Source of the DNA: Bacteroidota bacterium
GTDB taxonomy: Bacteria > CLD3 > SB21
Direction of reading: 5' to 3'
Assembly (NCBI GenBank): GCA_037445875.1
Contig: JBBIJR010000003.1
Coordinates: forward strand, 13,109 to 77,108
DNA length: 64,000 bases
The notes under the pieces were generated by a model. It was given only the letters and a program-made list of their open reading frames with translations, made no database searches and had not been told where the DNA came from. The position numbers were made by a program, and so were the translations under genes. Positions 1 through 64,000 of this stretch are shown one piece after another (within the stretch, counting starts at the first letter, position 1; each line of letters begins with the position of its first letter).

Positions 1-108
1 GTCCGAGGCCACATCGTCCTCGAAAATCGATTTCACCTCGTCGCAACCGGCGGCCAGGACCAGCGAAAGACCGCCCGTGATCAACAACCGGAATACGTGG
101 GTACGCAT
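1..108 (-). CDS. N-terminal part of a lipoprotein (signal peptide with lipobox LAAGC); the gene continues beyond the window start
   Basis: Reverse complement reads GGAGGAG RBS, 8-nt spacer, then ATG MRTHVFRLLITGGLSLVLAAGCDE... The ORF runs off the window edge, so only about 36 aa are visible. Confidence 0.35.
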   Translation of the reverse strand, partial: MRTHVFRLLITGGLSLVLAAGCDEVKSIFEDDVASD

Positions 109-292
109 GGTGTGACTCCTCCTCTTGTGACCGGGAAATGGCTGAGTATACTCACAAGCGACGGGCGTGTCAATAGATTCCTTCTTCCCGTCGGTGAAAA
201 ATCGTGGCCTCGTTGAAAACGGTCATGTATATTGCGGCATTCGGCCGCCGCCCGCTCGTGTGGACAGGTTTGGCCGTCAACACGGAGGAACG

Positions 293-973
293 ATGTCCTA
301 CGTTACGATTCGCAGAACCGGCGAACGACTGCCGGTCAGCAAGATCCTTTGCGTCGGCGCCAATTACGCCGATCACATCGCGGAGATGAACCCGGGTAAA
401 CCCGTGGTGAAACCTGTGGAACCCGTGATCTTTATGAAACCGCCGTCGGCCATCGTCCGTGATGGAGGATCCATTCTCATTCCGCGCGGGTCCGGGGAGT
501 TGCACCATGAGGTTGAGTTGGTCGTGGTCATCGGCCGGGAAGGAAAACACCTCACCCGGGATCGTGCGCTGGATCACGTGCTGGGTTTTGCGGTGGGCGT
601 GGATCTGACCCTGCGGGATCTGCAGACGGAGGCGAAGAAAACAGGGCGTCCGTGGACGATTGCCAAGGGCTTTGATACTTCGGCGCTCATCTCCGACGCC
701 GTACTGAGGGAAGAGGTACCCGGACCGGCCTCGTTTGAACTGAAGCTGTCGGTAAATGGAATCGTGCGTCAGCGAGGCCTGACCTCCGGAATGCTCTTCG
801 GCATCCCGGAAATCCTGATTTACGTGTCGACCTTCTTTACGTTGTGCCGCGGCGACTTGATCTATACAGGGACACCGGCCGGTGTCGGACCGCTAAAAGA
901 GGGAGACCGTGTGAAAGCGGAACTGGTGAACCGGGCGGTAGTAGAGGGCGTGGTGGGACACGCGAGCGGTTAA
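293..973 (+). CDS. Fumarylacetoacetate hydrolase (FAH) family protein (2-keto-4-pentenoate hydratase / HpcE-like)
   Basis: ORF 167..973. A GGAGGA RBS precedes ATG at 293 (MSYVTIRR). KILCVGANYADH, VIFMKPPSA and EVELVVVIGR are FAH-family signatures. Confidence 0.85.
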   Translation: MSYVTIRRTGERLPVSKILCVGANYADHIAEMNPGKPVVKPVEPVIFMKPPSAIVRDGGSILIPRGSGELHHEVELVVVIGREGKHLTRDRALDHVLGFAVGVDLTLRDLQTEAKKTGRPWTIAKGFDTSALISDAVLREEVPGPASFELKLSVNGIVRQRGLTSGMLFGIPEILIYVSTFFTLCRGDLIYTGTPAGVGPLKEGDRVKAELVNRAVVEGVVGHASG

Positions 974-2349
974 TCCGTAGCCGTGGACAGCTTCTTCTCC
1001 AGGATCGCAATCAGATCCGGAACGGACTTGCTTCCACCTTCCTCCAGGGCTGCCAGAAAAATCTGGAAGTTCCCGTTCCGGTTGGAGCAAAAGACAATCC
1101 TGGTGCCGTCCGGGGCGAAATGCGGGAACAGGTCGTCCTTGTCGTCAACGGTGATCCGCGTCGGCTCGTTGCCATCCGACTGCATACGATAAATCTCGTA
1201 ATTGCCGTCGCGGTTGGTGGTGAAACAGATGAAGGCGCCGTCGCGGGACATGTTCGGCTGGAAGTCGTTGCCTTTCGATTTGCTCAGATTGACCGGCTCT
1301 TCCTTGCCGTCGGCAGTACCGAGAAAGATCTCGTAGTTACCGTCGCCCTTCTTGCCCGCAAACACGACCTGATGGCCTCCCGGCAGCATGTGCGGGTCCG
1401 TGTAAAACGTCTTCTCATCACCGAATATCTTGAACAGGAAGTTCCCGTCTTTTTCGATACTGTATATGCCGGAGGCCTTGTCCCAGAAGGGGTTGTTGCT
1501 GAAATCGAGCCGGTCGCTGGCAAACACGACGCTCTGGGTATCCACGAACACCGGGTTCCAGTTGTCCGCGCCGTAACTCGTTGTGATCTTTTTCTGGTTC
1601 TTTCCGCTGTTGTCCATGTAGTACACTTCACGGATGGGATACCGCTTGCCCGTCTTGTCCTCACGCGTGGACGAGAACGTGATGAACCGGCCGTCCGGTG
1701 AATAGGCGGGGTTTTCGTCGGCGGAGGCATCGGTGGTCAATCGGGTGACGGAAGCTTCTCCTTGCGATACAACCAACGTGTACACATCCCAGTTGCCGTT
1801 CCGGTTGCTCTGGAATACGATCCGGGAACCGTCGGGGGAGAACGATGGGTCGATGTCGTCGAAAGACGAGGTCGTCAGCGGCGAGATATTGAACGCGCTC
1901 GAGAATCGGGCGGCAATACGGTCTTTGTAGGCCTCTGCCTTGTAGTCTCTCAGCACCTTGAGGTAGCTTTCGTACGCCGAGCGGCGACGATCCATGGCCA
2001 GCAGGAGTTCCGCCCGGGCAAACTGTACATCCATGTTGGTCGGGTCGGTAGTCAGGGATTTGTCCAGATACTTCAGGGCGTAGGGGCGCCGCTGCAGGAG
2101 CAGGTACTCCTGGGCGATGTCGTAGCAGATGCTGGCGCTGCTGTCTTTGTAGTACTGATGAAACAATTCCGTCAACCGGTCACTCAGGGTTTGGGTGGTA
2201 TCCAGCACATACGCAGGTCCCGTGGCTATAGTTGTGTCCCCGACGCCCGATACGAAAGCCGAGTCCTGGGCGCGGACCTGGGGAACCGCCGTGATCAGGA
2301 GAATGGACCATAGGATCCACATGCGGACACGATCCCTGCGCAACGTCAT
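970..2349 (-). CDS. TolB-like periplasmic protein: N-terminal TPR region plus WD40-like (PD40) beta-propeller repeats
   Basis: ORF 970..2394. Start at MTLRRDRVRMWILW..., a signal peptide with a GGAGG RBS upstream. Repeated PxFSPDGxxIxFxS (PD40) motifs throughout. Confidence 0.75.
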   Translation of the reverse strand: MTLRRDRVRMWILWSILLITAVPQVRAQDSAFVSGVGDTTIATGPAYVLDTTQTLSDRLTELFHQYYKDSSASICYDIAQEYLLLQRRPYALKYLDKSLTTDPTNMDVQFARAELLLAMDRRRSAYESYLKVLRDYKAEAYKDRIAARFSSAFNISPLTTSSFDDIDPSFSPDGSRIVFQSNRNGNWDVYTLVVSQGEASVTRLTTDASADENPAYSPDGRFITFSSTREDKTGKRYPIREVYYMDNSGKNQKKITTSYGADNWNPVFVDTQSVVFASDRLDFSNNPFWDKASGIYSIEKDGNFLFKIFGDEKTFYTDPHMLPGGHQVVFAGKKGDGNYEIFLGTADGKEEPVNLSKSKGNDFQPNMSRDGAFICFTTNRDGNYEIYRMQSDGNEPTRITVDDKDDLFPHFAPDGTRIVFCSNRNGNFQIFLAALEEGGSKSVPDLIAILEKKLSTATD

Positions 2350-2585
2350 TGGAACGTCAACCTCCATAAGGGTCTTTGGACATGAGTAACGCAAAATGTT
2401 AGGGAAAAGGACCTATAAATGCAAGCGCTTTTTAGGCTTACACACGAGGGGAACTTGTCCGCCGCCGGCACGTTTAAATGCCGTGCAGAACTTTTCTGTT
2501 TTTAATGTCCCCGCCTTTCATATATTGGCAACCGTCTTGCGATACCCGCACGCTTTACGTTGACGAATCAAGAAAGGGTTTTCTC

Positions 2586-4472
2586 ATGCAGGAACTGAAC
2601 CATGAATGGATTGGGATCGTGCTTTTGATGGTGCTGACGGTACAGGCCGCATTTGCCGATGAAAAGGACCGAAGCAAGATCCCGGACCGGTACAAATGGA
2701 ACCTCGCCGACCTCTATGCCTCCGACGAAGAGTGGACCGCCGCCAGGGAACTCCTGGGCAAGGACATCGGAGGTCTGGCCGCCTACAAAGGCACGCTGGC
2801 CCAGTCTCCCTCGCGATTGGCAGGCTGTCTGGACCTGTACTTCCATTTGGCCCAGCGCTATTCCAAGATATACGTCTATGCGTCGATGAGCTCCGACCAG
2901 GACACAAGGGTCTCCAGGTACCTCGCCATGCAGCAGGAGATGAGTCAGCTTGGGGCGACGTTCTCCGCGGAGGCGGCGTTCATCGAACCGGAGATCCTGG
3001 CGATGGACAGGGCCGTGCTGGACGGATTGGTGAAAAGCGAAAAGAAGCTGGACGTCTATCGCCACTATCTCGATGACATCGTGCGGCGTAAGGCCCACAC
3101 GGGTTCGGCCGGAGAGGAAAAGATCATCGCCGATGCCGGACTGATGTCGGACGCCCCGGGCACGATCTACAACATCTTCTCGAACGCGGAATTTCCCTAT
3201 CCCGAAGTGACCTTGAGCGACGGCAAGACGGTACGGCTCGATCCATCCGCCTTCAGTTTCCACCGGACGCTGACGAACCGCGACGACCGCAAGAAGGTTT
3301 TTGCCGCCTACTTCAGCAAGCTCAACGAATTCCGCCGTACGTACGGAACGCAGCTCTTCTCCCAGATCAAGCGGGACCTGTTCTACATGCGCGCTCGGAA
3401 CTACGCCTCAACCCTTGAAAGTGCCCTCGATGCCAACCACGTTCCGGTCGAAGTCTACCACAGCCTGATCGGAAACGTGAACGCCAACCTCGCCACGTTT
3501 CATCGCTATTTGAAACTCAGGCAGCGCATCCTGGGTGTCGATCAACTGCATTATTACGACCTCTACGCTCCGTTGTTGTCGAACGTGGATTTGCAGTATG
3601 AGGTAGAAGACGCGCAGAAACACGTGCTGGCCTCCCTGAAACCGCTCGGTACGGACTACGTGGAAACCGTTCAGAAAGCCTTCAACGAACGCTGGATCGA
3701 TATGTATCCGACGGAAGGCAAGCAGAGCGGGGCGTATTCCAACGGCGGCGCCTACGACGTGCATCCCTATATCCTGATGAACTACAACGGCACCTATAAC
3801 GACGTGAGTACGCTGATCCACGAATTGGGCCACACGATGCACAGTTACTATTCCAACAAGAACCAGCCGTACGTCAACGCCCAGTATCCGATCTTTCTGG
3901 CCGAAGTGGCCTCGACCTTCAACGAAGCGCTGCTCATCGACCACATGTTGAAGAACATCAAGGACGATCAGGTTCGTCTCTCGCTGCTGGGCAACTATCT
4001 GGAGGGCATCAAGGGAACGGTCTTCCGGCAGACGCAGTTCGCCGAATTTGAACTTAAGATCCACGAGCTGGCCGAGAAGGGCGAGGCCCTGACCGGCGAC
4101 CGCTTCAACGAGATTTACGAGGAGATCACGAAGAAATATTACGGCCACGACAAAGGCGTATGCATCGTGGACGACGAAATAAAGGCCGAGTGGATGTTCA
4201 TCCCTCATTTCTATTACAACTACTACGTCTTCCAGTATGCCACGTCGTTCACCGCTTCGCAGGCCCTGTCGGAGAAGGCGTTGGCCGGTGATCAAGACGC
4301 GGTTAGGAAGTACAAGTCGTTCCTGTCGGCGGGAGGTTCGGATTACCCGATCCAGCTGCTCAAGACCGCCGGCGTGGACATGACCACGTCCGAGCCGTTC
4401 GATCTGACGATGAAAAAAATGAACCGGGTGATGGACGAGATGGAGGCGATACTGAAGAAGATGGGGAAGTAG
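2586..4472 (+). CDS. pepF: Oligoendopeptidase F (M3B family metallopeptidase) with N-terminal signal peptide
   Basis: ORF 2478..4472. HELGHTMH zinc-binding HEXXH motif. Signal-like N-terminus MQELNHEWIGIVLLMVLTVQAAFA. Confidence 0.85.
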   Translation: MQELNHEWIGIVLLMVLTVQAAFADEKDRSKIPDRYKWNLADLYASDEEWTAARELLGKDIGGLAAYKGTLAQSPSRLAGCLDLYFHLAQRYSKIYVYASMSSDQDTRVSRYLAMQQEMSQLGATFSAEAAFIEPEILAMDRAVLDGLVKSEKKLDVYRHYLDDIVRRKAHTGSAGEEKIIADAGLMSDAPGTIYNIFSNAEFPYPEVTLSDGKTVRLDPSAFSFHRTLTNRDDRKKVFAAYFSKLNEFRRTYGTQLFSQIKRDLFYMRARNYASTLESALDANHVPVEVYHSLIGNVNANLATFHRYLKLRQRILGVDQLHYYDLYAPLLSNVDLQYEVEDAQKHVLASLKPLGTDYVETVQKAFNERWIDMYPTEGKQSGAYSNGGAYDVHPYILMNYNGTYNDVSTLIHELGHTMHSYYSNKNQPYVNAQYPIFLAEVASTFNEALLIDHMLKNIKDDQVRLSLLGNYLEGIKGTVFRQTQFAEFELKIHELAEKGEALTGDRFNEIYEEITKKYYGHDKGVCIVDDEIKAEWMFIPHFYYNYYVFQYATSFTASQALSEKALAGDQDAVRKYKSFLSAGGSDYPIQLLKTAGVDMTTSEPFDLTMKKMNRVMDEMEAILKKMGK

Positions 4473-4542
4473 ATTCCCGCCAATAAGTGACCGCCTCGCC
4501 GGACGGTGACCGGGAACTCTTGACTGTAAACGTTTCGCGAGC

Positions 4543-4580
4543 AAAAAAACCCGCCAGGTCAGACCCGGCGGGTTTTTTCT
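4543..4580. terminator. Bidirectional rho-independent terminator between convergent pepF and the BNR-repeat gene
   Basis: GC-rich hairpin cccgccaggtc..agacccggcggg, flanked by an A-run 5' and a T-run 3' (aaaaaaa / ttttttc). Confidence 0.6.
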
Positions 4581-4600
4581 TGCGAGGTCCTTGTGGTTTT

Positions 4601-6418
4601 TTATCTGCCCCGGAAAATGCCGCTTCCGTTGGTTCCCGCAAAGACCCGTCCATCCGCACCGGCGACCAGACACAGGACATCCGGATGGAGGAGCCCGTCG
4701 TCGTTCAGCGTCCACGTGTCGGCACCGTTGGTCGACAGGAAAACACCCTCCGGCGTTCCCGCAAAAAGGTCTCCGTCCGGTGTGACCACCAGGGCGTTTA
4801 TGATGTCCGAAGTCAGGTTGTAGCTGCTGTGCGACCATGTGCTGGAGCCGGTCACGTAGCGGAAAATGCCGCCGAAGGAAGTACCGGCGAACAACGTGCC
4901 GCCCGAATTCATGGCCAGTGCGTTGACCGTCCCGTCCGGCAGCCCTTCGTTCATTTCCGTCCAGCTGGCGCCGTTGTCCGTCGAGCGGAAGACGCCGTCG
5001 TTTTCCAGTCCGGCGTACAATGCTCCCGTCCCATCGATCAGAATGGCCTTGATCCGGTTCCCGGTCAAACCGGCATTGACGGCGGTCCAGTTGGTTCCGT
5101 TGTTGGTGGACCGGAATACTCCGCCGCCGTTCGTACCGGCAAAAACGTGGCCGCTTGCGTTAACGGCGAGCGCGTTGATGCGATCGTTGGACAGGCCGGA
5201 GTTGATGGCGACCCAGCTGTTCCCGCCGGTTGCAGAGAAGAACGCGCCGTCGCCGTTGGTTCCGAGAAAGATGCCGGACGCGTTCATCGCGAGGGACCGT
5301 GTGTCCAGGGTGCTCAGGCCCGAGTTGGCCTGTGTCCACGAACGTCCGTTATCGGACGAATGGAATACGCCCGATTGCGTGGCGGCAAACAACCGTCCCG
5401 ACGGATCGAACGCCATCGCCCGAACCCGCGTGCTCATCAGGCCGCTGTTGCCCTCGGCCCAGACATTGCCGTTATCGGTGGATCGAAAGATTCCGCTGCC
5501 GTTCGTCCCCGCCAGGATGACATCCGGCTCACGGTAGGCGAGGGAACGGGTTTCTGGATTCGTCAGGCCGATGCTGACGGGAATCCACGAGTTGGCCGTA
5601 TCGACGGACCGGAAGACTCCGTCCGACTCGGTCCCCGCCAGCAACGCTCCCGTGGGCGTGACCAGGATCGAACGGATGACGTCGTTACCGGTGATACCCG
5701 AACCGGCCGGCTGCCAGGTGCTGCCGTTGTCGGTGGAGCGAAAGACCGCATCGCCGTCCGTTCCGGCGAAGAGTACATCTCCGGCATTGATCGCGATTGT
5801 GTGAATCACATCATCGGTCAGCCCGGTCGTGAGTTGGGTCCAGGTGAGACCCTGGTCCATGGACCGGTACACGTAATCTCCATCGGTGGCGGCAAAGAGG
5901 TCCCCGTTTGAATTGATCACGACCGCGGTGATGTTCCTGTTTTCCAGGTCGGCGCTGATCCGCGTCCACGTCATGCCCAGGTCCGTCGACTCGAAGATGC
6001 CCTGTCCATCGATACCTGCGAGGATGGAACCGCCGGTCACGGTCAGGCTGAGCACGGCGTCGCCGAAGGTGGCGGCCTGCGTCCACGTGCTGCCGCCGTT
6101 GCGCGAAACGAAGATCTCACCCGTGTTTGTCCCGGCAAATAAACGCCCGTCGCTGATCGTGATGGAGCGGATATCGTTCTCGATGAGGTCGAGGCGCGTC
6201 CAGGTCTGGCCGCCGTCTTTGGATCGAAACAGTCCGTCGGACGTTCCGGCATAAGCGGTACCGTTGGAGCCCACGTAGAGCGTGTTCAGCACGGCGCCGA
6301 ACGGTCCTCCGGCGCTGCTCCAGTAAGTTCCATCCTTGCCGTCTCCGCACCCGGCATACAGAAATGCGCAAAGAGCGATTAGCAAGGCCGGATGGATGGG
6401 TCGTACCAAGCGGATCAT
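4601..6418 (-). CDS. BNR/Asp-box (Ycf48- or sortilin-like) repeat beta-propeller lipoprotein
   Basis: ORF 4601..6472. AAGGAG RBS before MIRLV. Lipobox FLYAGC. More than 12 repeats of the S-x-D-x-G-x-T-W motif. The antisense ORF 4487..5911 is rejected. Confidence 0.8.
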   Translation of the reverse strand: MIRLVRPIHPALLIALCAFLYAGCGDGKDGTYWSSAGGPFGAVLNTLYVGSNGTAYAGTSDGLFRSKDGGQTWTRLDLIENDIRSITISDGRLFAGTNTGEIFVSRNGGSTWTQAATFGDAVLSLTVTGGSILAGIDGQGIFESTDLGMTWTRISADLENRNITAVVINSNGDLFAATDGDYVYRSMDQGLTWTQLTTGLTDDVIHTIAINAGDVLFAGTDGDAVFRSTDNGSTWQPAGSGITGNDVIRSILVTPTGALLAGTESDGVFRSVDTANSWIPVSIGLTNPETRSLAYREPDVILAGTNGSGIFRSTDNGNVWAEGNSGLMSTRVRAMAFDPSGRLFAATQSGVFHSSDNGRSWTQANSGLSTLDTRSLAMNASGIFLGTNGDGAFFSATGGNSWVAINSGLSNDRINALAVNASGHVFAGTNGGGVFRSTNNGTNWTAVNAGLTGNRIKAILIDGTGALYAGLENDGVFRSTDNGASWTEMNEGLPDGTVNALAMNSGGTLFAGTSFGGIFRYVTGSSTWSHSSYNLTSDIINALVVTPDGDLFAGTPEGVFLSTNGADTWTLNDDGLLHPDVLCLVAGADGRVFAGTNGSGIFRGR

Positions 6419-6779
6419 GACTGCTCCTTTGTCTTCCATGTTAAGAAATTTGATGTGGGCCCGTGAATCCATCGGGAAAAGTATGCGAGGTTTCTCGGTG
6501 TTCCTGCACTTGCGTTGCTACCCTGGATATCTTGCACTTCCTGGGTCGTGCTCGGCCTGACGCCGGCCGGCTTTGTCGGGCGGTGTGTTCTGTCGAACGA
6601 ACAAAGACATTTTGGGCGGGGTCGACTCCTGTGCCCGATCTGCCGTCGCAGGAAACGGCGTGTGGATCTGTGTCGAGAACCGGATGAATCGAGAACCGTA
6701 AGGTGCAGGGAAGCGTAAGGAAGAAGCCGCACGGCCACTGTGACGGGCGTCACAATGAGGAGGTCCAGGATTCATCGGA

Positions 6780-8678
6780 CTAGTTTTCGCTCACGACAAT
6801 GATCTTGTCCTCGGGCTCAAAGGTCACGGTGTCCGACTTCCTCGGATTGACCACGATCCCGTAGGCCTTGCCCGGGTCCTCCTCATACCGATGGAGCCGG
6901 TAACCGATGACGGACTCGTTCTTCTGCAATGCGGACTCGGCCACAGTGTAGAAATCCACCGCGACTCCGGTGCGGACGTAGTTGGAGACGGGCTTGATAT
7001 AGATCTCGTTGCCTTCCTCGTCGAACAGGTCGTCGTACACGGCCTTCAGGTCCCGGTTCTCCGACAGCTGGGCCAGCATCAGGCTGGTCAGCTTGTCGCT
7101 GACGATGAAATCGTTCACGCGCGTGACCGTGGCCAGTTCGCGGTTGCGTAGATCGAGCATTTCGCTCACGATATTGACCGGACGGCCGCTGCGGTCGATC
7201 ATGTCGCGCAGGTGGAGCAGGGTGATCAGCGTGAGGGAATCCGCTTCCTGGGGAGGAATATCGTCGTAACACAGCAGGACGACGTTCTGGAAGTCGAAGA
7301 TGCCGAGTTCCTCCAGGATCTCCCGGTCTGTGGTGTCGGCCCTTCGGAACGTGACGGTTTGTCTGTTGAGATGCGTTTTCAGCCGCTCGACGGCTTCGCC
7401 GACGGCTTCCGAGCGGGCGACAACGACCGCTTCCGAACCGGGCGTCACGTAGTCGTCGAGGTTCATGATAATGGACGGGGCTTTGTGGTTCCAGCCCAGG
7501 AGCAGCGTACGTTCCTTGCGCGGGGAAGGGGGTGTTCCGCTGGTGATAGCGTCGCGCCGGATTTCGGGCGGTGGTCCTCCGGAAAGCCGGACCGTATCGT
7601 CGTCCTCCGATATGGCGATCACCGAGTCGCCGGACTCGACCTTCGTATCGGGCGCAGGGTTCAGTACGACGGCTCCGTTCTTTCGCTGAAGGCCCATGAT
7701 CGCGGAGTCTTCGTAACCGAGCACGGCCTCGCGGTACGTCTTGCCGGCCAGCGCGGGTTCCTGCTGGAAGTAGATCTCCACGCCTTCGAAATCGAGCAAT
7801 TCCGAATACACCACGCTGAGGCCGCTGTGGCGGCACGTCTGGACGGTGATCCGGGAGATCAGGTCGTCCGACATCAGGACGCAAAGTTCATCCTTGCCCA
7901 CCATCTGGGCCACCGGTAGGTTCTCCGGATGCTGGATTTCGGCCACGATGTGGTACTTTTCTTTCTTGCGTCGAGGATTGTTCACGAGTGCGAGGATCGA
8001 CTTGATGACCTGCGCATCGGCGTTCTCGTCCTCCGGGGATAGGATGATGATCGACCGGGCCGCATTGGGATTGGCGATATGGAGGTGGTCCATGTCGATG
8101 GCCGTACCGCTGCGGCAGATGACGCGTGTATTGCGCGTGTCCGGGATTTTGAGGCGCAGTTCCTCCTCCATTTCCACCTTGTCCCGGTCGGCGAGGATCA
8201 CGATGACCGCGTTGCGCCGGTTGCTGTTGGCCACGATCAGCTCGCCGATGATGGAAAAGATCTTCGACGACCAGCTGAGGATCAGCGTGTGGTCGGTTTC
8301 CACGACGAACGAGCGTCCTTTGCGGAGTTCATCGAGTTTGGTTTCGATGGCGGAGGTGACGATACCGATGAGGATGCTGACGAGGAAGATGCCGACTATG
8401 GTCATGAGCAGCATGAGCAGGCGCGGCCCCCAGGCCTCGTCTCCCGACAGGTTGCCCGCATCGAGCGTGCGCATGAGGCTCTTCCAGAACAGCTGGAGAA
8501 AATTGGCCTCCTCGGTCTCCTCGGTGATGCCCAGGACGGTGGCGATACCGGCCACGATGGCGGTGGCGGCCAGCGAAATGATGGCCAGCCACTTGATCAG
8601 GGCGACCGTTCCGGCGGACATCGTGTTGTCGAACCGGTAGCGCCATCGCTGGCTCAGGGAGATGCGGGACTCCTCCAT
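6780..8678 (-). CDS. CASTOR/POLLUX-related putative ion channel: two N-terminal TM helices plus tandem RCK/TrkA-like domains
   Basis: ORF 6780..8711. Start chosen at the second ATG (MEESR), which has a GGAGGAG RBS 9 nt upstream. TM segments LIKWLAIISLAATAIVAGIATVLGI and LLMLLMTIVGIFLVSILIGIVTSAI. The cytosolic part is RCK-like. Confidence 0.65.
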   Translation of the reverse strand: MEESRISLSQRWRYRFDNTMSAGTVALIKWLAIISLAATAIVAGIATVLGITEETEEANFLQLFWKSLMRTLDAGNLSGDEAWGPRLLMLLMTIVGIFLVSILIGIVTSAIETKLDELRKGRSFVVETDHTLILSWSSKIFSIIGELIVANSNRRNAVIVILADRDKVEMEEELRLKIPDTRNTRVICRSGTAIDMDHLHIANPNAARSIIILSPEDENADAQVIKSILALVNNPRRKKEKYHIVAEIQHPENLPVAQMVGKDELCVLMSDDLISRITVQTCRHSGLSVVYSELLDFEGVEIYFQQEPALAGKTYREAVLGYEDSAIMGLQRKNGAVVLNPAPDTKVESGDSVIAISEDDDTVRLSGGPPPEIRRDAITSGTPPSPRKERTLLLGWNHKAPSIIMNLDDYVTPGSEAVVVARSEAVGEAVERLKTHLNRQTVTFRRADTTDREILEELGIFDFQNVVLLCYDDIPPQEADSLTLITLLHLRDMIDRSGRPVNIVSEMLDLRNRELATVTRVNDFIVSDKLTSLMLAQLSENRDLKAVYDDLFDEEGNEIYIKPVSNYVRTGVAVDFYTVAESALQKNESVIGYRLHRYEEDPGKAYGIVVNPRKSDTVTFEPEDKIIVVSEN

Positions 8679-8946
8679 GGTTAGGCTCCTCCTCGATATG
8701 GATGCGGTCATCGGAACGACCCGCCCGGCTCAATGGCCGCGGGCAGGTTCATAGACAGGCGGTTACGCGGACGATCCTGCGAGGCACGAATCGTCACGAC
8801 GGAGAAAGATGAGGTATTTTCGTGTAAACGGCAATGGGAAATGTATCGGAGAATCCCTCGACACGAGAGCCGAAAGGAGAGATTGACACGCGGAGGTATC
8901 ATAAAAAGAGTAGTTTGCCCGATTCTTGAAATCGTCCTAGCTTCGG

Positions 8947-9461
8947 ATGGAGAGTCTCGAAGATGAAAGGCAATTTGACACATTCCAGATTGAAAGGGAA
9001 ATCACTTCGCCGGACAGCAACCGCAAGATCATCGCCGAATTGGCCAAGTACGCCCTGTTCTTCGAACAGGAAAGAGGACGTTTCCCCAAGACGCTGATCT
9101 TCGCGACCAATGATACTCAGCACGTCTCTCATGCCGATACGATTGTTCAAATGTGCAAGGAGACCTTTCATCGGGGAGATGATTTTGTCATGAAGATTAC
9201 GGGCAATCCCAACGTGGACCGTCCGCTCGAAAAACTGCGCCGATGGATCGTGTCTTCAAAGACAAATCTCTGACGGAAGAGCAACATATCTGGATCGACT
9301 ATATCAAAGAATTCCAGATTCAGAATCTGACCATTGAAGAACAGGATTTGAAAGACGCTCCGATCTTTGAGCGGCATGGCGGGCTTGCAAAATGTAAGAA
9401 AGTTTTCAAGACCGACTACAAGTCTCTGATACAACAAATCAATACAGCAATTGCTGCGTAA
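8947..9461 (+). pseudogene. hsdR: Remnant of a type I restriction enzyme R subunit (hsdR): a helicase C-terminal fragment and an EcoEI_R_C-like C-terminal fragment in two overlapping frames
   Basis: ORFs 8947..9273 (..KTLIFATNDTQHVSHADTIV..KITGNPNVDRPLEKLRRW) and 9243..9461 (EcoEI_R_C-like DRVFKDKSLTEEQHIWIDYIKEF..). The roughly 700 aa of N-terminal nuclease/helicase core are absent, and the two pieces are in different frames. Confidence 0.5.
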
Positions 9462-9471
9462 TTGTTGCGTG

Positions 9472-9500
9472 GATAGAGAACCCCATCGGGGTTCTCTATC
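9472..9500. repeat. Perfect 13-bp-stem palindrome (gatagagaacccc atc ggggttctctatc) just after the hsdR remnant; a REP-like CCCC/GGGG family member or terminator
   Basis: Self-complementarity read directly from the sequence. The outer gtggat/atccac arms extend the stem. Confidence 0.6.
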
Positions 9501-9526
9501 TGTAGTCATCCACGAATTAGAAGACA

Positions 9527-10036
9527 TTTAAACCCCGTAGGGGTTTTATTTCAAGGCCAAATACCTATTCACCAATCTACATCCACATCGTATTTTGTCC
9601 GAAGGGACGCGCCAATCTGATTCCGCAAGAGCATGAGGAGGAATTGTACAAGTACATCACGGGCATCGTAAGAAATAGAAACCAAAACTACTTGCGATCA
9701 ACGGCATGCCGGATCATGTTCATATCCTTCTCGGGCTTAAACCCGACATAGCCGTGTCCGATCTGGTGCGCGATGTCAAACATTTTTCGAGCACGTTTAT
9801 CAATGATAAAAAGTGGCTTTGCGGCAAGTTCAACTGGCAGGAAGGATTCGGTGCGTTTTCATATTCGCGATCTCAAATCAGTTCGGTCGCCGAATACATA
9901 AAGAACCAGAAAGAACATCATCGGAAACGGTCGTTTCGAGAGGAATGCTTTGGGATCCTGAATGAATCTGGGGTCGAATATGATGAGAAATATCTCTTCG
10001 AATGGATTGAATGACATAAAACCCCTACGGGGTTTG
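9527..10036 (+). mobile_element. Decayed IS200/IS605-family (RAYT-like) element: Y1 transposase pseudogene flanked by oppositely oriented hairpins
   Basis: aaaccccgtaggggttt at about 9530..9546 and its reverse complement aaacccctacggggttt at about 10018..10035 bracket the tnpA remnant. Confidence 0.6.
9560..10014 (+). pseudogene. tnpA: IS200-like / REP-associated tyrosine transposase (Y1 HUH transposase), N-terminally truncated and frameshifted
   Basis: A frame with no start codon reads ..YIHIVFCPKGRANLIPQEHEEELYKYITGIVRNRNQ. The frame then shifts near 9677 into ORF 9706..10014 (KLLAINGMPDHVHILL HUH motif..; catalytic Tyr context AEYIKNQKEHH). The whole is collinear with Salmonella IS200 TnpA. 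Confidence 0.7.
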
Positions 10037-10067
10037 TGATCCTATGACTTCGATGCTTTACAGACAT

Positions 10068-10086
10068 GAAACCCCTCCGGGGTTTC
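10068..10086. repeat. REP-like palindrome copy (gaaacccctccggggtttc)
   Basis: Family CCCC-N3-GGGG, same orientation as the 10018 copy. Confidence 0.5.
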
Positions 10087-10157
10087 AGGCCATGGTGTAT
10101 AATGAAAGTTCAAACACGAAATCATTCGTGAGTTCAATCACTTACCATCAGATGTAT

Positions 10158-10176
10158 CAAAACGCCGTAGGCGTTT
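10158..10176. repeat. REP-like palindrome copy (aaaacgccgtaggcgtttt), diverged
   Basis: CGCC-GTA-GGCG variant of the same hairpin, in the orientation of the 9530 copy. Confidence 0.45.
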
Positions 10177-10211
10177 TATGTCTGTAACAGCAACAAAAAG
10201 GAACTCAGCGT

Positions 10212-10228
10212 AAACCCCGTAGGGGTTT
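10212..10228. repeat. REP-like palindrome copy (aaaccccgtaggggttt) abutting the hsdM fragment
   Basis: Identical to the 9530 copy. It sits immediately 5' of the hsdM N-terminal coding remnant. Confidence 0.55.
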
Positions 10229-10552
10229 CATGTAAAGGAGACCCTGTCCGACATCGTCAATAAACTCTGGGGATTCTGCCACACCCTGCGCCATGACGGC
10301 GTGGATTACGGCGACTACATCGAACAGCTTACATATCTGCTGTTTCTCAAAATGGCCGATGAACGCGAAGTTCATGTGCCCAAAGGCTACGATTGGAACA
10401 GCCTGAAGAAACTTTCCGGCACGGAACTCACCGACCACTATTCGGAAATCCTCCGCAAGCTCCGGGAAAGAGGCATCCTTGGAAAGATATTCACTCAAGC
10501 CATGCCGCGTATCAATAATCCGGCACGAGTCCCGGACAAACGCCAAAAATAG
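10226..10552 (+). pseudogene. hsdM: N-terminal fragment (about 100 aa) of type I restriction-modification methyltransferase subunit HsdM
   Basis: ..IVNKLWGFCHTLRHDGVDYGDYIEQLTYLLFLKMADERE.. is the HsdM_N signature. The frame is open from just after the palindrome (ORF 10301..10552 uses an internal GTG). It stops after about 100 aa, whereas full HsdM is about 500 aa. Confidence 0.6.
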
Positions 10553-10772
10553 CCTTTCGCAGTCGCAGGTAGTCTCAAGTAGTCTCAAAATTTGAAGTGC
10601 CCTGTGCCGGGCCTTTATATTGCCTACGTTGATTTTTTAACGAGGCAAAATAAAAGCGATGGAAACTCCGGTCATAGAAAACGAAGAAGAATACGAAAAC
10701 TTGGATGTCGCCGAAGAAACACTTAAAACAAAAAGACCAATGAACATTGTTAACTGCTCATTGGTCAGTGTG

Positions 10773-11148
10773 CGGTGGAGACGACGGGAATTGAACCCGT
10801 GTCCGAGAATAAGCCACCTGAGATTTCTACGTGCGTAGCCCGCTTTGGGTTCTCGCTCCGGTATCGAAAGCGGACGAAAAGCGCCGGAGCCAGCTCGATG
10901 TCCCGACGAATCGGGTTCTCACCTCAGGCCTCCGAGCATTGGCCTTCGGCTAGTCTGTTTGAAATGACGCCCTGACCAACCCCGACAGACGAGAGTCAAC
11001 CAGAACGGACTGCAGAGTGTTACCTCTTAGGCAGCCAACGCGTAAGCGTTGTTGTTGTTTGTTTTTTCCCCGCTTGTTTAACGAGCACGCAGAGAAGCTC
11101 GGCACGCCGTCCCAGGACGCCTAGACCCGTCGAATCCAGTTCGTCCCC
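10773..11148 (-). ncRNA. ssrA: tmRNA (ssrA), about 376 nt, CCA not encoded
   Basis: Reverse complement gives 5' GGGGACGAACUGGAUUCGACGGG.. and 3' ..GGACACGGGUUCAAUUCCCGUCGUCUCCACC. Both are close matches to E. coli tmRNA ends (G3:U70 alanine identity pair preserved). Internal tag reading frame ..AAC AAC AAC AAC GCU UAC GCG UUG GCU GCC UAA (NNNNAYALAA stop). Confidence 0.85.
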
Positions 11149-11161
11149 GGAAATGCATCAC

Positions 11162-11190
11162 AATATACAACGTAATATTCACAAAAACAA
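11162..11190 (-). promoter_or_regulatory. Putative sigma70-type promoter for ssrA (TTGTTT-N17-TATATT on the minus strand)
   Basis: Reverse complement of 11150-11200 reads ttgttt ttgtgaatattacgttg tatatt, ending about 13 nt upstream of the mature tmRNA 5' end. Confidence 0.35.
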
Positions 11191-11205
11191 TCCAGGCTGC
11201 TTGAT

Positions 11206-11230
11206 TTGATAATTGACAATTGATAATTGA
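11206..11230. promoter_or_regulatory. Direct repeat ttgataattga (x2, 3-nt spacer) in the AT-rich spacer between ssrA and the arginase gene; possible operator
   Basis: Exact 11-nt direct repeats read from the sequence. Confidence 0.3.
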
Positions 11231-11280
11231 TGGGGCCTTGGATATATTGGCATCCGATTTCTTCATCGTTCAAGGAATTC

Positions 11281-12183
11281 ATGAACACGATCAGGGTCAT
11301 CGGCGTGCCGTTGGATCTGGGCGCCGGCCGGCGGGGCACGGACATGGGACCGTCCGCGATCCGCAATGCGGGGCTCTCCGAACGCCTGCTGGAACTCGGT
11401 TACACGATCCGGGATACGGGGGACATCTTCACCAAGAACCCCGAAGCGCTCGACGTGGGGGACGAAAAACTCCGATACCTGAGCGCCATCCTGAAAGGCG
11501 TGTCCACGCTGGCCCGAACGGTCGAAGAAAGCCTGGCGGCGGGTGAGTTTCCTCTCGTGCTGGGCGGGGACCACTCGATCGCCATCGGCACGATCGCCGG
11601 TCTGGCGGCCCATTTCCAATCGAAGCCGGTGGGTGTGATCTGGGTGGACGCCCACGGGGACATGAACACGCCCGAAACATCCCCGACAGGGAATGTGCAC
11701 GGCATGCCGCTCGCGGCCGCTCTGGGCATGGGCCACCCCAAACTCACGTCGGTGGGCGGGGATCGTCCGAAGATCAAAGCGGCCCACACGGTCATCGTGG
11801 GCGCCCGCACGCTGGACGGCGGTGAGGTCGAACACATTCGCCGGCTGGGGGTCACGGTCTTTACCATGCGCGACATCGACGACCGGGGCATACACGACGT
11901 CATCGACGAGAGCATACGGATAGCCGGAAACGACACGGCCGGCGTTCACGTGAGTTTCGACGTGGACAGTATCGATCCCTCGGTTGCACCGGGTGTGGGA
12001 ACGGCGGTCCTCGGCGGTCTCACGTATCGCGAAGCCCACTATATTATGGAATCGCTTCACAACAGCCAGCGGGTCGTCTCCATGGACCTGGTGGAAACGA
12101 ATCCAACGCTGGACGTCCGCAATGCAACGGCAAGGATCGGCGTGGACCTGGTCTGTTCGCTGTTCGGAAAAAAGATACTCTGA
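11281..12183 (+). CDS. rocF: Arginase (ureohydrolase family)
   Basis: ORF 11227..12183. ATG at 11281 (MNTIRVIGVPLDLGAG) with an AAGGA RBS. GGDHSIAIGT, DAHGDMNT and SFDVDSIDP are the Mn-binding motifs. Confidence 0.9.
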   Translation: MNTIRVIGVPLDLGAGRRGTDMGPSAIRNAGLSERLLELGYTIRDTGDIFTKNPEALDVGDEKLRYLSAILKGVSTLARTVEESLAAGEFPLVLGGDHSIAIGTIAGLAAHFQSKPVGVIWVDAHGDMNTPETSPTGNVHGMPLAAALGMGHPKLTSVGGDRPKIKAAHTVIVGARTLDGGEVEHIRRLGVTVFTMRDIDDRGIHDVIDESIRIAGNDTAGVHVSFDVDSIDPSVAPGVGTAVLGGLTYREAHYIMESLHNSQRVVSMDLVETNPTLDVRNATARIGVDLVCSLFGKKIL

Positions 12184-12198
12184 GTGGTTCGAGGCATT

Positions 12199-14868
12199 AT
12201 GAACATCAAGAAGCTGACCTCCCTCGTGGCCTGTGCCGTCCTCCTCGCCGCCGGATCCGTCCTGCGCGGCCAGGACGTCCGCTTTCTGGGCGAGAGCAAC
12301 GGATACGACGAGCAATTGCTTGCGTCTTACCTGGGGCTTTCCGAACAACGGCTCCTGCTGGACCTGGCCGGCGAATGGACGGTCACGATCGAAGGCAAGT
12401 CGCGCGCGGTCCGCGTGCCCAGCAACTACGAATACGAGGGACGCGTCGTGTACCGTCGCACGTTCACACCCGGGCCGGAATTCCGGAACCGCCATTTCCG
12501 GCTCACGTGCTTCGGCATCAATTTCAAGGCGGACCTCCGGATCAACGGAGAATTCATAGGCAATCAGAACGGCGGCTACCAGCGGACGGATTACGACTTG
12601 AACGAAGGGCTCATTCTCATCGAGGAGCCCAACACGATCGAGATCACGGTGTACGGCGACCTCAATGTCAGCAGTTCGATCCCCAAGCGGTCGAGCATGC
12701 TGCTGCCGCGGGCGTACGCAGGGATCTTTCGAGAGATCTATCTCGAGGCCATGCCGAAGACCACCATCGACCGGTATACGGTTAACTACACGCCGTCAGT
12801 GGACCTCAAGCGATGCGATTTCACGGTCGGTCTGCAGATCCGCAATTACGACTTCTCCTATCAGCGCAAAGACACGGCCGCTTTGCCTCATCCGGACGCC
12901 GGCCGGAAGACCTGGCGCTACGTCGTCGAACTCTATAACGATGAGGACCCCGCACCGATCTATACCAATCGCTACAAACGATATCGATACACGTGGGAAG
13001 CACCCAGGATGCCGGAACTGAACGACGAAGCGGTCCTCGAGTTTGAGCACTACACAACGGCCGAGGCGCGTTTTTCCATCGAAAAACCAAGCTACTGGCA
13101 CACCGAAAGTCCCTACCGGTACCGACTCGTGCTCTCTCTGTATCACGGGGAAGAGCTGGTAGACCGGATTCAACAATGGATCGGATTGGTCCGCATCGAG
13201 ATCAGCGAGCAGTATGTTCTGGTGAACAACCGGCCCCTGACGGTACGCGGTCTGGTGTACTATGAAGACTATCCCGGCTGCGGGAACACCGTGCCGTTTG
13301 CGATCATGGAGGAAGACGTTCAGCGGATGAAAAAGCTCGGCGCGAACGTGATCTACTTCAAACATCATCCGCCCCATCCGTACTTCCTCGAGCTCTGCAA
13401 CCGCTACGGGCTGCTGGTCCTCTATGAGTCTCCCATCACGATCCTCACCGAACGGACCGTGACGGACGAGGCGTACCTGGAGGATTTCAAGGACTACCTG
13501 CGCAACATGGTCCTGCATGACCGTTTGAACGTCTGCATTCTTGCATGGGGCCTGGGGGCCGGATTGGACCAGGATCTGCCCGCCGCCCAGACGTTTGTCA
13601 AACAGATATCCCAGGTTGTACGGTCCGCCGACGCACGGCCCATTTTCTGCAATCTCGTGTTTGGAAGCGGCCTCCGAATGGACGATGTGGACATGTTAAA
13701 CGTCGACCTCCGGACCAACAACACCCTGACGGCCAATCAGTTCCTGATGAAGGTCCACAACATGTACCGCGGGCGACCAATCGTCTGCACGTACGGGACC
13801 CAGATCTTCTCCAACAATCAGAACGGATACAGCGACCCCATGTCCACGAAATTCCAGGCGCGATTCCTGGTGGACCTGTACAAGAAGATCGGGGAACTGA
13901 AACTGACGGGCGGCATCATTCGTTCGTACAACGATGTGCGGGTCGCCCGCTCGCACATGTATGCCAATCCGAACGCGGACCCGACCGTGCTCACCAGCGG
14001 CCTGGTAACGTTTGATCGGAGAGAGCGGTTCGCCTATGAATACGCCCGGGCCCTGTATACGGAGGACCGCCTCGAACCGATTGTGATGGGTACGTACGAA
14101 GTTCAGTATCCCAAGACGTACCCCATCGTGGGTCTGTTTCTTGTTGTGCTGTTTGTGACCGTGTACCGGCAGAACGACAAGTTCAAAAGCAGCATTTTTC
14201 GATCGGTCAGCAAGGTGGAGAATTTTTTCAGCGATGTGCGCGACAACCGGGTCATCTCCCTGTGGCCGGCCGCGGCCAGCCTGGTGCTGAGTTCACTGGC
14301 CCTGGCCATGCTGTTCTCGATGTTGTTCTTTGAACTCAAGCGCAGCCAGGTGTTCGACGAGTTCATCGGCAGTTTGATTCCCTCGGCGGGTCTCAAGCAT
14401 TGGCTCGACCGGATGGCCTGGCAGCCCGAGGTGTGTGTGTTCGTCTGGTCGCTGGTCATCATGGCCAAGCTGGTGGGTGTGGCGGTGCTGATCTGGGTGC
14501 TGGCGTTCGCTTTCAGGACGCGGGTGACGTTTCAGCAATCGCTCCTGGCGGCGTTCTGGAGCGCATCGCATTTTGTCTTCCTGATACCGCTGGTCATTGT
14601 GTTTCACCGCTTGCTGCGTTACGATGGGCTCCTCGTGACGGTCGTGCTGATCACGATCTGGATGCTGGTGTGGTACGCCTGGCGTCTCGTTCGGATCTTC
14701 CGGATCATGTACGATGCCACCTGGCTGCGGACGGCCGCCATAGTCGGCGGCCTGTGGGGCCTGTGGCTGCTGTTCATCGGCATGCAGTACGCCCAACGAT
14801 ACGACTTCTACGGCACGCAGAGCTATATTCAACATCTGTACGAGAGCGGCAATTACAGCAACGAATGA
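12199..14868 (+). CDS. Secreted GH2-like (beta-galactosidase/glucuronidase fold) domain protein fused to a C-terminal polytopic membrane domain (about 6 TM)
   Basis: ORF 12184..14868. ATG at 12199, signal peptide MNIKKLTSLVACAVLLAAGSVLRG. GH2 TIM-barrel entry motif KKLGANVIYFKHHPPHPYFLELCNRYGLLVLYESP. The expected WSxGNE acid/base motif reads ILAWGLGAG. C-terminal hydrophobic helices from about aa 630. Confidence 0.6.
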   Translation: MNIKKLTSLVACAVLLAAGSVLRGQDVRFLGESNGYDEQLLASYLGLSEQRLLLDLAGEWTVTIEGKSRAVRVPSNYEYEGRVVYRRTFTPGPEFRNRHFRLTCFGINFKADLRINGEFIGNQNGGYQRTDYDLNEGLILIEEPNTIEITVYGDLNVSSSIPKRSSMLLPRAYAGIFREIYLEAMPKTTIDRYTVNYTPSVDLKRCDFTVGLQIRNYDFSYQRKDTAALPHPDAGRKTWRYVVELYNDEDPAPIYTNRYKRYRYTWEAPRMPELNDEAVLEFEHYTTAEARFSIEKPSYWHTESPYRYRLVLSLYHGEELVDRIQQWIGLVRIEISEQYVLVNNRPLTVRGLVYYEDYPGCGNTVPFAIMEEDVQRMKKLGANVIYFKHHPPHPYFLELCNRYGLLVLYESPITILTERTVTDEAYLEDFKDYLRNMVLHDRLNVCILAWGLGAGLDQDLPAAQTFVKQISQVVRSADARPIFCNLVFGSGLRMDDVDMLNVDLRTNNTLTANQFLMKVHNMYRGRPIVCTYGTQIFSNNQNGYSDPMSTKFQARFLVDLYKKIGELKLTGGIIRSYNDVRVARSHMYANPNADPTVLTSGLVTFDRRERFAYEYARALYTEDRLEPIVMGTYEVQYPKTYPIVGLFLVVLFVTVYRQNDKFKSSIFRSVSKVENFFSDVRDNRVISLWPAAASLVLSSLALAMLFSMLFFELKRSQVFDEFIGSLIPSAGLKHWLDRMAWQPEVCVFVWSLVIMAKLVGVAVLIWVLAFAFRTRVTFQQSLLAAFWSASHFVFLIPLVIVFHRLLRYDGLLVTVVLITIWMLVWYAWRLVRIFRIMYDATWLRTAAIVGGLWGLWLLFIGMQYAQRYDFYGTQSYIQHLYESGNYSNE

Positions 14869-15461
14869 GAAACCGGCTTAAGTCCGAGGATGTCCTCGAT
14901 CTGTTTCGGCGGAGCGGTGCTCTGCTGGAAGGTCATTTCGTTCTGACGTCCGGCGCCCACAGTCCGCAGTACTTTCAGTGCGCGCGGGTGCTGCAGTATC
15001 CGAACTGGGCACAGTTGTTGTGCAGCGAGATCGGCCTTCATTTCAGCGACCGCAAGATTCACGTCGTGGCCGCCCCGGCCGTCGGAGGCATCCTCGTCGG
15101 CCACGAGGTGGCGCGGACCCTCAACGCCCGGTGCATCTTCGCGGAGCGGGAGGAAGGTGTCATGCGGTTCCGGCGCGGTTTCGAACTGCACCGTGACGAG
15201 AACGTTCTCGTGGTGGAAGACGTCGTAACGACGGGCGGCTCGGTGCTCGAGGTGATGCGGCTCTGCCGCGAAGCGGACGCCAACGTAACGGGCGTCGGGT
15301 TCCTCGTGGACCGCAGCGGCGGAAAGGCCGCCTTCGACGTCCCGGCCTTCTCGCTGCTCAGCCTGGACGCCGTCAAGTACGATCCGCAAGATTGTCCTCT
15401 GTGCCGGGAGGGTAGACTGCCGCCGGTAAAGCCCGGCAGCCGTACCCTGTCGCCGCGGTAA
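14865..15461 (+). CDS. pyrE: Orotate phosphoribosyltransferase
   Basis: Inside ORF 14400..15461. The start ATG overlaps the upstream stop (ATGA). VVEDVVTTGGS is the PRPP-binding motif. Confidence 0.85.
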   Translation: MRNRLKSEDVLDLFRRSGALLEGHFVLTSGAHSPQYFQCARVLQYPNWAQLLCSEIGLHFSDRKIHVVAAPAVGGILVGHEVARTLNARCIFAEREEGVMRFRRGFELHRDENVLVVEDVVTTGGSVLEVMRLCREADANVTGVGFLVDRSGGKAAFDVPAFSLLSLDAVKYDPQDCPLCREGRLPPVKPGSRTLSPR

Positions 15462-15470
15462 AGAGGACCG

Positions 15471-16253
15471 ATGGAGTCCGACTGGACCGTCTGCGTGCTG
15501 GGGAGCGGCAGCAAAGGCAATTGCATTTACGCCCGGGCCGGCAGTACAGAATTCCTGGTGGATGCGGGCTTGAGGTGCGAAGCCCTGGAATCCCGGCTGG
15601 CCGCGATTGGCGTCCACCCGCGACGCATCCGCCACGTGTTCATCACCCACGAACATGCCGATCACATCGATGGATTGCGAGTGTTTTCCCGAAAATACGG
15701 TCCGAGGGTCCACGTCAGCCGCGGAACGTATCTTCACGTGGGCTCGCTGGTGCCCCGTCCCGCCGAGGTCCACGTCTTTGACGGTCCCTACGACCTCGAC
15801 GGCATCGAAGTGCACCCGTTTCCGGTTTCTCACGATGCTGTTGACCCGGTGGGGTTTTCTTTCGTATCTTGCGGCAAGCGGGTCACGGTCGCGACGGACA
15901 TGGGTTTCGTCGGCGCATCGGCGCTGGCGCACCTCAAGGACAGCGACGTTGTGATCCTGGAGTGCAATCACGATTCCGAACGGCTCATGCAGGGGCCGTA
16001 TCCCTTCATTCTGAAAAAGCGCATAGCGGGCCCGACGGGCCATCTGTCCAACCGCCAGGCTGCCGATGCACTGGTCCAGATTGCAAACGGACGTCTGAAA
16101 TACATCTGCCTCGCCCACTTGAGCCAGGAGAACAACACCCCTCATCTGGCGCTTTCGGCCCTGCAAGGCCTCGAGTTGACTCCGAACGGTGAAGGCGGAC
16201 CGGTGCTGGTGCTCACGCATCAGGACCGCTGCAGCGAAGTCTTACACTTTTGA
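15471..16253 (+). CDS. MBL-fold metallo-hydrolase
   Basis: HEHADH metal-binding motif. Beta-lactamase-superfamily architecture. Confidence 0.8.
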   Translation: MESDWTVCVLGSGSKGNCIYARAGSTEFLVDAGLRCEALESRLAAIGVHPRRIRHVFITHEHADHIDGLRVFSRKYGPRVHVSRGTYLHVGSLVPRPAEVHVFDGPYDLDGIEVHPFPVSHDAVDPVGFSFVSCGKRVTVATDMGFVGASALAHLKDSDVVILECNHDSERLMQGPYPFILKKRIAGPTGHLSNRQAADALVQIANGRLKYICLAHLSQENNTPHLALSALQGLELTPNGEGGPVLVLTHQDRCSEVLHF

Positions 16254-16267
16254 CGGGATCGCTTGCC

Positions 16268-18091
16268 ATGCACGACGGCAATTTTCTGGAGCACATCAAT
16301 CTGGAGAAACCGCTTAGCGAGGTGAAGAACCTCATTGAGACGGATGTTCGTGCGGCGAAGACGGACAGCGGATTTCTCACCGATGTGCTGATGAAGTATT
16401 ACCGACAGCCCCTGCCCTTTGATCCGGATCTGTTCCGTCAGATCGACAGCCAGCCCGTCGGTGTCCGGCTGGCCATCCAGAACGACCCGTACTGGAGCCG
16501 GATCGGCCGGTTCGTCCACATTCTGGACTTCAGCGAAAAAGAACGCCTCAAATTCGCCTCCGAGGCCGAGATCGAGAAGATCGCCATCTTTCTGCTTTTC
16601 GAGAAAGACCTCGACGTACTCGATCGTGTGTTCAACAATGCTACGCTGCCGACCAAGGTCCTGCTCGACTACATCAATATTATCAAAGAGCGCGATATCG
16701 ACCGTGAGGACGACAAGATCCTCCGGCTGGCGCTGAAGATATTCAAACGCCGCAGCCGCCGCATCATCAAGGCGCACGACATTCTGCGCCTGGCGAAGAC
16801 CGAGATCCGGGAAGATCCGTTCATTCAGCTGATCACATACGTGTGCGACGAAGACCCGCTCATCCGGGACGCCGCACTGAACGCCGTATCGTCGGTTCCC
16901 CTCGGACTGGTGGCGTCGGTGCTTCAGTCGGACCAGACGGTCGAACGAATTCGCACTTTTCAGCCGGCGATATCGGGCATTGCCGCGTTGGACATCCTGC
17001 ATGTGGCGGTGAAGCACATTCTTCGCATTCACGACACCCATGCCGTAATGGAATCGGGCCAGAACGAAAAGGTCCCGCCCGCCGGGGTCGATCTGTTCGG
17101 GTTGCTAGAATCGCGCAAACTCAGGGAACTCGACCGGTGCGTGGACGATCCCACCAATCTGTTCAATCTGGGCATGCTGGCATTCTGTCACATGGATCCC
17201 AAGGAGGAGGTCCAGAGGAAAGCGAGGGACATCCTGGCGGTCGAAGACATCCTGGAACTGGCCGGGGACGAGTCCACGCCGCGCGAATTGTCCATCGAGA
17301 TTCTGCGGCTCCTCGACCGGCATCCGGACGAAGACGTCAAGGCCCGCGTGCAGGAAATCCGTCTGGCGGAAGCCGAGCGTGTCAATAAGCGCATGAAGGA
17401 ACTCGAGGTGTCCGTAAACGCCTACTTCGACGTCGTCTTTCAGTCCCTCAACTACGCTCGTATCAACGACCAGAAGGAAGCCGTGCAGGTTCTGCGCGGC
17501 GCGTTGAGCTACGTGCAGCAGTTCAGCGAGACGGTGCAGCAAAAAGACCCGGGCACGGTGACCGTAACCCAGGGGTTCCTGCGGAAAGCGATCGAACACT
17601 ACGAGGGCTCGATTAACAATCTGTACATGGACACGAAGCACGAGATGTTCACCGAACTCGAGGAGATTCAGGGCATCGTGCACCACCTGCTCGATCTCAA
17701 GAACTTCAAGTTTGAGGAGGAGAGCGAGCAGTCCCCCCGGGACGTGGACGAGGCGGTGTTGAACAAGGCCGTCATGATCTGGCGATCCAGCATCAGCCAG
17801 TACCTCGGACGCATCAAGGACCTCGAAGAGATGTTACGCCTGAAATGGACGCGTCTCGTGCAGGAAACCGAGCCGGTCAAGAAGCTGGAACAGATCGAAA
17901 GCGAATTGTACGAGGCGTTCGGCGAAATGGAGAACCAGCACAAGGACGATGTGGACTGCAAGCTCAAGATCCCGTGCCGCGAGTGCAAGCGCCGCGGCTG
18001 CGCCTCGGAGCGATTCATGCTGCAGGTGGACTTCCTCATCTCCGAGATCAACGAGAACTTCAGCAAAGCCAATCACCCCGGGCATGTCTGA
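16268..18091 (+). CDS. Hypothetical alpha-helical (HEAT/ARM-like) protein with a C-terminal Cys cluster
   Basis: ORF 16250..18091. I prefer the ATG at 16268 (MHDGNF). No recognisable catalytic motif. The C-terminus has CKLKIPCRECKRRGC. It overlaps the downstream mpg start. Confidence 0.5.
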   Translation: MHDGNFLEHINLEKPLSEVKNLIETDVRAAKTDSGFLTDVLMKYYRQPLPFDPDLFRQIDSQPVGVRLAIQNDPYWSRIGRFVHILDFSEKERLKFASEAEIEKIAIFLLFEKDLDVLDRVFNNATLPTKVLLDYINIIKERDIDREDDKILRLALKIFKRRSRRIIKAHDILRLAKTEIREDPFIQLITYVCDEDPLIRDAALNAVSSVPLGLVASVLQSDQTVERIRTFQPAISGIAALDILHVAVKHILRIHDTHAVMESGQNEKVPPAGVDLFGLLESRKLRELDRCVDDPTNLFNLGMLAFCHMDPKEEVQRKARDILAVEDILELAGDESTPRELSIEILRLLDRHPDEDVKARVQEIRLAEAERVNKRMKELEVSVNAYFDVVFQSLNYARINDQKEAVQVLRGALSYVQQFSETVQQKDPGTVTVTQGFLRKAIEHYEGSINNLYMDTKHEMFTELEEIQGIVHHLLDLKNFKFEEESEQSPRDVDEAVLNKAVMIWRSSISQYLGRIKDLEEMLRLKWTRLVQETEPVKKLEQIESELYEAFGEMENQHKDDVDCKLKIPCRECKRRGCASERFMLQVDFLISEINENFSKANHPGHV

Positions 18092-18671
18092 TACCCGTCT
18101 TCCGCGTTCCTTTTATCGGCGTCCCACCCTGGATGTTGCACCCGAACTGCTCGGAAAGATCCTCGTCCGGCGCCAGGGCCGGCGTGTTACGTCGGGCCGC
18201 ATCGTTGAAGTGGAGGCGTACTGCGGTCTGGACGATCCCGCGTCCCACGCGTACCGAGGCGCGAGGGCCAGAAACGCCGTGATGTTCGGTGAAGCGGGCC
18301 ATGCGTACGTGTATTTCATCTACGGGATGTACTACTGCGTCAACGTGGTCACCGAGCGGAAAGGGGTGGCGGGAGCGTGCCTCGTGCGGGCGCTGGAGCC
18401 GGTTGAGGGTGCCCGGTGGATGAAAAAACGCCGATGCGTGGAATCGCTGCATGACCTGACCAGCGGACCGGGAAAGCTGTGTCAGGCAATGGCCATCGAT
18501 CGCCGCCTCAACGGAACGGATCTCCTGGGCGGCGAATTGTATCTGCTGGATTCCGGCGCTTCCGTCCGGGTCAAACGCTCTCCGCGCATCGGCATCCGAA
18601 ACGCCGCGGACCGGCCCTGGCGCTTTTTCGCCGAGGGCAATCCTTTCGTGACGAAAAGCAAGTTCAACTGA
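18084..18671 (+). CDS. mpg: DNA-3-methyladenine glycosylase (Mpg/AAG family)
   Basis: Inside ORF 17949..18671. Start MSDTRLPRSFYRRPTLDVAPELLGK... The AAG-family pattern runs throughout (IVEVEAYCG..DPASHAYRG). Confidence 0.8.
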   Translation: MSDTRLPRSFYRRPTLDVAPELLGKILVRRQGRRVTSGRIVEVEAYCGLDDPASHAYRGARARNAVMFGEAGHAYVYFIYGMYYCVNVVTERKGVAGACLVRALEPVEGARWMKKRRCVESLHDLTSGPGKLCQAMAIDRRLNGTDLLGGELYLLDSGASVRVKRSPRIGIRNAADRPWRFFAEGNPFVTKSKFN

Positions 18672-18698
18672 ACGGGCATCCGTGCCGGGCTGAAACTC

Positions 18699-19013
18699 AT
18701 GCGTTCCTTTGAATCACTCTTTGGCGGACGTTGGGTTCCTTTGTGGGGGATCGTCCGGCACCTTTTCAAGTTCGGCCGCCTCTACGGGCGCCTCCTTCGG
18801 GACCCGCGCGTGCCTTTCTATTTGAAGCTTTTGTTTTTCATCCCGTTTCTATACATTTTATCCCCGATTGACCTTATCCCGGAGGCCTTCCTCTCGGTAT
18901 TCGGTTTGGTGGACGATATCGGGCTTCTGCTTTTCATGCTCAAGCTCTTCCTTCGATTGTGTCCGGAAGACGTCGTGCGGGAGCATGTCGAGCATATCGC
19001 AAAACGCGTTTAA
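18699..19013 (+). CDS. DUF1232 / YkvA-family small membrane protein
   Basis: LIPEAFLSVFGLVDDIGLLLFML is typical of YkvA-like proteins. Confidence 0.55.
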   Translation: MRSFESLFGGRWVPLWGIVRHLFKFGRLYGRLLRDPRVPFYLKLLFFIPFLYILSPIDLIPEAFLSVFGLVDDIGLLLFMLKLFLRLCPEDVVREHVEHIAKRV

Positions 19014-19033
19014 ACCGGCGCGAGGCAGCTGGA

Positions 19034-21685
19034 ATGGCGGAAATCCCCAAAGCGTACGATCCGAGGAACATCGAGTGCCGGTGGTATGACTACTGGTTGA
19101 AGCATCGTCTCTTTCAGGCCGATGTTCGCCGGGACCGGACTCCCTACACGATCGTGATCCCGCCGCCGAATGTGACGGGCGCCCTGCACATCGGCCACGC
19201 GTACAACAATACCGTACAGGACATCTACGTTCGCTTCAAACGGATGCAGGGCTTCGAGACCCTCTGGTCGCCGGGCACCGACCATGCCGGCATTGCCACG
19301 CAGACCGTTGTGGAGCGGCAACTGAAGGCCGAAGGGAAGGAACGGAAACAACTGGGGCGGGAAGCATTCGTCGGCGAGGTCTGGAAGCACAAGTCCACCT
19401 ATCGCGACCGGATCATCGGCCAGCTTCAAAAAATGGGTTGCAGCTGCGATTGGGAACGTGAGTGGTTCACGATGGACGAAAACCTGTCGAAGGCCGTTCT
19501 GGAAGCGTTTGTCCATTTCTACGAGAAGGGCTGGATCTACAAGGGGAACTACATTGTGAACTGGTGCCCGTTCTCCCAGTCGGCGATATCGGATGAAGAA
19601 GTCGTGTACAAAGAGATCAACGGTAAGCTCTGGCACTTCCGATACCCTGTCAAGGGGTCCTCCGAATCCCTCGTGGTGGCGACGACGCGTCCGGAGACGA
19701 TGCTGGGAGACACAGCGGTGGCGGTCAACCCGGACGACGAGCGGTACCGCCATCTCATGGGCAAGACGGTCATCTTGCCGCTGGTCGGACGCGAGATTCC
19801 CGTGATCGCCGACGCGTACGTGGACCGGGAATTTGGCACCGGCGCCGTCAAAGTCACGCCCTCCCACGACCCCAACGACTTTCTGATGGGCAAACGCCAC
19901 GATCTGGAATTCGTCAACATCATGAACCCCGACGCAAGTCTCAACGACAACGTGCCGGCCGCCTTCCGCGGTCTCGACCGTTTTGCGGCCCGAAGAAAAG
20001 TCGTGGAGGAAATGGAGCGGCAGGGTTTTCTCGTGCGGATCGAGGACCACGTCAACCGCGTCGGCTACTCCCAGCGCGGAAACGTGCCGATCGAGCCGCT
20101 TGTGTCGGAACAGTGGTTTCTGAAAATGAGCGAACTCGCGAAGCCGGCGCTCGATGCCGTGTTGTCCGGGAAGATACGGTTTCACCCGGAGAAATGGGTG
20201 AAGACGTACGAACACTGGATGCATACGATCCGCGACTGGTGCATCTCCCGGCAGCTGTGGTGGGGGCACCGCATCCCGGCGTATTACAACGACCGGGGCG
20301 AAGTGTTCGTGGCCCGGTCGGTCGAGGAGGCGGAGAAGAAGGCCGGAACGAAGAACCTCCGCCGGGACGAGGACGTGCTCGACACGTGGTTTTCTTCGTG
20401 GCTTGTGCCGTTCTCCGCCATGGGCTGGCCAGCGAAGACGGCGGAACTCGGCTACTTCTATCCGACGAGCCTGCTGGTGACAGGGCCGGACATCATCTTT
20501 TTCTGGGTGGCGCGCATGATCATGGCGGGCCTGGAGTTTACCGGTCGCGTACCTTTCCACGCCGTTTATTTCAACGGTATCGTGCGGGACGAGCAGGGCC
20601 GCAAGATGAGCAAGAGTCTCGGCAACGGCATCGATCCCATCGACGTCATCGACGAATACTCCGCCGACGCGCTGCGCTTCACACTGGTCGACCTCAGCGC
20701 CGAGGGGCAGGACATCAATCTGGCCAGACGGCATTTCGAATTGGGGCGGAATTTCTCCAACAAGGTATGGAACGCATTCCGGTTTCTCGAGATGAACCGC
20801 GATTCGATCCCGCGGGCGCGGCCCGAACTGCCCCCGGCGCGGGACATCGCGGAACTCGCGGATTTGTGGATTCTCAGCAAGTATCACCGCGCCGTCGAAG
20901 GCATCACCGAAGGGCTGGAGAACTTCCGTTTGCACGAGGCGATGGATTCGGTGTACCGCTTCTTCTGGGCCGACTATTGCGACTGGTACCTCGAATTGAT
21001 CAAGGACCGTTTGTACCATGCAGACGAAGCGTCAAAGGAGCGCACACTGTCCACGGCGCTGTACCTCATGGACGGTATCGTCCGTCTGATGCACCCGATT
21101 GTGCCTTTCATTACCGAAGAAATCTGGCAGAGGCTTGACGCACGGAAAGACGGCGAGAGCGTAATGAAGGCCCCGTGGCCGACCTTCGACCGAACATGGA
21201 TCCGCGCCGACGTCGAACGGCAAATGGACACGGTACAGGCGGTGATCGTGAGCGTGAGAAACATACGATCTTCGATGAACATCCCGCCCGCGAGGAAGAC
21301 CGACCTGATACTCAAGACCGCGGACGGTATGACCCGGGAATTGCTGAAAACAAGCGAGCGGTATCTAAAGACCCTGGCGCGAATCGAGGGGCTCACGATC
21401 GATGCCGAAGCGCGGAAACCGAATGGCGCCGCGAGCGCGGTTGTGGCGGGCATCGAGGTGTTTGTTCCCCTCGAGGGCATCATCGACGTCAAGGTCGAGC
21501 GCGGCCGTCTTCAGAAGGAGATTGATCGTCTGATTGCACAGATCGACGGTATCGACCGCAAACTGGCCAACAACGACTTCACGGCCCGGGCGCCGGCCCA
21601 GGTGATCGACAAGGAAAAAGCGAAGCGAGAGAATTTCCGCGAAACCGTCGAAAAACTGAAGGAGAGCCTTGCCTCGCTCGGGTGA
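19034..21685 (+). CDS. valS: Valine--tRNA ligase
   Basis: Inside ORF 18959..21685. Start MAEIPKAYDP. HIGH motif (LHIGHAYN), KMSKS motif, and the C-terminal coiled-coil typical of ValS. Confidence 0.95.
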   Translation: MAEIPKAYDPRNIECRWYDYWLKHRLFQADVRRDRTPYTIVIPPPNVTGALHIGHAYNNTVQDIYVRFKRMQGFETLWSPGTDHAGIATQTVVERQLKAEGKERKQLGREAFVGEVWKHKSTYRDRIIGQLQKMGCSCDWEREWFTMDENLSKAVLEAFVHFYEKGWIYKGNYIVNWCPFSQSAISDEEVVYKEINGKLWHFRYPVKGSSESLVVATTRPETMLGDTAVAVNPDDERYRHLMGKTVILPLVGREIPVIADAYVDREFGTGAVKVTPSHDPNDFLMGKRHDLEFVNIMNPDASLNDNVPAAFRGLDRFAARRKVVEEMERQGFLVRIEDHVNRVGYSQRGNVPIEPLVSEQWFLKMSELAKPALDAVLSGKIRFHPEKWVKTYEHWMHTIRDWCISRQLWWGHRIPAYYNDRGEVFVARSVEEAEKKAGTKNLRRDEDVLDTWFSSWLVPFSAMGWPAKTAELGYFYPTSLLVTGPDIIFFWVARMIMAGLEFTGRVPFHAVYFNGIVRDEQGRKMSKSLGNGIDPIDVIDEYSADALRFTLVDLSAEGQDINLARRHFELGRNFSNKVWNAFRFLEMNRDSIPRARPELPPARDIAELADLWILSKYHRAVEGITEGLENFRLHEAMDSVYRFFWADYCDWYLELIKDRLYHADEASKERTLSTALYLMDGIVRLMHPIVPFITEEIWQRLDARKDGESVMKAPWPTFDRTWIRADVERQMDTVQAVIVSVRNIRSSMNIPPARKTDLILKTADGMTRELLKTSERYLKTLARIEGLTIDAEARKPNGAASAVVAGIEVFVPLEGIIDVKVERGRLQKEIDRLIAQIDGIDRKLANNDFTARAPAQVIDKEKAKRENFRETVEKLKESLASLG

Positions 21686-21724
21686 TGCGTCGCCGCTCGC
21701 AACGCCGATTACGATCTCGTTCCC

Positions 21725-22678
21725 ATGAACTCTCCGGCCATTTCCGTACAGCGAGTTCGCAAGTACTTCAAGGACGTCAAAGCCGTCGATGGTGTCGACC
21801 TCACGATCCGCCCCGGAGAATATGTGGCGCTGCTCGGGCCCAACGGAGCGGGCAAGACGACGCTGGTGGAGATGATCGAGGGCATCCAGCGGCCCGATGA
21901 CGGAGAGATCCTTATCAACGGCAAGTCCTGGAAACAGGCGGAACAGGAGCTGCGGCGGATCCTAGGCATCTCACTGCAAGAGACGTACTTCATCGACAAG
22001 CTGACGACTCAGGAAACCCTGACACTGTTTGCGAGCTTCTACGGGCTCGGTCCGGGGCGCGTGGTGGAAATCCTGCGACTGATCGGGCTGGAGGACAAAA
22101 GGAAGACGTACGTGGTCAACCTCTCCGGCGGCCAGCGTCAGCGCCTGGCGCTCGGCGTGGCCCTGCTCAACGACCCCAAGATTCTGCTGCTGGACGAACC
22201 CACCACCGGCCTGGACCCCACGGCACGCCGGGAAGTCTGGGACATCCTCGTGCATTTGAAGAAAGAGCGCACGCAAACGATGGTGCTGACGACCCACTAC
22301 ATGGAAGAAGCGTCGTTCCTCTGCGATCGCATCGTCATCATGGACCGCGGCCGGGTCCTGGCCGACGGAACGCTGGACGCTCTGCTCTCCGTTCACCGCA
22401 AGGGCGAGATCATCGAGTTCTCCCTCGAAGGGAAGGGCAGTGCCACGATGCCCCCTTTCCTCGGGCCGTACCCCTTGGTGTACGACGAACATACCGAACG
22501 ATGGCGAGTGGAGGTGGAGGACACGGCGCGCGACCTCCCGCGGCTGATGGATCTGCTGAAACAGAACGGACGGATACTTGCGTCGTTCGAATGCCGTAAG
22601 ACCACACTGGAGGACCTTTTCCTCTCGATGACCGGGCGAAAACTCGACCAGGACACCTCCGCGACGGTGACCACATGA
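21725..22678 (+). CDS. ABC transporter ATP-binding protein (ABC-2 type exporter ATPase)
   Basis: Walker A GPNGAGKTT, signature LSGGQRQR, Walker B LLLDEPT. Confidence 0.85.
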   Translation: MNSPAISVQRVRKYFKDVKAVDGVDLTIRPGEYVALLGPNGAGKTTLVEMIEGIQRPDDGEILINGKSWKQAEQELRRILGISLQETYFIDKLTTQETLTLFASFYGLGPGRVVEILRLIGLEDKRKTYVVNLSGGQRQRLALGVALLNDPKILLLDEPTTGLDPTARREVWDILVHLKKERTQTMVLTTHYMEEASFLCDRIVIMDRGRVLADGTLDALLSVHRKGEIIEFSLEGKGSATMPPFLGPYPLVYDEHTERWRVEVEDTARDLPRLMDLLKQNGRILASFECRKTTLEDLFLSMTGRKLDQDTSATVTT

Positions 22679-23769
22679 GAACCCTTTTCCAGCTGATGGT
22701 TGTGCAGTTCAAGGAGTTTGTCAGGGAACCGGGCATCCTGTTCTGGTCGCTGGGCTTTCCGGCCATCATGGCCTGGATCCTCGGTATCGCATTTACCAAA
22801 CAGGGCGAGATTGTGCGCAACGTCGCCCTCGTACGTGGAGAGCGGCCCGCACACGAAATCCGGCAGATGCTCGAAGAGGCCTCGCTGGTCGACAGCGCGG
22901 GCCCGCACCGGGTGTTCCGCTCGGCCGGGGAACCGGCCTCCGCAGCGTCGGGTTCTTTCCGGATTGCGGAGACGACATGGGAAGAGGCGATTGTGCGCGT
23001 CCAACGCGGCCAGGCGATCCTGTTGATGCATGAGCGGCCGGACGGCGTGCACGTGTACTTCGATCCGGTCAATCCGGAAGCCGAGCTGGCCTATCTCCAT
23101 CTCGCAGCGCTGTTGGACACGTCGGCCCGGCGGACCGGGACCGTCATCGCGGAACCGTTGAGCGAACGAGGCATGAGGTACATCGATTTTCTCGTGCCCG
23201 GGCTGATCGCCATGGGGATCATGATGTCGGCCATGTGGGGTATCAGTTATTCGTTGATCGAGAAACGCATAAAGAAGCTGCTGCGCCGCATGGTGGCCAC
23301 GCCGATGCGGAAGTCCGTGTTCCTCCTGTCGCATTTCCTCTCCCGGACGATCCTGAGTGGGATCGAATCCGTGCTGCTCTTTGTGTTTGCCTGGTGGTAT
23401 TTCGACGTCACGATCGAGGGCAGCCTGGCCGCTCTGGCCCTGTTGTTTGTTTCGGGCAACATGGCCTTCACGGGCATGGCCGTGCTCGTGTCCAGCCGCA
23501 CGCGCAACGCCGAAGTCGGCAACGGACTCATCAACGCCGTCGTGTTGCCGATGATGATCGGTTCCGGTATCTTCTTCAGCTACCACAATTTCCCCGAGTG
23601 GCTCGTTCCCTACATCGAGCCGCTGCCGTTGACCATGCTGGCCGACAGCATGCGGATGGTGTTCATCGAAGGTGCGGGCATCGCCGCCGTGTGGATGCAT
23701 GCCCTGGTGCTTGCGGCGATCGGCGCCGTGCTGTTCGTTCTCGGTCAGAGGATGTACCGATGGTATTGA
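22675..23769 (+). CDS. ABC-2 family transporter permease
   Basis: Six TM segments. Its start overlaps the ATPase stop, indicating translational coupling. Confidence 0.8.
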   Translation: MRTLFQLMVVQFKEFVREPGILFWSLGFPAIMAWILGIAFTKQGEIVRNVALVRGERPAHEIRQMLEEASLVDSAGPHRVFRSAGEPASAASGSFRIAETTWEEAIVRVQRGQAILLMHERPDGVHVYFDPVNPEAELAYLHLAALLDTSARRTGTVIAEPLSERGMRYIDFLVPGLIAMGIMMSAMWGISYSLIEKRIKKLLRRMVATPMRKSVFLLSHFLSRTILSGIESVLLFVFAWWYFDVTIEGSLAALALLFVSGNMAFTGMAVLVSSRTRNAEVGNGLINAVVLPMMIGSGIFFSYHNFPEWLVPYIEPLPLTMLADSMRMVFIEGAGIAAVWMHALVLAAIGAVLFVLGQRMYRWY

Positions 23770-24038
23770 GTGCGGCGGCTCCCTCCTTGCTCAAATCTCA
23801 GATGAAGTTGGATCGCCGTTTTCGAGCCGCGCGAAGGATACACCGTTCTGGCTTTCGCCTGAAGAACGATGGCAGGCCGGTGATCTCAAACAGAACAAGT
23901 AAGCCAGCCGCCGCCTGGGTGGCTTGAACGACCTAGAGGTATCTTCTGCTCCTTCCGTAATGTCCATCGCTTCTAACTGACCGCGCAGACGACCACGCAG
24001 CCTCATCAGCCGTTCACGGCGTAGGCAAGGCGGAGTTT

Positions 24039-24590
24039 TTGGTTGACTTACAGGTCGATGTTATAGATATTCAGGTCAGATTATGTGTCATAATAACCTT
24101 GAAGCGTAAGCGAAGCCTTTTCCTCCTCGCCGTTGTCCTCCTTGTTGTCGGCATTCTATTGACCCTGGAAAACTTCAACTTCATCGCAGGCGTCTCCGCG
24201 CACTGGCCGCTATTCCTCCTGATTACGGGCACAGGATTCATCCTGCTGTTTGTCGAACGGGACCGGGGCGACGACGCACTCTTGTGGTTGGGGAGCTTCA
24301 TGGCTCAACTCAGCGTCTTTTTCTATGTGCTGAACTTTACGTCCTGGAACGCGCTCGGCGTCTGGTGGCCGGTGTTCCTGGGACTCGTGGGAGTGAGTTT
24401 CCTTACCGTCGGCATCGTGCGCCGAAACTATGTGTTCACGGTCTTCGGCATCGCCTTCGTCGGACTGTTCTTCGTATTCACGCTCGTGTTCACGGTCTCC
24501 ATGAGGCTGTGGCCGATGTCGCTGGCCATCTTCGGGGCGTGCCTGCTGCTACTCGATTATCTGAACCGAACAAGGAGTGCCCATGGCTGA
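24039..24590 (+). CDS. Small polytopic membrane protein (LiaF-TM-like), start uncertain
   Basis: TTG start per the ORF track. An alternative TTG lies near LKRKRS. Five hydrophobic helices. Confidence 0.45.
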   Translation: MVDLQVDVIDIQVRLCVIITLKRKRSLFLLAVVLLVVGILLTLENFNFIAGVSAHWPLFLLITGTGFILLFVERDRGDDALLWLGSFMAQLSVFFYVLNFTSWNALGVWWPVFLGLVGVSFLTVGIVRRNYVFTVFGIAFVGLFFVFTLVFTVSMRLWPMSLAIFGACLLLLDYLNRTRSAHG

Positions 24591-25977
24591 GCGAGTCGTT
24601 TTCGTCGAACCGACCGGTTCCTTCTCCAACGTGTTTGCGTACTACATGACCATTCCCATGCTCGGCCCGCTGGTGCTCGGGACGATCGCGGAACAGGCCG
24701 GATACGACGTGGCCATACTGAACGAAAATCTCCTGCGCCGGCACATCCGTCCGGAGGAACTGGCCGACGTGGATATTCTGTGTGTGAGTTCCATGACCGC
24801 TACGGTGGAAAGGGGAAAAGAGATTGCCCGCCAGTACCGCGCGCTGCGCCAGGCGGCGGGAAAACCTGCTCGCGCAATCATCGGCGGCATTCACGCCAGC
24901 ATGATCCCGGACGACGTCACGGCGGACTTCGACCAGGTTTTTGTGGGTGAAGCCGAAACGAAGATCCTAGACGTGCTCAGAGAGAGGATCAGGGACAAGA
25001 TCGTGTACGGCGAGCGCGCGGCCGATCTCGATGCGGCGCCGATTCCCAATTTCAAGCTGCTCAAGAATTGGAAAAAGGTCCACTACTGGCCGATCCTCAC
25101 CTCACGCGGGTGTCCGTACGATTGCACGTTCTGTTCCGTGACGCAGATGTTCGGTCGCGGATACCGCACGAAAAGCGTAGAACGCGTGATGGAGGAAGTC
25201 CGGGCGTGCGAGACAGGCTGGATATTCTTCGTGGACGACCACTTTGTCGTCAATAAGAAGCGCACGCGGGCGATTCTGCAGGCCATGCGCCGGGAGAAGA
25301 TTCACAAGGACTGGTCGTGCCAGCTGCGGGCGGAGGTGAGCCGTGACGAGGAATTGGTCCGGGAAATGCGCAGCACCGGCTGCCGGACGGTCTACATCGG
25401 TCTTGAATCGATCAATCCGGCGAGCCTGATCGAGATCAACAAGAAGCAAACCGTCGACGATATCCGGGATTCCGTTCGCATCTTCAAACAGAATGCCATC
25501 AACGTTCACGGCATGTTCATGTTCGGCAGCGACTCCGACCGTCCGGACGTTTTCCGGCATACGTCGGATTTCTGCCGCCGGAGCGGACTCACCAGCGTAC
25601 AGTACCTGATCCTGACGCCCCTCCCGGGCACAGTGCTGTACCGAAAAATCGAGGAAGAGGGCCGGCTGCTCCACAGAGACTGGCGGTACTACGACGCGAT
25701 GCACGTCGTTTTTCAGCCGAAGCAATTGACACCGATCGAGTTGCAGCAGGGCATGATCGAGTGTTTTTCGGATTTCTACACCTATGCCGGCGCGGTCAAC
25801 GAATCGATCAATCTCGTCTACGAATCGTGCCGGGCCCTGGTGCGGCGGCTTTGGGAGAAGGCGTATTTTCCGTCGGTGGCTCCCATGGTGGTCAAGGTGT
25901 TCGGCCGTCCGATCGTGAAAAGCTGGATCCGGTTCAACCGGCCGTATCTGGAATACTTGAGTACGATGCGCCGCTGA
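24583..25977 (+). CDS. B12-binding domain-containing radical SAM protein (class B, DUF4070-type C-terminus)
   Basis: ORF 24577..25977. AAGGAG RBS before MAERVV. N-terminal cobalamin-binding fold (DVDILCVSSMT..GGIHAS). Radical SAM motif CPYDCTFC. Confidence 0.8.
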   Translation: MAERVVFVEPTGSFSNVFAYYMTIPMLGPLVLGTIAEQAGYDVAILNENLLRRHIRPEELADVDILCVSSMTATVERGKEIARQYRALRQAAGKPARAIIGGIHASMIPDDVTADFDQVFVGEAETKILDVLRERIRDKIVYGERAADLDAAPIPNFKLLKNWKKVHYWPILTSRGCPYDCTFCSVTQMFGRGYRTKSVERVMEEVRACETGWIFFVDDHFVVNKKRTRAILQAMRREKIHKDWSCQLRAEVSRDEELVREMRSTGCRTVYIGLESINPASLIEINKKQTVDDIRDSVRIFKQNAINVHGMFMFGSDSDRPDVFRHTSDFCRRSGLTSVQYLILTPLPGTVLYRKIEEEGRLLHRDWRYYDAMHVVFQPKQLTPIELQQGMIECFSDFYTYAGAVNESINLVYESCRALVRRLWEKAYFPSVAPMVVKVFGRPIVKSWIRFNRPYLEYLSTMRR

Positions 25978-26044
25978 GCCGGTAAGCCCAGGGAATTTTC
26001 CTTTCGGTTCCGTGTTATGGAGGGAAACCCGGAGCCTCTCCTAC

Positions 26045-26935
26045 ATGAAACGCCTGCTAGCGGTTCTTCTGTCTGCGAGTTCGTGCGTCGAAACGGAGTA
26101 CATTGGCGACCCGCCCGGTTCCCTCTCCCTTAGGGTGGTGCCCGCACAATCCTACGTACTTCTGGACAGTATGACGGTCTTTTCCGGAGAGCTTGAACAG
26201 GGCGCGCCGGTTGCCGTGAGGTGGGAGAGCGCCGACGGATCGATTGCGACCGTTGATCAGACGGGTACCGCCACGGGCCGTGCGGATGGCCAGGTATTCA
26301 TTCGAGCCCTGTTGGAGGGTGTGGCGAGCGACTCCGCGCTCCTCAACGTCCTGTCGGACACGTCCGGCATCGCCGTAATTACGGTGTCGCCCGAGGACAC
26401 GGTGCTTCGCACCGGTGACTCCATCCGGGCGGTCGCAGCGGCCCGATCGTATCACGGTCAATTGCTCGACGGCCTGGATTTCGCATGGGCGTCTTCCGAT
26501 ACGGCTGTGGCCGTCGTTACTCCGGAGGGCACCTTGACCGCGCGGTCCCCGGGCTTCAGTCTTGTAAGAGCGTCTGTGGGCCCGTTTCAAAGCGCTCCCG
26601 CGATCCTGCGCGTCACAGGCGCTTCCCGCACGGGTTCATTCATGGGATACAGCGGCACACCGGTGTCCGGCACGGCCAGGCTGGACGCCGCGGACGGCAC
26701 CGTCGCGCTGAGTTTTTCCGAAGATTTCCAGTGCGAACCCGGTCCTTCGTTGTACGTGTATCTGTCGCACAGCGGCGCGATCACGGCGTCCAGTCTCGAA
26801 ATCGCGCCGCTGAAGAGCGTGGCCGGTGCGCAAGCGTATACGATCCCGGACGGCGTCGGTCCCGGCGACTACGGCTTCGTGGTCATTCACTGCAAACCCT
26901 ATAACCATACCTTCGGATATGCGCAACTGGACTAG
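26045..26935 (+). CDS. Lipoprotein with two Big_2 (bacterial Ig-like) domains and a C-terminal DM13 domain
   Basis: ORF 26012..26935. Start MKRLLAVLLSASSC (lipobox). DM13-like GTARLDAADGTVALSFSEDFQCEPGPSLYVYLS. Confidence 0.6.
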   Translation: MKRLLAVLLSASSCVETEYIGDPPGSLSLRVVPAQSYVLLDSMTVFSGELEQGAPVAVRWESADGSIATVDQTGTATGRADGQVFIRALLEGVASDSALLNVLSDTSGIAVITVSPEDTVLRTGDSIRAVAAARSYHGQLLDGLDFAWASSDTAVAVVTPEGTLTARSPGFSLVRASVGPFQSAPAILRVTGASRTGSFMGYSGTPVSGTARLDAADGTVALSFSEDFQCEPGPSLYVYLSHSGAITASSLEIAPLKSVAGAQAYTIPDGVGPGDYGFVVIHCKPYNHTFGYAQLD

Positions 26936-27752
26936 CGCCCTGTTCATCCTTCTGCTGGCCTCGCGGGTCTCGGCGGGTGCATGGCCGCAGGAAAAGGGCA
27001 GTGGTTTTTACAAGCTTGAGACTTCGCTAATCGTAGCGGACGAGTACTATCTGTCCAACGGCGACCGGCAAAGTATCCCAACCACAAAGGAATGGACGAT
27101 CGCTCTGTACGGAGAGTACGGATTGACGGATCGTCTGACGGCCATTCTCTATTGGCCGATGAAATCGCTTGCGGTGAACCGACAGGTCGGAAGGCTCAGC
27201 GGCTTCGAATACGCGCCGGGCGGATCCGCAGCAGGGCCGGGCGATGCTCAGCTCGGCTTCCGCTTTAATGTGTTGAAACAAACGGTCTCCGTCTGGAGCC
27301 TCTCGTTCAACGTCGGTGTACCGACGGGTCAGCACAGCAACCGGGAGGGGCTGTTCACCGGGGACGGGGAATGGAATGCGGCGGCCCTGGTCGAGTATGG
27401 TCTTTCCCTATACCCACGGCCGTTGTACCTGGCTGCGCAAACGGGCATCAATCTCCGGAGCGCCGGGTACGAGCATGAATGGCACTACGGTGTGGAATTC
27501 GGCCTGGACGTGAATCGTCGGGTCGCTGCCATCCTGCGCGTTCAGGGCGTTCGGCCGATAGAGTCGGTTCGGTCCAACGCGGCGGTGGGCTCGCTCTATT
27601 CCAACGGCCAGCAGTACCTGGCGTACGGACTGGAATGGGATTACAAGCTCTCGGATCGCCTCGGGCTCGCCGCACAGTTCCGCTCGGCCGTCGGCGCGCG
27701 GAACATCCTCGCCGCTCCGATGTGGAGCCTCGGCCTGTTTGTCAGGTCGTGA
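26919..27752 (+). CDS. Secreted outer-membrane beta-barrel-like hypothetical protein
   Basis: Inside ORF 26826..27752. Start MRNWTSALFILLLASRVSA (signal peptide). It overlaps the upstream gene by 17 nt. Alternating hydrophobic beta-strand pattern. Confidence 0.5.
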   Translation: MRNWTSALFILLLASRVSAGAWPQEKGSGFYKLETSLIVADEYYLSNGDRQSIPTTKEWTIALYGEYGLTDRLTAILYWPMKSLAVNRQVGRLSGFEYAPGGSAAGPGDAQLGFRFNVLKQTVSVWSLSFNVGVPTGQHSNREGLFTGDGEWNAAALVEYGLSLYPRPLYLAAQTGINLRSAGYEHEWHYGVEFGLDVNRRVAAILRVQGVRPIESVRSNAAVGSLYSNGQQYLAYGLEWDYKLSDRLGLAAQFRSAVGARNILAAPMWSLGLFVRS

Positions 27753-27785
27753 TCCGGCACGCAAAAAAAACGTCGGGCGTGATGC

Positions 27786-28757
27786 TCAGAGAAGCGCTTT
27801 GAGCGCGCCCGCTCCCTTGACCGCCGTCTTCCTGATCCACGACCACGACTGCTGCGCGGACTTTTTCGGAAGTGTCACGATCACCACGGCCGCCACAATC
27901 ACGGCGGCGGACAGGAGCGTCCGGACCGTCAGCGGCTCTCTATCGACCAGCCAGCCTAAGAAAACAGCCACCACGGGATTGACGTACGCATAGGTAGCCA
28001 CCCGGGACGGGGTCGTCTGCTTCAACAGCCACACGTAAGCGCTGAACCCCACCAGGGATCCGAAAAGGATCAGATACACCAGGGAGACGAAAGAGGAAGT
28101 TGAAATTCCGCTGACATCCAGGCGATGGTGTTCCCCGCTCAACGCACCCGCCGCCATCAAACACAAGCCTCCTATCGACATCTGCATGCCGGTGGACAGC
28201 ACCGGCGATGGCGGGAGTTCGGCGCGCCGCGAATAGAGCGAGCCGCTTGCCCAGGAGAGCGCCGCTACAACGAGTACTGCGGCGCCCAGAGCATGCACGC
28301 GCCCGCCGCCGATCAATTCTTCCGGTCCGACGAGGATGAACAGACCCACCATCCCCATCCCCACGCTCAGAACATCGCGAAGGCCGGGACGAACGCGGTC
28401 TCCGGTGAACCAGTTGAGCACGACCATCCAGATCGGCACCGTGGCGACCAGCAGCGCCGTGAGGCCGGAGGGAACATATTGCTCCGACCACGTCACACCG
28501 CCGTTACCGCCCAGCAACATCAGCGCGCCGATGAACAGCGCCGACCGCCAGTGAACCCAAGACGGGACCACGTCTCCCCGAAGCCTGGCGAACGTGAACA
28601 GGATCAATCCGGCAAATCCGTTTCGCAGGCCGGCCATGAAGAAGGGCGGAATCGTGTCGATGGCGTATTTGATGAACAAGTACGTCGAGCCCCAGATAAT
28701 GTAGACCGACGCGAAAGCGAGGACGATCCTGAACCTGTGTGACTTCGCGATGGTCAA
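27786..28757 (-). CDS. EamA-family (DMT superfamily) transporter
   Basis: Ten TM helices and duplicated EamA domains. Confidence 0.8.
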   Translation of the reverse strand: MTIAKSHRFRIVLAFASVYIIWGSTYLFIKYAIDTIPPFFMAGLRNGFAGLILFTFARLRGDVVPSWVHWRSALFIGALMLLGGNGGVTWSEQYVPSGLTALLVATVPIWMVVLNWFTGDRVRPGLRDVLSVGMGMVGLFILVGPEELIGGGRVHALGAAVLVVAALSWASGSLYSRRAELPPSPVLSTGMQMSIGGLCLMAAGALSGEHHRLDVSGISTSSFVSLVYLILFGSLVGFSAYVWLLKQTTPSRVATYAYVNPVVAVFLGWLVDREPLTVRTLLSAAVIVAAVVIVTLPKKSAQQSWSWIRKTAVKGAGALKALL

Positions 28758-29242
28758 GGTTCCCTCCCTGTTTCTCCCGAGTTGGCCACGGGAATGTGGG
28801 TCGTTTCTTTCACCGTATTCAGCACAATGGTCGTGCGCGTGGAGAGTATCGTCGGGATGGTCCCTATCTTCGTGTTGAGCAGCCGGCCGAGCTCCTCCGT
28901 GTCTCGAACGCGGACCTTGATGAGAAAGCAGTCCTCGCCCGTGATGTGATGCACTTCCTGCACTTCGGGGAATTCAGCAAGCCGACGCGCATTCGACAAT
29001 TCGCCCACGCGATCCGCGGATCGGACGAAGATGAAGGCCAGCAGTCCGGTTCCTAGCGCTTTAGGATTCAGCCGTGCCTCGTATCCGGCAATCAAGCCCC
29101 GCTCCTCCAGCTTGCGGACCCTCTCCAGCACCGCCGACGGAGCCATCTCCACTCTCCTAGCCAGATCGGCGTTCGTTATTCTCGCATTCTCTTGAAGCAA
29201 TCCGAGAATCACGCGGTCAATGGAATCCAACTGTTCCGTCAT
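28754..29242 (-). CDS. Lrp/AsnC-family transcriptional regulator
   Basis: ORF 28754..29260. Start MTEQLDSIDRVILGLLQENARITNADLARRV (HTH_AsnC) followed by the RAM domain. It overlaps the EamA gene by 4 nt. Confidence 0.85.
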   Translation of the reverse strand: MTEQLDSIDRVILGLLQENARITNADLARRVEMAPSAVLERVRKLEERGLIAGYEARLNPKALGTGLLAFIFVRSADRVGELSNARRLAEFPEVQEVHHITGEDCFLIKVRVRDTEELGRLLNTKIGTIPTILSTRTTIVLNTVKETTHIPVANSGETGREP

Positions 29243-29520
29243 GTCAGCCTCGTTCTGCATTTTTGATATTCATACGAATATACGTTCGCCTTGTTCCATA
29301 AATAAGCGGCATTTATGCGGATGAACCGTCGAATCAGTGAATATACTTCGGTAACATTGGTACCGTCAAGTGCCAATTGCCACAAGAGTGGGATGGTCCA
29401 CTTACCCAAGGATAGTCTGCCAAAGAACTACTTTCCACCGAATTCTGGACACTTATTGGCTTGATAATCCATGACTGAAAGCCTACCTTTGACCATCCAG
29501 GAGTCTGAAAAGGGCCTAAA

Positions 29521-30411
29521 GTGAGTTCCGCAAGCGGAGAATTCCTGACTGCATTAGCCGGGCCGACGCCCTTATATTTGGACGGGGCAACCGGTTCGGA
29601 GTTGGAGGCGCGCGGGGTCGAACTTGTACTGCCGCTCTGGTCGGCCGTTGCCCTCCTCACGTCGGGAGGCCGGTCCATCCTCCAGGGATTGCACGAAGAA
29701 TACGTGCGCGCGGGTGCGGACATCGTTACCGCGAACACGTTTCGCACGAACCACCGTGCCCTAAAGGCGGCCGGACTTCACGCCAGAGGACGAGCGCTGA
29801 CCCAAACGGCGGTAGATCGGGTTCGCCTGGCCATCGATCGCGCCCGGGTTTCGCGCCGCGTGTTTGTGGCAGGTTCGGTTGCACCGGTTGAAGATTGCTA
29901 CCGGCCGGACCTGGTCCCTCCGGATGAGGAACTTCGGGACGAGCACCGACGTCACATCGATAACCTGTTCGATGCCCAGGTGGACGTCATCCTGATTGAA
30001 ACGATGAACACTGTTCGTGAAGCCCGCATCGCGCTGGAGTACGCCCTGCAAACGACCCTGCCGGTCTTACTGAGTTTTGTTTGCGGGGAGAAGGACGGAT
30101 ACCTGCCCGGCGGGGAAAGCCTCGAAGATGCCGTACGGACGGTTGATCTCCTGAAGCCGACTGCACTTCTGTTGAACTGCATTCCTGTCGAACGCATGTC
30201 GGCCAATCTCGCGATCTTGAGCAAAGCCACCGAACTTCCCCGAGGCGCGTATGCGAACATCCTGAGCGGGCAGGGAGGGAAGCCGGTTTCACCGGACCGG
30301 TACGCCGGCCATGCGCGGCAATGGATGCGTGAGTACTCATTGAAGATCGCTGGAGGCTGCTGCGGCACGACGCCGGCCCATATCGAAAGATTGACCGCAC
30401 ATACTGCCTGA
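29521..30411 (+). CDS. mmuM: Homocysteine S-methyltransferase family protein
   Basis: Hcy-binding domain. The C-terminal GCCGTTPAHI zinc-ligand motif. Confidence 0.8.
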   Translation: MSSASGEFLTALAGPTPLYLDGATGSELEARGVELVLPLWSAVALLTSGGRSILQGLHEEYVRAGADIVTANTFRTNHRALKAAGLHARGRALTQTAVDRVRLAIDRARVSRRVFVAGSVAPVEDCYRPDLVPPDEELRDEHRRHIDNLFDAQVDVILIETMNTVREARIALEYALQTTLPVLLSFVCGEKDGYLPGGESLEDAVRTVDLLKPTALLLNCIPVERMSANLAILSKATELPRGAYANILSGQGGKPVSPDRYAGHARQWMREYSLKIAGGCCGTTPAHIERLTAHTA

Positions 30412-30415
30412 CCGC

Positions 30416-33400
30416 ATGACGCGAACTCCCCATATCCTCATAGGTATCGCTCTCCTGACCGGTTCACTGGCGGCCCAGAAATACTCCGTTACGACCTACG
30501 GTGCAGCCGACGGCCTGCTCCCTTTTGCGGTCGAACGGCTGCACCAGGACCCGCTGGGGAATCTGTGGATGACCACGAGCGGCGGTCTCATGATGTATAA
30601 CGGGAAGTCTTTTCGTTCGTTCGGGCCGGAGGAAGGCCTGCCTGCCTATGCGACGCGAGCCATCGCCCAGGACGCAGACAAGGGGATATGGGTGGGAACG
30701 TTGGGTGGAGGCGCTGCACGGATCACCCGGCTGTCGACAGGCGACTACTCCCTCCGGGCCTTCACCAGGGAAAACGGCCTGCCGGACAATTCGGTCCTCT
30801 CACTCCTGGCCGCCGCAGACGGTTCTTTGTGGGTGGGGACCAAAGGAGGTTTGGCACACATTCGTAGAGATCGATCGGACACCCTGCATGTTCTTCGCAC
30901 ATGGCAGGAGCCGATCGTCAATTGTATGTACCAGGCCAAAGACGGCTCGTTGTGGTTCGGCGACATGTCGGGTGCCGTGCACGTGATCGCCGGGGACACG
31001 CTGCGGTCGATTCCCGTATTTCCCCCCCATGCGTCGGGAGTCACCGGACTGGCCGAGGACGCCGTTGGCGACCTGTGGGTGACCAGCTTCGCCGGCGGCG
31101 CACGAAAACTTCATTGGGTTCGCGGTCGATGGGCGGCTTTCTCCGACGCGTCGACGCGCGAGGTGCCCGCCGAGGTCTTCCACGTTCATCGCGACGGGGC
31201 AGGGCGACTCTGGTTTGCTACGTTCGGAGAAGGTGTGGTGAGCTATGACGGCCGGAGGTTCCAGTCCTTTTCTACGGCCAATGGCCTGCCGGAAAACAAC
31301 ACCGTGTGTACCTTCGTAGACCGTCAGGGCCTCTTGTGGGTTGGGACAGCCAATAGCGGCCTGTGCAAGCGTGGCGACCTTCCTTTTGTGTTCTTCGACA
31401 AAGAGACCGGCCTGCCCGGTAACCTGGTCCTCGACGTGATCGCAGACCGTCGAGGTTTCATGTGGGTGTCCTGTTATGAAAGCGGCCTTGTGAGGTTCGA
31501 CGGAACTTCGATTCGGGGCTTCTCGCGCAGGGAAGGACTCACCTCCCGAAAGGTCTACGCGCTGATGGAAACGGCGGATGGCCGGATCTGGGTCTCCACG
31601 ATGGGCGAAGGCGTATTCGTATACGACGGAAAGCGATTCAAGCGATTCCGTTCCTCGTATCTTCTCACCGACGTGTTGTGCATGTTCGAGGACCGGGAAG
31701 GCCAGATTTGGTTCGGTACCGATACCCACGGGGCCGTTCGACTCTCGCGCGACGGATCGCTCCTGCAGTTCACACCGGAACAGGGACTGGCGGGATTGCG
31801 TGTCTTCTCCATTCTGCAGGACCGGCGCGGTCGTATCTGGTTCGGGTGCGGGCAACCGAGCCGTCTCAAAGAAGCAGGCGGAGTCAGCGTATGGGACCCG
31901 GTCCGGTTTCTGAGGAACCTGAGGCCGTTCGTGACCTACGACAAACAGAACGGCTTTCCGAGCAACGAGGTCATTGCGCTGTATGAGGACCGCGACGGTG
32001 CCGTCTGGCTCGGGACCCGCCACCACGGGTTGTTTAGCTTCAGCAACGAGCAATTCACACCGTTTGGCAAGCGGGAGGGCTTGTTGTCCAACACGGTCAC
32101 CGCAATCGGAGAGGACAGACGGGGCCGACTGTGGGTGGGCACGGTGAAAGGCCTGCACGTACGGACGCCCGGCGGGTTTGACGTCTACACCAAGGCACAG
32201 GGTCTTCTCAGCGACGAGATCTACGAAAACGCCATGGCATTGGACCGGGACGGCCGGTTGTGGTTGGGGACGCCCGGCGGGCTGTGCCGGTTCCGGGTTG
32301 ACGACCTCGATGCTCGACCCTCGCCCCCTTCGTTGTACGTGGATCGCGTCCTGTCCAACGGCCAGCCCCTCGAGGCGGACGGGATGACAGACTTGTCGCA
32401 CGCCCGGAACGATATCGATTTTCAGGTAACCGGCATCGACTTCCGCGCGGAGAAACACCTCATGTACCAGTACTTTCTCGAAGGATTCGACGCAAACTGG
32501 CGCGATCCGACCCCGCGAGATTACCTGTCTTACACCAACCTCGAACCGCGGTCATACGTGTTCCATGCGCGGGTGTCCGGCTCTTCGGGTGCGTGGAGCG
32601 ATCCGGTGACGATGCCGTTCATCATCCATCCGGCCTTCTGGCAGACATGGTGGTTCCGCGGAACTCTCCTCACGGTGCTCATCGTGTCGGTGCCCTACGC
32701 GGCCCGGGTTTCACGCTCGGCCTTTCACAGGTTCCAAACGTGGCGGCGAAACCGCACGATCGCCCATTACCGGCTGAAGGGGCTCATCGGCGAAGGAGCC
32801 ATGGGATCCGTGTACGAGGCGTACGACCGAACGGCCCGCAAGACCGTTGCGCTGAAAGTGATCCACCGGCGTCTGATGGAAGATCCGGAGAATCAGTCCC
32901 GTTTTGAACGCGAGGGCCGCATTCTGTCGAAACTCAGCCATCCCAACGTCGTCCGGGTTTACGCAGCCGGGCAATGGATGGGCCGCGGATACATCGCCAT
33001 GGAGGTTCTGCCGAACGGCAATCTGCGCGACTACGTGAGCAAGCATTTTCCGCTCGATCTCAAAACCACGGCCCGACTCCTGACCGAGATCGCCGAAGGA
33101 CTGGCGTACATTCACGGACTGAACATCGTGCACCGGGACCTGAAAAGTGAGAACATCATGCTGGACGAACGCTGGCGGCCGAAGATCATGGACTTCGGTC
33201 TGTCGAAGTCCACGCTCGTGACGACCATGACGCAGGTCGGGACGATCATGGGGACGCTCGGATACGTTGCGCCGGAGCAGGTGACGGGACATAAGGTCGA
33301 CCAGCGCTCCGATCTGTTTTCCTTCGGGGTGATCATGTACGAAATGCTTACGCGGATGCTGCCCTTCCGAGGCGAAAACGAGATCGCCCTGATCCATTCG

Positions 33401-33565
33401 ATTTTCAACGACCTGCCCGAGCTGCCGTCGAACGTCAACCCTACGGTCTTCCGCGACCACGAGTGGATCGTGCTCAAGTGTCTCGAAAAAGATCCCGCTC
33501 ACCGGTACCAATCGTGCGAAGAATTACTCAAGGATTTCCGTTCGGTACACCGGTTGCTGCACTGA
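30416..33565 (+). CDS. Receptor-type Ser/Thr protein kinase: signal peptide, about 10 two-component-regulator-propeller (Reg_prop) repeats, Y_Y_Y domain, one TM helix, then a C-terminal STK domain
   Basis: Repeated GxxxGLxxW / G..G..WVGT motifs. YYY region FQVTGIDFRAEKHLMYQYFLEGFDANW. TM WWFRGTLLTVLIVSVPYAA. Kinase VIb catalytic loop HRDLKSENIML and DFG. Confidence 0.8.
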   Translation: MTRTPHILIGIALLTGSLAAQKYSVTTYGAADGLLPFAVERLHQDPLGNLWMTTSGGLMMYNGKSFRSFGPEEGLPAYATRAIAQDADKGIWVGTLGGGAARITRLSTGDYSLRAFTRENGLPDNSVLSLLAAADGSLWVGTKGGLAHIRRDRSDTLHVLRTWQEPIVNCMYQAKDGSLWFGDMSGAVHVIAGDTLRSIPVFPPHASGVTGLAEDAVGDLWVTSFAGGARKLHWVRGRWAAFSDASTREVPAEVFHVHRDGAGRLWFATFGEGVVSYDGRRFQSFSTANGLPENNTVCTFVDRQGLLWVGTANSGLCKRGDLPFVFFDKETGLPGNLVLDVIADRRGFMWVSCYESGLVRFDGTSIRGFSRREGLTSRKVYALMETADGRIWVSTMGEGVFVYDGKRFKRFRSSYLLTDVLCMFEDREGQIWFGTDTHGAVRLSRDGSLLQFTPEQGLAGLRVFSILQDRRGRIWFGCGQPSRLKEAGGVSVWDPVRFLRNLRPFVTYDKQNGFPSNEVIALYEDRDGAVWLGTRHHGLFSFSNEQFTPFGKREGLLSNTVTAIGEDRRGRLWVGTVKGLHVRTPGGFDVYTKAQGLLSDEIYENAMALDRDGRLWLGTPGGLCRFRVDDLDARPSPPSLYVDRVLSNGQPLEADGMTDLSHARNDIDFQVTGIDFRAEKHLMYQYFLEGFDANWRDPTPRDYLSYTNLEPRSYVFHARVSGSSGAWSDPVTMPFIIHPAFWQTWWFRGTLLTVLIVSVPYAARVSRSAFHRFQTWRRNRTIAHYRLKGLIGEGAMGSVYEAYDRTARKTVALKVIHRRLMEDPENQSRFEREGRILSKLSHPNVVRVYAAGQWMGRGYIAMEVLPNGNLRDYVSKHFPLDLKTTARLLTEIAEGLAYIHGLNIVHRDLKSENIMLDERWRPKIMDFGLSKSTLVTTMTQVGTIMGTLGYVAPEQVTGHKVDQRSDLFSFGVIMYEMLTRMLPFRGENEIALIHSIFNDLPELPSNVNPTVFRDHEWIVLKCLEKDPAHRYQSCEELLKDFRSVHRLLH

Positions 33566-33673
33566 TTCGTCGGTCCGGCGCGCAGGGTCACCGACGAACC
33601 GGGCAGCGGGGCCTATCCACGGCGGAATGTGTTGATGGCCAGAGGATGAAACATTATATTCGAACGACATCCC

Positions 33674-35410
33674 ATGATCAAACTCACCGAAAGCCTCGAC
33701 GACCTTCAGCAGCGCCTTGATGAGTCCTTCAAGGAGATCAGTCATCGTATCTCCGAACTCAATCAGGCGCTGGCGAAAAAAGACACGGCCGGCTGCGAAA
33801 AGCAATTGAACGAACTTTTCCGGATTTTTATGGAACGGCACCGGCAGGTCAATGCCCAGGTGGCCCGGCTCGATGCGGACGTTCGAAAGACGGAATCGCA
33901 GTTCCAGGAACACGTCACCGAGAAAGAGCAGTTCAAGGCGCTCTATAACAGCGGCATGGTGCTTTCGACGTCCAGCGAACTGCAGGGGCTCATAGAATTC
34001 GCCATGGACCAGATCACCTATCACCTGCGCGCGGACCGGGGCTTCATGATCCTGGTGAACGAACAGGGCGACAAGGAGTTTTTCGTACACAAGAATTTCG
34101 ACGGCGACCGGATCGACGACCCCGCAAACGAGGTCTGCCATTCGGTGATCGAAAAGGCCCTCGAACTGGTGCGTCCTCTCAAAGTCACCGACGACTCGGC
34201 GTCGGAAAGCATCATGAAACAGGGTAGCTTCATCCGGCTGGGGCTTCGGGCGGTGCTGTGTGTACCGATCGTCTATCGTAAGGCACTGCTCGGTGTTGTG
34301 TACCTGGACCGCCGCGAAGAGCACAAGGGATTCACCGACAACGATCTGACGTTTCTGATCGCGTTCGCCCGCCAGATTGCGTACCGCGTAAACGAACTCA
34401 AGGAGCTGACGCGCGTTCAGGACGAATTTGCCCTTCGCGACCGAAACCGGCTCCAGGCCCTGCGGGAGAAATATAATTTCTCCGAGATCGTCGGCCGCAG
34501 CGAGAAGCTCGTGCAGGTGCTCGAGATCGCCGCCAAGGTGGCTGCCACGGATGCCACCGTGATGCTCCTCGGCGAAAGCGGGGTGGGCAAGGAACTGATC
34601 GCCCGCGCCATCCATTTCAACAGCGACCGCTTCGAGCAGAAATTCGTCGCCCTCAACTGCGGGGCGATTCCCGCAGACCTGCTCGAGTCCGAGTTGTTCG
34701 GTTACGAACCGGGCGCATTTACCGGCGCCGTAAAAGCCAAACCGGGCAAGTTCGAGCTGGCCCACCGGGGAACGCTTTTTCTGGACGAGATCGCCGAACT
34801 TTCGGTCAATCTCCAGGCCAAGATCCTGCGCGTGCTGCAGACGCATGAGATCGAACGGCTCGGCGGCACGGACACCCGGCGCCTTGACATCCGCATCGTC
34901 GCCGCCACGAACAAAGAACTCGGGAGACTCGTCAAGGAGGGCAAGTTCCGCGAAGACCTCTACTATCGCCTGAAGGTGGTGGAGATCACCGTCCCCCCGC
35001 TGCGGGAGCGCCGGGAGGATGTCGGACTGCTGGTGCATCACTTCATCGCCAGATACGGCGAGGCCAGGGTGACCGAAATCGACGACGATGCGCTGGATGT
35101 GCTGGAGAATTACCGCTGGGACGGGAACATCCGCGAGCTGGAAAACGTCGTGCAGCGTGCGGTCGTGCTGGCGGGCGGTCCCTCCATCACGATCAACGAT
35201 CTGCCGCACGAGATCATCAAGGACGTCGAAAGCGGATACCGCATCCGCAAGGACCTCAAGCTCGAAGACGCCGAGCGGGATTTCCGCCGCTGGTACGTTC
35301 TGCGCACCCTGACCAAAGCCAACAACAACAAGACCAGGGCCGCCGAGTTGCTCGGCGTGAACCGCACCCACTTCTTCAAAATGCTCAATCAGCTGGGCAT
35401 CACCGACTAG
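33674..35410 (+). CDS. Sigma-54-dependent transcriptional activator (coiled-coil, GAF, AAA+, Fis-type HTH) with no receiver domain
   Basis: Walker A GESGVGKE and the GAFTGA loop (GAFTGAV). ESELFGYE. C-terminal [25 protein letters not shown]. Confidence 0.85.
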
Positions 35411-35624
35411 ACTTACTCCCGTACCGTCACCCGACTGCGACACTCCGCCTGCTCATCGGCGTCGTTTTTGTACGACACGCCGAACATCTCTTCTGTGAAC
35501 CGCGACGCGCAACTGCAATGCATCGCGAAGCTTATGGGTACACGTCTGCGCGGGCACAGAAGTTGATTCACTGCGTGTCATTCAAGTCGGCGATTGGTCG
35601 CATTCTACAGGAACAGGTACCACC

Positions 35625-35840
35625 GTGCACAAGCGGGTTTTGATCTTCAACGAGGACATCGAGGAATTGTCGGGATTGAGGCAGTTACTGGTCAAAGAGG
35701 GTTGTGAGGTCATCACCGCCACGAACTGGGAAACAGCGAAGAAGTTGTTCTCGGGCATTCCGATCGATTATGTGTTGCTGGATACGCGGCACGAGGCCAT
35801 TCAAACCATGCTCAACAGCGGCATCCATCGCACGAAATGA
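35625..35840 (+). CDS. Truncated or degenerate response-regulator receiver (REC) fragment (71 aa)
   Basis: VLIFNEDIEELSGLRQLLVKEGCEVITATNWETAKKLF...YVLLDTRHEA matches only the N-terminal half of a REC fold. GTG start. Too short to be a complete domain. Confidence 0.3.
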   Translation: MHKRVLIFNEDIEELSGLRQLLVKEGCEVITATNWETAKKLFSGIPIDYVLLDTRHEAIQTMLNSGIHRTK

Positions 35841-35980
35841 GCGTCAGGGTTTCACACGCCGCTGTCCCTTTGAGGGGCGTATCTCCGCACCGCCTCGAGC
35901 GAGGTTCCGATGGTTGTTGAAATCGGTGTTCTTGTTCTTGTTTCCGTTCTATGCGCTTTTTTACTACTAAGGAGGAGGTC

Positions 35981-38272
35981 ATGAGAACCAGCCAACCAAC
36001 CTTACATGTGCGACCGGTGCCCGTATTCGTCCTGTTGGCGCTGGTTTCCGGAATGCTCTACGCCGGCGATCCCAAGCCTTCCGCGGTCTGGACGTTCAAA
36101 GGAAAGAAATCCATCAACAACTACTCCGAGGTCTGCGGCGGGAAATACTTCTGGACCCGGGAGGGCAACTATGCAGCCGTCATCAACAATGCCGACGGCT
36201 CAACCAGATGGGAAGCCGAACTGAAGGACCTCCAGGAAAAGGCGTTCAGCCTGATATGGAACGATAATATGTTCGTCTTCTGCACGAAGAAGGAGATGGT
36301 GGCCCTGGACCTGGAAACCGGCTCGGAGAAGTATCGCATTGCCCTCGGCAGCGAGGTCGATCCGACGGACTACAACGGGTACCTCAACACCTCCAACGGT
36401 GTGCTGATCGTGTACAAGGACAACGTCGGGTTCTACGACGTTACGAACGGCAAGCAGTTGTGGCTCCGCAAAGACAAGGGCATGACGGTCGACAACTACG
36501 ATCTGATGAAAAACGGCCATTTCATCGGCCTTTACGGCAACGGCGTGGCCATCATCGACTACAAGACCGGCCAGTCCCTCTGGAGTTCGCCGGAACCGCT
36601 GTATTCGGACCTCAAGTACCAGTATTACACGTTTACCAACTCCGAGGGCACCGGCGGTTCGGTGTTGTTCTTCATGAAGAAGTCGACCGCGCTGGTGAGT
36701 TGGGACGGCAAACCGCTGTGGTCCATTGCGGCGCGGGGCAGCGAGGAGCGCGGCGGCCAGAAAAAAGCCGGCGAATGCCAGCAGCGAGTGGGCAACACCC
36801 TGACCGTCTTCCTCGAGAAGCAGATCGTAGGCCTGCACGGCTTGACGGGCGCCGAAGGATGGCGCGAAGACGTGAAAGATGAAGACGATATCGCCGAAGC
36901 CGACGTTTATGCGATCCAGGATGATCAGAAGAACGACCGCTTCGGACTGATCACCGTCAACGGTGCCCTGCTGAACTTCGACGCCCAAACGGGCCAGAAG
37001 CTGTGGCGCACGCCCGATGAGACGTTCGTCGGCCAGATGTGCAAAATACTCCCGATCCAGGGCGATGAGTTCCTCTGCATCTCCGGCAAGCGGGCCTTTC
37101 TGATGACGAACGGCCTGCTTGGCGTCCACATGTACCGGATCAACATGAAGGACGGGAAAATCCTGTGGCACAACCAGAGCCGCGCCATGTGGAGCAACGC
37201 CATCGGTAATTCCGCCAAAACGACGTACGACGGCGTGGCGTCCGGTCCATACCTTTTTCCCGAGATCGATCGAACGGTGCTCGTGACCAACACCGGCGTC
37301 AACGTCTTCACCCTGTCGGACGGCAAACTGCTGAAGGACGGAAAGTGGATGCAGAATGAGGTCGGCAACTGGAAGAAGCACGAGTACACCGTCGACAAGA
37401 CCAACATGGTGCTGAGCGTCTCGCTGACTCCTCCGGTCGGATTGAGCGCCGCGGCGCTCGGTCCGCTCGGTCTGCCGTTCGGCGGTTTCAAGCTCCTTAA
37501 GAGTACCATCATGATCAATCGAAGCGCAGCGCCGGCCATTGTCGGAGGGACGCTATTCTTCTCGGGCGACGACAAGATCTTCGCTTATGATCTGGCCACC
37601 GGCAAGGAGAAATGGGCGGCCAAGGCCCGCGGACCGGTCGTAGCCATGCTCGTGAAAGAGGGTGTTGTGTACGCGATGACGGGTTTGTACATTGACTCGA
37701 ATATCCTGTTCGGTCTGCAGGACGAAAAACCGATGGTCTACCACAACAAGGGCGATTTCGGGTTCATCGCCTTCGACGCCGCGACCGGAAAGGAACTCTG
37801 GAAGTTCCAGGAATTCGAGGCCAACGATCCCGTCTTCCTGACCGGCATCATCGTGGACAAGGCCGACCTCGAAAAGAAGGAAAAGAGCGAGTGCAATCTG
37901 AAGAAGCTCAAGGTCGGGCAGATCTTCAACATGGTGCAGCGCCCGAACTACGTCTTCTTCTGGGGTGTGGACGGGCTGGCGGGCGTGCAGTACGGATCGG
38001 ACCAACCGTGCAAGTCCAACTGGCGTGTCAAGGGTGACGTGAAGAAAGCCCGTCAGACGTTCAGTCTCACGGACGACCGCTACATGCCTCCGGTCGTGCT
38101 GTTCGACAACACCTTCCTGGCCGACTTCGGCGGAGACGTGTATTACTTCGACGAGGCCGCCCAGCAGCTGAAATGGAAGGCCGACGGCGGCGAGCGCACA
38201 CTGTATTCGACGCACAACCGGCTCATCTACGTGATGGATGGAAAAGAATTGACGGCTTATAGATTGGATTAA
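35981..38272 (+). CDS. Secreted PQQ-like (BamB-like) beta-propeller repeat protein
   Basis: ORF 35951..38272. AGGAGG RBS before MRTSQP. Signal peptide. Repeated G.LWS/W motifs (KQLWLR, QSLWSS, KPLWS, QKLWRT, KILWHN, KELWKF, QLKWKA). Confidence 0.7.
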   Translation: MRTSQPTLHVRPVPVFVLLALVSGMLYAGDPKPSAVWTFKGKKSINNYSEVCGGKYFWTREGNYAAVINNADGSTRWEAELKDLQEKAFSLIWNDNMFVFCTKKEMVALDLETGSEKYRIALGSEVDPTDYNGYLNTSNGVLIVYKDNVGFYDVTNGKQLWLRKDKGMTVDNYDLMKNGHFIGLYGNGVAIIDYKTGQSLWSSPEPLYSDLKYQYYTFTNSEGTGGSVLFFMKKSTALVSWDGKPLWSIAARGSEERGGQKKAGECQQRVGNTLTVFLEKQIVGLHGLTGAEGWREDVKDEDDIAEADVYAIQDDQKNDRFGLITVNGALLNFDAQTGQKLWRTPDETFVGQMCKILPIQGDEFLCISGKRAFLMTNGLLGVHMYRINMKDGKILWHNQSRAMWSNAIGNSAKTTYDGVASGPYLFPEIDRTVLVTNTGVNVFTLSDGKLLKDGKWMQNEVGNWKKHEYTVDKTNMVLSVSLTPPVGLSAAALGPLGLPFGGFKLLKSTIMINRSAAPAIVGGTLFFSGDDKIFAYDLATGKEKWAAKARGPVVAMLVKEGVVYAMTGLYIDSNILFGLQDEKPMVYHNKGDFGFIAFDAATGKELWKFQEFEANDPVFLTGIIVDKADLEKKEKSECNLKKLKVGQIFNMVQRPNYVFFWGVDGLAGVQYGSDQPCKSNWRVKGDVKKARQTFSLTDDRYMPPVVLFDNTFLADFGGDVYYFDEAAQQLKWKADGGERTLYSTHNRLIYVMDGKELTAYRLD

Positions 38273-38309
38273 CTCACTATCCTCACCTAACTAAACCATA
38301 GGAGGTTGT

Positions 38310-39092
38310 ATGAGGAGCATAATTGTCATTCTCACGTCCGTTCTTGTTTTGGTATGGGCGGCCGCTGGTTGTGGCGGTGGCGGCGGTGGGGGAGGAACGA
38401 ATGATTTTGGCTCACAGGCCGAAGCTCAACAGGCGTACAATGCGTCACTTGCCTATACCACGCTGGCAGTGTCCGAAGTAGAGGCGGCAGCGGCCCTGGC
38501 TCAGTCTTTCACCGGCATCGCGTTGGGCAAAGCGCGTGGCTCAAAAGGAACGGCAAACACCGAGTTCATCTACAACGCCTCCACAGGCTATTGGGAGGCG
38601 ACGTACAACGAGGGTATTGCCGGTTTCACGGGGACGATAAAGCTTCGCTTTGATCCAAGCGATGCAAACCACCTGCCGGACAACACGACTAATACCATGC
38701 AGTACATCGTGGATTTCGGCTATTCGTCTTCGGAACAGGGTTTTGACTACGACTGGAGTTATGCGTCGGATATGACGGCGACCGGCATTGCGGCTTATCG
38801 AGGTGGCACGGGCAACCTGGTCATCGACGGTACCACATCGTTTGACATTGAAGGAGTGTACTCGAACGTGTATTCCTTATTGTATCGGTACGATATCAGC
38901 ATAAACGATGTGACATTCTCACCCACGAATGACTATCCGCTCAGCGGCACCATCGATTTCACACTCAGGTATGAACAAGATCCGGAGAGTCCTCAATACC
39001 CGAATTTCAATATTTCGGGTACCATTACCTTCGACGGTGACAACACGGTCGTGGTTACCTTCGGTGGATTTGATTTTGTGCTGACCATCTGA
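38310..39092 (+). CDS. Hypothetical lipoprotein
   Basis: AGGAGG RBS. Lipobox AAAGC followed by a Gly run. Confidence 0.55.
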   Translation: MRSIIVILTSVLVLVWAAAGCGGGGGGGGTNDFGSQAEAQQAYNASLAYTTLAVSEVEAAAALAQSFTGIALGKARGSKGTANTEFIYNASTGYWEATYNEGIAGFTGTIKLRFDPSDANHLPDNTTNTMQYIVDFGYSSSEQGFDYDWSYASDMTATGIAAYRGGTGNLVIDGTTSFDIEGVYSNVYSLLYRYDISINDVTFSPTNDYPLSGTIDFTLRYEQDPESPQYPNFNISGTITFDGDNTVVVTFGGFDFVLTI

Positions 39093-39142
39093 CGGCATAA
39101 CGGGACGTACATGCCTCGGTGAGGCTTCATCGGTTGATTCCA

Positions 39143-39177
39143 AACCGTCCCGCTTGCACGGCGGGACGGTTTTTTTG
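39143..39177 (+). terminator. Rho-independent terminator
   Basis: aaccgtcccgc ttgcac ggcgggacggtt followed by ttttttt. Confidence 0.6.
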
Positions 39178-39253
39178 TATATTGTTTCGTATATTAGTTA
39201 GAATGTTCCCCCGATTGGTCCGTTTTTGAGTACCTATTTTGCAGGAGGTGGCC

Positions 39254-40882
39254 ATGAAACACATATCCGCGATTCTTTGGCTCGCCGTGTTCTGCCTGTT
39301 ACCCGCCTTACCGGTCTCCGCCCAGGCGCTCTTCGAAGACCACTTCGAGAACAACATCAACGACTGGATCGTGGAGAGCACGGACAGCTACGAAACGTAC
39401 TTCATGAGCGGCCAATGGGTCATACGCTACAAGAAGGAAACCGGATCGGTCTCCTCCACCAAGAAGGTGGTCGTAGACCAGTCGAGAGACTTTACGATCG
39501 AATGCAACACACGATGGATGTCGGGCATCGACAACAACGGCTATGGCATCGAGTGGGGCCGGCTCAACGGCGATAACCGGATCTACTTCATCATCTCCGC
39601 CAACGGCCAGTACGCCGCGAGCCACTTCCAAAACGGCCAGTACAGCCCGATCGTTCCCTGGAAGGAATCCTTGTCCATCAACCGCTACGGGAGCAATCAC
39701 CTCAAAGTCGAGAAGAGCGGCTACCGGATGAAATTCTACATCAACGGCACGTACGTCGATGAGATGAACTTCATCAACTTCTACGGCGACTACATCGGCT
39801 TCAACGTGAACAAAGGACAGCAGGTGGCGTTCGACGACTTCATCGTCAAACAGACGGCCGGCTACGGATACACTTCATCGGGCGGCTACGGCGGCGGATC
39901 GTCGTGGGTCGAGGATGAATACAAACGCGGGAAGGAGTTCTTCAACCAGAAAAACTACTACCAGGCGGAGACCGCTCTTCGTAACGCCGTCCAGGGATTT
40001 CAACAGTCCGGCGACAGGAAAAAGGAATTGTACGCCTCCGAGTACCTGGCCAAGTCGCTATATCAGCAGAAGCGGTATGACGAGGCCATTACGTTGAATC
40101 TCACGCTGCTTGCGCTGGCCAATTCGATGGGCGACATGGAAGGCGTCGGCCTCGCCAACAACCGGCTGGGCGTCAACTACTATGCGAAGGGCGATTATTC
40201 CAGCGCCTTGATCTATTTCCAGGGTGCTCTGGCACAGACCCGCCAGGAGGGGAAGACGGAAGAGATCAAGACAGCCCTGCAAAACGTCATCGACGCACTC
40301 AACAAACTCGGGCGATACAGCGAAGCCCAGTCCTTTCAGAGCGAGCTGTCGTCTCTGGGCGGCTACGGAACGACGACGGGGTACGGGACGTCCGGCGGCA
40401 CGGGCTATGCCGACCAGACCTACGCCGACGCGGAATACCAGAAGGGCAAAGATTTCTATAACCAGCAGAACTACATGATGGCGGAATCGTCTTTCCGCAG
40501 CGCGATCGCCGCGTATCAGCAGTTGGGGAAGCGGCAGAACGAGCTGTACGCTTCCGAATACCTGGCAAAATCTCTGTACAAGACGGGGCGATACGACGAG
40601 GCGATCTCGCTGAATTTCCAACTCATGGGCATGGCCAGCCAGTTGAACGACATGCCGGGCGTCGGGCTGGCCAACAACCGCCTCGGGCTGAACTACTACG
40701 CCAAGGGCGACTACGGCAATGCCGTCGGGTATTTCCAGGCCGCCCTCTCGCAAAGCAAGCAGACCGGTACCGTCGACGATATCAAGACGGACCTCAACAA
40801 CGTTATCGATTCGTTGAAGAAATTAGGACGGTACTCCGAGGCGTTCATGTACGAGCAGGAGTTGAACAGCTACGGCAAGTAG
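39254..40882 (+). CDS. Secreted protein: N-terminal lectin-like beta-sandwich region plus two tandemly duplicated TPR-like modules of about 150 aa
   Basis: ORF 39239..40882. AGGAGG RBS before MKHISAILWLAVFCLLPALPVSAQA. The two modules start EYKRGKEFFNQKNYYQAE.. and EYQKGKDFYNQQNYMMAE.. and each ends ..LNKLGRYSEA. Confidence 0.6.
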   Translation: MKHISAILWLAVFCLLPALPVSAQALFEDHFENNINDWIVESTDSYETYFMSGQWVIRYKKETGSVSSTKKVVVDQSRDFTIECNTRWMSGIDNNGYGIEWGRLNGDNRIYFIISANGQYAASHFQNGQYSPIVPWKESLSINRYGSNHLKVEKSGYRMKFYINGTYVDEMNFINFYGDYIGFNVNKGQQVAFDDFIVKQTAGYGYTSSGGYGGGSSWVEDEYKRGKEFFNQKNYYQAETALRNAVQGFQQSGDRKKELYASEYLAKSLYQQKRYDEAITLNLTLLALANSMGDMEGVGLANNRLGVNYYAKGDYSSALIYFQGALAQTRQEGKTEEIKTALQNVIDALNKLGRYSEAQSFQSELSSLGGYGTTTGYGTSGGTGYADQTYADAEYQKGKDFYNQQNYMMAESSFRSAIAAYQQLGKRQNELYASEYLAKSLYKTGRYDEAISLNFQLMGMASQLNDMPGVGLANNRLGLNYYAKGDYGNAVGYFQAALSQSKQTGTVDDIKTDLNNVIDSLKKLGRYSEAFMYEQELNSYGK

Positions 40883-41049
40883 AAGAGCCGATTAAGGAGA
40901 AAACGGTCCGTCTGTTGCACGTCCTTTTTATGCGACCGCTTGCTTTCGCGGAGCTGTTTACCGTACTTTGAACGTGACCATAGTTCGCTCGACATAGTTC
41001 CATCCGCACCTATACATAAATCGTCTTTCAATCAGAAGGAAGATTCATC

Positions 41050-42159
41050 GTGAGCAAACGAACTGTTCTGACCCTGACTTGTTGCCTCTTGGCAGCCTGG
41101 AATATCCGAGCCCAGGATCTGAAAGGTGCCATCGAGAATCTCGCAACGGACGCGGCCAGAGCGTACGTCCGGCCGGTGGTGTCCGGCTTCGGCAGCGATC
41201 TTAACACGGGTTGGTTTCATCGCGCGCCAAAAGCGCAGAGGCTGGGATTCAACGTGGAAGTCGGCTTTGTGGCGATGGGTACGCTGTTCAACAAGAAGGA
41301 CAAGCGCTTCTCCGTGACGAAGAATCTGACAATCACGGAAGACGAGGCGACTCGTTTAGCCACGACGTTTGTTGAAAACGATCCCACACTCAGCCAGTTG
41401 ACAGGTACTTTCAAGGACCAGGCGATTGCCACCATTGCAAACGAGATCGCCGATCAGATCGTCAATGTCACGATAGCCGGCGCGACCTTTATCGGGGACA
41501 AAGAGGATACCGTGAAATTGACCATCAACAACGACATCTTGTTCACCTACAACAGTCAATCCTACACGATGCAGAACGGTCAAGAGACCAACCTCGGTGT
41601 GGGCGGATTGCTGGACGCGCCCGTTGTTCCTTTGCTTGCGCCTCAACTTACGGTTGGAACTGTCATGGGCTCTCAGCTGACGATACGCTACGTGCCAACG
41701 GTTAAACTCAAAGATGAGGTGGGAAAAGTCAACTACTTCGGCATTGGCATTCAACACAATCCGGGCGTGTGGTTCCCGCAGCCGCTCCCGGTCGACCTCG
41801 CCGTTGCTTTCTACACGCAGAATCTCAAGCAGGGGAAGCTGTTTGAGGCAACGGCTACGGCCTACGGGATCACAGCCAGCAAGCAGTTCGGTTTCCGGTT
41901 CCTCAACCTCACTCCGTACGCCGGATTCCTGCTCGAGTCGTCGGAAATGAAGTTCAAGTATGACTACTCTTACACCGTACCCGATGGTAGCGGAGGTCTG
42001 GCGACTGAAACGGCCAAGATTTCCTTTACCGAGAAAGGCAAGAACAAGAACCGCATCACGATCGGCACCAATATTCGCTTTCTCATGGTCAACATAAACG
42101 CGGACTACAGTTTTGCGAAGAACTCAGCCTATAGCGCGGGGATAAACTTCGCCCTCTAA
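41050..42159 (+). CDS. Secreted hypothetical protein with a signal peptide
   Basis: GTG start. MSKRTVLTLTCCLLAAWNIRAQD. No recognisable domain. Confidence 0.5.
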   Translation: MSKRTVLTLTCCLLAAWNIRAQDLKGAIENLATDAARAYVRPVVSGFGSDLNTGWFHRAPKAQRLGFNVEVGFVAMGTLFNKKDKRFSVTKNLTITEDEATRLATTFVENDPTLSQLTGTFKDQAIATIANEIADQIVNVTIAGATFIGDKEDTVKLTINNDILFTYNSQSYTMQNGQETNLGVGGLLDAPVVPLLAPQLTVGTVMGSQLTIRYVPTVKLKDEVGKVNYFGIGIQHNPGVWFPQPLPVDLAVAFYTQNLKQGKLFEATATAYGITASKQFGFRFLNLTPYAGFLLESSEMKFKYDYSYTVPDGSGGLATETAKISFTEKGKNKNRITIGTNIRFLMVNINADYSFAKNSAYSAGINFAL

Positions 42160-42180
42160 GCCAACGCCTATTGCATTGAG

Positions 42181-42215
42181 AAGGGCTGGTCGATGGAAGG
42201 TCAGCCCTTTCTATT
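42181..42215. terminator. Possible bidirectional terminator hairpin between convergent genes
   Basis: aagggctg ..13 nt.. cagccctt followed by tctattct. It overlaps the mobA stop codon. Confidence 0.3.
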
Positions 42216-42809
42216 CTGGCGTGCACGGTACAACCGAATGGCCTCCCGGTAATCCTCCGCTGTGTTCATGTTGAAGAAAACGTGAGGATGGGACGCGGCT
42301 GTCACATTCTCGGCCGGAACCACCAGCGTGGGCAGCTGTCCGTACAGCCGTTGGATGGCAAAGTCCTCGCGAACCATCATGTCTTCGATCGTCGAAAGAC
42401 ATTTCTTCGAATAGACCGCGCATAAGGACTCGTACCCTTGCGGCCCCTTCGGCACGACGATGTTGTACGATGCGGCTCGATCCAGTAAGAACGTGCCGGC
42501 CCGATGGTCGAACAACGGCAGGTCGCACGCCAGCACAATGTTCACCTCGTGTTCCGACTCACTCAACCCGGCGTGAATGCCGCTCAATGCGCACTCCGCT
42601 GCGTAGCGGTCTCTTACGATGCGAACACCCACCGGGGGTATTAGCCCAGGCTGCTTGGTCACCACGGCAACGTCCGGCGTCAGACGGCGAAGCTCTCCGA
42701 TCAAGTGTTCGAGTAATGTCGTGTGATGAAAGGGGAGGAGGAACTTGTCGGCGCCCATACGTTCGGAGCGGCCGCCGGCGAGAACTATGGCGCCGCACTC
42801 AGCGGGCAT
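42201..42809 (-). CDS. mobA: Molybdenum cofactor guanylyltransferase
   Basis: Inside ORF 42201..43106. Start MPAECGAIVLAGGRSERMGADKFLL (MobA N-terminal motif). Confidence 0.75.
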   Translation of the reverse strand: MPAECGAIVLAGGRSERMGADKFLLPFHHTTLLEHLIGELRRLTPDVAVVTKQPGLIPPVGVRIVRDRYAAECALSGIHAGLSESEHEVNIVLACDLPLFDHRAGTFLLDRAASYNIVVPKGPQGYESLCAVYSKKCLSTIEDMMVREDFAIQRLYGQLPTLVVPAENVTAASHPHVFFNMNTAEDYREAIRLYRARQNRKG

Positions 42810-43737
42810 CGTCCTTTTCGTATAGCACGGCCTTCCGGAATTTCTCCGGACCGGCCCGGTCGATCCGGTACTCGTACCCGTTGGTCCACAACACGAGCCG
42901 CTCCGCCGACACCTCGAGCCGGGGCTTCTTGAAGTAATTCGTGTAGCGGGTGTTATCCAGGTAGACGCTGAGCACGTCCTGGTCGAAATGAACGTAGAAC
43001 CACAACAGGCGCCCGTCTTCATCCTCTTGCATCGGCTTGATGTTGACCGCCGACAGGTCGACCGGATTCTTGAAGCGCAGCCGCGACTCGATCGTCCCGG
43101 ACTCACGGATCAACGTCAGCGGAAGTTCGATCGTCCTCGGCATCAGCAGATCCTCGGCGCGGAATCTCTGACTGTGTTTGGCCGGGATCGTCTCGGCCGG
43201 CGCGGAGTATGTCTGCGGTCGCGTGACGATCGTTCCTTTCCCCGTGCTCTTTTTTGCCAGAGGGCCTTTCGCCGCGGACTCCTCGGACGGTTTTGGTTTT
43301 TCGGCTCCGGACTCAACCGATGCGGGCGATTGAACCGGCGAGGCCTTTTCTTTGACCGACTCTTCCGCGACCGGGGTTTCGGGCGTCCGGTACACCACAC
43401 GGTACACCAGGTAGGACAACCCCGCCACGATCAGGATCGCCGCAGCTACTTTGAGCAAACGCGGCCGAATCGAACGCGGTGTCGCTCCGCCCTCAATCAA
43501 TTGCAGGACCGGCCCGTCGGACCGGAGTTGGTCCTTCAGCCGTTGTTTCAAGTCGACCCGTCCCTGCTGCCGGACTGCCGCTACGATGGCCTGCGTCAAC
43601 GCCAGTTCCTCTGCCGCGTCGGGATCCGAGGCCAGCAGCCGCTCGAGCCTGCGCCGCTCTTCGTCGCTCAGCCGCCCGAGGACGTATCGATCCAGCACGT
43701 CGTCTTGCTCAAGCCATTGTCTCTCTCGGTCGTTCAT
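42799..43737 (-). CDS. Anti-sigma factor: cytoplasmic anti-sigma N-terminal domain, one TM helix, periplasmic C-terminal domain
   Basis: MNDRERQWLEQDDVLDRYVLGRLSDEERRRLERLL... TM LLKVAAAILIVAGLSYLVY. Immediately downstream of an ECF sigma gene. Confidence 0.6.
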   Translation of the reverse strand: MNDRERQWLEQDDVLDRYVLGRLSDEERRRLERLLASDPDAAEELALTQAIVAAVRQQGRVDLKQRLKDQLRSDGPVLQLIEGGATPRSIRPRLLKVAAAILIVAGLSYLVYRVVYRTPETPVAEESVKEKASPVQSPASVESGAEKPKPSEESAAKGPLAKKSTGKGTIVTRPQTYSAPAETIPAKHSQRFRAEDLLMPRTIELPLTLIRESGTIESRLRFKNPVDLSAVNIKPMQEDEDGRLLWFYVHFDQDVLSVYLDNTRYTNYFKKPRLEVSAERLVLWTNGYEYRIDRAGPEKFRKAVLYEKDDAR

Positions 43738-43741
43738 TCGA

Positions 43742-44335
43742 TCACTTTCGCGGATCCTTCAAGTAGTCCCGGACCCGTTTTTCCAGTTCTTTCTTGCACT
43801 GCCATTTCTTCGCTTTCGCCACGTCGGTGTTGGCAAACCGCATGGCGCGGGCGATTTCTTCCATGCCCTTTTCTTCGAGGTAGAACATCGTAAGAACCTT
43901 CCGGCACGTGGCGCCGAGGGAGTGAATGCACTTCAGTACGACCTGGTACTGCTCGGTATGGATGATCTCCCGGAGAGCATCGATGCGCTCTTCCGCGATG
44001 GGGTGCTGGTCGTCCAGGGGACCCACTTTGCCCACCTTGCGCTTGCTGATCTCCCGCAGCCACTTGTTCCTCACCACCGAATAGACGTACGTGCTGATCT
44101 TGGACGTGAGATCGAAATCGCCTCGCGCGACATTTTCCCAAAGAACAATCAACGCGTCCTGGAGCATGTCCTCCGCATCTTCTTCGCGGCCGCTGTTGTC
44201 CAGGACGAACTTGCGGACCATCAGGATGTTGCTGCGGTAGAGCTGGGCGAGCGCGCTCTCGTCACCGCGGCGCATTCGGTCGATGATCTGCCGGTCCGAT
44301 TCCGCCGTGGCCGTCTCATACGCCGCGGGTTTCAC
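43742..44335 (-). CDS. RNA polymerase sigma-70 factor, ECF subfamily
   Basis: Region 2 and region 4 motifs (DAEDMLQDALIVLW; LTMFYLEEKGMEEIARAM). Confidence 0.85.
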   Translation of the reverse strand: MKPAAYETATAESDRQIIDRMRRGDESALAQLYRSNILMVRKFVLDNSGREEDAEDMLQDALIVLWENVARGDFDLTSKISTYVYSVVRNKWLREISKRKVGKVGPLDDQHPIAEERIDALREIIHTEQYQVVLKCIHSLGATCRKVLTMFYLEEKGMEEIARAMRFANTDVAKAKKWQCKKELEKRVRDYLKDPRK

Positions 44336-44436
44336 CGGGCCTCAGTACGAATTAATATCAGGAAAACCAAAATGTAAACCCGCCATAAGTTTTTCAGGGA
44401 ACAATGCGGCTATATTAACCAATAGACCGGCTTTTG

Positions 44437-45390
44437 TCAACGAGGAACCACCGTCCCGAACCGCTCTCCGCTCTTCACAGCATGCCCTCGAAGGAACTCC
44501 GCAGCAGTCATTCGTCGTTTTGAGGGGGGCTGCAATTCCAGTATCTCCAACGCATCCCCGGCGCCGCAAGCGACGCACATCCTTTGTGTTTCGGCTGTCG
44601 ACACGATCGTGCCCGGCGGCTCTCCGGTCCGCTCGTGGGTGAGGCAAGTCCGGTATACCTTGAAGACCTCGTTACCCAGCGTCGTTGTCGCGCCGGGATG
44701 CGGCGAAAGGCCGCGAACAAAATTGTGAACCAAGCCGGCGGGCTGGTCCCACCGGACGACGCAGGTTTCCTTGAACAGTTTCGGGGCCGCGGTGACCAGC
44801 GACTCATCCTGGGCGAAGGTTTGCACGGTGCCCCCGGCGATCCGATCGCAGGTTTCCGCGGCCACGTCCGCTCCGAGCGCGGCCAGACGATCGTGCAGCT
44901 CGCCGGCCGTCTCGTCCGGTCCGATCGACAGCGCGCGCTGAAGGATCACCGTGCCGGTGTCCACTTTTTCCTGTATGAAGAACGTCGTCACGCCGGTTTC
45001 GGTCTCGCCGCGCACGATGGCCCAGTGAATCGGTGCCGCACCCCGGTACTTCGGCAGCAGCGAAGCATGGAGGTTGACGCAGCCTCTTCGAGGAAGCGTA
45101 AAGACGTCGGGCGGCAGGATCCGAAAAGCGACGACGAAATACAAATCCGCATCCAACAGGCGAAGTTCCTCGATGAAGGCCGGTTCCTTCAGGGAGTTCT
45201 TTTCCGGACCCGGCTGGATCAGCGGAAGGCCCAGCCGGAGGGCGGCGGACTTAACGGGAGTAAACGTTACCTGCTGGCCGCGACCGCGCGGCAGGTCCGG
45301 TGCCGTGACCACCGCGACCACCCGGTGATGACTTTCACACAATCGGGCGAGGGTCGGTACGGCAAAATCGGCCGTCCCCATGAACACCAT
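44437..45390 (-). CDS. fmt: Methionyl-tRNA formyltransferase
   Basis: Inside ORF 44437..45570. Start MVFMGTADFAVPTL. HASLLPKYRGAAPI is the formyltransferase motif. Confidence 0.9.
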   Translation of the reverse strand: MVFMGTADFAVPTLARLCESHHRVVAVVTAPDLPRGRGQQVTFTPVKSAALRLGLPLIQPGPEKNSLKEPAFIEELRLLDADLYFVVAFRILPPDVFTLPRRGCVNLHASLLPKYRGAAPIHWAIVRGETETGVTTFFIQEKVDTGTVILQRALSIGPDETAGELHDRLAALGADVAAETCDRIAGGTVQTFAQDESLVTAAPKLFKETCVVRWDQPAGLVHNFVRGLSPHPGATTTLGNEVFKVYRTCLTHERTGEPPGTIVSTAETQRMCVACGAGDALEILELQPPSKRRMTAAEFLRGHAVKSGERFGTVVPR

Positions 45391-45606
45391 GCGTAGCGGA
45401 TTCACATGATCCTGCAACGATAAACCGGAGTGGATTTCGAACGGTCTAAGATAGTGGATTGCGGTCTCAGTTCCAAATGGTCTGCGGCAGACGCGACGGT
45501 GCTGGCCAACTTCAATTATTTCCGGTACTTTGACGTTGCTTTTCAGAGGTCGAGTCGGTATATTGCCCATCGCAACGTGAGGGTTTACCTCCAGTCCGTC
45601 AGATTC

Positions 45607-46605
45607 ATGAACATGTCAAACACGATCGAAGCGCGATATTATCACACGGACGGAGACACCGTGGTGTGTGATCTCTGTCCTCGCACTTGCACACTCCGGA
45701 ACGGGGAAGAGGGCGACTGCTGGGGGTACCGGAACATCGATGGTAAACTGATCGCCGTGAGTTACGGGCAGCTCGTTGCCGCTTCCTACGACCCGATGGA
45801 GAAAAAACCGTTCTACCACTACTACCCCAACTCGACCATTCTTTCCATTGCGGCCAACGGATGCAACTTGCGTTGCAAGTTCTGCCAGAACTACGGCATG
45901 GCCCTGGAGCGGGCCGACAGCAAACACGTCACGCTGCAGACGCTCCTCGACTACTCCGGCAAGAGCCATTCCATCGGCGTGGCCTATTCTTTCACCGAGC
46001 CGCTCATGTGGTTCGAGTTCCTGATGGATGCCACGCGGAAACTGAAAGGCATCGGCCAGAAGAACATCATCGTCAGCAACGGATACGTCAACGACGAGCC
46101 GCTGAAGGAGATCCTTTCCTACATCGATGCGATCAACATCAGCGTCAAATCGATGCGTCAGGAAGCCTACGACCGCTTCATCGACGGAAAGGTCGATGTG
46201 GTCCTGCGTTCCATCGAATTGGCCAGCCGGCAGACGCATCTTGAGTTGACGTACCTGTTGATACCGGGTGTGAGCGACAGCGAAAAGGACGTCGGCGATT
46301 TCGTGGATTTCGTTGCGGGAGTCAGCAAGGATATCCCGGTCCATTTCAAACGTTTCTTCCCGCACTATCAGATGGCGGATTATCCGATGACGCCCAACGA
46401 AACCCTTGTCCGCGTGTACAAGCAGGCAAACCAGAAACTGAACTACATCTACCTGACCGATGCCGATATTGACGGCGTGTCGGACACGTTTTGTCCTAAT
46501 TGCAAACGTCTGATCATTAAGCGCCGGGATTACCAGTCCAATCTGGGGGGTATGCGCGGGCCCAATTGCAAATTCTGCGGACACCGGATTAATATCAAAT
46601 TCTAA
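45607..46605 (+). CDS. Radical SAM enzyme, pyruvate formate-lyase activase-like (AmmeMemoRadiSam-system type)
   Basis: Inside ORF 45430..46605. N-terminal Cys motif CDLCPRTC. Radical SAM motif CNLRCKFC. Confidence 0.65.
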   Translation: MNMSNTIEARYYHTDGDTVVCDLCPRTCTLRNGEEGDCWGYRNIDGKLIAVSYGQLVAASYDPMEKKPFYHYYPNSTILSIAANGCNLRCKFCQNYGMALERADSKHVTLQTLLDYSGKSHSIGVAYSFTEPLMWFEFLMDATRKLKGIGQKNIIVSNGYVNDEPLKEILSYIDAINISVKSMRQEAYDRFIDGKVDVVLRSIELASRQTHLELTYLLIPGVSDSEKDVGDFVDFVAGVSKDIPVHFKRFFPHYQMADYPMTPNETLVRVYKQANQKLNYIYLTDADIDGVSDTFCPNCKRLIIKRRDYQSNLGGMRGPNCKFCGHRINIKF

Positions 46606-46613
46606 CGCGAGGC

Positions 46614-47960
46614 TTGCTTATTTTCTCATTCGGGTGGGTGAAGAGCCGATCAACCGTTTTCAGGCGTCTCCTGGGATGCCTCGCGGCTGCGGCGCTGGTT
46701 GTACCGGCCGCCTGTGAAGACGGTGTCAACGATGTCGGCATCGAGGGATTTGACCGGGAGGGAGCGTCGGGCACGTTCGTTAGGGACACGCTGTACGTGT
46801 CGGCCCTGCTCAACGATACGTCGTTCGTGGATTCGATCACGACGTCGAGCGCCCGGCGGCTCTATCTCGGATCCGTCGACCAGTACGACTTCAGGATAGT
46901 CATGAAGTTTACCATGTCTTCCGTCGTCGAAAGCGTTCAGGTCCAGCAGGCTCGCATCGAAATGGTTCCGTCCGCATCCTACGGGGAAGGGACTACCCTG
47001 ACCGCGCGAATAAGGACCCTTCGCAAGAATTGGACCGAGTCGGACGTGTTGTGGACAAGATTCGATCCCGATGGTGACGGCGGGCCGGACGTATGGGACG
47101 TGCCGGTGGCCCGGAGCGATTCCGGCGGTACGCTGTGGGTCTGGACCGTGCCGCGGGACACGGTCCAGCAGTGGGTATACGCTCGCAAGGACACAAACCG
47201 GAAGAACTTCGGAATGATCATCGATTTCCAGTCCGGGGCGAACTTTGTGCAGCAGTTTTACAGCGCCAGCGTGGTCAATTCCAGTAATGTGCCCGACCCG
47301 GACAAAGCTCCGCGCCTCGTGTTCAGTTACACGAAACTGGATGGTGATGTTGTGACAGAGGACTCGATCAAGATCTATCCCGCGATCACGCGGACGAGCA
47401 CCGGGTCACAGGTGTATGACGGAGGGCGGAGCGGATACCTGTACCGCGACCGGGCGGCCCAGCCGGCCGACGAGTTGTGGGTGGGCGGGGGTGTCGTGTA
47501 TCATTCGTTCCTCTATTTCAACGCGGAAACCGTCCCCGTAACGTCCACCGTCACGAGCGCTCAGCTGGTGATGCCGCTGGACCCTGCGGGGCGATACCGG
47601 TACTTGCCGTCGGATTCGGTACACCTGCAGGCGGCACGCCTGACGTCGGGCCCCTCCACCTGGCAGGCGGGCAGCGTCACGATCCGAAGCGACGACGCCT
47701 TTTATCTCCTGAACAACGCGACCAAGCGGGCACGCCTGACGGGCCTCATCGCCAATGACACGCTCCGCGTGACCATCACCGAGCAGATGCAGGAATGGGT
47801 GTCCTCGCCCTCGTCCAACTACGGACTCCGGCTGTTCGGGGCGGATGAGCTCTCGGGAGATTTCAACCGTCTATACCGTGTCCGATTCAAACGATCGAAC
47901 ACCGATTCGCTTGGATCGCCGCAGGTCATACTCCAGTACACGAGGCCGCCGGACAACTAG
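46614..47960 (+). CDS. Hypothetical lipoprotein
   Basis: Lipobox VVPAAC. No confident domain assignment. Confidence 0.5.
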   Translation: MLIFSFGWVKSRSTVFRRLLGCLAAAALVVPAACEDGVNDVGIEGFDREGASGTFVRDTLYVSALLNDTSFVDSITTSSARRLYLGSVDQYDFRIVMKFTMSSVVESVQVQQARIEMVPSASYGEGTTLTARIRTLRKNWTESDVLWTRFDPDGDGGPDVWDVPVARSDSGGTLWVWTVPRDTVQQWVYARKDTNRKNFGMIIDFQSGANFVQQFYSASVVNSSNVPDPDKAPRLVFSYTKLDGDVVTEDSIKIYPAITRTSTGSQVYDGGRSGYLYRDRAAQPADELWVGGGVVYHSFLYFNAETVPVTSTVTSAQLVMPLDPAGRYRYLPSDSVHLQAARLTSGPSTWQAGSVTIRSDDAFYLLNNATKRARLTGLIANDTLRVTITEQMQEWVSSPSSNYGLRLFGADELSGDFNRLYRVRFKRSNTDSLGSPQVILQYTRPPDN

Positions 47961-47962
47961 CT

Positions 47963-49174
47963 ATGCATAAGGTGATGTTTACATCGTGGATTCTCTTCGG
48001 AGCCTTGGTGCCTCTGAGTGCCGCCCGCGCGGGGGGTTCGTCGTATTCCTCCAACGGCTACGGACTTACGGACCTTCACGCCAATACGCGCTCCACCGGG
48101 ATGGGGCGACTCGGTATCGCCGTGCCGAGCGGTTCGTCGATCAATCTCTTCAATCCTGCGGCCCTCATGGGCCTGAACCTGGTCCGGATGGACCTTGCCA
48201 TGTACTACGAACAAGTGCAGACCAAGACGTCGGCCGCCACAGCCAATTCCAACACCGTGAATGTCAACCACGGGGCCTTTGCGATACCGTTCGGGACGAG
48301 ACTGGCGATGGCTCTGAGCGTTTCACGCTATACAAAGCTCGGTTACGACTTCGCCGTTCGGGCCGTTACAGAGGACGGCGTTGCATATGAAGAGCGTTTC
48401 ACGGGATCGGGCGGAGCGCAGGTGGTTGGATTTACCGTGGCGGGCAAGCCTGCGGACCACTGGAGTGCCGGCCTGAGCCTTCAATACGTACTGGGGAGCA
48501 TCACTCGCGCGTGGAACGTAACGTGGGACTCTCCGGATTTCGTGGCCACCAACGACGTGCGCGAGGAGCACTTCTACGGGATGCGGTGGACGCTGGGAGG
48601 CTTGTATCAGCAGCCGCGCTATACGGTCGGCGGTTTCCTCGCCGTCAACAACCGGCTGACCAGCGATCTTGATTACAGTCGATCGGCGTCCGATACAACC
48701 GAATCGCGCAGCCGGGGACTGGATTTTCCGGCGGAATTTGGTCTCGGCGTGACTTATCTTCCCTCACCGAGGTGGCTGGCGGGAATGGACTTTGTTTTCA
48801 CAGGTTGGAAATCCTTTGAGATTGCCGGGGAGGATCCCGGTTATCGTAACACGTTTAGAATCAGCGTAGGAGCCGAAAGGGCACCGAGCGCGGAACTATC
48901 GGCCCACTATTTGCAGACATTGCACTATAGAATAGGCGCATACTACCAGACGCTATACGCACGCAATCCCAGCGGCCATCACGCCGGTGAGCTGTTCCTT
49001 ACGTGGGGCATGGGTATACCGGTAGCGCGCGGACGGCACACGCTGGATCTTGGGTTCGAGTTGGGAACACGGGGAACGATCTCCACCAACGAGGTCCGTG
49101 AAACCGTGTTCAGGCTTACCCTTGCCGTATCCGGGGGCGAGCGCTGGTTCCAGGTCAGAAAAAGAAAACCGTAA
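47963..49174 (+). CDS. Outer-membrane beta-barrel protein, PorV/FadL-like
   Basis: Signal peptide. N-terminal G.G..A..NPAAL-type motif (TGMGRLGIAVPSGSSINLFNPAALM). Amphipathic strands. Confidence 0.55.
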   Translation: MHKVMFTSWILFGALVPLSAARAGGSSYSSNGYGLTDLHANTRSTGMGRLGIAVPSGSSINLFNPAALMGLNLVRMDLAMYYEQVQTKTSAATANSNTVNVNHGAFAIPFGTRLAMALSVSRYTKLGYDFAVRAVTEDGVAYEERFTGSGGAQVVGFTVAGKPADHWSAGLSLQYVLGSITRAWNVTWDSPDFVATNDVREEHFYGMRWTLGGLYQQPRYTVGGFLAVNNRLTSDLDYSRSASDTTESRSRGLDFPAEFGLGVTYLPSPRWLAGMDFVFTGWKSFEIAGEDPGYRNTFRISVGAERAPSAELSAHYLQTLHYRIGAYYQTLYARNPSGHHAGELFLTWGMGIPVARGRHTLDLGFELGTRGTISTNEVRETVFRLTLAVSGGERWFQVRKRKP

Positions 49175-49201
49175 GGATTTCAAGAACAAGGAAAACCGGT
49201 T

Positions 49202-50440
49202 ATGAAGAAGCTGAACGGATTGATTCTCTCACTCGTCGTCACGATTGCCGCAGCCTCCCACGGACAGAATGTGAAAGAAGGTACGCCGGAGTTCGAGTGT
49301 ATCAAGACCTGGAGTACGGCCAGTGAGTACTACAAGAACGGGGAATTCCAGAATTCGATCCCATATTTTTGGACGGCGATGACTTGCGATATGACGCTGC
49401 GTCCGCAAAAAGAGAAGCGGCTGTTTACCAGTGTCTACGACAAACTGTCCGATTCCTACTTTCAGTTGCAGCAGATCGACAGCGCCGTTGCCGTCCTGAA
49501 ACTGGGTTACCGCGACCTGGAGGACAACGGCTACATGTACAAGATCGGCGAAATGTTCCACCGCAGCCTCAAGCAGTACGATTCGGCCGCCGTCTACTAC
49601 CGCCGTTACTACGACATGTCCGGCTCTGTGGAGGAATTGAAGCGCATCGCCGGCATGTGGATCGAAGCGGCCAAGTATCAGGAAGCGCTGAAGGTTTACG
49701 AAGAGTACCTGAAGAAGAACCCGACGGACCAGGAAACGTGGGTATACGTGCTGGATTCGTTTAAGAGTTTCTACATCAAGTATAACGGACGGGAAAAATG
49801 GCTGACGGCGTGCGACACGTTCGCCGTCTTCTTTCCTACGGCCTCCAAGGAATTCTACATCGGTGAGAAATTGGACGATCTTCTGAAAAAGGGTGAATAC
49901 GAAAAGGCCATCCGCACCGCCGATGAGATACTGGCCGTCGATGCGAACAGCAAGAGCGCGTGGATGAAAAAAGGCAAGGCACTGGATGCGCTTCGTAAGG
50001 GTAAGGAGGCCATCGAGTGCTATGAAAAGGCCTACGCGATCGATCCGCAGGATGCCGACTTGATATGCGATCTCGCACGCCTTTATCTGGACCAGGGCCA
50101 ACTGGCACGGACGTGGTCTCTGTGTTTGAAGGCCAAAGACATCAAGAAATTCGGCCGGCCGTACTTTCTGATCGGCGAAGCGATTCGCGACGGCATTCGG
50201 CGGTGTTCGGGCAACACGCTGACCATGCCGGCCAAGGAAGCCTATCTGGTCGCGGCCAAGTATTACGACATGGCGGCGGCCTATCCGGACGTGGACGTGA
50301 ACGCGCGCACGATGGCGGGCACGAGCCGCCAGAACGGCCCGACGAAATCCGACTGTTTCATGGGCAGCCTGGGTAAACTGAAGAACGACCCGTGTTACGA
50401 GTGGATGCCCGATCGCGATTATGCCAGTCCGTGCAAATGA
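49202..50440 (+). CDS. Secreted TPR-repeat protein
   Basis: Signal peptide and multiple TPR-like helices. Confidence 0.6.
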   Translation: MKKLNGLILSLVVTIAAASHGQNVKEGTPEFECIKTWSTASEYYKNGEFQNSIPYFWTAMTCDMTLRPQKEKRLFTSVYDKLSDSYFQLQQIDSAVAVLKLGYRDLEDNGYMYKIGEMFHRSLKQYDSAAVYYRRYYDMSGSVEELKRIAGMWIEAAKYQEALKVYEEYLKKNPTDQETWVYVLDSFKSFYIKYNGREKWLTACDTFAVFFPTASKEFYIGEKLDDLLKKGEYEKAIRTADEILAVDANSKSAWMKKGKALDALRKGKEAIECYEKAYAIDPQDADLICDLARLYLDQGQLARTWSLCLKAKDIKKFGRPYFLIGEAIRDGIRRCSGNTLTMPAKEAYLVAAKYYDMAAAYPDVDVNARTMAGTSRQNGPTKSDCFMGSLGKLKNDPCYEWMPDRDYASPCK

Positions 50441-50509
50441 GACCGGGTGCCGGCACGATTTACTTGTGTGCCGGATCGGCAATCAATATCGACCAAAGGA
50501 GGGCTAACC

Positions 50510-51331
50510 TTGAGAACATCCATCCTGATCCTGATAGGGGCCGCCGGTCTCTTGATACGGCCTGCAAGTACCCGCTCGCAAGAGATCGAAACCAAAGGCG
50601 GTTCGGAATCGACGGTGGCAAAGATCGAGCAGCGTCACCTGATCGACGTTCCGACCGCAGGGGTGATGGGCCGGGGACAGTATGAAGTCGGTATGCGGCT
50701 GTTCGATAACGGCGGTGTATTGGCACAGATCAACGTCGGCATCACCGATCGCTTCATGATCGGTATCGCCTACGGTGGAGAGCGGATCGTAGGTTCGGGC
50801 GAGATCAACTTTAACCCGCTGCCCGGCGTGGATGTACGTTACCGTATGATCGATGAAACCGAGGTCGGTCCGGCTGTCTCGGTCGGTTTCAGTTCTCAGG
50901 GATACGGGCCGTTCGTCAAGAATATTCGCACGGCGACCGACACAACGGAAGTGGATCGGTACACGCACAAGTCCCGCGGGCTGTTCGCCGCCGCGAGCAA
51001 GAACTACCGCTTTCTGGGGAACCTCGGCCTGCACGGCGGCATCAGCTGGGCTGCGCATGAAAAGAAAGACAAAGACAACCAGCCGACGGTGTTTGTCGGC
51101 ATGGACAAGAGTATCAACAACGAGCTCTCCGTCGTCGGGGAGTACGACCTGGCGCTGAACGACGACAAAGACCTGATTGGCCACGGGCGGGGATACCTCA
51201 ACGTGGGCGCCAAGCTCAATTTTGGCAACGAGGTCCTGTTTGAACTTATGATGCGGGACCTCTTGAACAACTCAAAGGACTTTGGCAAGTTTGCACGAGA
51301 GGTTCGGTTGTCCATCGTGCGCGCGTTCTGA
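50510..51331 (+). CDS. Secreted hypothetical protein, possibly a small outer-membrane barrel
   Basis: Inside ORF 50447..51331. AAGGAGG RBS, then TTG start (LRTSILILIGAAGLLIRPAS). Confidence 0.45.
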   Translation: MRTSILILIGAAGLLIRPASTRSQEIETKGGSESTVAKIEQRHLIDVPTAGVMGRGQYEVGMRLFDNGGVLAQINVGITDRFMIGIAYGGERIVGSGEINFNPLPGVDVRYRMIDETEVGPAVSVGFSSQGYGPFVKNIRTATDTTEVDRYTHKSRGLFAAASKNYRFLGNLGLHGGISWAAHEKKDKDNQPTVFVGMDKSINNELSVVGEYDLALNDDKDLIGHGRGYLNVGAKLNFGNEVLFELMMRDLLNNSKDFGKFAREVRLSIVRAF

Positions 51332-51422
51332 CGGCCGAACCTCGTATGAAATAAGCTCTTAGCTAAATCGTTCTACCTGTAGGCCGGCCCTGCCGGCAGA
51401 AAAAGAAAGAGCAGGTGGGGAT

Positions 51423-52379
51423 ATGAAGATTCGAGCGTATTCATGGCTCATGGCCTGCGTTGTCACCGCCTTCGCAGGCTTTGCCGTCTCCGGTTGTTAT
51501 ACGGTTTTGAAACAATCGAATGAGTACTATCAGGAGTTCGACGACGGGTCCGGCGAGTACGCGGCCGATGCGGAAGAGGCCGTGGAGGATTCGGTAGTGG
51601 AAGGGGAAGAAACCGATGAGGATCAACCCCAGACGACCATCTACAATCGGTACTATTACGGTTACCATCCGTGGTCCTATCCCGGTTTCGGCTACTACTA
51701 TTCACCTTACCGTTGGACCGTCGCGTTCGGATGGACGTATTGGCCGCCCTATTATTACGGCTACTACGATCCATGGTGGGATTACTATTACTGGGGCAAC
51801 TGTGGTTATCCGCGGTACTGGTGGCACGGGGGATGGCAGGGCCACGGCGGCCTTACTTACAATGTCCAACGGAATTACGGAGTGCGCCAGTACCGGACCC
51901 GGAGTTTCAATCCGGTGCCGGTCGGAGGATCGATATCCAGCGGCTCATCCTCGTCGTCCGGCTCAACGAAAGCAGGACAAACCTCACGCCGAACCTACAA
52001 GAACGCCGAAGGCAAGAGATCCGTCCGTTCGAAAGGCGGCAAAGCCGTTCGCGGCGACGGTAAAGGTTCCTCCACTCGACGGAAGGTCCGCGATGGAGAA
52101 GGCGTGAAGAACGAACCACGCACACGACCCAAGGACGGCCAGTCCGGGTCTCAGGGCCGCCGGCAGCCAAGGGGGGATACGGACAAGCCGAAGCGCAGTT
52201 CTCGTATCAGCTACGACTATGAATCGTTTTCAGGGTCCGCATACCGGACCGAATCGGTGAGTCCGTTCGCTACCCGTCCCTACGATAGCGTCGTCCGAAC
52301 GCCGTTCGTGGATCGTTCGACTTCAACCTCAACAGAATCCGGAGGCTCCGGTACGAGCCGTCGTGAGACCAAACGCTAG
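51423..52379 (+). CDS. Lipoprotein with an acidic linker, an extreme Tyr/Trp/Pro/Gly-rich aromatic segment, and a basic R/K/G/S-rich tail
   Basis: Lipobox FAVSGC. ..YYYGYHPWSYPGFGYYYSPYRW..WPPYYYGYYDPWWDYYYWGNCGYPRYWWHGGWQGHGG.. Confidence 0.55.
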   Translation: MKIRAYSWLMACVVTAFAGFAVSGCYTVLKQSNEYYQEFDDGSGEYAADAEEAVEDSVVEGEETDEDQPQTTIYNRYYYGYHPWSYPGFGYYYSPYRWTVAFGWTYWPPYYYGYYDPWWDYYYWGNCGYPRYWWHGGWQGHGGLTYNVQRNYGVRQYRTRSFNPVPVGGSISSGSSSSSGSTKAGQTSRRTYKNAEGKRSVRSKGGKAVRGDGKGSSTRRKVRDGEGVKNEPRTRPKDGQSGSQGRRQPRGDTDKPKRSSRISYDYESFSGSAYRTESVSPFATRPYDSVVRTPFVDRSTSTSTESGGSGTSRRETKR

Positions 52380-52387
52380 GCCTGACC

Positions 52388-52936
52388 GTGAAAACTCTTC
52401 TCACGCTGGGGTTGCCCGCCTGGTTGGTATTGGTCCTGGCGCCCGGCTGTTATACGGTTATCCGTCACACGGCCCCACCCACGGCCGAAACGACGGATGA
52501 TATCGAGCAAGAAGAAGCGACCGTAGACCATGCGAGCGCCTGTCTGAATTGCCACGAGGGAGCCTTCGACGGTTACGATTACGCCTTCCATCCCCCGCGG
52601 GAACACGTGCAAGGATTCGACCGATGGTCCGACTACTACGGATACGTGACTCCGTGGTGGGTGGTTTACGCGGAAGGTCCAGCAGTCGGAGATACTGAAG
52701 AGGAAGGCGCGCCCTTGCAGAGGAACTACGGTCGACGGAGGAGCGCTGCCCAAACGGAAACAACGGCGACGGGAGCCGGGACCTACCAAGCCGCGGGCGG
52801 GGGGCAAACCGGCGGCGGATCCACTTACGTGGCCAGTTCCGATACATCGCGGCCCCACAACAACGATACGATTAACAAGAGCGGCACGAGCGGAAAGCAG
52901 CGCGACTATGGAACGCGCCGCACGAAGAAAAAGTGA
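52388..52936 (+). CDS. Shorter paralog of the upstream lipoprotein (same GCYTV(L/I) lipobox context, acidic then aromatic then basic layout)
   Basis: Lipobox LAPGCYTVIRHT versus VSGCYTVLKQS in the neighbour. ..DYYGYVTPWWVVY.. NYGRRR... Basic tail. Confidence 0.55.
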   Translation: MKTLLTLGLPAWLVLVLAPGCYTVIRHTAPPTAETTDDIEQEEATVDHASACLNCHEGAFDGYDYAFHPPREHVQGFDRWSDYYGYVTPWWVVYAEGPAVGDTEEEGAPLQRNYGRRRSAAQTETTATGAGTYQAAGGGQTGGGSTYVASSDTSRPHNNDTINKSGTSGKQRDYGTRRTKKK

Positions 52937-52955
52937 GTTCGGAAAGGACGATCGT

Positions 52956-54287
52956 ATGATCAGGCGGATGATTGCAGCGGTTATCGCCATTGGAGTACTC
53001 TCAGGGGGACGGACGTTCGGACAATCGGAAGAGGATGCCGTGCGTCCTTTCCTGCATGAATTCGGTCCCGGGGCGCGGGCGCTGGCCATGGGTGGGGCGT
53101 ACGCGGCGCTGGCCGAGGACTATACGGCCGTCTACTGGAATCCGGCCGGTCTGGCGCAAATTCGGAAGATGGAATTCGCCGCCAGCCTGTCTCACACGCG
53201 GATCAACAACGAAATCGGATACTACGGTACGGTGGCCGACAACACGAACGGTTTCACAAAGTTCAACTCGGTGGGCATGGTCTTCCCGGTGCCGACCTAC
53301 CGGGGAAGTCTGGTGTTTGCGGTCGGGTACAATCGTGTCGGGCATTACGACGATTTTAGCGAGGTGATCGGGTGGGCCCCCCTGTCCACCGGAGGGCGTT
53401 TCTATCAGAGCGAGCGGACCACCGTCGACGGGGGCCTCAATCAGTGGGCCTTCTCCGGCGCCGTGGATCTGACGCGGTCCCTGTCCGTTGGGGCCACACT
53501 GAACCTGCTGGTGGGCGGCGACAACACGGCCATCACCTATCTGGAAGACGACCAGGAGGATGTGTTGACGTCCGAAATCCGTACGGTCGATATCGGCGTC
53601 GACAAGGATTTCACGGGTGTAAGCCTCAAAGCGGGCGCTCTGGGCAAACCGACGGAGAATCTCCGGATCGCCGTCACCGCGACTACCCCGCAGCGCGTCG
53701 TCGTGGAGGAACGATCCACACTCTACGACTACCTGAGATACGATGACGGGGTTGAAGACCCCATCAGCGACGATTCATACCGGAAGTACACGATATACTC
53801 GCCCTGGAAATTCGAGATCGGCGCATCCTACAAGTATCGATTAGCCACCGTGTCGTCAACGCTGGAATTCTTGGACTGGACAGAAAGCGAGTTCCGCTCG
53901 AATATCGTGGATGATGAAGGCCGCGACATCGATGGCGATCTGAACGCCAGTATCCGCAAAAACTATCGAAGCGTCGTCAATGTGAGGATGGGCGGAGAAG
54001 TGCTGGTGCCTGCGCTTGGGGTTAAGGCGATGGCGGGCTATGCCACGCAGACGTCCCCCCTGAAGACGTCGGTCGAATCGGTCAATAGCAATCGCCAGTA
54101 TCTCTCCGGAGGCGTCAGTTTTCTCCTTGACAAGCAGGTGAAGATCGATCTGGCTTACCAATACGGTTGGTGGAAACAATCCACCGTCGACGATCTCTTA
54201 GGACAGGACGATCTCAATCGCTATTACAGTACCAGCGAGAAGATCCGAACGAACAGACTGCTGTTGAGCCTGAGTTATCGGTTCTGA
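52956..54287 (+). CDS. Outer-membrane beta-barrel protein, PorV/FadL-like, with C-terminal Phe
   Basis: Inside ORF 52908..54287. Start MIRRMIAAVIAIGVLSG. ARALAMGGAYAALAEDYTAVYWNPAGLA motif. Ends ..LSLSYRF. Confidence 0.6.
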   Translation: MIRRMIAAVIAIGVLSGGRTFGQSEEDAVRPFLHEFGPGARALAMGGAYAALAEDYTAVYWNPAGLAQIRKMEFAASLSHTRINNEIGYYGTVADNTNGFTKFNSVGMVFPVPTYRGSLVFAVGYNRVGHYDDFSEVIGWAPLSTGGRFYQSERTTVDGGLNQWAFSGAVDLTRSLSVGATLNLLVGGDNTAITYLEDDQEDVLTSEIRTVDIGVDKDFTGVSLKAGALGKPTENLRIAVTATTPQRVVVEERSTLYDYLRYDDGVEDPISDDSYRKYTIYSPWKFEIGASYKYRLATVSSTLEFLDWTESEFRSNIVDDEGRDIDGDLNASIRKNYRSVVNVRMGGEVLVPALGVKAMAGYATQTSPLKTSVESVNSNRQYLSGGVSFLLDKQVKIDLAYQYGWWKQSTVDDLLGQDDLNRYYSTSEKIRTNRLLLSLSYRF

Positions 54288-54324
54288 TCGGTATTCCGAG
54301 CCAATCTTTCTTTATCGACGTCCT

Positions 54325-55335
54325 ATGAGTTGTCCCCTGTCTGTGCGGATCGGGGGACTGCTTTTGATCCTCGGTGCGAGCGCCGCCCAGGCCCAACAAA
54401 CCCTCGATACGCGATTTCCCCTCCTCCGATCGAATTTCTCCGCCATCATTTCGGATTCCGCCCTCATCGAGGCAACTCGTTCGATCCGCGGAGAACGGCT
54501 GGCCGTTCTCATCGACACGCTGGCCAGCGATTCGTTTGCGGGACGGGCCACGGGAAGTGCGGGATACGATCGCGCCGCCCGTTGGGTCGCGGAAAAACTG
54601 ATCCGAGCCGGAGTACGGCCTCTCCCGTCGTCGGAAAGCTTGTTCCAACAGTTCAAGTTGCCCACGGACGATGTTCGATCGCGCGTCCACCTGGATGACC
54701 CGGGCACCGACTCGATCCTGACCGCAAACGTCGTGGGTTGGCTGCCGGGTTCCGACGACAGTCTCTCGCGCGAGTTCATTGCCGTAACGGCGCACCTGGA
54801 CCACCTGGGCCGGAAGGGCGATTCCGTCTTTTATGGGGCAAACGACAATTCGAGCGGTGTTTCTGTGATGCTTACGGTGGCCCAGATCATGGCCGACCAC
54901 GCCGTGCTCCACCGCCGCTCGATCCTGTTTGCGGCATTTAGCGGCGAAGAGGTCGGCCTCAAGGGGTCTGAATACTTCGTGCACCATGCCCCCATTCCGC
55001 TGTCCTCGATCGGGCTGCTCATCAATCTCGATCTGGTGGGCTCCGGAAAGGAGGGGCTCATGCTGCAGGGCCTCGATGTGTTTCCAGGCCACTGGAGACG
55101 GTTCGAGGAAATCAATGGAGGATTGGGTTTCGAATTGAAGACCAGGCCGAACTCGCCGAATTCCGATCACTACCACTTTCACATGGCCGGCGTTCCTGCG
55201 GTCTTCATCTACGCGTACAACGGTACCGTACCGTACCATTCCGTACTCGATCGACCGGAGCGGCTGGATCGAGACGTTCTGGAAAACGTGGCTCGCTTTG
55301 TACTCCTGTCGACCTGGAGCTTCGCCAATCGCTAG
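54325..55335 (+). CDS. M28-family peptidase (aminopeptidase), secreted
   Basis: AHLDHLG..GANDNSSG..FSGEEVGLKGS metal-binding pattern. Confidence 0.8.
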   Translation: MSCPLSVRIGGLLLILGASAAQAQQTLDTRFPLLRSNFSAIISDSALIEATRSIRGERLAVLIDTLASDSFAGRATGSAGYDRAARWVAEKLIRAGVRPLPSSESLFQQFKLPTDDVRSRVHLDDPGTDSILTANVVGWLPGSDDSLSREFIAVTAHLDHLGRKGDSVFYGANDNSSGVSVMLTVAQIMADHAVLHRRSILFAAFSGEEVGLKGSEYFVHHAPIPLSSIGLLINLDLVGSGKEGLMLQGLDVFPGHWRRFEEINGGLGFELKTRPNSPNSDHYHFHMAGVPAVFIYAYNGTVPYHSVLDRPERLDRDVLENVARFVLLSTWSFANR

Positions 55336-55361
55336 CTAAGGCAGGTCGGAGCGCCTCCGCG

Positions 55362-56096
55362 TCAGTGATGGATCAGGGCGGAACTGACCAGGAACAGTAC
55401 GACTCCGAGGAAGACGACCAGGGGCATCCATCGCCATTCGGAGTCGTTGACGCGGGGAATGAGGTCGGTGGTGGACACGTGGATGAAGGTACCCGCTGAA
55501 AGCGCCAGCGCCACGTTCTTGACGGGCAGTGCCTCCGTCTCGAGACCGTAAACAACCAACGTGCCGAGAACGGACGAGACGGCGAGCAGTACCGTGGCCA
55601 GCAGGCCCAGATTACGCCGATGGTGGGAAGCGAACATGATGGACGTGATGGTGAATCCCTCGGGCAGTTTGTGGAGAACGGTCCCTATGAACACCGTGCC
55701 GCCCAGTTTCACACCGCCCATCATGCCGGAAGCAATCGCCACGCCGCTGAAGAAATTGTGCACCATGAGACCGATCAAGGCACTGGTGCTCACCAGTCTG
55801 GACACGAGGTGCTCATGAGTCTCCTCGCCGAAATGAAAGTGGGACGTAAAGACGTGTTCGAACAGGTGCACGGTCAGGTACCCCGCAGCCACCATGAGCA
55901 TTGTGACGTACATCGTATCCCCGGCCGCCGGGATCATGTCGAGCAGCGCAACGGCCAGGATATAGCCGGCACCCAGCGCGATGAAGAAGTCGAGATATTT
56001 GCGGTCCCAGTTTTTGCGAAAGGTGAAAACCCATCCCCCGAACATTATTACGATACCGGAAAGCAGGCTGAAGACCAGCGCGAGCGTGAGATTCAT
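55362..56096 (-). CDS. zupT: ZIP-family metal transporter
   Basis: HNFFSG and HKLPEGF ZIP signatures. Eight TM helices. Confidence 0.8.
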   Translation of the reverse strand: MNLTLALVFSLLSGIVIMFGGWVFTFRKNWDRKYLDFFIALGAGYILAVALLDMIPAAGDTMYVTMLMVAAGYLTVHLFEHVFTSHFHFGEETHEHLVSRLVSTSALIGLMVHNFFSGVAIASGMMGGVKLGGTVFIGTVLHKLPEGFTITSIMFASHHRRNLGLLATVLLAVSSVLGTLVVYGLETEALPVKNVALALSAGTFIHVSTTDLIPRVNDSEWRWMPLVVFLGVVLFLVSSALIHH

Positions 56097-56106
56097 ATGT
56101 GCCTGT

Positions 56107-57009
56107 TCAATCTCCGAACAACCTGACGTTCAGTTTCAGGCCCTTTTCACGGACCGCCATCACCAGGGAGTCGAGTTGGGCCGAGGCCCGGTCCAGGCGC
56201 CGGTACAAATCGTCCTCGTACACGAGTTTGCCGAGCGTCCCTTCACCCGACTGCACCTGGCGTAGGACGCTGTCGAGTGAGGTGGTGATCCCGGCCAGCG
56301 TGCGGGTGACCAACAGAGCGTCGGTAAAGGCCGTGTCCAGCCGGGCGTCCGTTTTCTCCACCAGCGAGCGCAGGCTGCGCGTCGTCTGGCCGAGGCGAAG
56401 CAACAGGCTGTCAATGCGCGCGTCGCTCTTGTTCACGATGTTCTTCACGCGGGTCGTGGTCGAATCCAGATTGTAGACAGCCTGACGAAAGGAATTCGTC
56501 ATGGATCGATCCGAGACGAGATAATTGAGGCCGGTAAGGACGCTGTCCACACGCTCGAGCGTGCCCTTGACGTCGAAGGCAATCTCCCTCATCTGGCTGG
56601 TCAATTCCGTCAAGTCCGGTTCGCGGCTTCCGTACAACCGTCCTCTCGTGTTGAAATCCAGCGTATCCTTGCCCGGCCAGATTTCCACTTTCTTTCCGCC
56701 GAAGAAATCGGTACTGGAGATCACGGCGGACACATCCCGTTTGAGGCGGACGGAATTCGACAGGCTGACCGAGACCAGCACGGAATCGCGGGACAGCGCG
56801 ATGTCGGTGACCTTGCCGACGCGCAGGCCGCTGACCGTCACCGGATCGCCGATCTGGAGCCCCGCCGTGTTCGTGAATAAGATTGAGATTTCAAACGTGT
56901 TGGGCTTGAACGTAATGCCTTTGAGCCATACGATGGCCAACACCAACATCGTCACACCGACCAGAACCGTAATGCCGACCCTAATCTCCAGAATTCGGGT
57001 ATCGTTCAA
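56107..57009 (-). CDS. MlaD/Mce-family protein
   Basis: N-terminal TM helix followed by an MCE domain (PVTVSGLRVGKVTDI). Confidence 0.8.
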   Translation of the reverse strand: MNDTRILEIRVGITVLVGVTMLVLAIVWLKGITFKPNTFEISILFTNTAGLQIGDPVTVSGLRVGKVTDIALSRDSVLVSVSLSNSVRLKRDVSAVISSTDFFGGKKVEIWPGKDTLDFNTRGRLYGSREPDLTELTSQMREIAFDVKGTLERVDSVLTGLNYLVSDRSMTNSFRQAVYNLDSTTTRVKNIVNKSDARIDSLLLRLGQTTRSLRSLVEKTDARLDTAFTDALLVTRTLAGITTSLDSVLRQVQSGEGTLGKLVYEDDLYRRLDRASAQLDSLVMAVREKGLKLNVRLFGD

Positions 57010-57032
57010 TCATCACCTCTGTGCATGGTATC

Positions 57033-58058
57033 CTATTCGAAATCCTTTTCCAGAAACCTGTTCGGTCTGCGAGGCTTGTTGTCCTTGTTGGCAATCTCCT
57101 CCATCAGCTTGGCGGAGAATTCCTGTGCCGCGTCGTAGCCGTAAATCTTGAGCAGGAGATTGAGGGCTATAGCTTCGGCAATGACGGTGATGTTCTTGCC
57201 AGGATAAATCGGCAGCTTGACCATGGGGATTTTGACGCCCAGGATCTCGGTGATATTGTCGTCCAGTCCGAGCCGCTCGTACTCCTCTTTGCCGTCCCAC
57301 AGCTCCAGGTCCACCTGGACTTCGAGTCTTTTCTGAAGGCGGACCGCCCGGATTCCGAACATCTCGCGGACGTCGAGAATGCCCACGCCGCGAATCTCGA
57401 TGAAGTGCTTCAGCGTGTCATGGCCGCGCGCCATGAGGATGTTCTCCGAGATGCGATTGATCCGGACGGCGTCATCGGCGACCAGCCGGTGTCCCCGCTC
57501 GACGAGATCCAGGGCAATCTCGCTCTTGCCGATTCCACTCTTTCCGGTGAACATCATTCCGATGCCGTAGACGTCGACCATAGAACCGTGCACGGCAACT
57601 TCCGGGGCAAAAAAATCGTCCAGATAGCCGGAGATCAGATGGATGGCGTCGGTCGTAGAGAAGGCGGTGCGGATCAACGGGACGGCGTGGGCCCGGCACA
57701 GGTCATGGAGCTCCGGGAACACCTCATTGTTGTTGGTGATCAGGATACAGGGCATTTCGAATTCAAACAGCGTAGCCAGCGCCTGCTTCCGGTCGGAGTC
57801 GGTGAGATTGACAAGATAGTAATTCTCCGTGTTGCCCAGAATCTGGATCTTCTCGTGCGTAAAGAGTTTGACAAAGCCCGCGAGGGCCAGGCCGGGCCGG
57901 TGAAGATCACGCTGGGTGAAGTACCGGGAGTCGATGCTTCCGTCGACCAGCAGCTCGAGATGCATCTTTTCCCTGAGGTCCTCGTACAGCTTCCGGACGA
58001 GCATCTTCTCGACGACCTTGATGTTGCCTTGCTCGATTTTGTAGACGATTTCTTCCAT
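57033..58058 (-). CDS. hprK: HPr kinase/phosphorylase
   Basis: ORF 57033..58079. Walker A GKSGIGKSE, signature IEIRGVGIL, and the C-terminal HprK domain. Confidence 0.85.
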   Translation of the reverse strand: MEEIVYKIEQGNIKVVEKMLVRKLYEDLREKMHLELLVDGSIDSRYFTQRDLHRPGLALAGFVKLFTHEKIQILGNTENYYLVNLTDSDRKQALATLFEFEMPCILITNNNEVFPELHDLCRAHAVPLIRTAFSTTDAIHLISGYLDDFFAPEVAVHGSMVDVYGIGMMFTGKSGIGKSEIALDLVERGHRLVADDAVRINRISENILMARGHDTLKHFIEIRGVGILDVREMFGIRAVRLQKRLEVQVDLELWDGKEEYERLGLDDNITEILGVKIPMVKLPIYPGKNITVIAEAIALNLLLKIYGYDAAQEFSAKLMEEIANKDNKPRRPNRFLEKDFE

Positions 58059-58172
58059 ACGCTTTTTCCGGGCTGCCAACGACGCGTCAATGTAGGCAAA
58101 AAAGATTTGTGGAGCAATGGTTTATTGGGCACTCAGGCGGCGGCACGACTTCCCGAAGATACACGGCCCCGT

Positions 58173-61091
<2,919 letters not shown>

Positions 61092-61260
61092 GGGGCTTTC
61101 CGTTCAGGGGCGGAATCTTAATACAAATGGTAATCTAAGTCAAGAGATCGGGAACAATTGTCGGCGCAAAACATGTGCGGTTCCAAACCGAACATAGCGG
61201 CGCCCGGACTCATTCCCTGAGGCCAGGTGTTTGTTTTTGCCCGTAAGTGTAAAAAAACCC

Positions 61261-61289
61261 TTGCATGGATATGACCCGTACGTTATATT
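61261..61289 (+). promoter_or_regulatory. Putative sigma70-type promoter of the rplM-rpsI operon (TTGCAT-N17-TATATT)
   Basis: Read from the sequence, about 95 nt upstream of the rplM start. Confidence 0.45.
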
Positions 61290-61385
61290 GGCGTCCCCAA
61301 AGTTAACCGGGAGGGTGTCTCATGCCCGGGCCGGAGTTAGCTGGGTGATAAGATCTGAACGATATTCGACTTAAGGAGAACGGAC

Positions 61386-61826
61386 GTGAAGGTTTCATTC
61401 AAGACGGCGATGCCCAAGGCGGACACCATCGAACGCAAGTGGTATGTTGTCGACGCCAAAGACAAGACCCTGGGACGATTTGCGTCCGGAGTAGCAGGAA
61501 TCCTCAAGGGCAAGAATAAACCCTACTATGCGCCCCACCTGGATTGCGGAGATCATGTGATCATCATTAACGCCGAGCAGATTCGGGTCACGGGCCGAAA
61601 AACGAAGATCAAGGAATACCTGCACAACACGCTGTATCCGGGAGGCCAGCGTGTCGAGCGATTCGAGGATCTGATCCGCACCAAGCCTGAACGGATCCTG
61701 TACTATGCCGTCCACGGCATGCTGCCCAAGAACAAGCTGGGTCGCGTTATGATTCAGAAACTGAAGATTTACGCGGGCGATCGCCATCCTCATGCGGCGC
61801 AACGGCCCGAGCCGCTCAATCTTTGA
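61386..61826 (+). CDS. rplM: 50S ribosomal protein L13
   Basis: GTG start with an AAGGAG RBS. KWYVVDA..GRFAS.. L13 signature. Confidence 0.9.
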   Translation: MKVSFKTAMPKADTIERKWYVVDAKDKTLGRFASGVAGILKGKNKPYYAPHLDCGDHVIIINAEQIRVTGRKTKIKEYLHNTLYPGGQRVERFEDLIRTKPERILYYAVHGMLPKNKLGRVMIQKLKIYAGDRHPHAAQRPEPLNL

Positions 61827-61864
61827 TGAAACGTTTTGATTGTTGATCTGACAGGAGACTATTC

Positions 61865-62254
61865 ATGAGCATGGCCATTTCAGCCATTGGAAGAAGAAAA
61901 ACAGCACACGCGCGCGTTCGCCTGGTACCGGGCAGCGGCAGAATCACGGTCAACTCCAAAGATATACGAGAGTACTTCCCTAGAGAATCGAACCAGTTGA
62001 AGATTCAGGAAGCGTTGCAGGCCGTGGAAGCCGGCGCCCGCTACGATGTGATCGCCAACGTCGCCGGAGGCGGCAAATCGGGCCAGGCCGGGGCGATCCG
62101 ACTGGGTATTGCACGTGCGTTCGTGAAGATGGACGAGGAGACGCGCAAGGCGCTTAAACCGCTAGGCATGCTTCGCCGCGATCCGCGTATGAAAGAACGT
62201 AGAAAGTACGGACTGGCGAAAGCGCGTAAACGCTACCAGTTCTCCAAGCGATAG
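61865..62254 (+). CDS. rpsI: 30S ribosomal protein S9
   Basis: GRRKTAHARV.. with the ..KARKRYQFSKR C-terminus. Confidence 0.9.
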   Translation: MSMAISAIGRRKTAHARVRLVPGSGRITVNSKDIREYFPRESNQLKIQEALQAVEAGARYDVIANVAGGGKSGQAGAIRLGIARAFVKMDEETRKALKPLGMLRRDPRMKERRKYGLAKARKRYQFSKR

Positions 62255-62296
62255 TCTTTCAGGCTTCTCGGAGCCCTTGTTAGTATAACCAATTCA

Positions 62297-62335
62297 CACT
62301 TTTCGATTCGGGCAGGGGTGTCCCGGCGACGGGAT
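62297..62335 (+). promoter_or_regulatory. Structured leader upstream of rpsB (9-bp outer stem ttcgggcag/ctgcccgaa enclosing an inner tcccg-gcga-cggga hairpin); possible S2 autoregulatory element
   Basis: Nested inverted repeats read from the sequence, about 50 nt upstream of the rpsB ATG. Confidence 0.3.
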
Positions 62336-62386
62336 TCTGCCCGAAGATGAGAAAAGTGGTCGTTTAACCCGCTAGCAGGAGTACGT

Positions 62387-63298
62387 ATGGTTGAAGATAC
62401 CCCGGTCATCGAATTCGATGCCAAAAAGAAACTGGAGGAACTGCTCGAGGCAGGTGTTCATTTCGGTCATCTGACCCGGCGCTGGAATCCCAAGATGAAG
62501 CCGTACATCTTCATGGAGAAGAACGGCATTCACATCATCGATCTGAAGAAGACGCTTGTTTCCCTGCAGAAGGCCTGCGAAGCGATCGCCAAGGTCGTAA
62601 AGAACGGCGAAAAAATTCTGTTCGTCGGCACGAAAAAGCAGGCCAAAGACATCATCAAGACCGAGGCGCAGCGTTCCCATTCCTTTTACGTCACCGAGCG
62701 GTGGTTGGGCGGGATGCTCACCAATTTCTCGACGATTCGCAAGAGCATCAAGCACATGAAGAACATCGAGAAGAAGGAAACGGACGGGACGTTCGAGAAG
62801 ATCACGAAGAAAGAGCGGTTGACCCTGGAACGCGCTAAGGCAAAGTTGAAAACCGTACTGGAAGGCATCGAGGATATGCGTCAGCTGCCCGGGGCCTTAT
62901 TCGTCGTCGACACCAAGAAGGAAGCGATCGCCGTCCGCGAAGCGCAGATACTCGGTATCCCGGTCTTTGCCATCGTAGATACCAACTGCGATCCCACACC
63001 GATTTCGTTCGTCGTTCCGGGCAACGACGACGCTTCCAAGTCCATCCAGGTGATCACGAAGACAATAGCCGAGGCGGTTGTGGAAGCCAATCAGCATGTG
63101 GTTGCCATGGCCAGGGAGGTCAAGGAGATCGATCCGGAGCGGATCAAGGATGAGACGCGCCAGAAGTATGAACGGGACAACAAGATCGAGCGGCGCAAGA
63201 AGGAGGCTCTGGCCAAGGAAGCCGGCTCTGTCCCGGACAAGGCGACCGACAGCGAGGGGACGCCCGGCGCCGATGTTCAAGCCAAAGAGAATACATGA
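62387..63298 (+). CDS. rpsB: 30S ribosomal protein S2 with a charged C-terminal extension of about 50 aa
   Basis: [14 protein letters not shown].. S2 signature. 303 aa. Confidence 0.9.
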
Positions 63299-63328
63299 TT
63301 TCTGATATTCGACGGCAAGGAGTGGTGA

Positions 63329-64000
63329 ATGTCGACTGAAATATCCGCCGCTGCGGTCATGGAGCTTCGCGAGAAGACGGGCGCCGGCATGATGGATTGC
63401 AAAAAGGCGCTGACCGAAGCCGGCGGCGATACGGAAAGAGCTATCGAGATTCTGCGGCAAAAGGGCCTGAAGAAGAGCGCCGAAAAAGCCTCCCGGGTGG
63501 CGCGAGAAGGCCTGGTGCTTGCGAAAATCAATGAGAACCGGAATTTCGGAGTCATCGTCGAACTGAACTGTGAGACCGATTTCGTCGCCCGCAACGAAGA
63601 GTTTGCCAGGCTCGGCCACGATATTCTGGAACAGCTGTTCAACACACGCCCCGCAAATCTTGACTCGCTGCTGGCGTCCCCGGCCCACTTCAATCACGGC
63701 AAGACCGTGGGCGACAGCGTTGCCGAATTGACCGGAAAGATCGGCGAGAAGATCCAGCTAAAGCGCTTTGCCGCGTTCACGACGAGCGGCGGAGTGCTGG
63801 CCAGTTATATCCACCCGGGGAACAAACTGGGCGTACTCGTGCAGCTGGACGTCGAGAACCTCGAAAACGGCGTCGCCTCGGAAGCGCATACCCTGGCGTA
63901 CGACCTGGCCATGCAGACGGCCGCGATGAGCCCGTCTTTCATCCAACGGAGCGAAATTCCCCGCGAGGTCATCGAGAAGGAGATGAATATTCTGCGGGAA
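63329..64000 (+). CDS. tsf: Elongation factor Ts (partial; continues past the window end)
   Basis: AAGGAG RBS, then ATG MSTEISAAAVMELREKTGAGMMDCKKAL.. (EF-Ts N-terminal UBA-like motif). No stop within the window. Confidence 0.85.
   Translation, partial: MSTEISAAAVMELREKTGAGMMDCKKALTEAGGDTERAIEILRQKGLKKSAEKASRVAREGLVLAKINENRNFGVIVELNCETDFVARNEEFARLGHDILEQLFNTRPANLDSLLASPAHFNHGKTVGDSVAELTGKIGEKIQLKRFAAFTTSGGVLASYIHPGNKLGVLVQLDVENLENGVASEAHTLAYDLAMQTAAMSPSFIQRSEIPREVIEKEMNILRE

What the first reader, a model, noticed from the sequence alone, without database searches (positions are those of the whole stretch)
9472..10228. Six clustered CCCC-N3-GGGG palindromes in both orientations around a Y1 transposase remnant
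Copies lie at about 9472-9500 (extended 13-bp stem), 9530-9546 (aaaccccgtaggggttt), 10018-10035 (aaacccctacggggttt, the exact reverse complement of the former), 10068-10086 (CTCC variant), 10158-10176 (CGCC/GGCG variant) and 10212-10228 (identical to the 9530 copy). The two copies bracketing the tnpA remnant are inverted relative to each other. That is the geometry of REP doublets (REPINs) mobilised by REP-associated tyrosine transposases. No other copy of this palindrome family was seen elsewhere in the 64 kb, so here it is confined to the island.
Basis: seen in the sequence. Interest (0 to 1): 0.55.

Follow-up and report, generated by a model that had tools for sequence, protein, structure and literature searches.

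The report
Hairpin modules flanking dead Y1 transposase
The six small palindromes are real and are the conserved flanking DNA hairpins of a dead IS200-like (Y1/HUH) transposase cassette that once inserted into a restriction-modification operon. They resemble REP/RAYT systems but are not one, and they reveal a flank architecture not reported for this enzyme subclass.

Summary
Observation confirmed. Six CCCC-N3-GGGG-type hairpins lie in 9472-10233 and nowhere else in the 64 kb (about 0 expected by chance).

Each hairpin is part of a longer unit: a 5-13 bp stem, an RTA loop, 3 nt, then a tail like ATGTCTGTAG.

The Y1 pseudogene belongs to TnpA-Y1 subclass 1.2 (DHVH, WQ, YIKNQKEHH), which is IS200-like, not a RAYT. 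In about 80 homologous loci from several phyla the gene has the same flanks:
- two units upstream, plus-oriented, about 50 nt apart;
- two inverted units downstream.

Stems covary strongly across these loci.

A covariance model built only from other loci recovers exactly the six window units. They map as outer-L, inner-L, gene, inner-R, outer-R, plus an extra gene-less outer/inner pair.

Units cluster at the gene: 3.7 per kb within 150 bp, against 0.002 per kb at 5-10 kb. They are therefore not dispersed REPs. None has a terminator T-run.

The closest relative (L006, 74% aa) carries the same hsdR-[cassette]-hsdM arrangement. Closely related operons lack the cassette, with only a 3-6 nt gap, so the block is an insertion.

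In the window everything is decayed and lies in a low-GC islet beside ssrA.

Best reading: these are cis sites of the HUH enzyme. The mechanism is inferred, not shown.

The parts
8941..9461 (+). hsdR remnant (type I restriction subunit). It matches residues 420-521 and 813-890 of an L006-like HsdR, so the 5' part is missing, there is an internal deletion, and the frame is shifted.
   Evidence: tblastn to L006 HsdR gives 86% and 62% identity. Pfam EcoEI_R_C and NCBIfam type I endonuclease also hit.
9472..9506 (+). Unit #1, 'outer-left' module: 13-bp hairpin GATAGAGAACCCC-ATC-GGGGTTCTCTATC whose right arm runs into the tail CTATCTGTAG.
   Evidence: DNA fold -13.3 kcal/mol, z -7.2. Model R1 gives a full-length match, 26.4 bits, E 4e-4. 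Same position and same ATC loop as the outer-left unit of L006.
9530..9549 (+). Unit #2, 'inner-left' module: AAACCCC-GTA-GGGGTTT plus a truncated tail, directly in front of the Y1 reading frame.
   Evidence: R1 gives a partial match, 14.2 bits. Starts 53 nt after #1, on the family's roughly 50-nt lattice.
9555..10014 (+). Y1 (HUH) transposase pseudogene of TnpA-Y1 subclass 1.2. The start codon and RBS are lost, and there is a 1-nt deletion at about 9676/9677.
   Evidence: Pfam Y1_Tnp E 8e-28. NCBIfam transpos_IS200 78.5 bits, above cut-off 55. Motifs DHVH, NWQ and YIKNQKEHH are visible. About 80% nt identity to L006.
10014..10035 (-). Unit #3, 'inner-right' module. It is the exact reverse complement of #2, starts 4 nt after the stop codon, and its tail overlaps the stop codon.
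   Evidence: R1 17.9 bits on the minus strand. Inverted repeat I2 with #2 is 96% complementary.
10058..10088 (-). Unit #4, 'outer-right' module: TTACAGACATG + AAACCCC-TCC-GGGGTTT.
   Evidence: R1 full-length match, 29.7 bits, E 6e-5, minus strand. Starts 50 nt after #3. Aligned with the outer-right unit of L006.
10157..10187 (+). Unit #5, an extra outer-type module with a compensated stem (CGCC/GGCG). With #4 it forms an inverted doublet.
   Evidence: R1 full-length match, 29.7 bits, E 6e-5. Inverted repeat I1 has 28-nt arms, 86% complementary, with 74 nt between them. Similar -+ doublets recur at 86-108 nt in other loci.
10212..10233 (+). Unit #6, an extra inner-type module. Its tail ATGTAAAGGAGAC resembles the Y1 leader of L006. 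It abuts the hsdM remnant.
   Evidence: R1 18.2 bits. Starts 52 nt after #5. The alignment with empty and filled sites shows it is the right edge of the insertion.
10244..10552 (+). hsdM remnant covering residues 2-98, followed by unrelated sequence. The start codon has changed from ATG to CTG.
   Evidence: 90% aa identity to L006 HsdM. Pfam HsdM_N. Alignment A4.
10773..11148 (-). tmRNA gene (ssrA). The low-GC islet (about 8712-10772) abuts its 3' end.
   Evidence: ARAGORN. Rfam RF00023, 154.7 bits. GC is 46-49% in the islet against 56-64% in the adjacent 1-kb windows (53-64% across the window).

Best explanation
The six palindromes are the cis-acting DNA modules of a small IS200-like cassette.

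**The cassette.** It consists of a Y1 (HUH) enzyme gene of TnpA-Y1 subclass 1.2 framed by 'hairpin + tail' units. Each unit has a 5-13 bp stem, an RTA loop, 3 nt, and then (C/A)TGTTTGTAG, which reads ATGTCTGTAG in this lineage.

**Canonical layout.**
- Outer-left and inner-left units sit upstream, both plus-oriented, about 50 nt apart, with tails pointing to the gene.
- Inner-right and outer-right units sit downstream as their mirror image.
- The window has this set (#1-#4) plus an extra outer/inner pair (#5, #6).

**History (shown).** The block inserted between hsdR and hsdM of a type I restriction-modification operon in a Bacteroidota-like lineage. It arrived in this genome inside a low-GC islet beside ssrA. 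It is now dead: the Y1 gene lacks its start and is frameshifted, and hsdR and hsdM are fragments.

**Mechanism (inferred, not shown).** As with IS608 and ISDra2 TnpA, the nearest solved relatives, the enzyme would bind the hairpin on single-stranded DNA and cut at a fixed distance in the tail. Because the flanks are mirror images, left units would be substrates on the top strand and right units on the bottom strand.
For: **Family-wide architecture.**
- In 82 homologous loci a GC-rich perfect hairpin lies within 40 nt before the start in 53 (typically 9-15 nt) and within 40 nt after the stop in 52 (typically 4-10 nt).
- Second units sit about 55-66 nt out on both sides.
- Same-orientation neighbours are 47-53 nt apart in 36 of 44 upstream cases.

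**Structure is selected.**
- Of 205 sequences picked by the tail alone, 59% have a perfect hairpin of at least 5 bp at the fixed offset, with 23 different stem cores.
- The covariation score is 0.470, against 0.215 in shuffles (0 of 500 reach it) and 0.06-0.17 for slid partners.

**The window units belong to the family.** Model R1, built from 95 units of other loci with no window or AAACCCC-type sequence, returns exactly the six units as the six best hits in 64 kb on both strands. Outer units match full length and inner units match partially.

**Linkage to the gene.** Unit density is 3.7 per kb within 150 bp of the gene. It falls to 0.13 per kb at 1-2 kb and 0.002 per kb at 5-10 kb.

**Insertion.**
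- L006 (Y1 74% aa) has hsdR-[cassette]-hsdM.
- Operons with HsdM 94%, 83% and 82% identical (L206, L209, L210) have hsdR stop and hsdM start only 3-6 nt apart, with no Y1 gene and no hairpins.

**Protein class.** NCBIfam transpos_IS200 scores above its cut-off. The nearest solved structures are ISDra2 and IS608 TnpA. The motifs match subclass 1.2 of PMC6006769.
Against: - No biochemical evidence shows that this enzyme binds or cuts these units.
- The flanks are mirror-symmetric. Characterised IS200/IS605 elements carry both end hairpins on one strand with unlike ends, so the analogy may not carry over.
- The tails point inward, unlike the outward cleavage sites of IS608.
- No guide-to-tail covariation was found beyond a sixth stem pair.
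- In several genera the cassette sits at the same locus in different species. Published copy numbers are low (1.7 per genome, PMC6006769). Both fit a resident, possibly domesticated gene rather than an active IS.
- The exact ends and target of the insertion could not be fixed to the nucleotide, because the empty site is only 3-6 nt.
Confidence: 0.6

Rival explanations
1. REP/REPIN system in the strict sense. The hairpins would be repetitive extragenic palindromes spread through a donor genome and mobilised by a domesticated RAYT. The window would hold the 'REPtron' (RAYT plus flanking REPs).
For: - The gene is flanked by inverted hairpins that share stems with those of its closest relative.
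- An inverted doublet #4/#5 exists.
- Gene-less arrays exist: a 2.9-kb array in L085 and 52-nt tandem arrays in L105 and L107.
- The cassette is vertically inherited at fixed loci in Flavobacterium and other genera, as reported for RAYTs (abstract of PMC5581495 as listed; paper not read).
Against: - The protein fails the RAYT model (29.4 bits against a cut-off of 80) and has the subclass-1.2 Y-motif.
- There is no PDB match to TnpA-REP at E 0.01 or better.
- The units lack a GT[AG]G foot next to the stem.
- Only 1 full unit was found in 519 kb lying 5-10 kb from Y1 genes.
- There is no other copy in the 64-kb window.
- An empty-site/filled-site pair shows that gene and hairpins moved as one block.
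Confidence: 0.15
2. Expression-control structures of the Y1 gene, as in IS200. An upstream hairpin would block read-through, a leader hairpin would mask translation initiation, and downstream hairpins would stabilise or terminate the transcript.
For: - The inner-left unit usually ends 9-15 nt before the start codon, and the inner-right unit begins 4-10 nt after the stop.
- IS200 is known to use a terminator hairpin and an RBS-occluding stem. This rests on general knowledge. Only the abstract of PMC4513863 (listed) was seen; it says mRNA secondary structure suppresses IS200 transposition and does not mention a terminator hairpin or RBS occlusion.
Against: - No T-run follows any of the six hairpins, and none is flagged as terminator-like.
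- Stems in most relatives are only 5 bp.
- The same unit, including its 10-nt tail, occurs in both orientations, in tandem arrays and without a gene. RNA-level control of one gene does not explain this.
- G-T pairs are not clearly favoured over other mismatches: 16 of 63 non-Watson-Crick cells in the five core pairs.
Confidence: 0.15
3. Chance palindromes or generic terminators unrelated to the Y1 gene.
For: The bare 17-mer is common in metagenomes without any Y1 gene nearby (77 of 80 loci), and some copies are followed by T-runs.
Against: - Six copies occur in 760 bp, against about 0.2 expected in 64 kb.
- All six carry the family tail at the fixed offset and the family spacing.
- The layout is conserved in dozens of homologous loci.
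Confidence: 0.02

Closest known systems
TnpA-Y1 subclass 1.2 (Quentin et al. 2018, BMC Genomics 19:475, PMC6006769)
   Same: The protein has the HuH motif DH[IV]H (DHVH), the WQ motif, the Y-motif YIKNQKEHH, a length of about 150 aa and the conserved C-terminal extension. Relatives occur mostly in Bacteroidota, at low copy number.
   Different: [quoted passage not shown] Here the genes show a conserved pair of hairpin-tail modules on each side with covarying stems, plus one filled-site/empty-site pair. The relatives found here also extend well beyond Cyanobacteria and Bacteroidetes, to Ignavibacteria, Brocadiaceae, Nitrospirota, Elusimicrobiota, Desulfonema and Acidobacteriota.
IS200/IS605 family insertion sequences (IS200, IS608, ISDra2)
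   Same: Both have a single small Y1 HUH transposase gene of about 150 aa in an element of about 0.7-0.8 kb, with short subterminal hairpins instead of classical terminal inverted repeats. The protein passes the NCBIfam IS200 model, and the nearest solved structures are the ISDra2 and IS608 TnpA proteins.
   Different: - Characterised members have unlike left and right ends, with both hairpins on the same strand and cleavage sites outside the hairpins.
- Here the flanks are mirror images, each with two modules about 50 nt apart and tails pointing inward.
- Extra modules and arrays are common.
- Copies are few, and often syntenic between species.
RAYT/TnpA-REP with REP, BIME and REPIN sequences (Nunvar 2010, PMC2817692; Bertels and Rainey 2011, PMC3116915; Ton-Hoang 2012, PMC3333891)
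   Same: In both, a Y1 gene is framed by inverted copies of a short palindrome that co-varies with the gene lineage. Both show inverted doublets, clusters with regular spacing, and vertical inheritance in some clades.
   Different: - The protein belongs to a different class (class 1, not class 2, and it lacks the Y---NP motif).
- The units have GTA in the loop and a (G/A)TAG at the end of a 13-nt 3' extension, rather than a GTAG foot.
- No dispersed high-copy population was found in the 1.2 Mb of flanks examined.

Membership tests
RAYT / REP-REPIN system | The transposase belongs to the RAYT class (class 2, Y---NP motif; NCBIfam REP_Tyr_transpos) | tested here: not met
   REP_Tyr_transpos scores 29.4 bits against a cut-off of 80. 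The Y-motif is YIKNQKEHH. No TnpA-REP structure is matched.
RAYT / REP-REPIN system | The gene is flanked by at least two palindromes in inverted orientation | tested here: met
   #1 and #2 (+) lie upstream, #3 and #4 (-) downstream. The same holds in most homologous loci.
RAYT / REP-REPIN system | The palindromes are abundant (typically more than 100 per genome) and dispersed in intergenic regions | tested here: not met
   There is no copy outside the islet in 64 kb. In 78 related loci density is 0.002 units per kb at 5-10 kb from the gene. Whole genomes could not be scanned.
RAYT / REP-REPIN system | A conserved GT[AG]G tetranucleotide sits at the 5' foot of the hairpin | tested here: not met
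   The 5' flank is variable and A/T-rich. The conserved bases are the loop RTA and a tail ending (G/A)TA(G/A) 13 nt 3' of the stem.
IS200/IS605 family | Encodes a Y1 HUH transposase that matches the family models | tested here: met
   Pfam Y1_Tnp E 8e-28. NCBIfam transpos_IS200 78.5 bits, above its cut-off of 55.
IS200/IS605 family | Subterminal hairpins at both ends, on the same strand, with unlike left and right ends | tested here: not met
   Hairpins are present at both ends, but as mirror-image pairs, + + on the left and - - on the right.
IS200/IS605 family | Behaves as an insertion: filled and empty sites exist among close relatives | tested here: met
   Compare hsdR-[cassette]-hsdM in L006 and the window with hsdR-3 to 6 nt-hsdM in L206, L207, L209 and L210.
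IS200/IS605 family | Inserts 3' of a specific tetra- or pentanucleotide without target duplication | tested here: inconclusive
   No duplication is visible, but the ends cannot be placed to the nucleotide.
IS200/IS605 family | Several near-identical copies within a genome | tested here: inconclusive
   Three contigs of one MAG (L030, L031, L033) share the cassette, but within a roughly 3-kb repeat. The literature gives 1.7 copies per genome with 36% identity between copies.
TnpA-Y1 subclass 1.2 | HuH DH[IV]H, WQ, Y-motif YIKNQKEHH, length about 148 aa | tested here: met
   The reconstructed protein has DHVH, NWQ and YIKNQKEHH over 151 aa. These were compared with Table 1 of PMC6006769.
Intrinsic terminator | A G+C-rich stem-loop followed by a T-run | tested here: not met
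   None of the six is reported by the terminator scan, whereas the hairpin after ssrA is.

The most novel reading that the evidence does not exclude
Subclass-1.2 Y1 enzymes and their hairpin-tail modules may form a so far unrecognised type of HUH element with two-fold symmetric ends. Each end would consist of two modules on a roughly 50-nt lattice, so either DNA strand offers the same substrates. Such an element could insert as a block, for example between hsdR and hsdM. It could persist vertically for long periods. It could also seed gene-less doublets and kilobase-long arrays. It would sit between IS200 and the RAYT/REP systems.
Probability: 0.35. Interest if true: 0.6.

Novelty: new variant of a known kind. 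Interest (0 to 1): 0.45.

Why it matters
The window copy itself is a dead relic and has no functional consequence for its host.

The value lies in what it led to. Subclass 1.2 is a large family: 8000 of the 8000 candidate proteins scored passed E <= 0.001 in one search (the tool scores only the top 8000 candidates). The one survey that defined it described it as having neither IS-type ends nor REPs. Here its genes show a sharply conserved and covarying flank architecture, and one clear insertion event.

This supplies concrete candidate DNA substrates for an uncharacterised HUH enzyme. It also offers a possible intermediate between selfish IS200 elements and domesticated RAYT/REP systems. HUH enzymes with short defined hairpin substrates are also of practical interest as DNA-protein coupling tags.

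Tried and rejected
- **Bare 17-mer in metagenomes.** Of the 80 loci, 77 had no Y1 gene, and 72 of 100 occurrences had neither the family tail nor a T-run. The 17-mer alone is not a marker, so it cannot measure abundance.
- **Element ends from three copies in one MAG (L030, L031, L033).** The shared region is about 3 kb, so it says nothing about the cassette ends.
- **Direct repeat of the ssrA 3' end as an islet border.** None was found.
- **IS608-like 'guide' pairing between the 5' flank and the tail.** Only a sixth stem pair showed a signal.
- **Rfam.** No family covers the hairpins.
- **Plasmids and phages.** Subclass-1.2 genes occur only on two Bacteroidota megaplasmids and in no phage record, so no vector was identified.
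- **Literature.** No paper after 2018 on the subclass was found, and the hairpin consensus strings do not occur in the library.
- **CGTC-type REPs (PMC3733652).** Considered and rejected, because their stem length, loop and tail differ.
Full report
**1. The observation**

- #1: 9472-9500, 13-bp stem.
- #2: 9530-9546.
- #3: 10019-10035, the exact reverse complement of #2.
- #4: 10067-10087, core CCCC-TCC-GGGG. This is not a CTCC stem.
- #5: 10159-10177, CGCC/GGCG.
- #6: 10212-10228, identical to #2.

Chance does not explain them. AACCCCNNNGGGGTT occurs 5 times against 0.00 expected. The 17-mer with up to 2 mismatches occurs 6 times against 0.21 expected. All copies lie in this 760-bp stretch of the 64 kb. 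Each folds as DNA better than shuffles, with z from -2.5 to -7.2.

**2. Context**

The hairpins lie in a low-GC islet (46-49%, against 56-64% in the adjacent 1-kb windows and 53-64% across the window). The islet sits between a minus-strand gene ending at 8711 and the 3' end of a tmRNA gene at 10773-11148 on the minus strand.

The islet holds:
- a fragmented hsdR (EcoEI_R_C domain);
- a Y1_Tnp pseudogene;
- the first roughly 100 codons of hsdM.

The Y1 gene has lost its start and RBS, and carries a 1-nt deletion near 9676.

**3. The hairpins are parts of oriented units**

Around the stems there is a shared 3' extension, giving AAACCCCGTAGGGGTTT-YATGTCTGTA. This gives each unit a direction: #1 +, #2 +, gene, #3 -, #4 -, #5 +, #6 +.

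Start-to-start spacings are 53, 50 and 52 nt for #1-#2, #3-#4 and #5-#6. #4 and #5 form an inverted doublet with 28-nt arms, 86% complementary.

**4. Relatives**

The reconstructed protein has thousands of homologues. Eighty genome loci were fetched, at 57-74% identity. They come from Bacteroidota, Ignavibacteria, Brocadiaceae, Nitrospirota, Elusimicrobiota, Desulfonema and Acidobacteriota.

Nearly all of the closer ones show one layout:
- an outer-left unit (hairpin, 3 nt, CTGTTTGTAG);
- about 50 nt further on, an inner-left unit (typically GCTCC-GTA-GGAGC-GACCTGT), usually ending 9-15 nt before the start codon;
- after the stop codon, the mirror image: ACAGGTC-GCTCC-TAC-GGAGC, then CTACAAACAG plus a hairpin.

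With strict criteria, 53 of 82 loci have the inner-left unit and 52 of 82 the inner-right unit. Hairpins also lie about 55-66 nt out on both sides. Same-orientation neighbours are 47-53 nt apart in 36 of 44 upstream pairs. Inverted -+ doublets recur at 86-108 nt, and the window's is 90 nt.

**5. The stem is under selection**

To avoid circularity I selected sequences by the 10-nt tail alone, within 400 nt of the genes.
- Of 205 distinct sequences, 59% have a perfect hairpin of at least 5 bp with a 3-nt loop at the fixed offset. Chance would give about 0.1%.
- They use 23 different stem cores.

On the alignment of 127 of them:
- the five core pairs show 29-46 double changes in four pairs and 4 in the loop-closing pair;
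- the covariation score is 0.470, against 0.215 in shuffles (0 of 500 reach it) and 0.06-0.17 when partners are slid.

Outer-left and outer-right stems of one locus often differ. What is kept is therefore the fold of each unit, not pairing between the two flanks.

**6. The window units are members**

A covariance model (R1) was built from 95 units of other loci. It contained no window sequence and no AAACCCC-type stem. I ran it unfiltered over the whole window on both strands.

It returned exactly the six units as the six best hits:
- #5, #4 and #1 as full-length 'outer' matches (29.7, 29.7 and 26.4 bits);
- #6, #3 and #2 as 'inner' matches that stop after CTGT (18.2, 17.9 and 14.2 bits).

The orientations are those given above, and nothing else scores below E 4.

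So #1-#4 are the canonical outer-left, inner-left, inner-right and outer-right units. #5 and #6 are a further gene-less outer/inner pair.

**7. Not dispersed REPs, not terminators**

Density of full units against distance to the nearest Y1 gene in 78 loci:

| Distance from gene | Units per kb |
|---|---|
| under 150 bp | 3.7 |
| 150-300 bp | 2.1 |
| 300-600 bp | 0.9 |
| 600-1000 bp | 0.4 |
| 1-2 kb | 0.13 |
| 2-5 kb | 0.04 |
| 5-10 kb | 0.002 (1 unit in 519 kb) |

Most of the distant units belong to one 2.9-kb array that starts at the gene in L085.

The exact 17-mer on its own is common in metagenomes in unrelated contexts. Of 80 loci, 77 have no Y1 gene, and 72 of 100 occurrences have neither tail nor T-run. 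Only the full unit is informative.

None of the six hairpins is followed by a T-run. Rfam has no family for them.

**8. Which enzyme**

- The protein passes NCBIfam transpos_IS200 (78.5 bits, above 55) and fails REP_Tyr_transpos (29.4 bits, below 80).
- Its nearest solved relatives are the ISDra2 and IS608 TnpA proteins, at E about 1e-7.
- Its motifs (DHVH, WQ, YIKNQKEHH) are those of TnpA-Y1 subclass 1.2 of Quentin et al. 2018.

[quoted passage not shown] I found no later paper on the subclass. I also found no occurrence of the hairpin consensus in the searchable literature.

**9. It moved as a block**

The closest relative, L006 (an uncultured Bacteroidota MAG), is 74% identical in amino acids and about 80% in nucleotides. 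It has the same AAACCCC-type units and the same neighbours: hsdR, cassette, hsdM, hsdS.

The window's hsdR pieces match L006 HsdR residues 420-521 (86%) and 813-890 (62%). Its hsdM piece matches residues 2-98 (90%).

In the closest operons without a Y1 gene, the hsdR stop and hsdM start are 3-6 nt apart and no hairpin is present. These operons are:
- L206 and L207, with HsdM 94% and HsdR 81% identical to L006;
- L209 and L210, with HsdM 82-83% identical.

The whole block, hairpins included, is therefore an insertion. It measures 770 bp in the window and about 830 bp in L006.

Elsewhere the cassette is syntenic between species of one genus. In Flavobacterium loci L013, L018, L022 and L027 the flanks are 78-85% identical. 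Loci L026/L040, L030/L046/L051 and L074/L077/L080 show the same pattern. So it also persists vertically.

It is rare on plasmids and absent from phage records.

**10. How it most likely works**

Shown:
- the units are structured, co-located with the Y1 gene and co-inherited with it;
- they moved with the gene at least once.

Inferred, by analogy with IS200/IS605 TnpA, which binds subterminal DNA hairpins on single strands and cuts at a fixed distance (established knowledge; PMC6006769 background):
- the units are the enzyme's binding and cleavage sites;
- the mirror symmetry lets each strand present 'hairpin then tail' substrates on one side.

What does not fit the IS608 model:
- the symmetry itself;
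- the inward-pointing tails;
- the two modules per side;
- the absence of detectable guide pairing.

An expression-control role remains possible for the inner units. It does not explain the mirror copies, the arrays or the gene-less pairs.

**11. Verdict**

The finding is real. The REPIN/RAYT reading is a fair analogy, but membership fails.

The window copy is an inactive relic, carried by a decayed restriction-modification islet next to ssrA. The wider result is a conserved hairpin-tail architecture for Y1 subclass 1.2. That is a modest but genuine addition to what is described for this enzyme family.

Noticed in passing
window 8712-10772 and 10773-11148: A roughly 2-kb low-GC islet (46-49%, against 56-64% in the adjacent 1-kb windows) abuts the 3' end of the tmRNA gene (tag GEKTNNNNAYALAA). 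It holds only gene fragments. No direct repeat of the ssrA end marks its far border.
   Followed up: partly
window 8941-9461 and 10244-10552: Remnants of a type I restriction-modification operon. hsdR keeps residues 420-521 and 813-890 only and is frameshifted. hsdM keeps residues 2-98, with its start codon changed to CTG. Both are 86-90% identical to an uncultured Bacteroidota operon (L006).
   Followed up: yes
L085 10450-13400: In a Saprospiraceae MAG the Y1 gene is followed by an array of at least 2.9 kb of alternating plus and minus hairpin-tail units, with a period of about 137 nt. It is the largest cluster seen.
   Followed up: no
L105 11550-11910; L107 1-340; also L102, L112: Tandem arrays of 44-54-nt units occur in metagenome contigs. 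Each unit is AAACCCCGTAGGGGTTT plus a tail such as CATTTTAATAG plus a repeated spacer. No Y1 gene lies within the fetched locus, except in L107 where one lies 3 kb away.
   Followed up: partly
L104, L110, L111, L137, L144, L145, L148, L164 and others: The same 17-mer sits in a recurrent, highly conserved context (TGTTGGAAGTGTGGT-17mer-TCCAAGTCCCTGTGGTAAAC). This accounts for at least 13 of the 100 occurrences, and at least two of the contigs are from human gut metagenomes. There is no Rfam match and the nature of the element is unknown.
   Followed up: partly
L065 4070-4800; L084 9990-10700: In two Flavobacterium loci a more distant Y1 gene also lies between hsdR and hsdM, in an R-M operon only about 30% identical to that of L006. 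Its start overlaps the upstream stop (TAATG) and there are no left-hand hairpins, so it may be a separate capture into an R-M operon.
   Followed up: no
L030, L031, L033: Three contigs of one Ignavibacteriaceae MAG share a roughly 3-kb repeat (93-95% identical) that contains the cassette. This could be a larger mobile unit or strain variants.
   Followed up: partly
L001 4565-6721; L003 375-1364; L206 1-1828; L209/L210 7369-10407: Neighbours of Y1 cassettes, and of the related R-M operons, are often defence genes: MmeI-type enzyme, Shedu SduA_C, AbiEi, KAP NTPase and McrB-like. A link between the cassette and defence islands was not tested statistically.
   Followed up: no

What the first reader, a model, noticed from the sequence alone, without database searches (positions are those of the whole stretch)
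12199..14868. Secreted GH2-like domain with an apparently ablated catalytic motif, fused to a 6-TM membrane domain
The periplasmic part matches the GH2 TIM-barrel entry (KKLGANVIYFKHHPPHPYFLELCNRYGLLVLYESP, which aligns with the N.VRTSHYP...LCDE.G..V..E pattern). Where GH2 enzymes carry the acid/base Glu in W-S-x-G-N-E, this protein has ILAWGLGAG. The chain then continues into five or six hydrophobic helices (IVGLFLVVLFVTVY.., LVLSSLALAMLFSMLFF.., VFVWSLVIMAKLVGVAVLIWVLAFAF.., FVFLIPLVIVF.., LLVTVVLITIWMLVWYAW.., IVGGLWGLWLLFIGM..). A glycosidase-fold pseudoenzyme tethered to a membrane domain suggests a sugar-binding sensor or transporter accessory rather than a hydrolase. Its stop overlaps the pyrE start (ATGA), so it is genuinely expressed in an operon.
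Basis: partly seen in the sequence, partly recalled or inferred. Interest (0 to 1): 0.55.

Follow-up and report, generated by a model that had tools for sequence, protein, structure and literature searches.

The report
Membrane-anchored dead GH2 glycosidase family
This gene encodes a periplasm-facing protein with the fold of a beta-glucuronidase-type sugar-cutting enzyme that has lost its catalytic residues and is permanently fused to a six-helix membrane domain; it belongs to a large, uncharacterised family, conserved under strong selection, in Ignavibacteria and related uncultured bacteria.

Summary
ORF 12199-14868 (+) encodes 889 aa. It has a signal peptide, a three-domain GUS-type GH2 ectodomain and six C-terminal membrane helices, five of them weakly Yip1-like. 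Pfam places all three GH2 domains above gathering score. The AF2 model has pLDDT 88, and its top Foldseek hits are beta-galacturonidase and beta-glucuronidases (E about 1e-36).

Profile alignment to E. coli GusA shows the active site is gone:
- Acid/base Glu413 becomes Gly455 and Asn412 becomes Ala454.
- Nucleophile Glu504 becomes Thr531.
- The Tyr468/Tyr472 loop is deleted.
- Trp549 becomes Arg575.

None of 81 family genes has Glu at the nucleophile position. In the Ignavibacteria branch the acid/base column is no better conserved than an average barrel column. The gene is not decaying: dN/dS is 0.11 overall, 0.07 for the barrel and 0.08 for the membrane domain.

The membrane domain recovers 590 representative proteins. 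Every listed full-length hit has the same fusion.

Neighbours are housekeeping genes and differ by lineage: arginase/pyrE here, tpiA/smc in Ignavibacteria. No transporter, regulator or sugar-utilisation partner is conserved.

Best reading: a non-hydrolytic, probably glycan-binding envelope protein. The ligand and function are unknown. The sensor or transporter-accessory idea is untested and has no support from gene context.

The parts
12199..14868 (+). Whole gene: 889-aa GH2-like pseudoenzyme fused to a membrane domain (stop TGA 14866-14868)
   Evidence: ORF list. Pfam. AF2 model pLDDT 88.2. 94%-identical P0001 is called from the same ATG.
12199..12270 (+). N-terminal signal-peptide-like segment (aa 1-24, MNIKKLTSLVACAVLLAAGSVLRG)
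   Evidence: Hydropathy peak at 3-24. AF2 helix 2-22. 32 of 38 full-length family members have an N-terminal hydrophobic segment, many followed by A-x-A-like sites. Cleavage is inferred, not tested.
12418..12756 (+). GH2 N-terminal sugar-binding-type beta-sandwich (aa 74-186)
   Evidence: Pfam PF02837, 8e-8, 32.8 bits against cut-off 28. hhalign to GusA.
12760..13188 (+). GH2 immunoglobulin-like beta-sandwich (aa about 188-330)
   Evidence: Pfam PF00703 covers 283-330. AF2 strands run 188-328. A low-confidence loop lies at 228-234.
13195..14091 (+). GH2 (beta/alpha)8 barrel without catalytic residues (aa 333-631)
   Evidence: Pfam PF02836, 4e-16. Eight barrel strands in the model. Foldseek hits to GUS and beta-galacturonidase. 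dN/dS 0.07.
13546..13563 (+). Former acid/base motif: WGLGAG in place of W-S-x-G/A-N-E (Ala454, Gly455)
   Evidence: phmmer alignment to 5t98. hhalign to GusA. Translation check. The motif lies just after barrel strand 4, residues 447-451.
13780..13803 (+). Barrel strand 7 and the following loop, IVCTYGTQ. Thr531 sits where the nucleophile Glu should be. Gln535 sits where the Ignavibacteria branch mostly has Glu.
   Evidence: hhalign maps GusA E504 to T531 and D508 to Q535. The model has strand 7 at 528-532. 0 of 81 family genes have Glu at the 531 column.
13921..13923 (+). Arg575, invariant in the close clade, at the position of GusA Trp549 (barrel strand 8)
   Evidence: Column counts: 15 of 15 Arg in the close clade; Trp in 39 of 66 in the Ignavibacteria branch.
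14116..14172 (+). Membrane helix 1 (aa 640-658), predicted to lead from the periplasm into the cytoplasm
   Evidence: AF2 helix 640-658. Hydropathy.
14173..14259 (+). Predicted cytoplasmic juxtamembrane helices with family-invariant Arg668, Phe676 and Asp679 and near-invariant Arg681
   Evidence: Invariant and nearly invariant columns in A1, A2 and A3. The cytoplasmic side is inferred from helix order and the excess of Lys/Arg.
14221..14802 (+). Five-helix Yip1-like membrane bundle (aa 675-868, helices 2-6)
   Evidence: Pfam Yip1 scores 21.4-23.4 bits for this protein, below the cut-off of 28.6. 27 of 55 family members match at E<0.01, best 1.8e-7. The membrane-only AF2 model has pLDDT 88.1. 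dN/dS 0.08.
14865..14868 (+). ATGA: the stop codon of this gene overlaps the start codon of the downstream phosphoribosyltransferase gene (pyrE-like, 14865-15461)
   Evidence: Sequence read. Pribosyltran domain. The same gene order occurs in 12 related MAG loci.
11281..12183 (+). Upstream arginase-family gene. Its stop lies 15 nt before the ATG. It is context, not part of the protein.
   Evidence: Pfam Arginase 1.4e-80. Sequence. Syntenic in 10 related loci.

Best explanation
The gene encodes an inner-membrane protein of a lineage-specific family. A Sec-type signal exports a roughly 610-residue three-domain module of the beta-glucuronidase (GUS) type of glycoside hydrolase family 2. The chain then crosses the membrane six times: one linking helix followed by a five-helix, distantly Yip1-like bundle. 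This leaves a conserved Arg/Phe/Asp motif on the predicted cytoplasmic side.

The barrel keeps its fold but not its chemistry. The acid/base Glu, the Asn before it, the nucleophile Glu, the Tyr loop and the Trp platform are all replaced or deleted. The protein therefore most likely does not hydrolyse glycosides.

The remodelled pocket is itself conserved in this clade (His389, Asp503, Gln535, Arg575, Asp594), and the whole protein is under strong purifying selection. I therefore infer that the ectodomain acts as a binding module, most plausibly for a periplasmic or envelope glycan. It would be held at the outer face of the cytoplasmic membrane by a membrane domain that has a conserved role of its own, for example docking or organising partner membrane proteins.

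Shown: the architecture, the loss of catalytic residues, the selection and the constancy of the fusion. Inferred: ligand binding, topology and the adaptor role. Unknown: the ligand and the cellular process.
For: - Architecture: three GH2 Pfam domains above gathering score. AF2 pLDDT 88.2 and pTM 0.84. The best structural matches are GUS-type GH2 enzymes, E 1e-36 to 1e-33, TM 0.8.
- Catalytic loss: profile-profile alignment (probability 100%, 513 columns) maps GusA N412/E413 to A454/G455, E504 to T531, W549 to R575, D163 to L169 and K568 to T596, with Y468/Y472 falling in a deletion. The model's strands 4 (447-451) and 7 (528-532) place these positions where clan GH-A enzymes carry their catalytic Glu.
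- Family-wide pattern: 0 of 81 genes have Glu at the nucleophile column. The acid/base column is Glu in 36 of 66 Ignavibacteria-branch genes. That is the 46th percentile of conservation among barrel columns.
- Selection: against the 94%-identical relative, dN/dS is 0.11 overall, 0.07 for the barrel and 0.08 for the membrane domain.
- Constancy of the fusion: the membrane-domain profile finds 590 representatives at E<=1e-3 among 1.84 billion proteins. The 150 listed are 820-950 aa with the domain at the C-terminus, or they are fragments.
- Export: an N-terminal hydrophobic segment is present in 32 of 38 members, and six C-terminal hydrophobic segments is the usual count.
- Context: the gene sits in housekeeping neighbourhoods in four lineages, with no sugar-utilisation genes.
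Against: - No binding partner or ligand is identified.
- I could not inspect the model coordinates, so I do not know whether the pocket is open.
- The clade-specific acidic residues Asp503 (end of strand 6) and Asp594 lie at pocket positions and could in principle form a rewired catalytic pair.
- In the Ignavibacteria branch, 27 of 66 genes keep both the acid/base Glu and a Glu four residues after the canonical nucleophile position. Some family members might therefore retain activity.
- Gene context gives no positive clue to the process.
Confidence: 0.6

Rival explanations
1. It is still an active glycosidase that uses a rewired catalytic centre. Candidates are Asp503 and Asp594, or in the Ignavibacteria branch a Asp-Glu pair working by substrate-assisted catalysis on an N-acetylhexosaminide. 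It would act on a periplasmic or envelope glycan while anchored to the membrane.
For: - Close-clade-specific conserved acidic residues sit at pocket positions: Asp503 at the end of strand 6 and Asp594 at the GusA Asn566 position.
- In the Ignavibacteria branch the residue before the acid/base is Asp in 44 of 66 genes and the acid/base is Glu in 36 of 66. This gives a D-E pair like that of GH20 and GH123 enzymes, which need no enzyme nucleophile. The comparison with GH20 and GH123 comes from my own knowledge.
- A Glu four residues after the canonical nucleophile is present in 49 of 66.
Against: - In this protein and its clade neither the D-E pair nor the +4 Glu exists. The first is A-G, S-A and similar; the second is Gln or His.
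- In the Ignavibacteria branch the acid/base column varies among E, D, Q, G, N and L and is only averagely conserved. That is not the behaviour of a catalytic residue.
- The Tyr loop and the Trp platform of GH2 are also lost in this protein.
Confidence: 0.12
2. It is a transmembrane sugar sensor. Ligand binding to the dead GH2 head would be transmitted through the membrane bundle to a cytoplasmic partner that changes gene expression or enzyme activity.
For: - A family-invariant motif (Arg668, Phe676, Asp679) with near-invariant Arg681 lies on the predicted cytoplasmic side.
- The high pTM (0.84) of the full-length model suggests a fixed head-to-membrane arrangement.
- Precedent exists for membrane-anchored carbohydrate-sensing modules in RsgI anti-sigma factors (PMC6852018, PMC10328401).
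Against: - There is no kinase, anti-sigma, cyclase or other output domain.
- No regulator gene is conserved next to it in four different contexts.
- It is a single conserved gene in housekeeping operons rather than beside regulated sugar-utilisation genes.
Confidence: 0.12
3. It is an accessory or assembly subunit of a membrane transporter or envelope machine. This would be analogous to the Yip1-family protein YknW, which modulates assembly of the YknXYZ ABC exporter. The GH2 head would provide substrate or cell-wall contact.
For: - There is weak but repeated Yip1 similarity: 27 of 55 members at E<0.01, best 1.8e-7.
- YknW is described as a Yip1-family protein needed for YknXYZ assembly (PMC4887032).
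- The membrane domain is as constrained as the barrel (dN/dS 0.08).
Against: - No ABC transporter, membrane-fusion protein or other transporter gene is a conserved neighbour.
- The Yip1 relationship is distant. The membrane-domain profile returned only 590 representatives at E<=1e-3, and all 150 listed belong to this family or are fragments of it, so no ordinary stand-alone Yip1 protein was seen.
Confidence: 0.14
4. It is a decaying gene or an assembly or gene-call artefact that fuses a dead glycosidase to an unrelated membrane protein.
For: Catalytic residues are missing. One database entry (P0127) is indeed a chimeric call that runs into the SMC gene.
Against: - The reading frame is intact, with dN/dS 0.07-0.11.
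- The same architecture occurs in 80 genome loci and hundreds of 50%-identity clusters.
- The AF2 model is confident across both parts.
Confidence: 0.02

Closest known systems
GUS-type glycoside hydrolase family 2 enzymes (E. coli beta-glucuronidase GusA/UidA; Eisenbergiella tayi beta-galacturonidase, PDB 6ncw)
   Same: Both have the same three-domain layout of sugar-binding beta-sandwich, Ig-like sandwich and (beta/alpha)8 barrel. Foldseek TM is about 0.8 and hhalign probability is 100% over 513 columns. Many structural motifs are shared: HPPHPY against SHYP, LCNRYG against LCDxxG, DxRP and xFxD.
   Different: Here the acid/base Glu, the preceding Asn, the nucleophile Glu, the Tyr468/472 loop, the Trp549 platform and the uronate-recognising Asn/Lys are all changed. 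The protein is exported and carries a 250-residue polytopic membrane domain, which GUS enzymes lack. The nearest canonical GH2 in the protein search scores 84 bits, against 182 bits or more for every family member.
Yip1 domain family (Pfam PF04893: eukaryotic YIPF Golgi proteins; bacterial members such as Bacillus YknW)
   Same: Both are five-helix membrane bundles preceded by a cytoplasmic segment. hmmscan matches profile positions 9-170 of 173, and about half of the family members match at E<0.01.
   Different: This protein scores below Pfam's gathering cut-off (21-23 bits against 28.6). The domain occurs here only as the C-terminal part of a GH2 fusion, with an extra linking helix. No solved structure is available for comparison. 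The Rab-related or YknXYZ-related partners of known Yip1 proteins are absent from the neighbourhood.
Membrane-tethered glycosidase-fold pseudoenzymes, e.g. alpha- and beta-Klotho (GH1-like domains lacking a catalytic Glu that serve as FGF co-receptors), and the soluble chi-lectins (GH18). This comparison is from my own knowledge and was not tested here.
   Same: A glycoside-hydrolase barrel is kept under selection after losing catalytic carboxylates and is displayed on the non-cytoplasmic side of a membrane.
   Different: The GH family differs (GH2 rather than GH1 or GH18). This protein is bacterial, has a polytopic rather than single-pass anchor, and its ligand is unknown.
RsgI-type anti-sigma factors of cellulolytic clostridia, which carry extracellular carbohydrate-binding or GH-like sensing modules (PMC6852018, PMC10328401)
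   Same: A bacterial membrane protein exposes a carbohydrate-recognition module outside the cytoplasm.
   Different: RsgI proteins have an N-terminal anti-sigma domain, one membrane helix and a cognate sigI gene beside them. None of these is present here.

Membership tests
Glycoside hydrolase family 2 (CAZy GH2, clan GH-A) | Sugar-binding, Ig-like and (beta/alpha)8 barrel domains recognisable by sequence and fold | tested here: met
   PF02837, PF00703 and PF02836 are all above gathering score. Foldseek E is 4.8e-37 to 6ncw. hhalign probability is 100% to GusA.
Glycoside hydrolase family 2 (CAZy GH2, clan GH-A) | Acid/base Glu in the Asn-Glu motif after barrel strand 4 | tested here: not met
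   Ala454-Gly455 aligns with GusA Asn412-Glu413 and with the N-E of 5t98. No member of the close clade has Glu there.
Glycoside hydrolase family 2 (CAZy GH2, clan GH-A) | Nucleophile Glu at the end of barrel strand 7 | tested here: not met
   GusA Glu504 aligns with Thr531, and 0 of 81 family genes have Glu there. The alternative pairwise alignment gives Gln535. The model's strand 7 is residues 528-532.
Glycoside hydrolase family 2 (CAZy GH2, clan GH-A) | Measurable retaining glycosidase activity | not testable with these tools
   This needs an enzyme assay of the purified ectodomain.
Yip1 domain family (Pfam PF04893) | Score at or above the Pfam gathering cut-off (28.6 bits) | tested here: inconclusive
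   This protein scores 21.4 bits full-length and 23.4 bits for the domain alone. 27 of 55 family members match at E<0.01, best 1.8e-7. Fragment P0222 reaches 31.5 bits.
Yip1 domain family (Pfam PF04893) | Five membrane helices following a cytoplasmic N-terminal segment | tested here: met
   Helices 2-6 (688-868) follow the predicted cytoplasmic helices 660-681. The topology is predicted, not measured.
Yip1 domain family (Pfam PF04893) | Fold similarity to an experimentally solved Yip1 protein | not testable with these tools
Glycosidase-fold pseudoenzymes (non-catalytic binding proteins derived from GH folds) | Fold retained, catalytic residues lost, sequence under purifying selection | tested here: met
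   dN/dS is 0.07 for the barrel.
Glycosidase-fold pseudoenzymes (non-catalytic binding proteins derived from GH folds) | Demonstrated ligand binding without turnover | not testable with these tools
   This needs binding assays. The only indirect support is conservation of the replacement pocket residues His389, Asp503, Gln535, Arg575 and Asp594 in the close clade.
RsgI-like carbohydrate-sensing anti-sigma factors | Cytoplasmic anti-sigma domain and an adjacent cognate sigma-factor gene | tested here: not met
   No such domain appears in Pfam or NCBIfam scans. The neighbours are an arginase, a phosphoribosyltransferase and a metallo-beta-lactamase-fold protein.

The most novel reading that the evidence does not exclude
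The family is a lineage-defining envelope component of Ignavibacteria and related uncultured FCB bacteria. In it an ancestral GH2 enzyme lost its nucleophile once, at the origin of the fusion, and was co-opted as the periplasmic ligand-binding head of a prokaryotic Yip1-like membrane module. If so, it would give the first tractable functional context for a bacterial Yip1-type domain as a membrane adaptor coupled to a defined extracytoplasmic binding domain. It would also be a bacterial counterpart of Klotho-type membrane pseudo-glycosidases.
Probability: 0.25. Interest if true: 0.6.

Novelty: new variant of a known kind. Interest (0 to 1): 0.45.

Why it matters
Public records call these proteins 'hypothetical' or 'glycoside hydrolase family 2 TIM barrel-domain containing protein'. 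CAZyme surveys of Ignavibacteria-type genomes will therefore count them as beta-galactosidases or beta-glucuronidases, which they almost certainly are not.

The analysis defines a coherent family. It has hundreds of 50%-identity clusters, an invariant architecture and strong constraint, and it is a dead enzyme fused to a poorly understood membrane domain. That makes it a clean target for finding a new envelope function and for learning what bacterial Yip1-like domains do.

It does not bear on a long-standing open question, and the function remains unknown.

Tried and rejected
- **Catalytic Glu elsewhere.** I listed all acidic residues conserved in the barrel. Most are shared with GusA at non-catalytic positions. 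Only Asp503 and Asp594 are clade-specific pocket residues. I kept these as a caveat, not as evidence of activity.
- **Glu in the G-x-E-V motif as the nucleophile.** My first multiple alignment suggested that the Ignavibacteria branch keeps the nucleophile. Profile-profile alignment and the model's strand boundaries show that this Glu aligns with GusA Asp508, four residues after the true position.
- **Functional partner from gene context.** I examined four lineage contexts: arginase/pyrE, tpiA/smc, Na/H antiporter/IMPDH and oxidoreductase/purC. They share no neighbour.
- **Stand-alone versions of the membrane domain.** Short hits are N-terminally truncated fragments, and one is a chimera with SMC.
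- **Literature.** Three full-text searches found no description of a GH2-Yip1 fusion. The 2025 GH2 subfamily paper says proteins with transmembrane domains were filtered out in its secretion-signal analysis, and it does not mention Ignavibacteria.
- **First dN/dS run.** It was wrong because of an indel near the N-terminus. I repeated it on a codon alignment.
- **Structure job on alignment A2.** I reran it with alignment A3.
Full report
**What is there.** The finding sits on one long ORF, GTG 12184 or ATG 12199 to 14868 on the + strand. The ATG lies 15 nt after the stop of an arginase-family gene. Gene callers use the same ATG in the 94%-identical metagenomic relative P0001. That gives 889 residues. 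The stop codon overlaps the start of the next gene as ATGA at 14865-14868. The next gene carries a phosphoribosyltransferase domain.

**GH2 similarity.** The similarity is real and covers the whole ectodomain.
- Pfam finds the sugar-binding domain at residues 74-186, the Ig-like domain at 283-330 and the TIM barrel at 333-614 (E 4e-16), all above their gathering scores.
- NCBIfam gives only sub-threshold matches to beta-galactosidase and beta-glucuronidase equivalogs.
- phmmer against PDB sequences returns 121 GH2 chains, the best at 3.7e-24.
- An AlphaFold2 model built on 35 family sequences is confident, with mean pLDDT 88.2 and pTM 0.84.
- Its best Foldseek matches are the GH2 beta-galacturonidase 6ncw and many beta-glucuronidases, with E 1e-36 to 1e-33 and target-normalised TM about 0.8.

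The head is therefore a GUS-type three-domain GH2 module, not a LacZ-type five-domain one.

**Catalytic residues.** WGLGAG (nt 13546-13563) aligns with WSIGNE of 5t98. To test the rest of the site I took 80 genomic relatives, extracted their genes and aligned them. I then ran a profile-profile alignment against a profile of 55 canonical GH2 proteins plus E. coli LacZ and GusA. Probability was 100% over 513 columns. The mapping is:

| GusA residue | This protein |
|---|---|
| Asn412 | Ala454 |
| Glu413 (acid/base) | Gly455 |
| Glu504 (nucleophile) | Thr531 |
| Tyr468/Tyr472 loop | deleted |
| Trp549 | Arg575 |
| Asp163 | Leu169 |
| Arg562 | Tyr588 |
| Asn566 | Asp594 |
| Lys568 | Thr596 |

The model places barrel strand 4 at 447-451 and strand 7 at 528-532. 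These positions are therefore where clan GH-A enzymes carry their two Glu.

A pairwise phmmer alignment to 6ncw instead puts Gln535 opposite the nucleophile. Either way there is no Glu. My first multiple alignment suggested that distant relatives keep the nucleophile in a G-x-E-V motif. The profile alignment shows that this Glu corresponds to GusA Asp508, four residues downstream. I withdrew that reading.

**Family-wide pattern.** None of the 81 genes has Glu at the canonical nucleophile column. In the close clade (the window plus 14 MAG loci at 44-59% identity) that column is Leu, Thr, Ile, Ser or Val. In the Ignavibacteria branch (66 loci at about 27% identity) it is Arg or Lys in 52.

The acid/base column is Ala, Gly, Asn, Ser or Asp in the close clade. 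In the Ignavibacteria branch it is Glu in 36 of 66, Asp in 14 and Gln in 9. That column ranks at the 46th percentile of conservation among barrel columns. A residue doing catalysis would be near-invariant. The simplest reading is that the nucleophile was lost at the origin of the family and the acid/base Glu is a relic that has been decaying since.

I searched for substitute carboxylates. Most conserved acidic residues are shared with GusA at non-catalytic positions. Asp503 and Asp594 are clade-specific pocket residues and remain a caveat.

**Not a dying gene.** On a codon alignment with the 94%-identical relative from a JGI metagenome (L083), dN/dS is 0.11 overall. It is 0.07 for the barrel and 0.08 for the membrane domain. 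An earlier ungapped attempt was invalid. In the close clade the replacement pocket residues are themselves conserved: Arg575 in 15 of 15, Asp594 in 13 of 15, and His389, Asp503 and Gln535 in 12 of 15 each. This is what one expects of a binding site rather than an abandoned one. That step is inference, because I could not inspect the coordinates.

**Membrane part.** Hydropathy and the AF2 helices give an N-terminal signal-like segment (3-24) and six C-terminal membrane helices (640-658, 688-712, 743-771, 778-802, 809-838 and 842-868). Thirty-two of 38 full-length relatives have an N-terminal hydrophobic segment, many followed by A-x-A-like sites, and six C-terminal hydrophobic segments is the usual count.

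With the head outside, helix order and the Lys/Arg distribution put residues 659-687 in the cytoplasm. That segment holds the family-invariant Arg668, Phe676 and Asp679 and the near-invariant Arg681.

**How wide the family is.**
- A word-indexed search found 39 full-length relatives of 809-905 aa with the same architecture. Canonical GH2 proteins followed only after a large gap: 84 bits, against 182 bits or more for every family member.
- A motif scan of one genome per species found 140 genomes. The 80 kept are almost all Ignavibacteria, Ignavibacteriota or unclassified Bacteroidota MAGs, including an Ignavibacterium album MAG.
- An exhaustive HMMER search with the membrane-domain profile over 1.84 billion representatives gave 590 hits at E<=1e-3 and 524 at E<=1e-10.
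- The 150 listed hits are either 820-950 aa with the domain at the C-terminus or shorter entries. The shorter ones I examined are N-terminal truncations, and one is a chimeric gene call that runs into SMC.

This membrane domain therefore appears to exist only in fusion with the GH2 head. Public names are 'hypothetical protein' or 'glycoside hydrolase family 2 TIM barrel-domain containing protein'. Three literature searches found no description of the fusion. A 2025 subdivision of GH2 filtered out proteins with transmembrane domains in its secretion-signal analysis (PMC12243196).

**Context.**
- In the close clade the order arginase, this gene, phosphoribosyltransferase, metallo-beta-lactamase-fold protein, a 613-aa protein without Pfam family, methylpurine-DNA glycosylase and ValRS is conserved on one strand in 10-12 loci.
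- In the Ignavibacteria branch the gene lies between triose-phosphate isomerase and SMC. In 63 of 66 loci the SMC gene starts a median of 4 nt after it.
- Two more divergent members sit beside a Na/H antiporter and IMP dehydrogenase, and beside an oxidoreductase and SAICAR synthase.

No transporter, regulator, TonB-dependent receptor or other glycan-utilisation gene recurs. The gene behaves like a constitutive, single-copy housekeeping gene. This argues against a nutrient-acquisition glycosidase and gives no support to the sensor or transporter-accessory ideas.

**Host.** The window's ValRS is 100% identical to an unnamed NCBI protein on an 88.5-kb contig. Relatives at 70-76% identity are unnamed 'bacterium' MAGs. 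Below 60% the named hits are Calditrichota, KSB1 and similar. The host is an uncultured deep lineage of the FCB group, and its relatives are labelled Bacteroidota in public MAG records.

**Mechanism, with its limits.** Four things are shown: an exported GUS-type GH2 fold, absence of the catalytic machinery, a constant fusion to a conserved polytopic membrane domain, and strong purifying selection on both parts. Three things are inferred: the head binds rather than cleaves a ligand, most plausibly a periplasmic or envelope glycan; the membrane bundle has its own conserved role, possibly docking partner proteins as described for the Yip1-family protein YknW in the YknWXYZ exporter (PMC4887032); and the topology is as predicted. 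The ligand, the partners and the cellular process are unknown.

The rivals, in order, are a transporter or machine accessory (0.14), a rewired active enzyme (0.12), a transmembrane sensor (0.12) and a decaying or artefactual gene (0.02, effectively refuted).

**Comparison and novelty.** By fold the head belongs with GH2. By the family's defining chemistry it fails two of the defining features, so it should not be filed as a GH2 enzyme. It works like the known class of glycosidase-fold pseudoenzymes. The nearest conceptual parallels are membrane-tethered Klotho proteins (from my own knowledge, not tested here) and the carbohydrate-sensing heads of RsgI anti-sigma factors (PMC6852018, PMC10328401). 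It shares neither their GH family nor their membrane or signalling parts.

I rate it a new variant of a known kind. It is an uncharacterised, well-delimited family with a domain combination I could not find described. It is of moderate interest (0.45), mainly to CAZyme annotators and to anyone studying envelope biology of Ignavibacteria or bacterial Yip1-like domains.

Noticed in passing
window 10773-11148 (-), with 8000-10600: A full-length tmRNA gene (154.7 bits) lies next to a lower-GC stretch (0.52-0.54 against about 0.58-0.60). That stretch holds gene fragments: the C-terminal half of an IS200-like Y1 transposase (9706-10014) and an HsdM N-terminal fragment (10301-10552). It looks like the decayed remnant of a mobile island inserted at ssrA.
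   Followed up: partly
window 16250-18091 (+): A 613-aa ORF has no Pfam family; the only match is a sub-threshold HEAT-repeat hit. It is nevertheless conserved in the same position in 11 related MAG loci at 47-64% identity. It is another uncharacterised lineage-specific protein.
   Followed up: no
loci L015-L080 (Ignavibacteria branch), family gene at about 8001-10500 of each: The orthologue is flanked by triose-phosphate isomerase upstream (50 loci) and SMC immediately downstream (63 of 66 loci, median gap 4 nt). A HAD-like phosphatase follows SMC. Database protein P0127 is a chimeric call joining the family gene to SMC.
   Followed up: partly
loci L015-L080, columns equivalent to window residues 454, 455, 531 and 535: In the Ignavibacteria branch the Asn before the acid/base is Asp in 44 of 66. 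The canonical nucleophile position is Arg or Lys in 52 of 66. A Glu four residues later is present in 49 of 66. The D-E pair without an enzyme nucleophile recalls substrate-assisted hexosaminidases, but the columns are too variable to argue for catalysis.
   Followed up: partly
window 19031-21685 (+): The ValRS is 100% identical to an unnamed NCBI protein on an 88.5-kb contig, so the source genome is public. The nearest named relatives, at less than 60% identity, are Calditrichota and KSB1. This points to an unnamed deep FCB-group lineage.
   Followed up: partly
window 11263-12495 (-), 12796-13518 (-), 14853-16220 (-): Long antisense ORFs of 240-455 aa overlap the arginase, the GH2-like gene and the downstream genes. 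Their 'homologues' in related loci are just the antisense of the real genes. They are shadow ORFs of a GC-rich genome, not genes.
   Followed up: partly

What the first reader, a model, noticed from the sequence alone, without database searches (positions are those of the whole stretch)
24039..27752. B12-binding radical SAM enzyme (DUF4070-type) in an operon with a small polytopic membrane protein, a Big_2/DM13 lipoprotein and an overlapping outer-membrane protein
The radical SAM protein has the cobalamin-binding N-terminus and CPYDCTFC cluster typical of class-B enzymes, the class that includes methylases and ring-forming enzymes acting on lipids, pigments and cofactors. Its partners are all envelope-located. 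The membrane-protein stop overlaps the radical SAM start, and the DM13 lipoprotein overlaps the next gene by 17 nt, implying co-translation. DM13 domains are proposed redox/electron-transfer modules. Together this suggests an envelope lipid or cofactor modification system of unknown product.
Basis: inference. Interest (0 to 1): 0.5.

Follow-up and report, generated by a model that had tools for sequence, protein, structure and literature searches.

The report
Membrane-partnered B12 radical SAM gene pair
A small six-helix membrane protein and a vitamin-B12-type radical SAM enzyme form a tightly linked two-gene cassette, found in many uncultured anaerobic bacteria and some archaea, whose substrate is unknown; the two envelope genes downstream are a separate, unrelated pair.

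Summary
All four genes exist as described, but they are two independent two-gene modules, not one operon-system.

Module 1 is a roughly 160-aa six-helix membrane protein (weakly LiaI/LiaF-TM-like) whose stop overlaps the start of a 464-aa class-B radical SAM enzyme. The membrane gene sits directly upstream in 49-51 of 83 related loci, from Bacteroidota, Fibrobacterota, Zixibacteria, Spirochaetia, deltaproteobacteria, Patescibacteria and DPANN archaea. About half of those gene pairs overlap, and the two proteins co-diverge (Mantel r 0.89). Nothing else recurs nearby.

Module 2 is the Big_2/DM13 lipoprotein plus the OMP-like protein. It recurs as its own pair elsewhere, without the radical SAM gene.

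The enzyme matches no named family. All NCBIfam class-B models score far below cutoff, and DUF4070 scores below threshold. The closest solved structure is AprD4, at 20% identity. No paper found in the searched library describes it.

My best reading is a membrane-docked class-B radical SAM enzyme that modifies a membrane-embedded substrate, probably by methylation. Substrate and chemistry are inferred, not shown.

This is a new variant of a known kind and of moderate interest.

The parts
24043..24071 (+). Sigma-70-like promoter match (TTGACT-17-GATATT) just upstream of the membrane-protein start. Weak, consensus match only.
   Evidence: 4 sites found against 1.6 expected in shuffles. Its position fits the TTG 24099 start. 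Not evidence of function.
24099..24590 (+). Gene for a 163-aa six-helix inner-membrane protein, the conserved partner of the radical SAM enzyme. It carries three invariant Trp-Pro motifs (W36P37, W90P91, W138P139) at the start of helices 2, 4 and 6. It is weakly LiaF-TM / LiaI-LiaF-like.
   Evidence: alignment A2; 49 homologues, 45-94% identity, all about 160 aa; AF2 pLDDT 85.7, six helices; LiaF-TM 25.4 bits vs cutoff 27. It lies upstream of the radical SAM gene in 49-51 of 83 loci.
24572..24577 (+). Shine-Dalgarno AAGGAG for the radical SAM gene. It lies inside the end of the membrane-protein gene, 5 nt before ATG 24583.
   Evidence: Read directly from the sequence. Similar purine-rich sites precede the radical SAM start in many related loci.
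24583..24590 (+). Start/stop overlap ATGGCTGA, indicating translational coupling of the two genes.
   Evidence: In 49 related loci, 25 pairs overlap (-4, -8, -17 nt and others) and 47 pairs lie within 93 nt.
24583..25977 (+). Gene for a 464-aa class-B-type radical SAM enzyme. It has an N-terminal cobalamin-type Rossmann domain, a radical SAM core and a conserved helical C-terminal tail.
   Evidence: Pfam; more than 3500 homologues, the top 120 at 52-100% identity, all unnamed; AF2 pLDDT 88.6; closest solved structures AprD4, MgmA, TsrM, CysS, OxsB.
24649..24963 (+). B12-binding (Rossmann) domain region of the enzyme. Contains invariant G103-G104-x-H106 and conserved S71/T74 (numbering from GTG 24577).
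   Evidence: PF02310, 37.4 bits vs cutoff 32.1; residues invariant in all 80 relatives.
25111..25134 (+). CPYDCTFC, the CxxxCxxC motif that binds the radical SAM [4Fe-4S] cluster.
   Evidence: The three Cys are invariant in 80 of 80 relatives. No second set of conserved Cys exists, so there is no sign of an auxiliary cluster.
26045..26935 (+). Big_2 x2 + DM13 probable lipoprotein. It belongs to a separate two-gene module, not to the radical SAM cassette.
   Evidence: Pfam; only 13 homologues; paired with the OMP-like gene in L086, L087 and L088; no membrane/radical SAM pair within 6 kb in L087 and L088.
26919..27752 (+). 277-aa secreted, OMP-like protein, 17-nt overlap with the DM13 gene. It is the partner of the DM13 lipoprotein, not of the radical SAM enzyme.
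   Evidence: only sub-threshold OMP hits; 81%, 41% and 30% identical homologues directly after the DM13 gene in L086, L087 and L088.

Best explanation
The real unit is a two-gene cassette. A roughly 160-aa, six-helix inner-membrane protein is co-translated with a cytoplasmic class-B radical SAM enzyme. The predicted topology is N- and C-termini in the cytoplasm, with three Trp-Pro hairpin repeats of LiaI/LiaF-TM type. The enzyme has a cobalamin-type Rossmann domain and one [4Fe-4S]/SAM site.

**Shown:**
- The pair is conserved, adjacent and usually overlapping, and the two proteins co-diverge across bacteria and DPANN archaea.
- Nothing else is co-conserved nearby.
- The enzyme belongs to no named family.

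**Inferred:**
- The membrane protein is the enzyme's dedicated dock or substrate-presenting subunit, as LiaI docks LiaH. It would hold the enzyme at the inner face of the cytoplasmic membrane.
- There the enzyme would use the 5'-deoxyadenosyl radical, together with methyl-cobalamin, to modify an unactivated carbon of a membrane-embedded hydrophobic substrate such as a lipid tail, polyprenyl chain or quinone. C-methylation is the most likely reaction. Cyclisation or desaturation are possible alternatives.

The Big_2/DM13 lipoprotein and the OMP-like protein downstream are an unrelated two-gene module that happens to lie next to the cassette in this lineage.
For: **Linkage**
- tblastn and HMM searches find the membrane protein immediately upstream, on the same strand, in 49-51 of 83 loci.
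- 25 of 49 pairs overlap and 47 of 49 lie within 93 nt.
- The reciprocal test holds: 3 of 3 membrane-protein homologues are followed by a B12 radical SAM gene, as are all four radical SAM look-ups that had flanking context.
- The distance matrices of the two proteins correlate (Mantel r 0.89, 0 of 999 permutations reach it).
- All-vs-all clustering of flanking ORFs finds no third recurrent gene.

**Enzyme class**
- Both Pfam domains score above cutoff.
- CxxxCxxC, GGxH and S/T residues are invariant in 80 relatives, with no auxiliary Cys set.
- The AF2 model is confident and matches AprD4, MgmA, TsrM, CysS and OxsB.
- The best profile matches are the hopanoid enzymes HpnJ and HpnR, then PhpK, BchE and the ladderane radical SAM, all lipid-, pigment- or P-methylating class-B enzymes.

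**Membrane side**
- The partner has six predicted helices and weak LiaF-TM / LiaI-LiaF hits, which are precomputed for most homologues.
- The enzyme has a conserved basic amphipathic C-terminal helix (muH 0.64, net +3).

**Independence of DM13 and OMP:**
Against: - No substrate, product or physical interaction has been shown.
- 18 of 67 in-clade radical SAM genes lack an adjacent membrane gene. Their sequences, including the C-terminal tail, do not differ systematically from the linked ones. The partner is therefore not strictly required in cis.
- No natural fusion of the two proteins exists among 493 membrane-protein relatives.
- The most conserved motifs of the membrane protein face the outer side of the membrane, away from the cytoplasmic enzyme (topology inferred).
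- The cassette occurs in DPANN and Patescibacteria, which generally do not make their own lipids. It is about 55% identical between bacteria and archaea, whose bulk lipids differ.
- The closest solved structure, AprD4, is not known to use cobalamin (my own knowledge of that enzyme), so B12 use is not guaranteed.
- One TM-less Fibrobacterota clade has a carrier protein and a PP-loop ATPase downstream. That hints at a carrier-bound, non-membrane substrate for at least that branch.
Confidence: 0.45

Rival explanations
1. The membrane protein is a small permease or exporter, or a cobamide-uptake or handling factor. The enzyme acts on a soluble small molecule that is imported or exported through it, and the membrane is not the site of catalysis.
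For: - The partner is a stand-alone six-helix protein about the size of small transporter subunits.
- Its conserved polar and aromatic motifs sit at the outer membrane face.
- The cassette is self-contained, and occurs in DPANN and Patescibacteria that depend on imported compounds.
- A TM-less paralogue clade is linked to a carrier protein and a PP-loop ATPase, which suggests soluble or carrier-bound chemistry.
Against: - No Pfam transporter family matches; the only hits are LiaF-TM-type.
- No cobalamin riboswitch or other Rfam element lies in the region.
- No ATPase or binding protein is co-conserved.
Confidence: 0.2
2. The membrane protein is itself the substrate. The radical SAM enzyme would modify a residue of its co-translated partner post-translationally, as the class-B enzymes MgmA and Mmp10 do on methyl-coenzyme M reductase.
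For: - The gene order is strict and one-to-one, with translational coupling and co-divergence.
- MgmA is among the closest solved structures.
- The membrane protein is unusually conserved for its size, at 45-60% identity across phyla.
Against: - The predicted cytoplasmic loops are short and variable. Only one acidic position (D58) is invariant there.
- No peptide-recognition (RRE) or SPASM domain was detected.
- In-clade enzymes occur without the membrane gene nearby.
- The membrane-protein family is far smaller (493 representatives) than the enzyme's homologue set.
Confidence: 0.1
3. All four genes (membrane protein, radical SAM enzyme, DM13 lipoprotein, OMP) form one envelope lipid- or cofactor-modification system, with DM13 as the redox module.
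For: - In this window the four genes are on the same strand.
- Only 67 nt separate the radical SAM and DM13 genes, with no terminator-like site between them. Co-transcription here is possible.
- A close relative (L001) keeps the same order.
Against: - DM13 and the OMP-like gene are absent from the other 82 radical SAM loci.
- They form their own overlapping pair in L087 and L088, where no membrane/radical SAM pair lies within 6 kb.
- DM13 would sit outside the cytoplasmic membrane, while the radical SAM enzyme has no signal peptide and needs cytoplasmic SAM and reductant.
Confidence: 0.04
4. The enzyme has the class-B fold but does not use cobalamin, like AprD4. It would catalyse a non-methylating radical reaction such as dehydration, rearrangement or desaturation.
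For: - AprD4 is the top structural and sequence match in the PDB.
- Recently described B12 radical SAM lipid enzymes include cyclases and a desaturase as well as methylases (bioRxiv 10.1101/2025.10.20.683597; PMC13459092).
Against: - Identity to AprD4 is only 20%, and the NCBIfam AprD4 model scores 86 bits against a cutoff of 500.
- The GG-x-H and S/T residues of the cobalamin-type Rossmann domain are invariant in all 80 relatives, which argues for a functional cofactor site.
- Most characterised class-B enzymes are methylases (PMC13331322).
Confidence: 0.15

Closest known systems
HpnJ and HpnR (hopanoid-modifying class-B radical SAM enzymes; NCBIfam TIGR03471, TIGR04367)
   Same: They share the B12-domain plus radical SAM architecture and act on a membrane lipid. 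They are the best-scoring named profiles for all 21 family members tested.
   Different: Scores are 125 and 111 bits against cutoffs of 578 and 650, and cover only the core. No hopanoid genes lie nearby. HpnJ and HpnR have no dedicated membrane-protein partner (none is mentioned in review PMC13459092). This family's taxa (FCB bacteria, DPANN) are not, to my knowledge, known hopanoid producers.
AprD4 (PDB 6fd2) and MgmA (PDB 9ccb), the closest solved structures
   Same: The overall two-domain fold is the same (Foldseek E 2e-19 and 1e-17, TM-score about 0.6-0.7). Sequence profile hits are E 7e-23 and 3e-18.
   Different: Identity is 16-20%. AprD4 acts on a soluble aminoglycoside and MgmA on a protein. 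Neither is known to have a membrane partner (my own knowledge; not checked here). The NCBIfam equivalog cutoffs are missed by a wide margin.
Archaeal and bacterial lipid class-B radical SAM enzymes (GrsA/B, Gmm, Cgm/Pgm, Ted, the ladderane radical SAM)
   Same: They are B12 radical SAM enzymes that methylate, cyclise or desaturate inert lipid tails under anoxic conditions. That is the kind of chemistry proposed here (PMC11214058; bioRxiv 10.1101/2025.10.20.683597; PMC13459092).
   Different: Their taxonomic spread differs: they are mostly found in TACK and Euryarchaeota (PMC11214058). They cluster with tes, gms or transporter genes, not with a LiaF-TM-like gene. No reference sequences were available here for a direct tree, apart from the ladderane model (88 bits vs cutoff 360).
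LiaI/LiaF transmembrane modules (Pfam PF18917, PF22570)
   Same: They are small polytopic proteins built from hairpin repeats. LiaI acts as a membrane anchor for a cytoplasmic partner, LiaH (established knowledge). The Pfam hits on the window protein lie just below cutoff, and hits are precomputed on most homologues.
   Different: The protein has no LiaF C-terminal domain. No LiaS/LiaR or PspA-like genes lie nearby. The partner is a radical SAM enzyme. No solved structure exists to compare folds.
HgcA (membrane-tethered corrinoid protein of mercury methylation)
   Same: It is a corrinoid-dependent methyl-transfer protein held at the membrane by a small polytopic domain, and it occurs in anaerobes of sediments (PMC11588087).
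   Different: HgcA is not a radical SAM enzyme, and its membrane domain is fused rather than a separate gene. No sequence relationship was detected. This is an analogy only.

Membership tests
Radical SAM superfamily | CxxxCxxC cluster motif and the PF04055 core above the gathering score | tested here: met
   CPYDCTFC is present. PF04055 scores 69.6 bits vs 29.5. The three Cys are invariant in 80 of 80 relatives.
Class B (cobalamin-domain) radical SAM | N-terminal B12-binding Rossmann domain (PF02310) above the gathering score, and a fold like solved class-B enzymes | tested here: met
   PF02310 scores 37.4 bits vs 32.1. Foldseek matches TsrM, CysS, OxsB and MgmA at E 1e-15 to 1e-17. GG-x-H is invariant.
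Class B (cobalamin-domain) radical SAM | Actual binding and use of cobalamin | not testable with these tools
   This needs purified protein. The top structural hit, AprD4, is not known to use cobalamin (my own knowledge), so the fold alone is not proof.
DUF4070-containing radical SAM (PF13282) | PF13282 hit at or above 22 bits | tested here: not met
   The score is 13.5 bits, E 0.078, covering only 50 of 144 profile positions. Only one homologue carries a 'faint' precomputed hit.
HpnJ / HpnR / BchE / PhpK / ladderane radical SAM / AprD4 / MJ_0865 (MgmA) / BzaD / TsrM-type (NCBIfam equivalogs) | Whole-protein score at or above each model's curated cutoff | tested here: not met
   The best score is HpnJ, 125 bits vs 577.6. 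All other models score at or below 111 bits against cutoffs of 251-775. The same pattern holds for all 21 family members.
LiaF-TM / LiaI-LiaF-like TM (PF22570, PF18917) | Pfam hit at or above 27 bits | tested here: inconclusive
   The window protein scores 25.4 and 22.6 bits, just below cutoff. Most homologues carry precomputed hits to both families. No solved structure exists for a fold test.
LiaFSR / LiaIH envelope-stress system | Presence of the LiaF C-terminal domain, a LiaS/LiaR two-component system, or a PspA-like LiaH nearby | tested here: not met
   The protein is TM-only (163 aa). None of these genes appears in the window, in the eleven annotated look-ups around the cassette or its DM13 neighbour, or among recurrent flank clusters.
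   They occur in 0 of 82 other loci. The DM13 and OMP-like genes pair on their own in L086-L088.
Anti-phage defence systems (PADLOC) | A specific match of either protein to a defence-system model | tested here: not met
   There is only a generic radical-SAM-core hit (PDC-M51A, E 2e-14) and nothing for the membrane protein. No close homologue was found in phage records or viral contigs.
GDGT/GMGT-modifying B12 radical SAM enzymes (Grs, Gmm, Cgm/Pgm, Ted) | Phylogenetic clustering with the characterised sequences | not tested
The published taxonomic spread (mostly TACK and Euryarchaeota; PMC11214058) and published gene neighbourhoods differ from those seen here.

The most novel reading that the evidence does not exclude
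The cassette is a self-contained, horizontally mobile membrane-remodelling module. A docked B12 radical SAM enzyme would methylate, or otherwise edit, hydrocarbon chains already sitting in the membrane. It would work in both bacterial and archaeal membranes, including those of DPANN and Patescibacteria symbionts that scavenge lipids rather than make them. If so, it could be a source of orphan extra-methylated lipids seen in anoxic sediments, and the first lipid radical SAM enzyme with an obligate integral-membrane subunit.
Probability: 0.15. Interest if true: 0.75.

Novelty: new variant of a known kind. Interest (0 to 1): 0.48.

Why it matters
Class-B radical SAM enzymes carry out some of the hardest reactions in biology, and most families remain unassigned.

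- **A clear unit to test.** This family is large and strongly conserved, at 50-75% identity across phyla and about 55% between bacteria and DPANN archaea. All 80 genome loci retrieved are MAGs or single-cell genomes, with no cultured isolate among them. It comes with a dedicated membrane subunit, which none of the characterised lipid-modifying radical SAM enzymes reviewed is reported to have. Two genes expressed together therefore define a simple experiment.
- **Possible pay-off.** If the substrate is a membrane lipid, the cassette could explain unassigned lipid biomarkers from anoxic settings. It would also show how a soluble radical enzyme reaches a substrate buried in the bilayer.
- **If the substrate is not a lipid,** the result still corrects the annotation of this locus: it is two unrelated gene pairs, not one four-gene system.

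Tried and rejected
- **Four-gene operon-system:** rejected. The DM13 and OMP-like genes are not co-conserved with the radical SAM gene and pair independently.
- **DUF4070 label:** below threshold.
- **Named class-B family:** all NCBIfam models are far below cutoff, for the window protein and for 20 relatives.
- **Cobalamin riboswitch or other RNA element:** none in 23000-28500 at E<=1.
- **Natural fusion of the two proteins (Rosetta stone):** none among 493 membrane-protein relatives. The three longer enzyme homologues checked have N-terminal extensions with no membrane-protein-like sequence, or a C-terminal extension.
- **Mobile-element or viral origin:** plasmid hits are at most 31% identical, there are no phage hits, and viral contigs reach at most 30% identity.
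- **Defence system:** no specific PADLOC match.
- **Residues separating TM-linked from TM-less enzymes:** none found.
- **Auxiliary Fe-S cluster:** no conserved extra Cys set.
- **Literature:** no paper combines radical SAM with DUF5668 or LiaF. Papers on lipid radical SAM enzymes describe other families.

Full report
**1. Observation**

The region holds four same-strand genes, as described.
- The first ORF is listed as 24039-24590. Homologues of 159-171 aa, and a 94%-identical 163-aa protein, place its real start at TTG 24099.
- The radical SAM ORF is listed from GTG 24577. The 100%-identical database protein is 464 aa, so it starts at ATG 24583.
- That ATG is preceded by AAGGAG at 24572-24577 and overlaps the upstream stop codon (ATGGCTGA).
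- Pfam confirms Radical_SAM (69.6 bits) and B12-binding (37.4 bits, cutoff 32.1). The CPYDCTFC motif is present.
- The DUF4070 label is not confirmed (13.5 bits against 22).
- The third gene (26045-26935) has two Big_2 domains and a DM13 domain.
- The fourth gene (26919-27752) overlaps the third by 17 nt. It has a signal peptide but only sub-threshold outer-membrane hits.

**2. What is conserved**

I fetched 80 loci encoding relatives of the enzyme from one genome per species and added look-ups of individual homologues.
- The membrane protein lies immediately upstream on the same strand in 49 loci by HMM, plus two contig-truncated cases.
- In 25 of 49 pairs the genes overlap (-4, -8, -17 nt and others), and 47 of 49 lie within 93 nt.
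- The reverse test also holds. Three membrane-protein homologues looked up on long contigs are each followed directly by a B12 radical SAM gene.
- Pairwise distances of the two proteins over 44 loci correlate strongly (Mantel r 0.89, 0 of 999 permutations reach it). They have been inherited and transferred together.
- Clustering all flanking ORFs found no third recurrent gene. The other large clusters were antisense shadow ORFs and generic ABC ATPases.
- On a neighbour-joining tree, the linked arrangement covers the whole clade down to about 42% identity. 18 in-clade members lack an adjacent partner. An outgroup at 40% identity or less (Armatimonadota, some deltaproteobacteria) never has one.
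- That tree carries no support values and the ORF calls were mechanical, so the fine branching should not be over-read.

**3. The downstream pair is separate**

- The DM13 lipoprotein and the OMP-like protein are absent from all 82 other radical SAM loci.
- The DM13 protein has only 13 detectable homologues.
- In the three I could place on contigs, it is followed by a homologue of the window's OMP-like protein (81%, 41% and 30% identity). In two of them the overlap is the same 17 nt.
- In L087 and L088 there is no membrane/radical SAM pair within 6 kb.
- The window therefore holds two independent two-gene modules side by side.
- No terminator-like site separates them. Read-through transcription in this lineage cannot be excluded, but that is not evidence of a shared function.

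**4. The enzyme**

- It has more than 3500 homologues at E<=1e-10. The top 120 are 52-100% identical and none carries a specific name.
- Every NCBIfam class-B model is hit at a similar low level. The top scores are HpnJ at 125 bits, HpnR at 111, PhpK at 105, BchE at 98, the ladderane enzyme at 88 and AprD4 at 86. All are far below cutoffs of 251-775 bits. The same holds for all 21 family members tested.
- The family is therefore about equally distant from all named ones.
- The AF2 model is confident (pLDDT 88.6). Its best solved matches are AprD4 (20% identity), MgmA, TsrM, CysS and OxsB.
- Across 80 relatives, only the three cluster cysteines and one further Cys are universal, so there is no sign of an auxiliary cluster. 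G103-G104-x-H106 and S71/T74 of the Rossmann domain are invariant. This fits a working cobalamin site but does not prove one.
- The C-terminal 40 residues form conserved helices, including a basic amphipathic one.

**5. The membrane protein**

- AF2 gives six helices (pLDDT 85.7).
- Charge distribution suggests both termini are cytoplasmic (inference).
- Three invariant Trp-Pro motifs open helices 2, 4 and 6, so the protein is a triple hairpin repeat.
- Pfam LiaF-TM and LiaI-LiaF-like hits lie just below cutoff on the window protein and are precomputed on most homologues.
- No solved structure resembles it.
- A profile search of 1.84 billion representatives finds 493 relatives. All are short, and none is fused to an enzyme domain.

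**6. Distribution**

- Linked cassettes occur in Bacteroidota, Candidatus Zhuqueibacter, Fibrobacterota, Zixibacteria, Spirochaetia, deltaproteobacteria, a Patescibacteria MAG, Woesearchaeota and Nanoarchaeota. The last includes a single-cell genome.
- Archaeal context is supported by PAC2 - membrane protein - radical SAM synteny and a TrmB-type regulator.
- All 80 loci come from MAGs or SAGs; none is from a cultured isolate.
- There are no close copies on plasmids, phages or viral contigs, no defence-system match, and no riboswitch.

**7. Mechanism**

The shown facts are a conserved, co-translated and co-diverging pair, made of a polytopic membrane protein and a cytoplasmic class-B radical SAM enzyme with a single cluster.

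From these I infer that the membrane protein docks the enzyme at the inner face of the membrane and gives it access to a bilayer-embedded substrate. C-methylation via methyl-cobalamin is the most likely chemistry, because most characterised class-B enzymes are methylases (PMC13331322). The nearest named profiles also act on lipids or pigments. Cyclisation or desaturation are realistic alternatives, given recent archaeal examples (bioRxiv 10.1101/2025.10.20.683597).

Several points weigh against this reading.
- The partner is absent next to 18 in-clade genes.
- The partner's conserved motifs face outward.
- The cassette occurs in organisms that do not make lipids.
- The enzyme is about 55% identical across domains whose bulk lipids differ.
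- One TM-less clade is linked to a carrier protein and a PP-loop ATPase.

The rivals are a transporter role for the partner, the partner as substrate, and a non-cobalamin AprD4-like reaction.

**8. Comparison with known systems, and verdict**

- In the recent review of lipid-modifying radical SAM enzymes, none of my search terms for a membrane subunit or anchor occurs.
- No paper in the searched library links a radical SAM enzyme with a LiaF/DUF5668-type protein.
- The finding is therefore a new variant of a known kind: an unnamed class-B radical SAM family with a dedicated membrane subunit.
The four-gene system was not.
- Interest is moderate. The unit is well defined and testable, but its substrate remains unknown.

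Noticed in passing
window 26045-27752; L086 85-1666; L087 6001-7735; L088 6001-7824: The Big_2/DM13 lipoprotein and a roughly 277-aa secreted OMP-like protein form their own rare two-gene module, usually with a 17-nt overlap. Only 13 DM13-protein homologues were found in 5.8 billion proteins. The OMP-like partner has no above-threshold family. The function is unknown.
   Followed up: partly
L042 8468-9782; L047 3022-4334; L069 8447-9769; L044 8776-9801: In a Fibrobacterota clade of the same radical SAM family that lacks the membrane partner, the enzyme gene is followed by an 88-89-aa PP-binding carrier protein (not called in L044) and a NAD-synthase-like PP-loop ATPase. This suggests a carrier-bound substrate for that branch.
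   Followed up: partly
L037 5289-5930; L031 9175-9741: An FMN_red / flavodoxin-like reductase gene lies directly after, or close to, the radical SAM gene in two TM-less loci. It is a possible electron donor for the cluster.
   Followed up: no
L050 8433-9827: A second, distantly related (28% identity) B12-binding radical SAM gene overlaps the end of the cassette's enzyme gene in one Fibrobacteraceae MAG.
   Followed up: no
L056 5738-6454 and L060 5739-6449: A PAC2-family gene sits directly upstream of the cassette in both a contig binned as Methanosarcinales and a Nanoarchaeota single-cell genome. The shared synteny suggests the 'Methanosarcinales' contigs may be mis-binned DPANN DNA.
   Followed up: no
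window 27786-29260 (-) and 29521-33565 (+); L086 1695-6849: Four genes are syntenic with a 68-81% identical relative (L086): a YedA-like EamA exporter with an Lrp/AsnC regulator, then a homocysteine S-methyltransferase-domain gene and a 1049-aa protein. In L086 that last protein carries Reg_prop/Y_Y_Y and protein-kinase domains. This is simply the local backbone of this lineage.
   Followed up: no
window 23770-24098: A 330-nt non-coding gap separates the ABC-2 permease gene from the membrane-protein gene. It has no Rfam match. It contains one sigma-70-like promoter match at 24043-24071.
   Followed up: partly
L074 5830-6942, L076 8235-8735 (also L075, L078, L080, L082): The outgroup clade of the radical SAM family (40% identity or less; Armatimonadota/Fervidibacter and one Pseudomonadota MAG) has no membrane partner. 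It is instead flanked by a RibD-like deaminase/reductase in L074, L076, L078 and L080, and by a nitroreductase in L074-L076, L078 and L082. That points to a different, possibly flavin-related, context.
   Followed up: no
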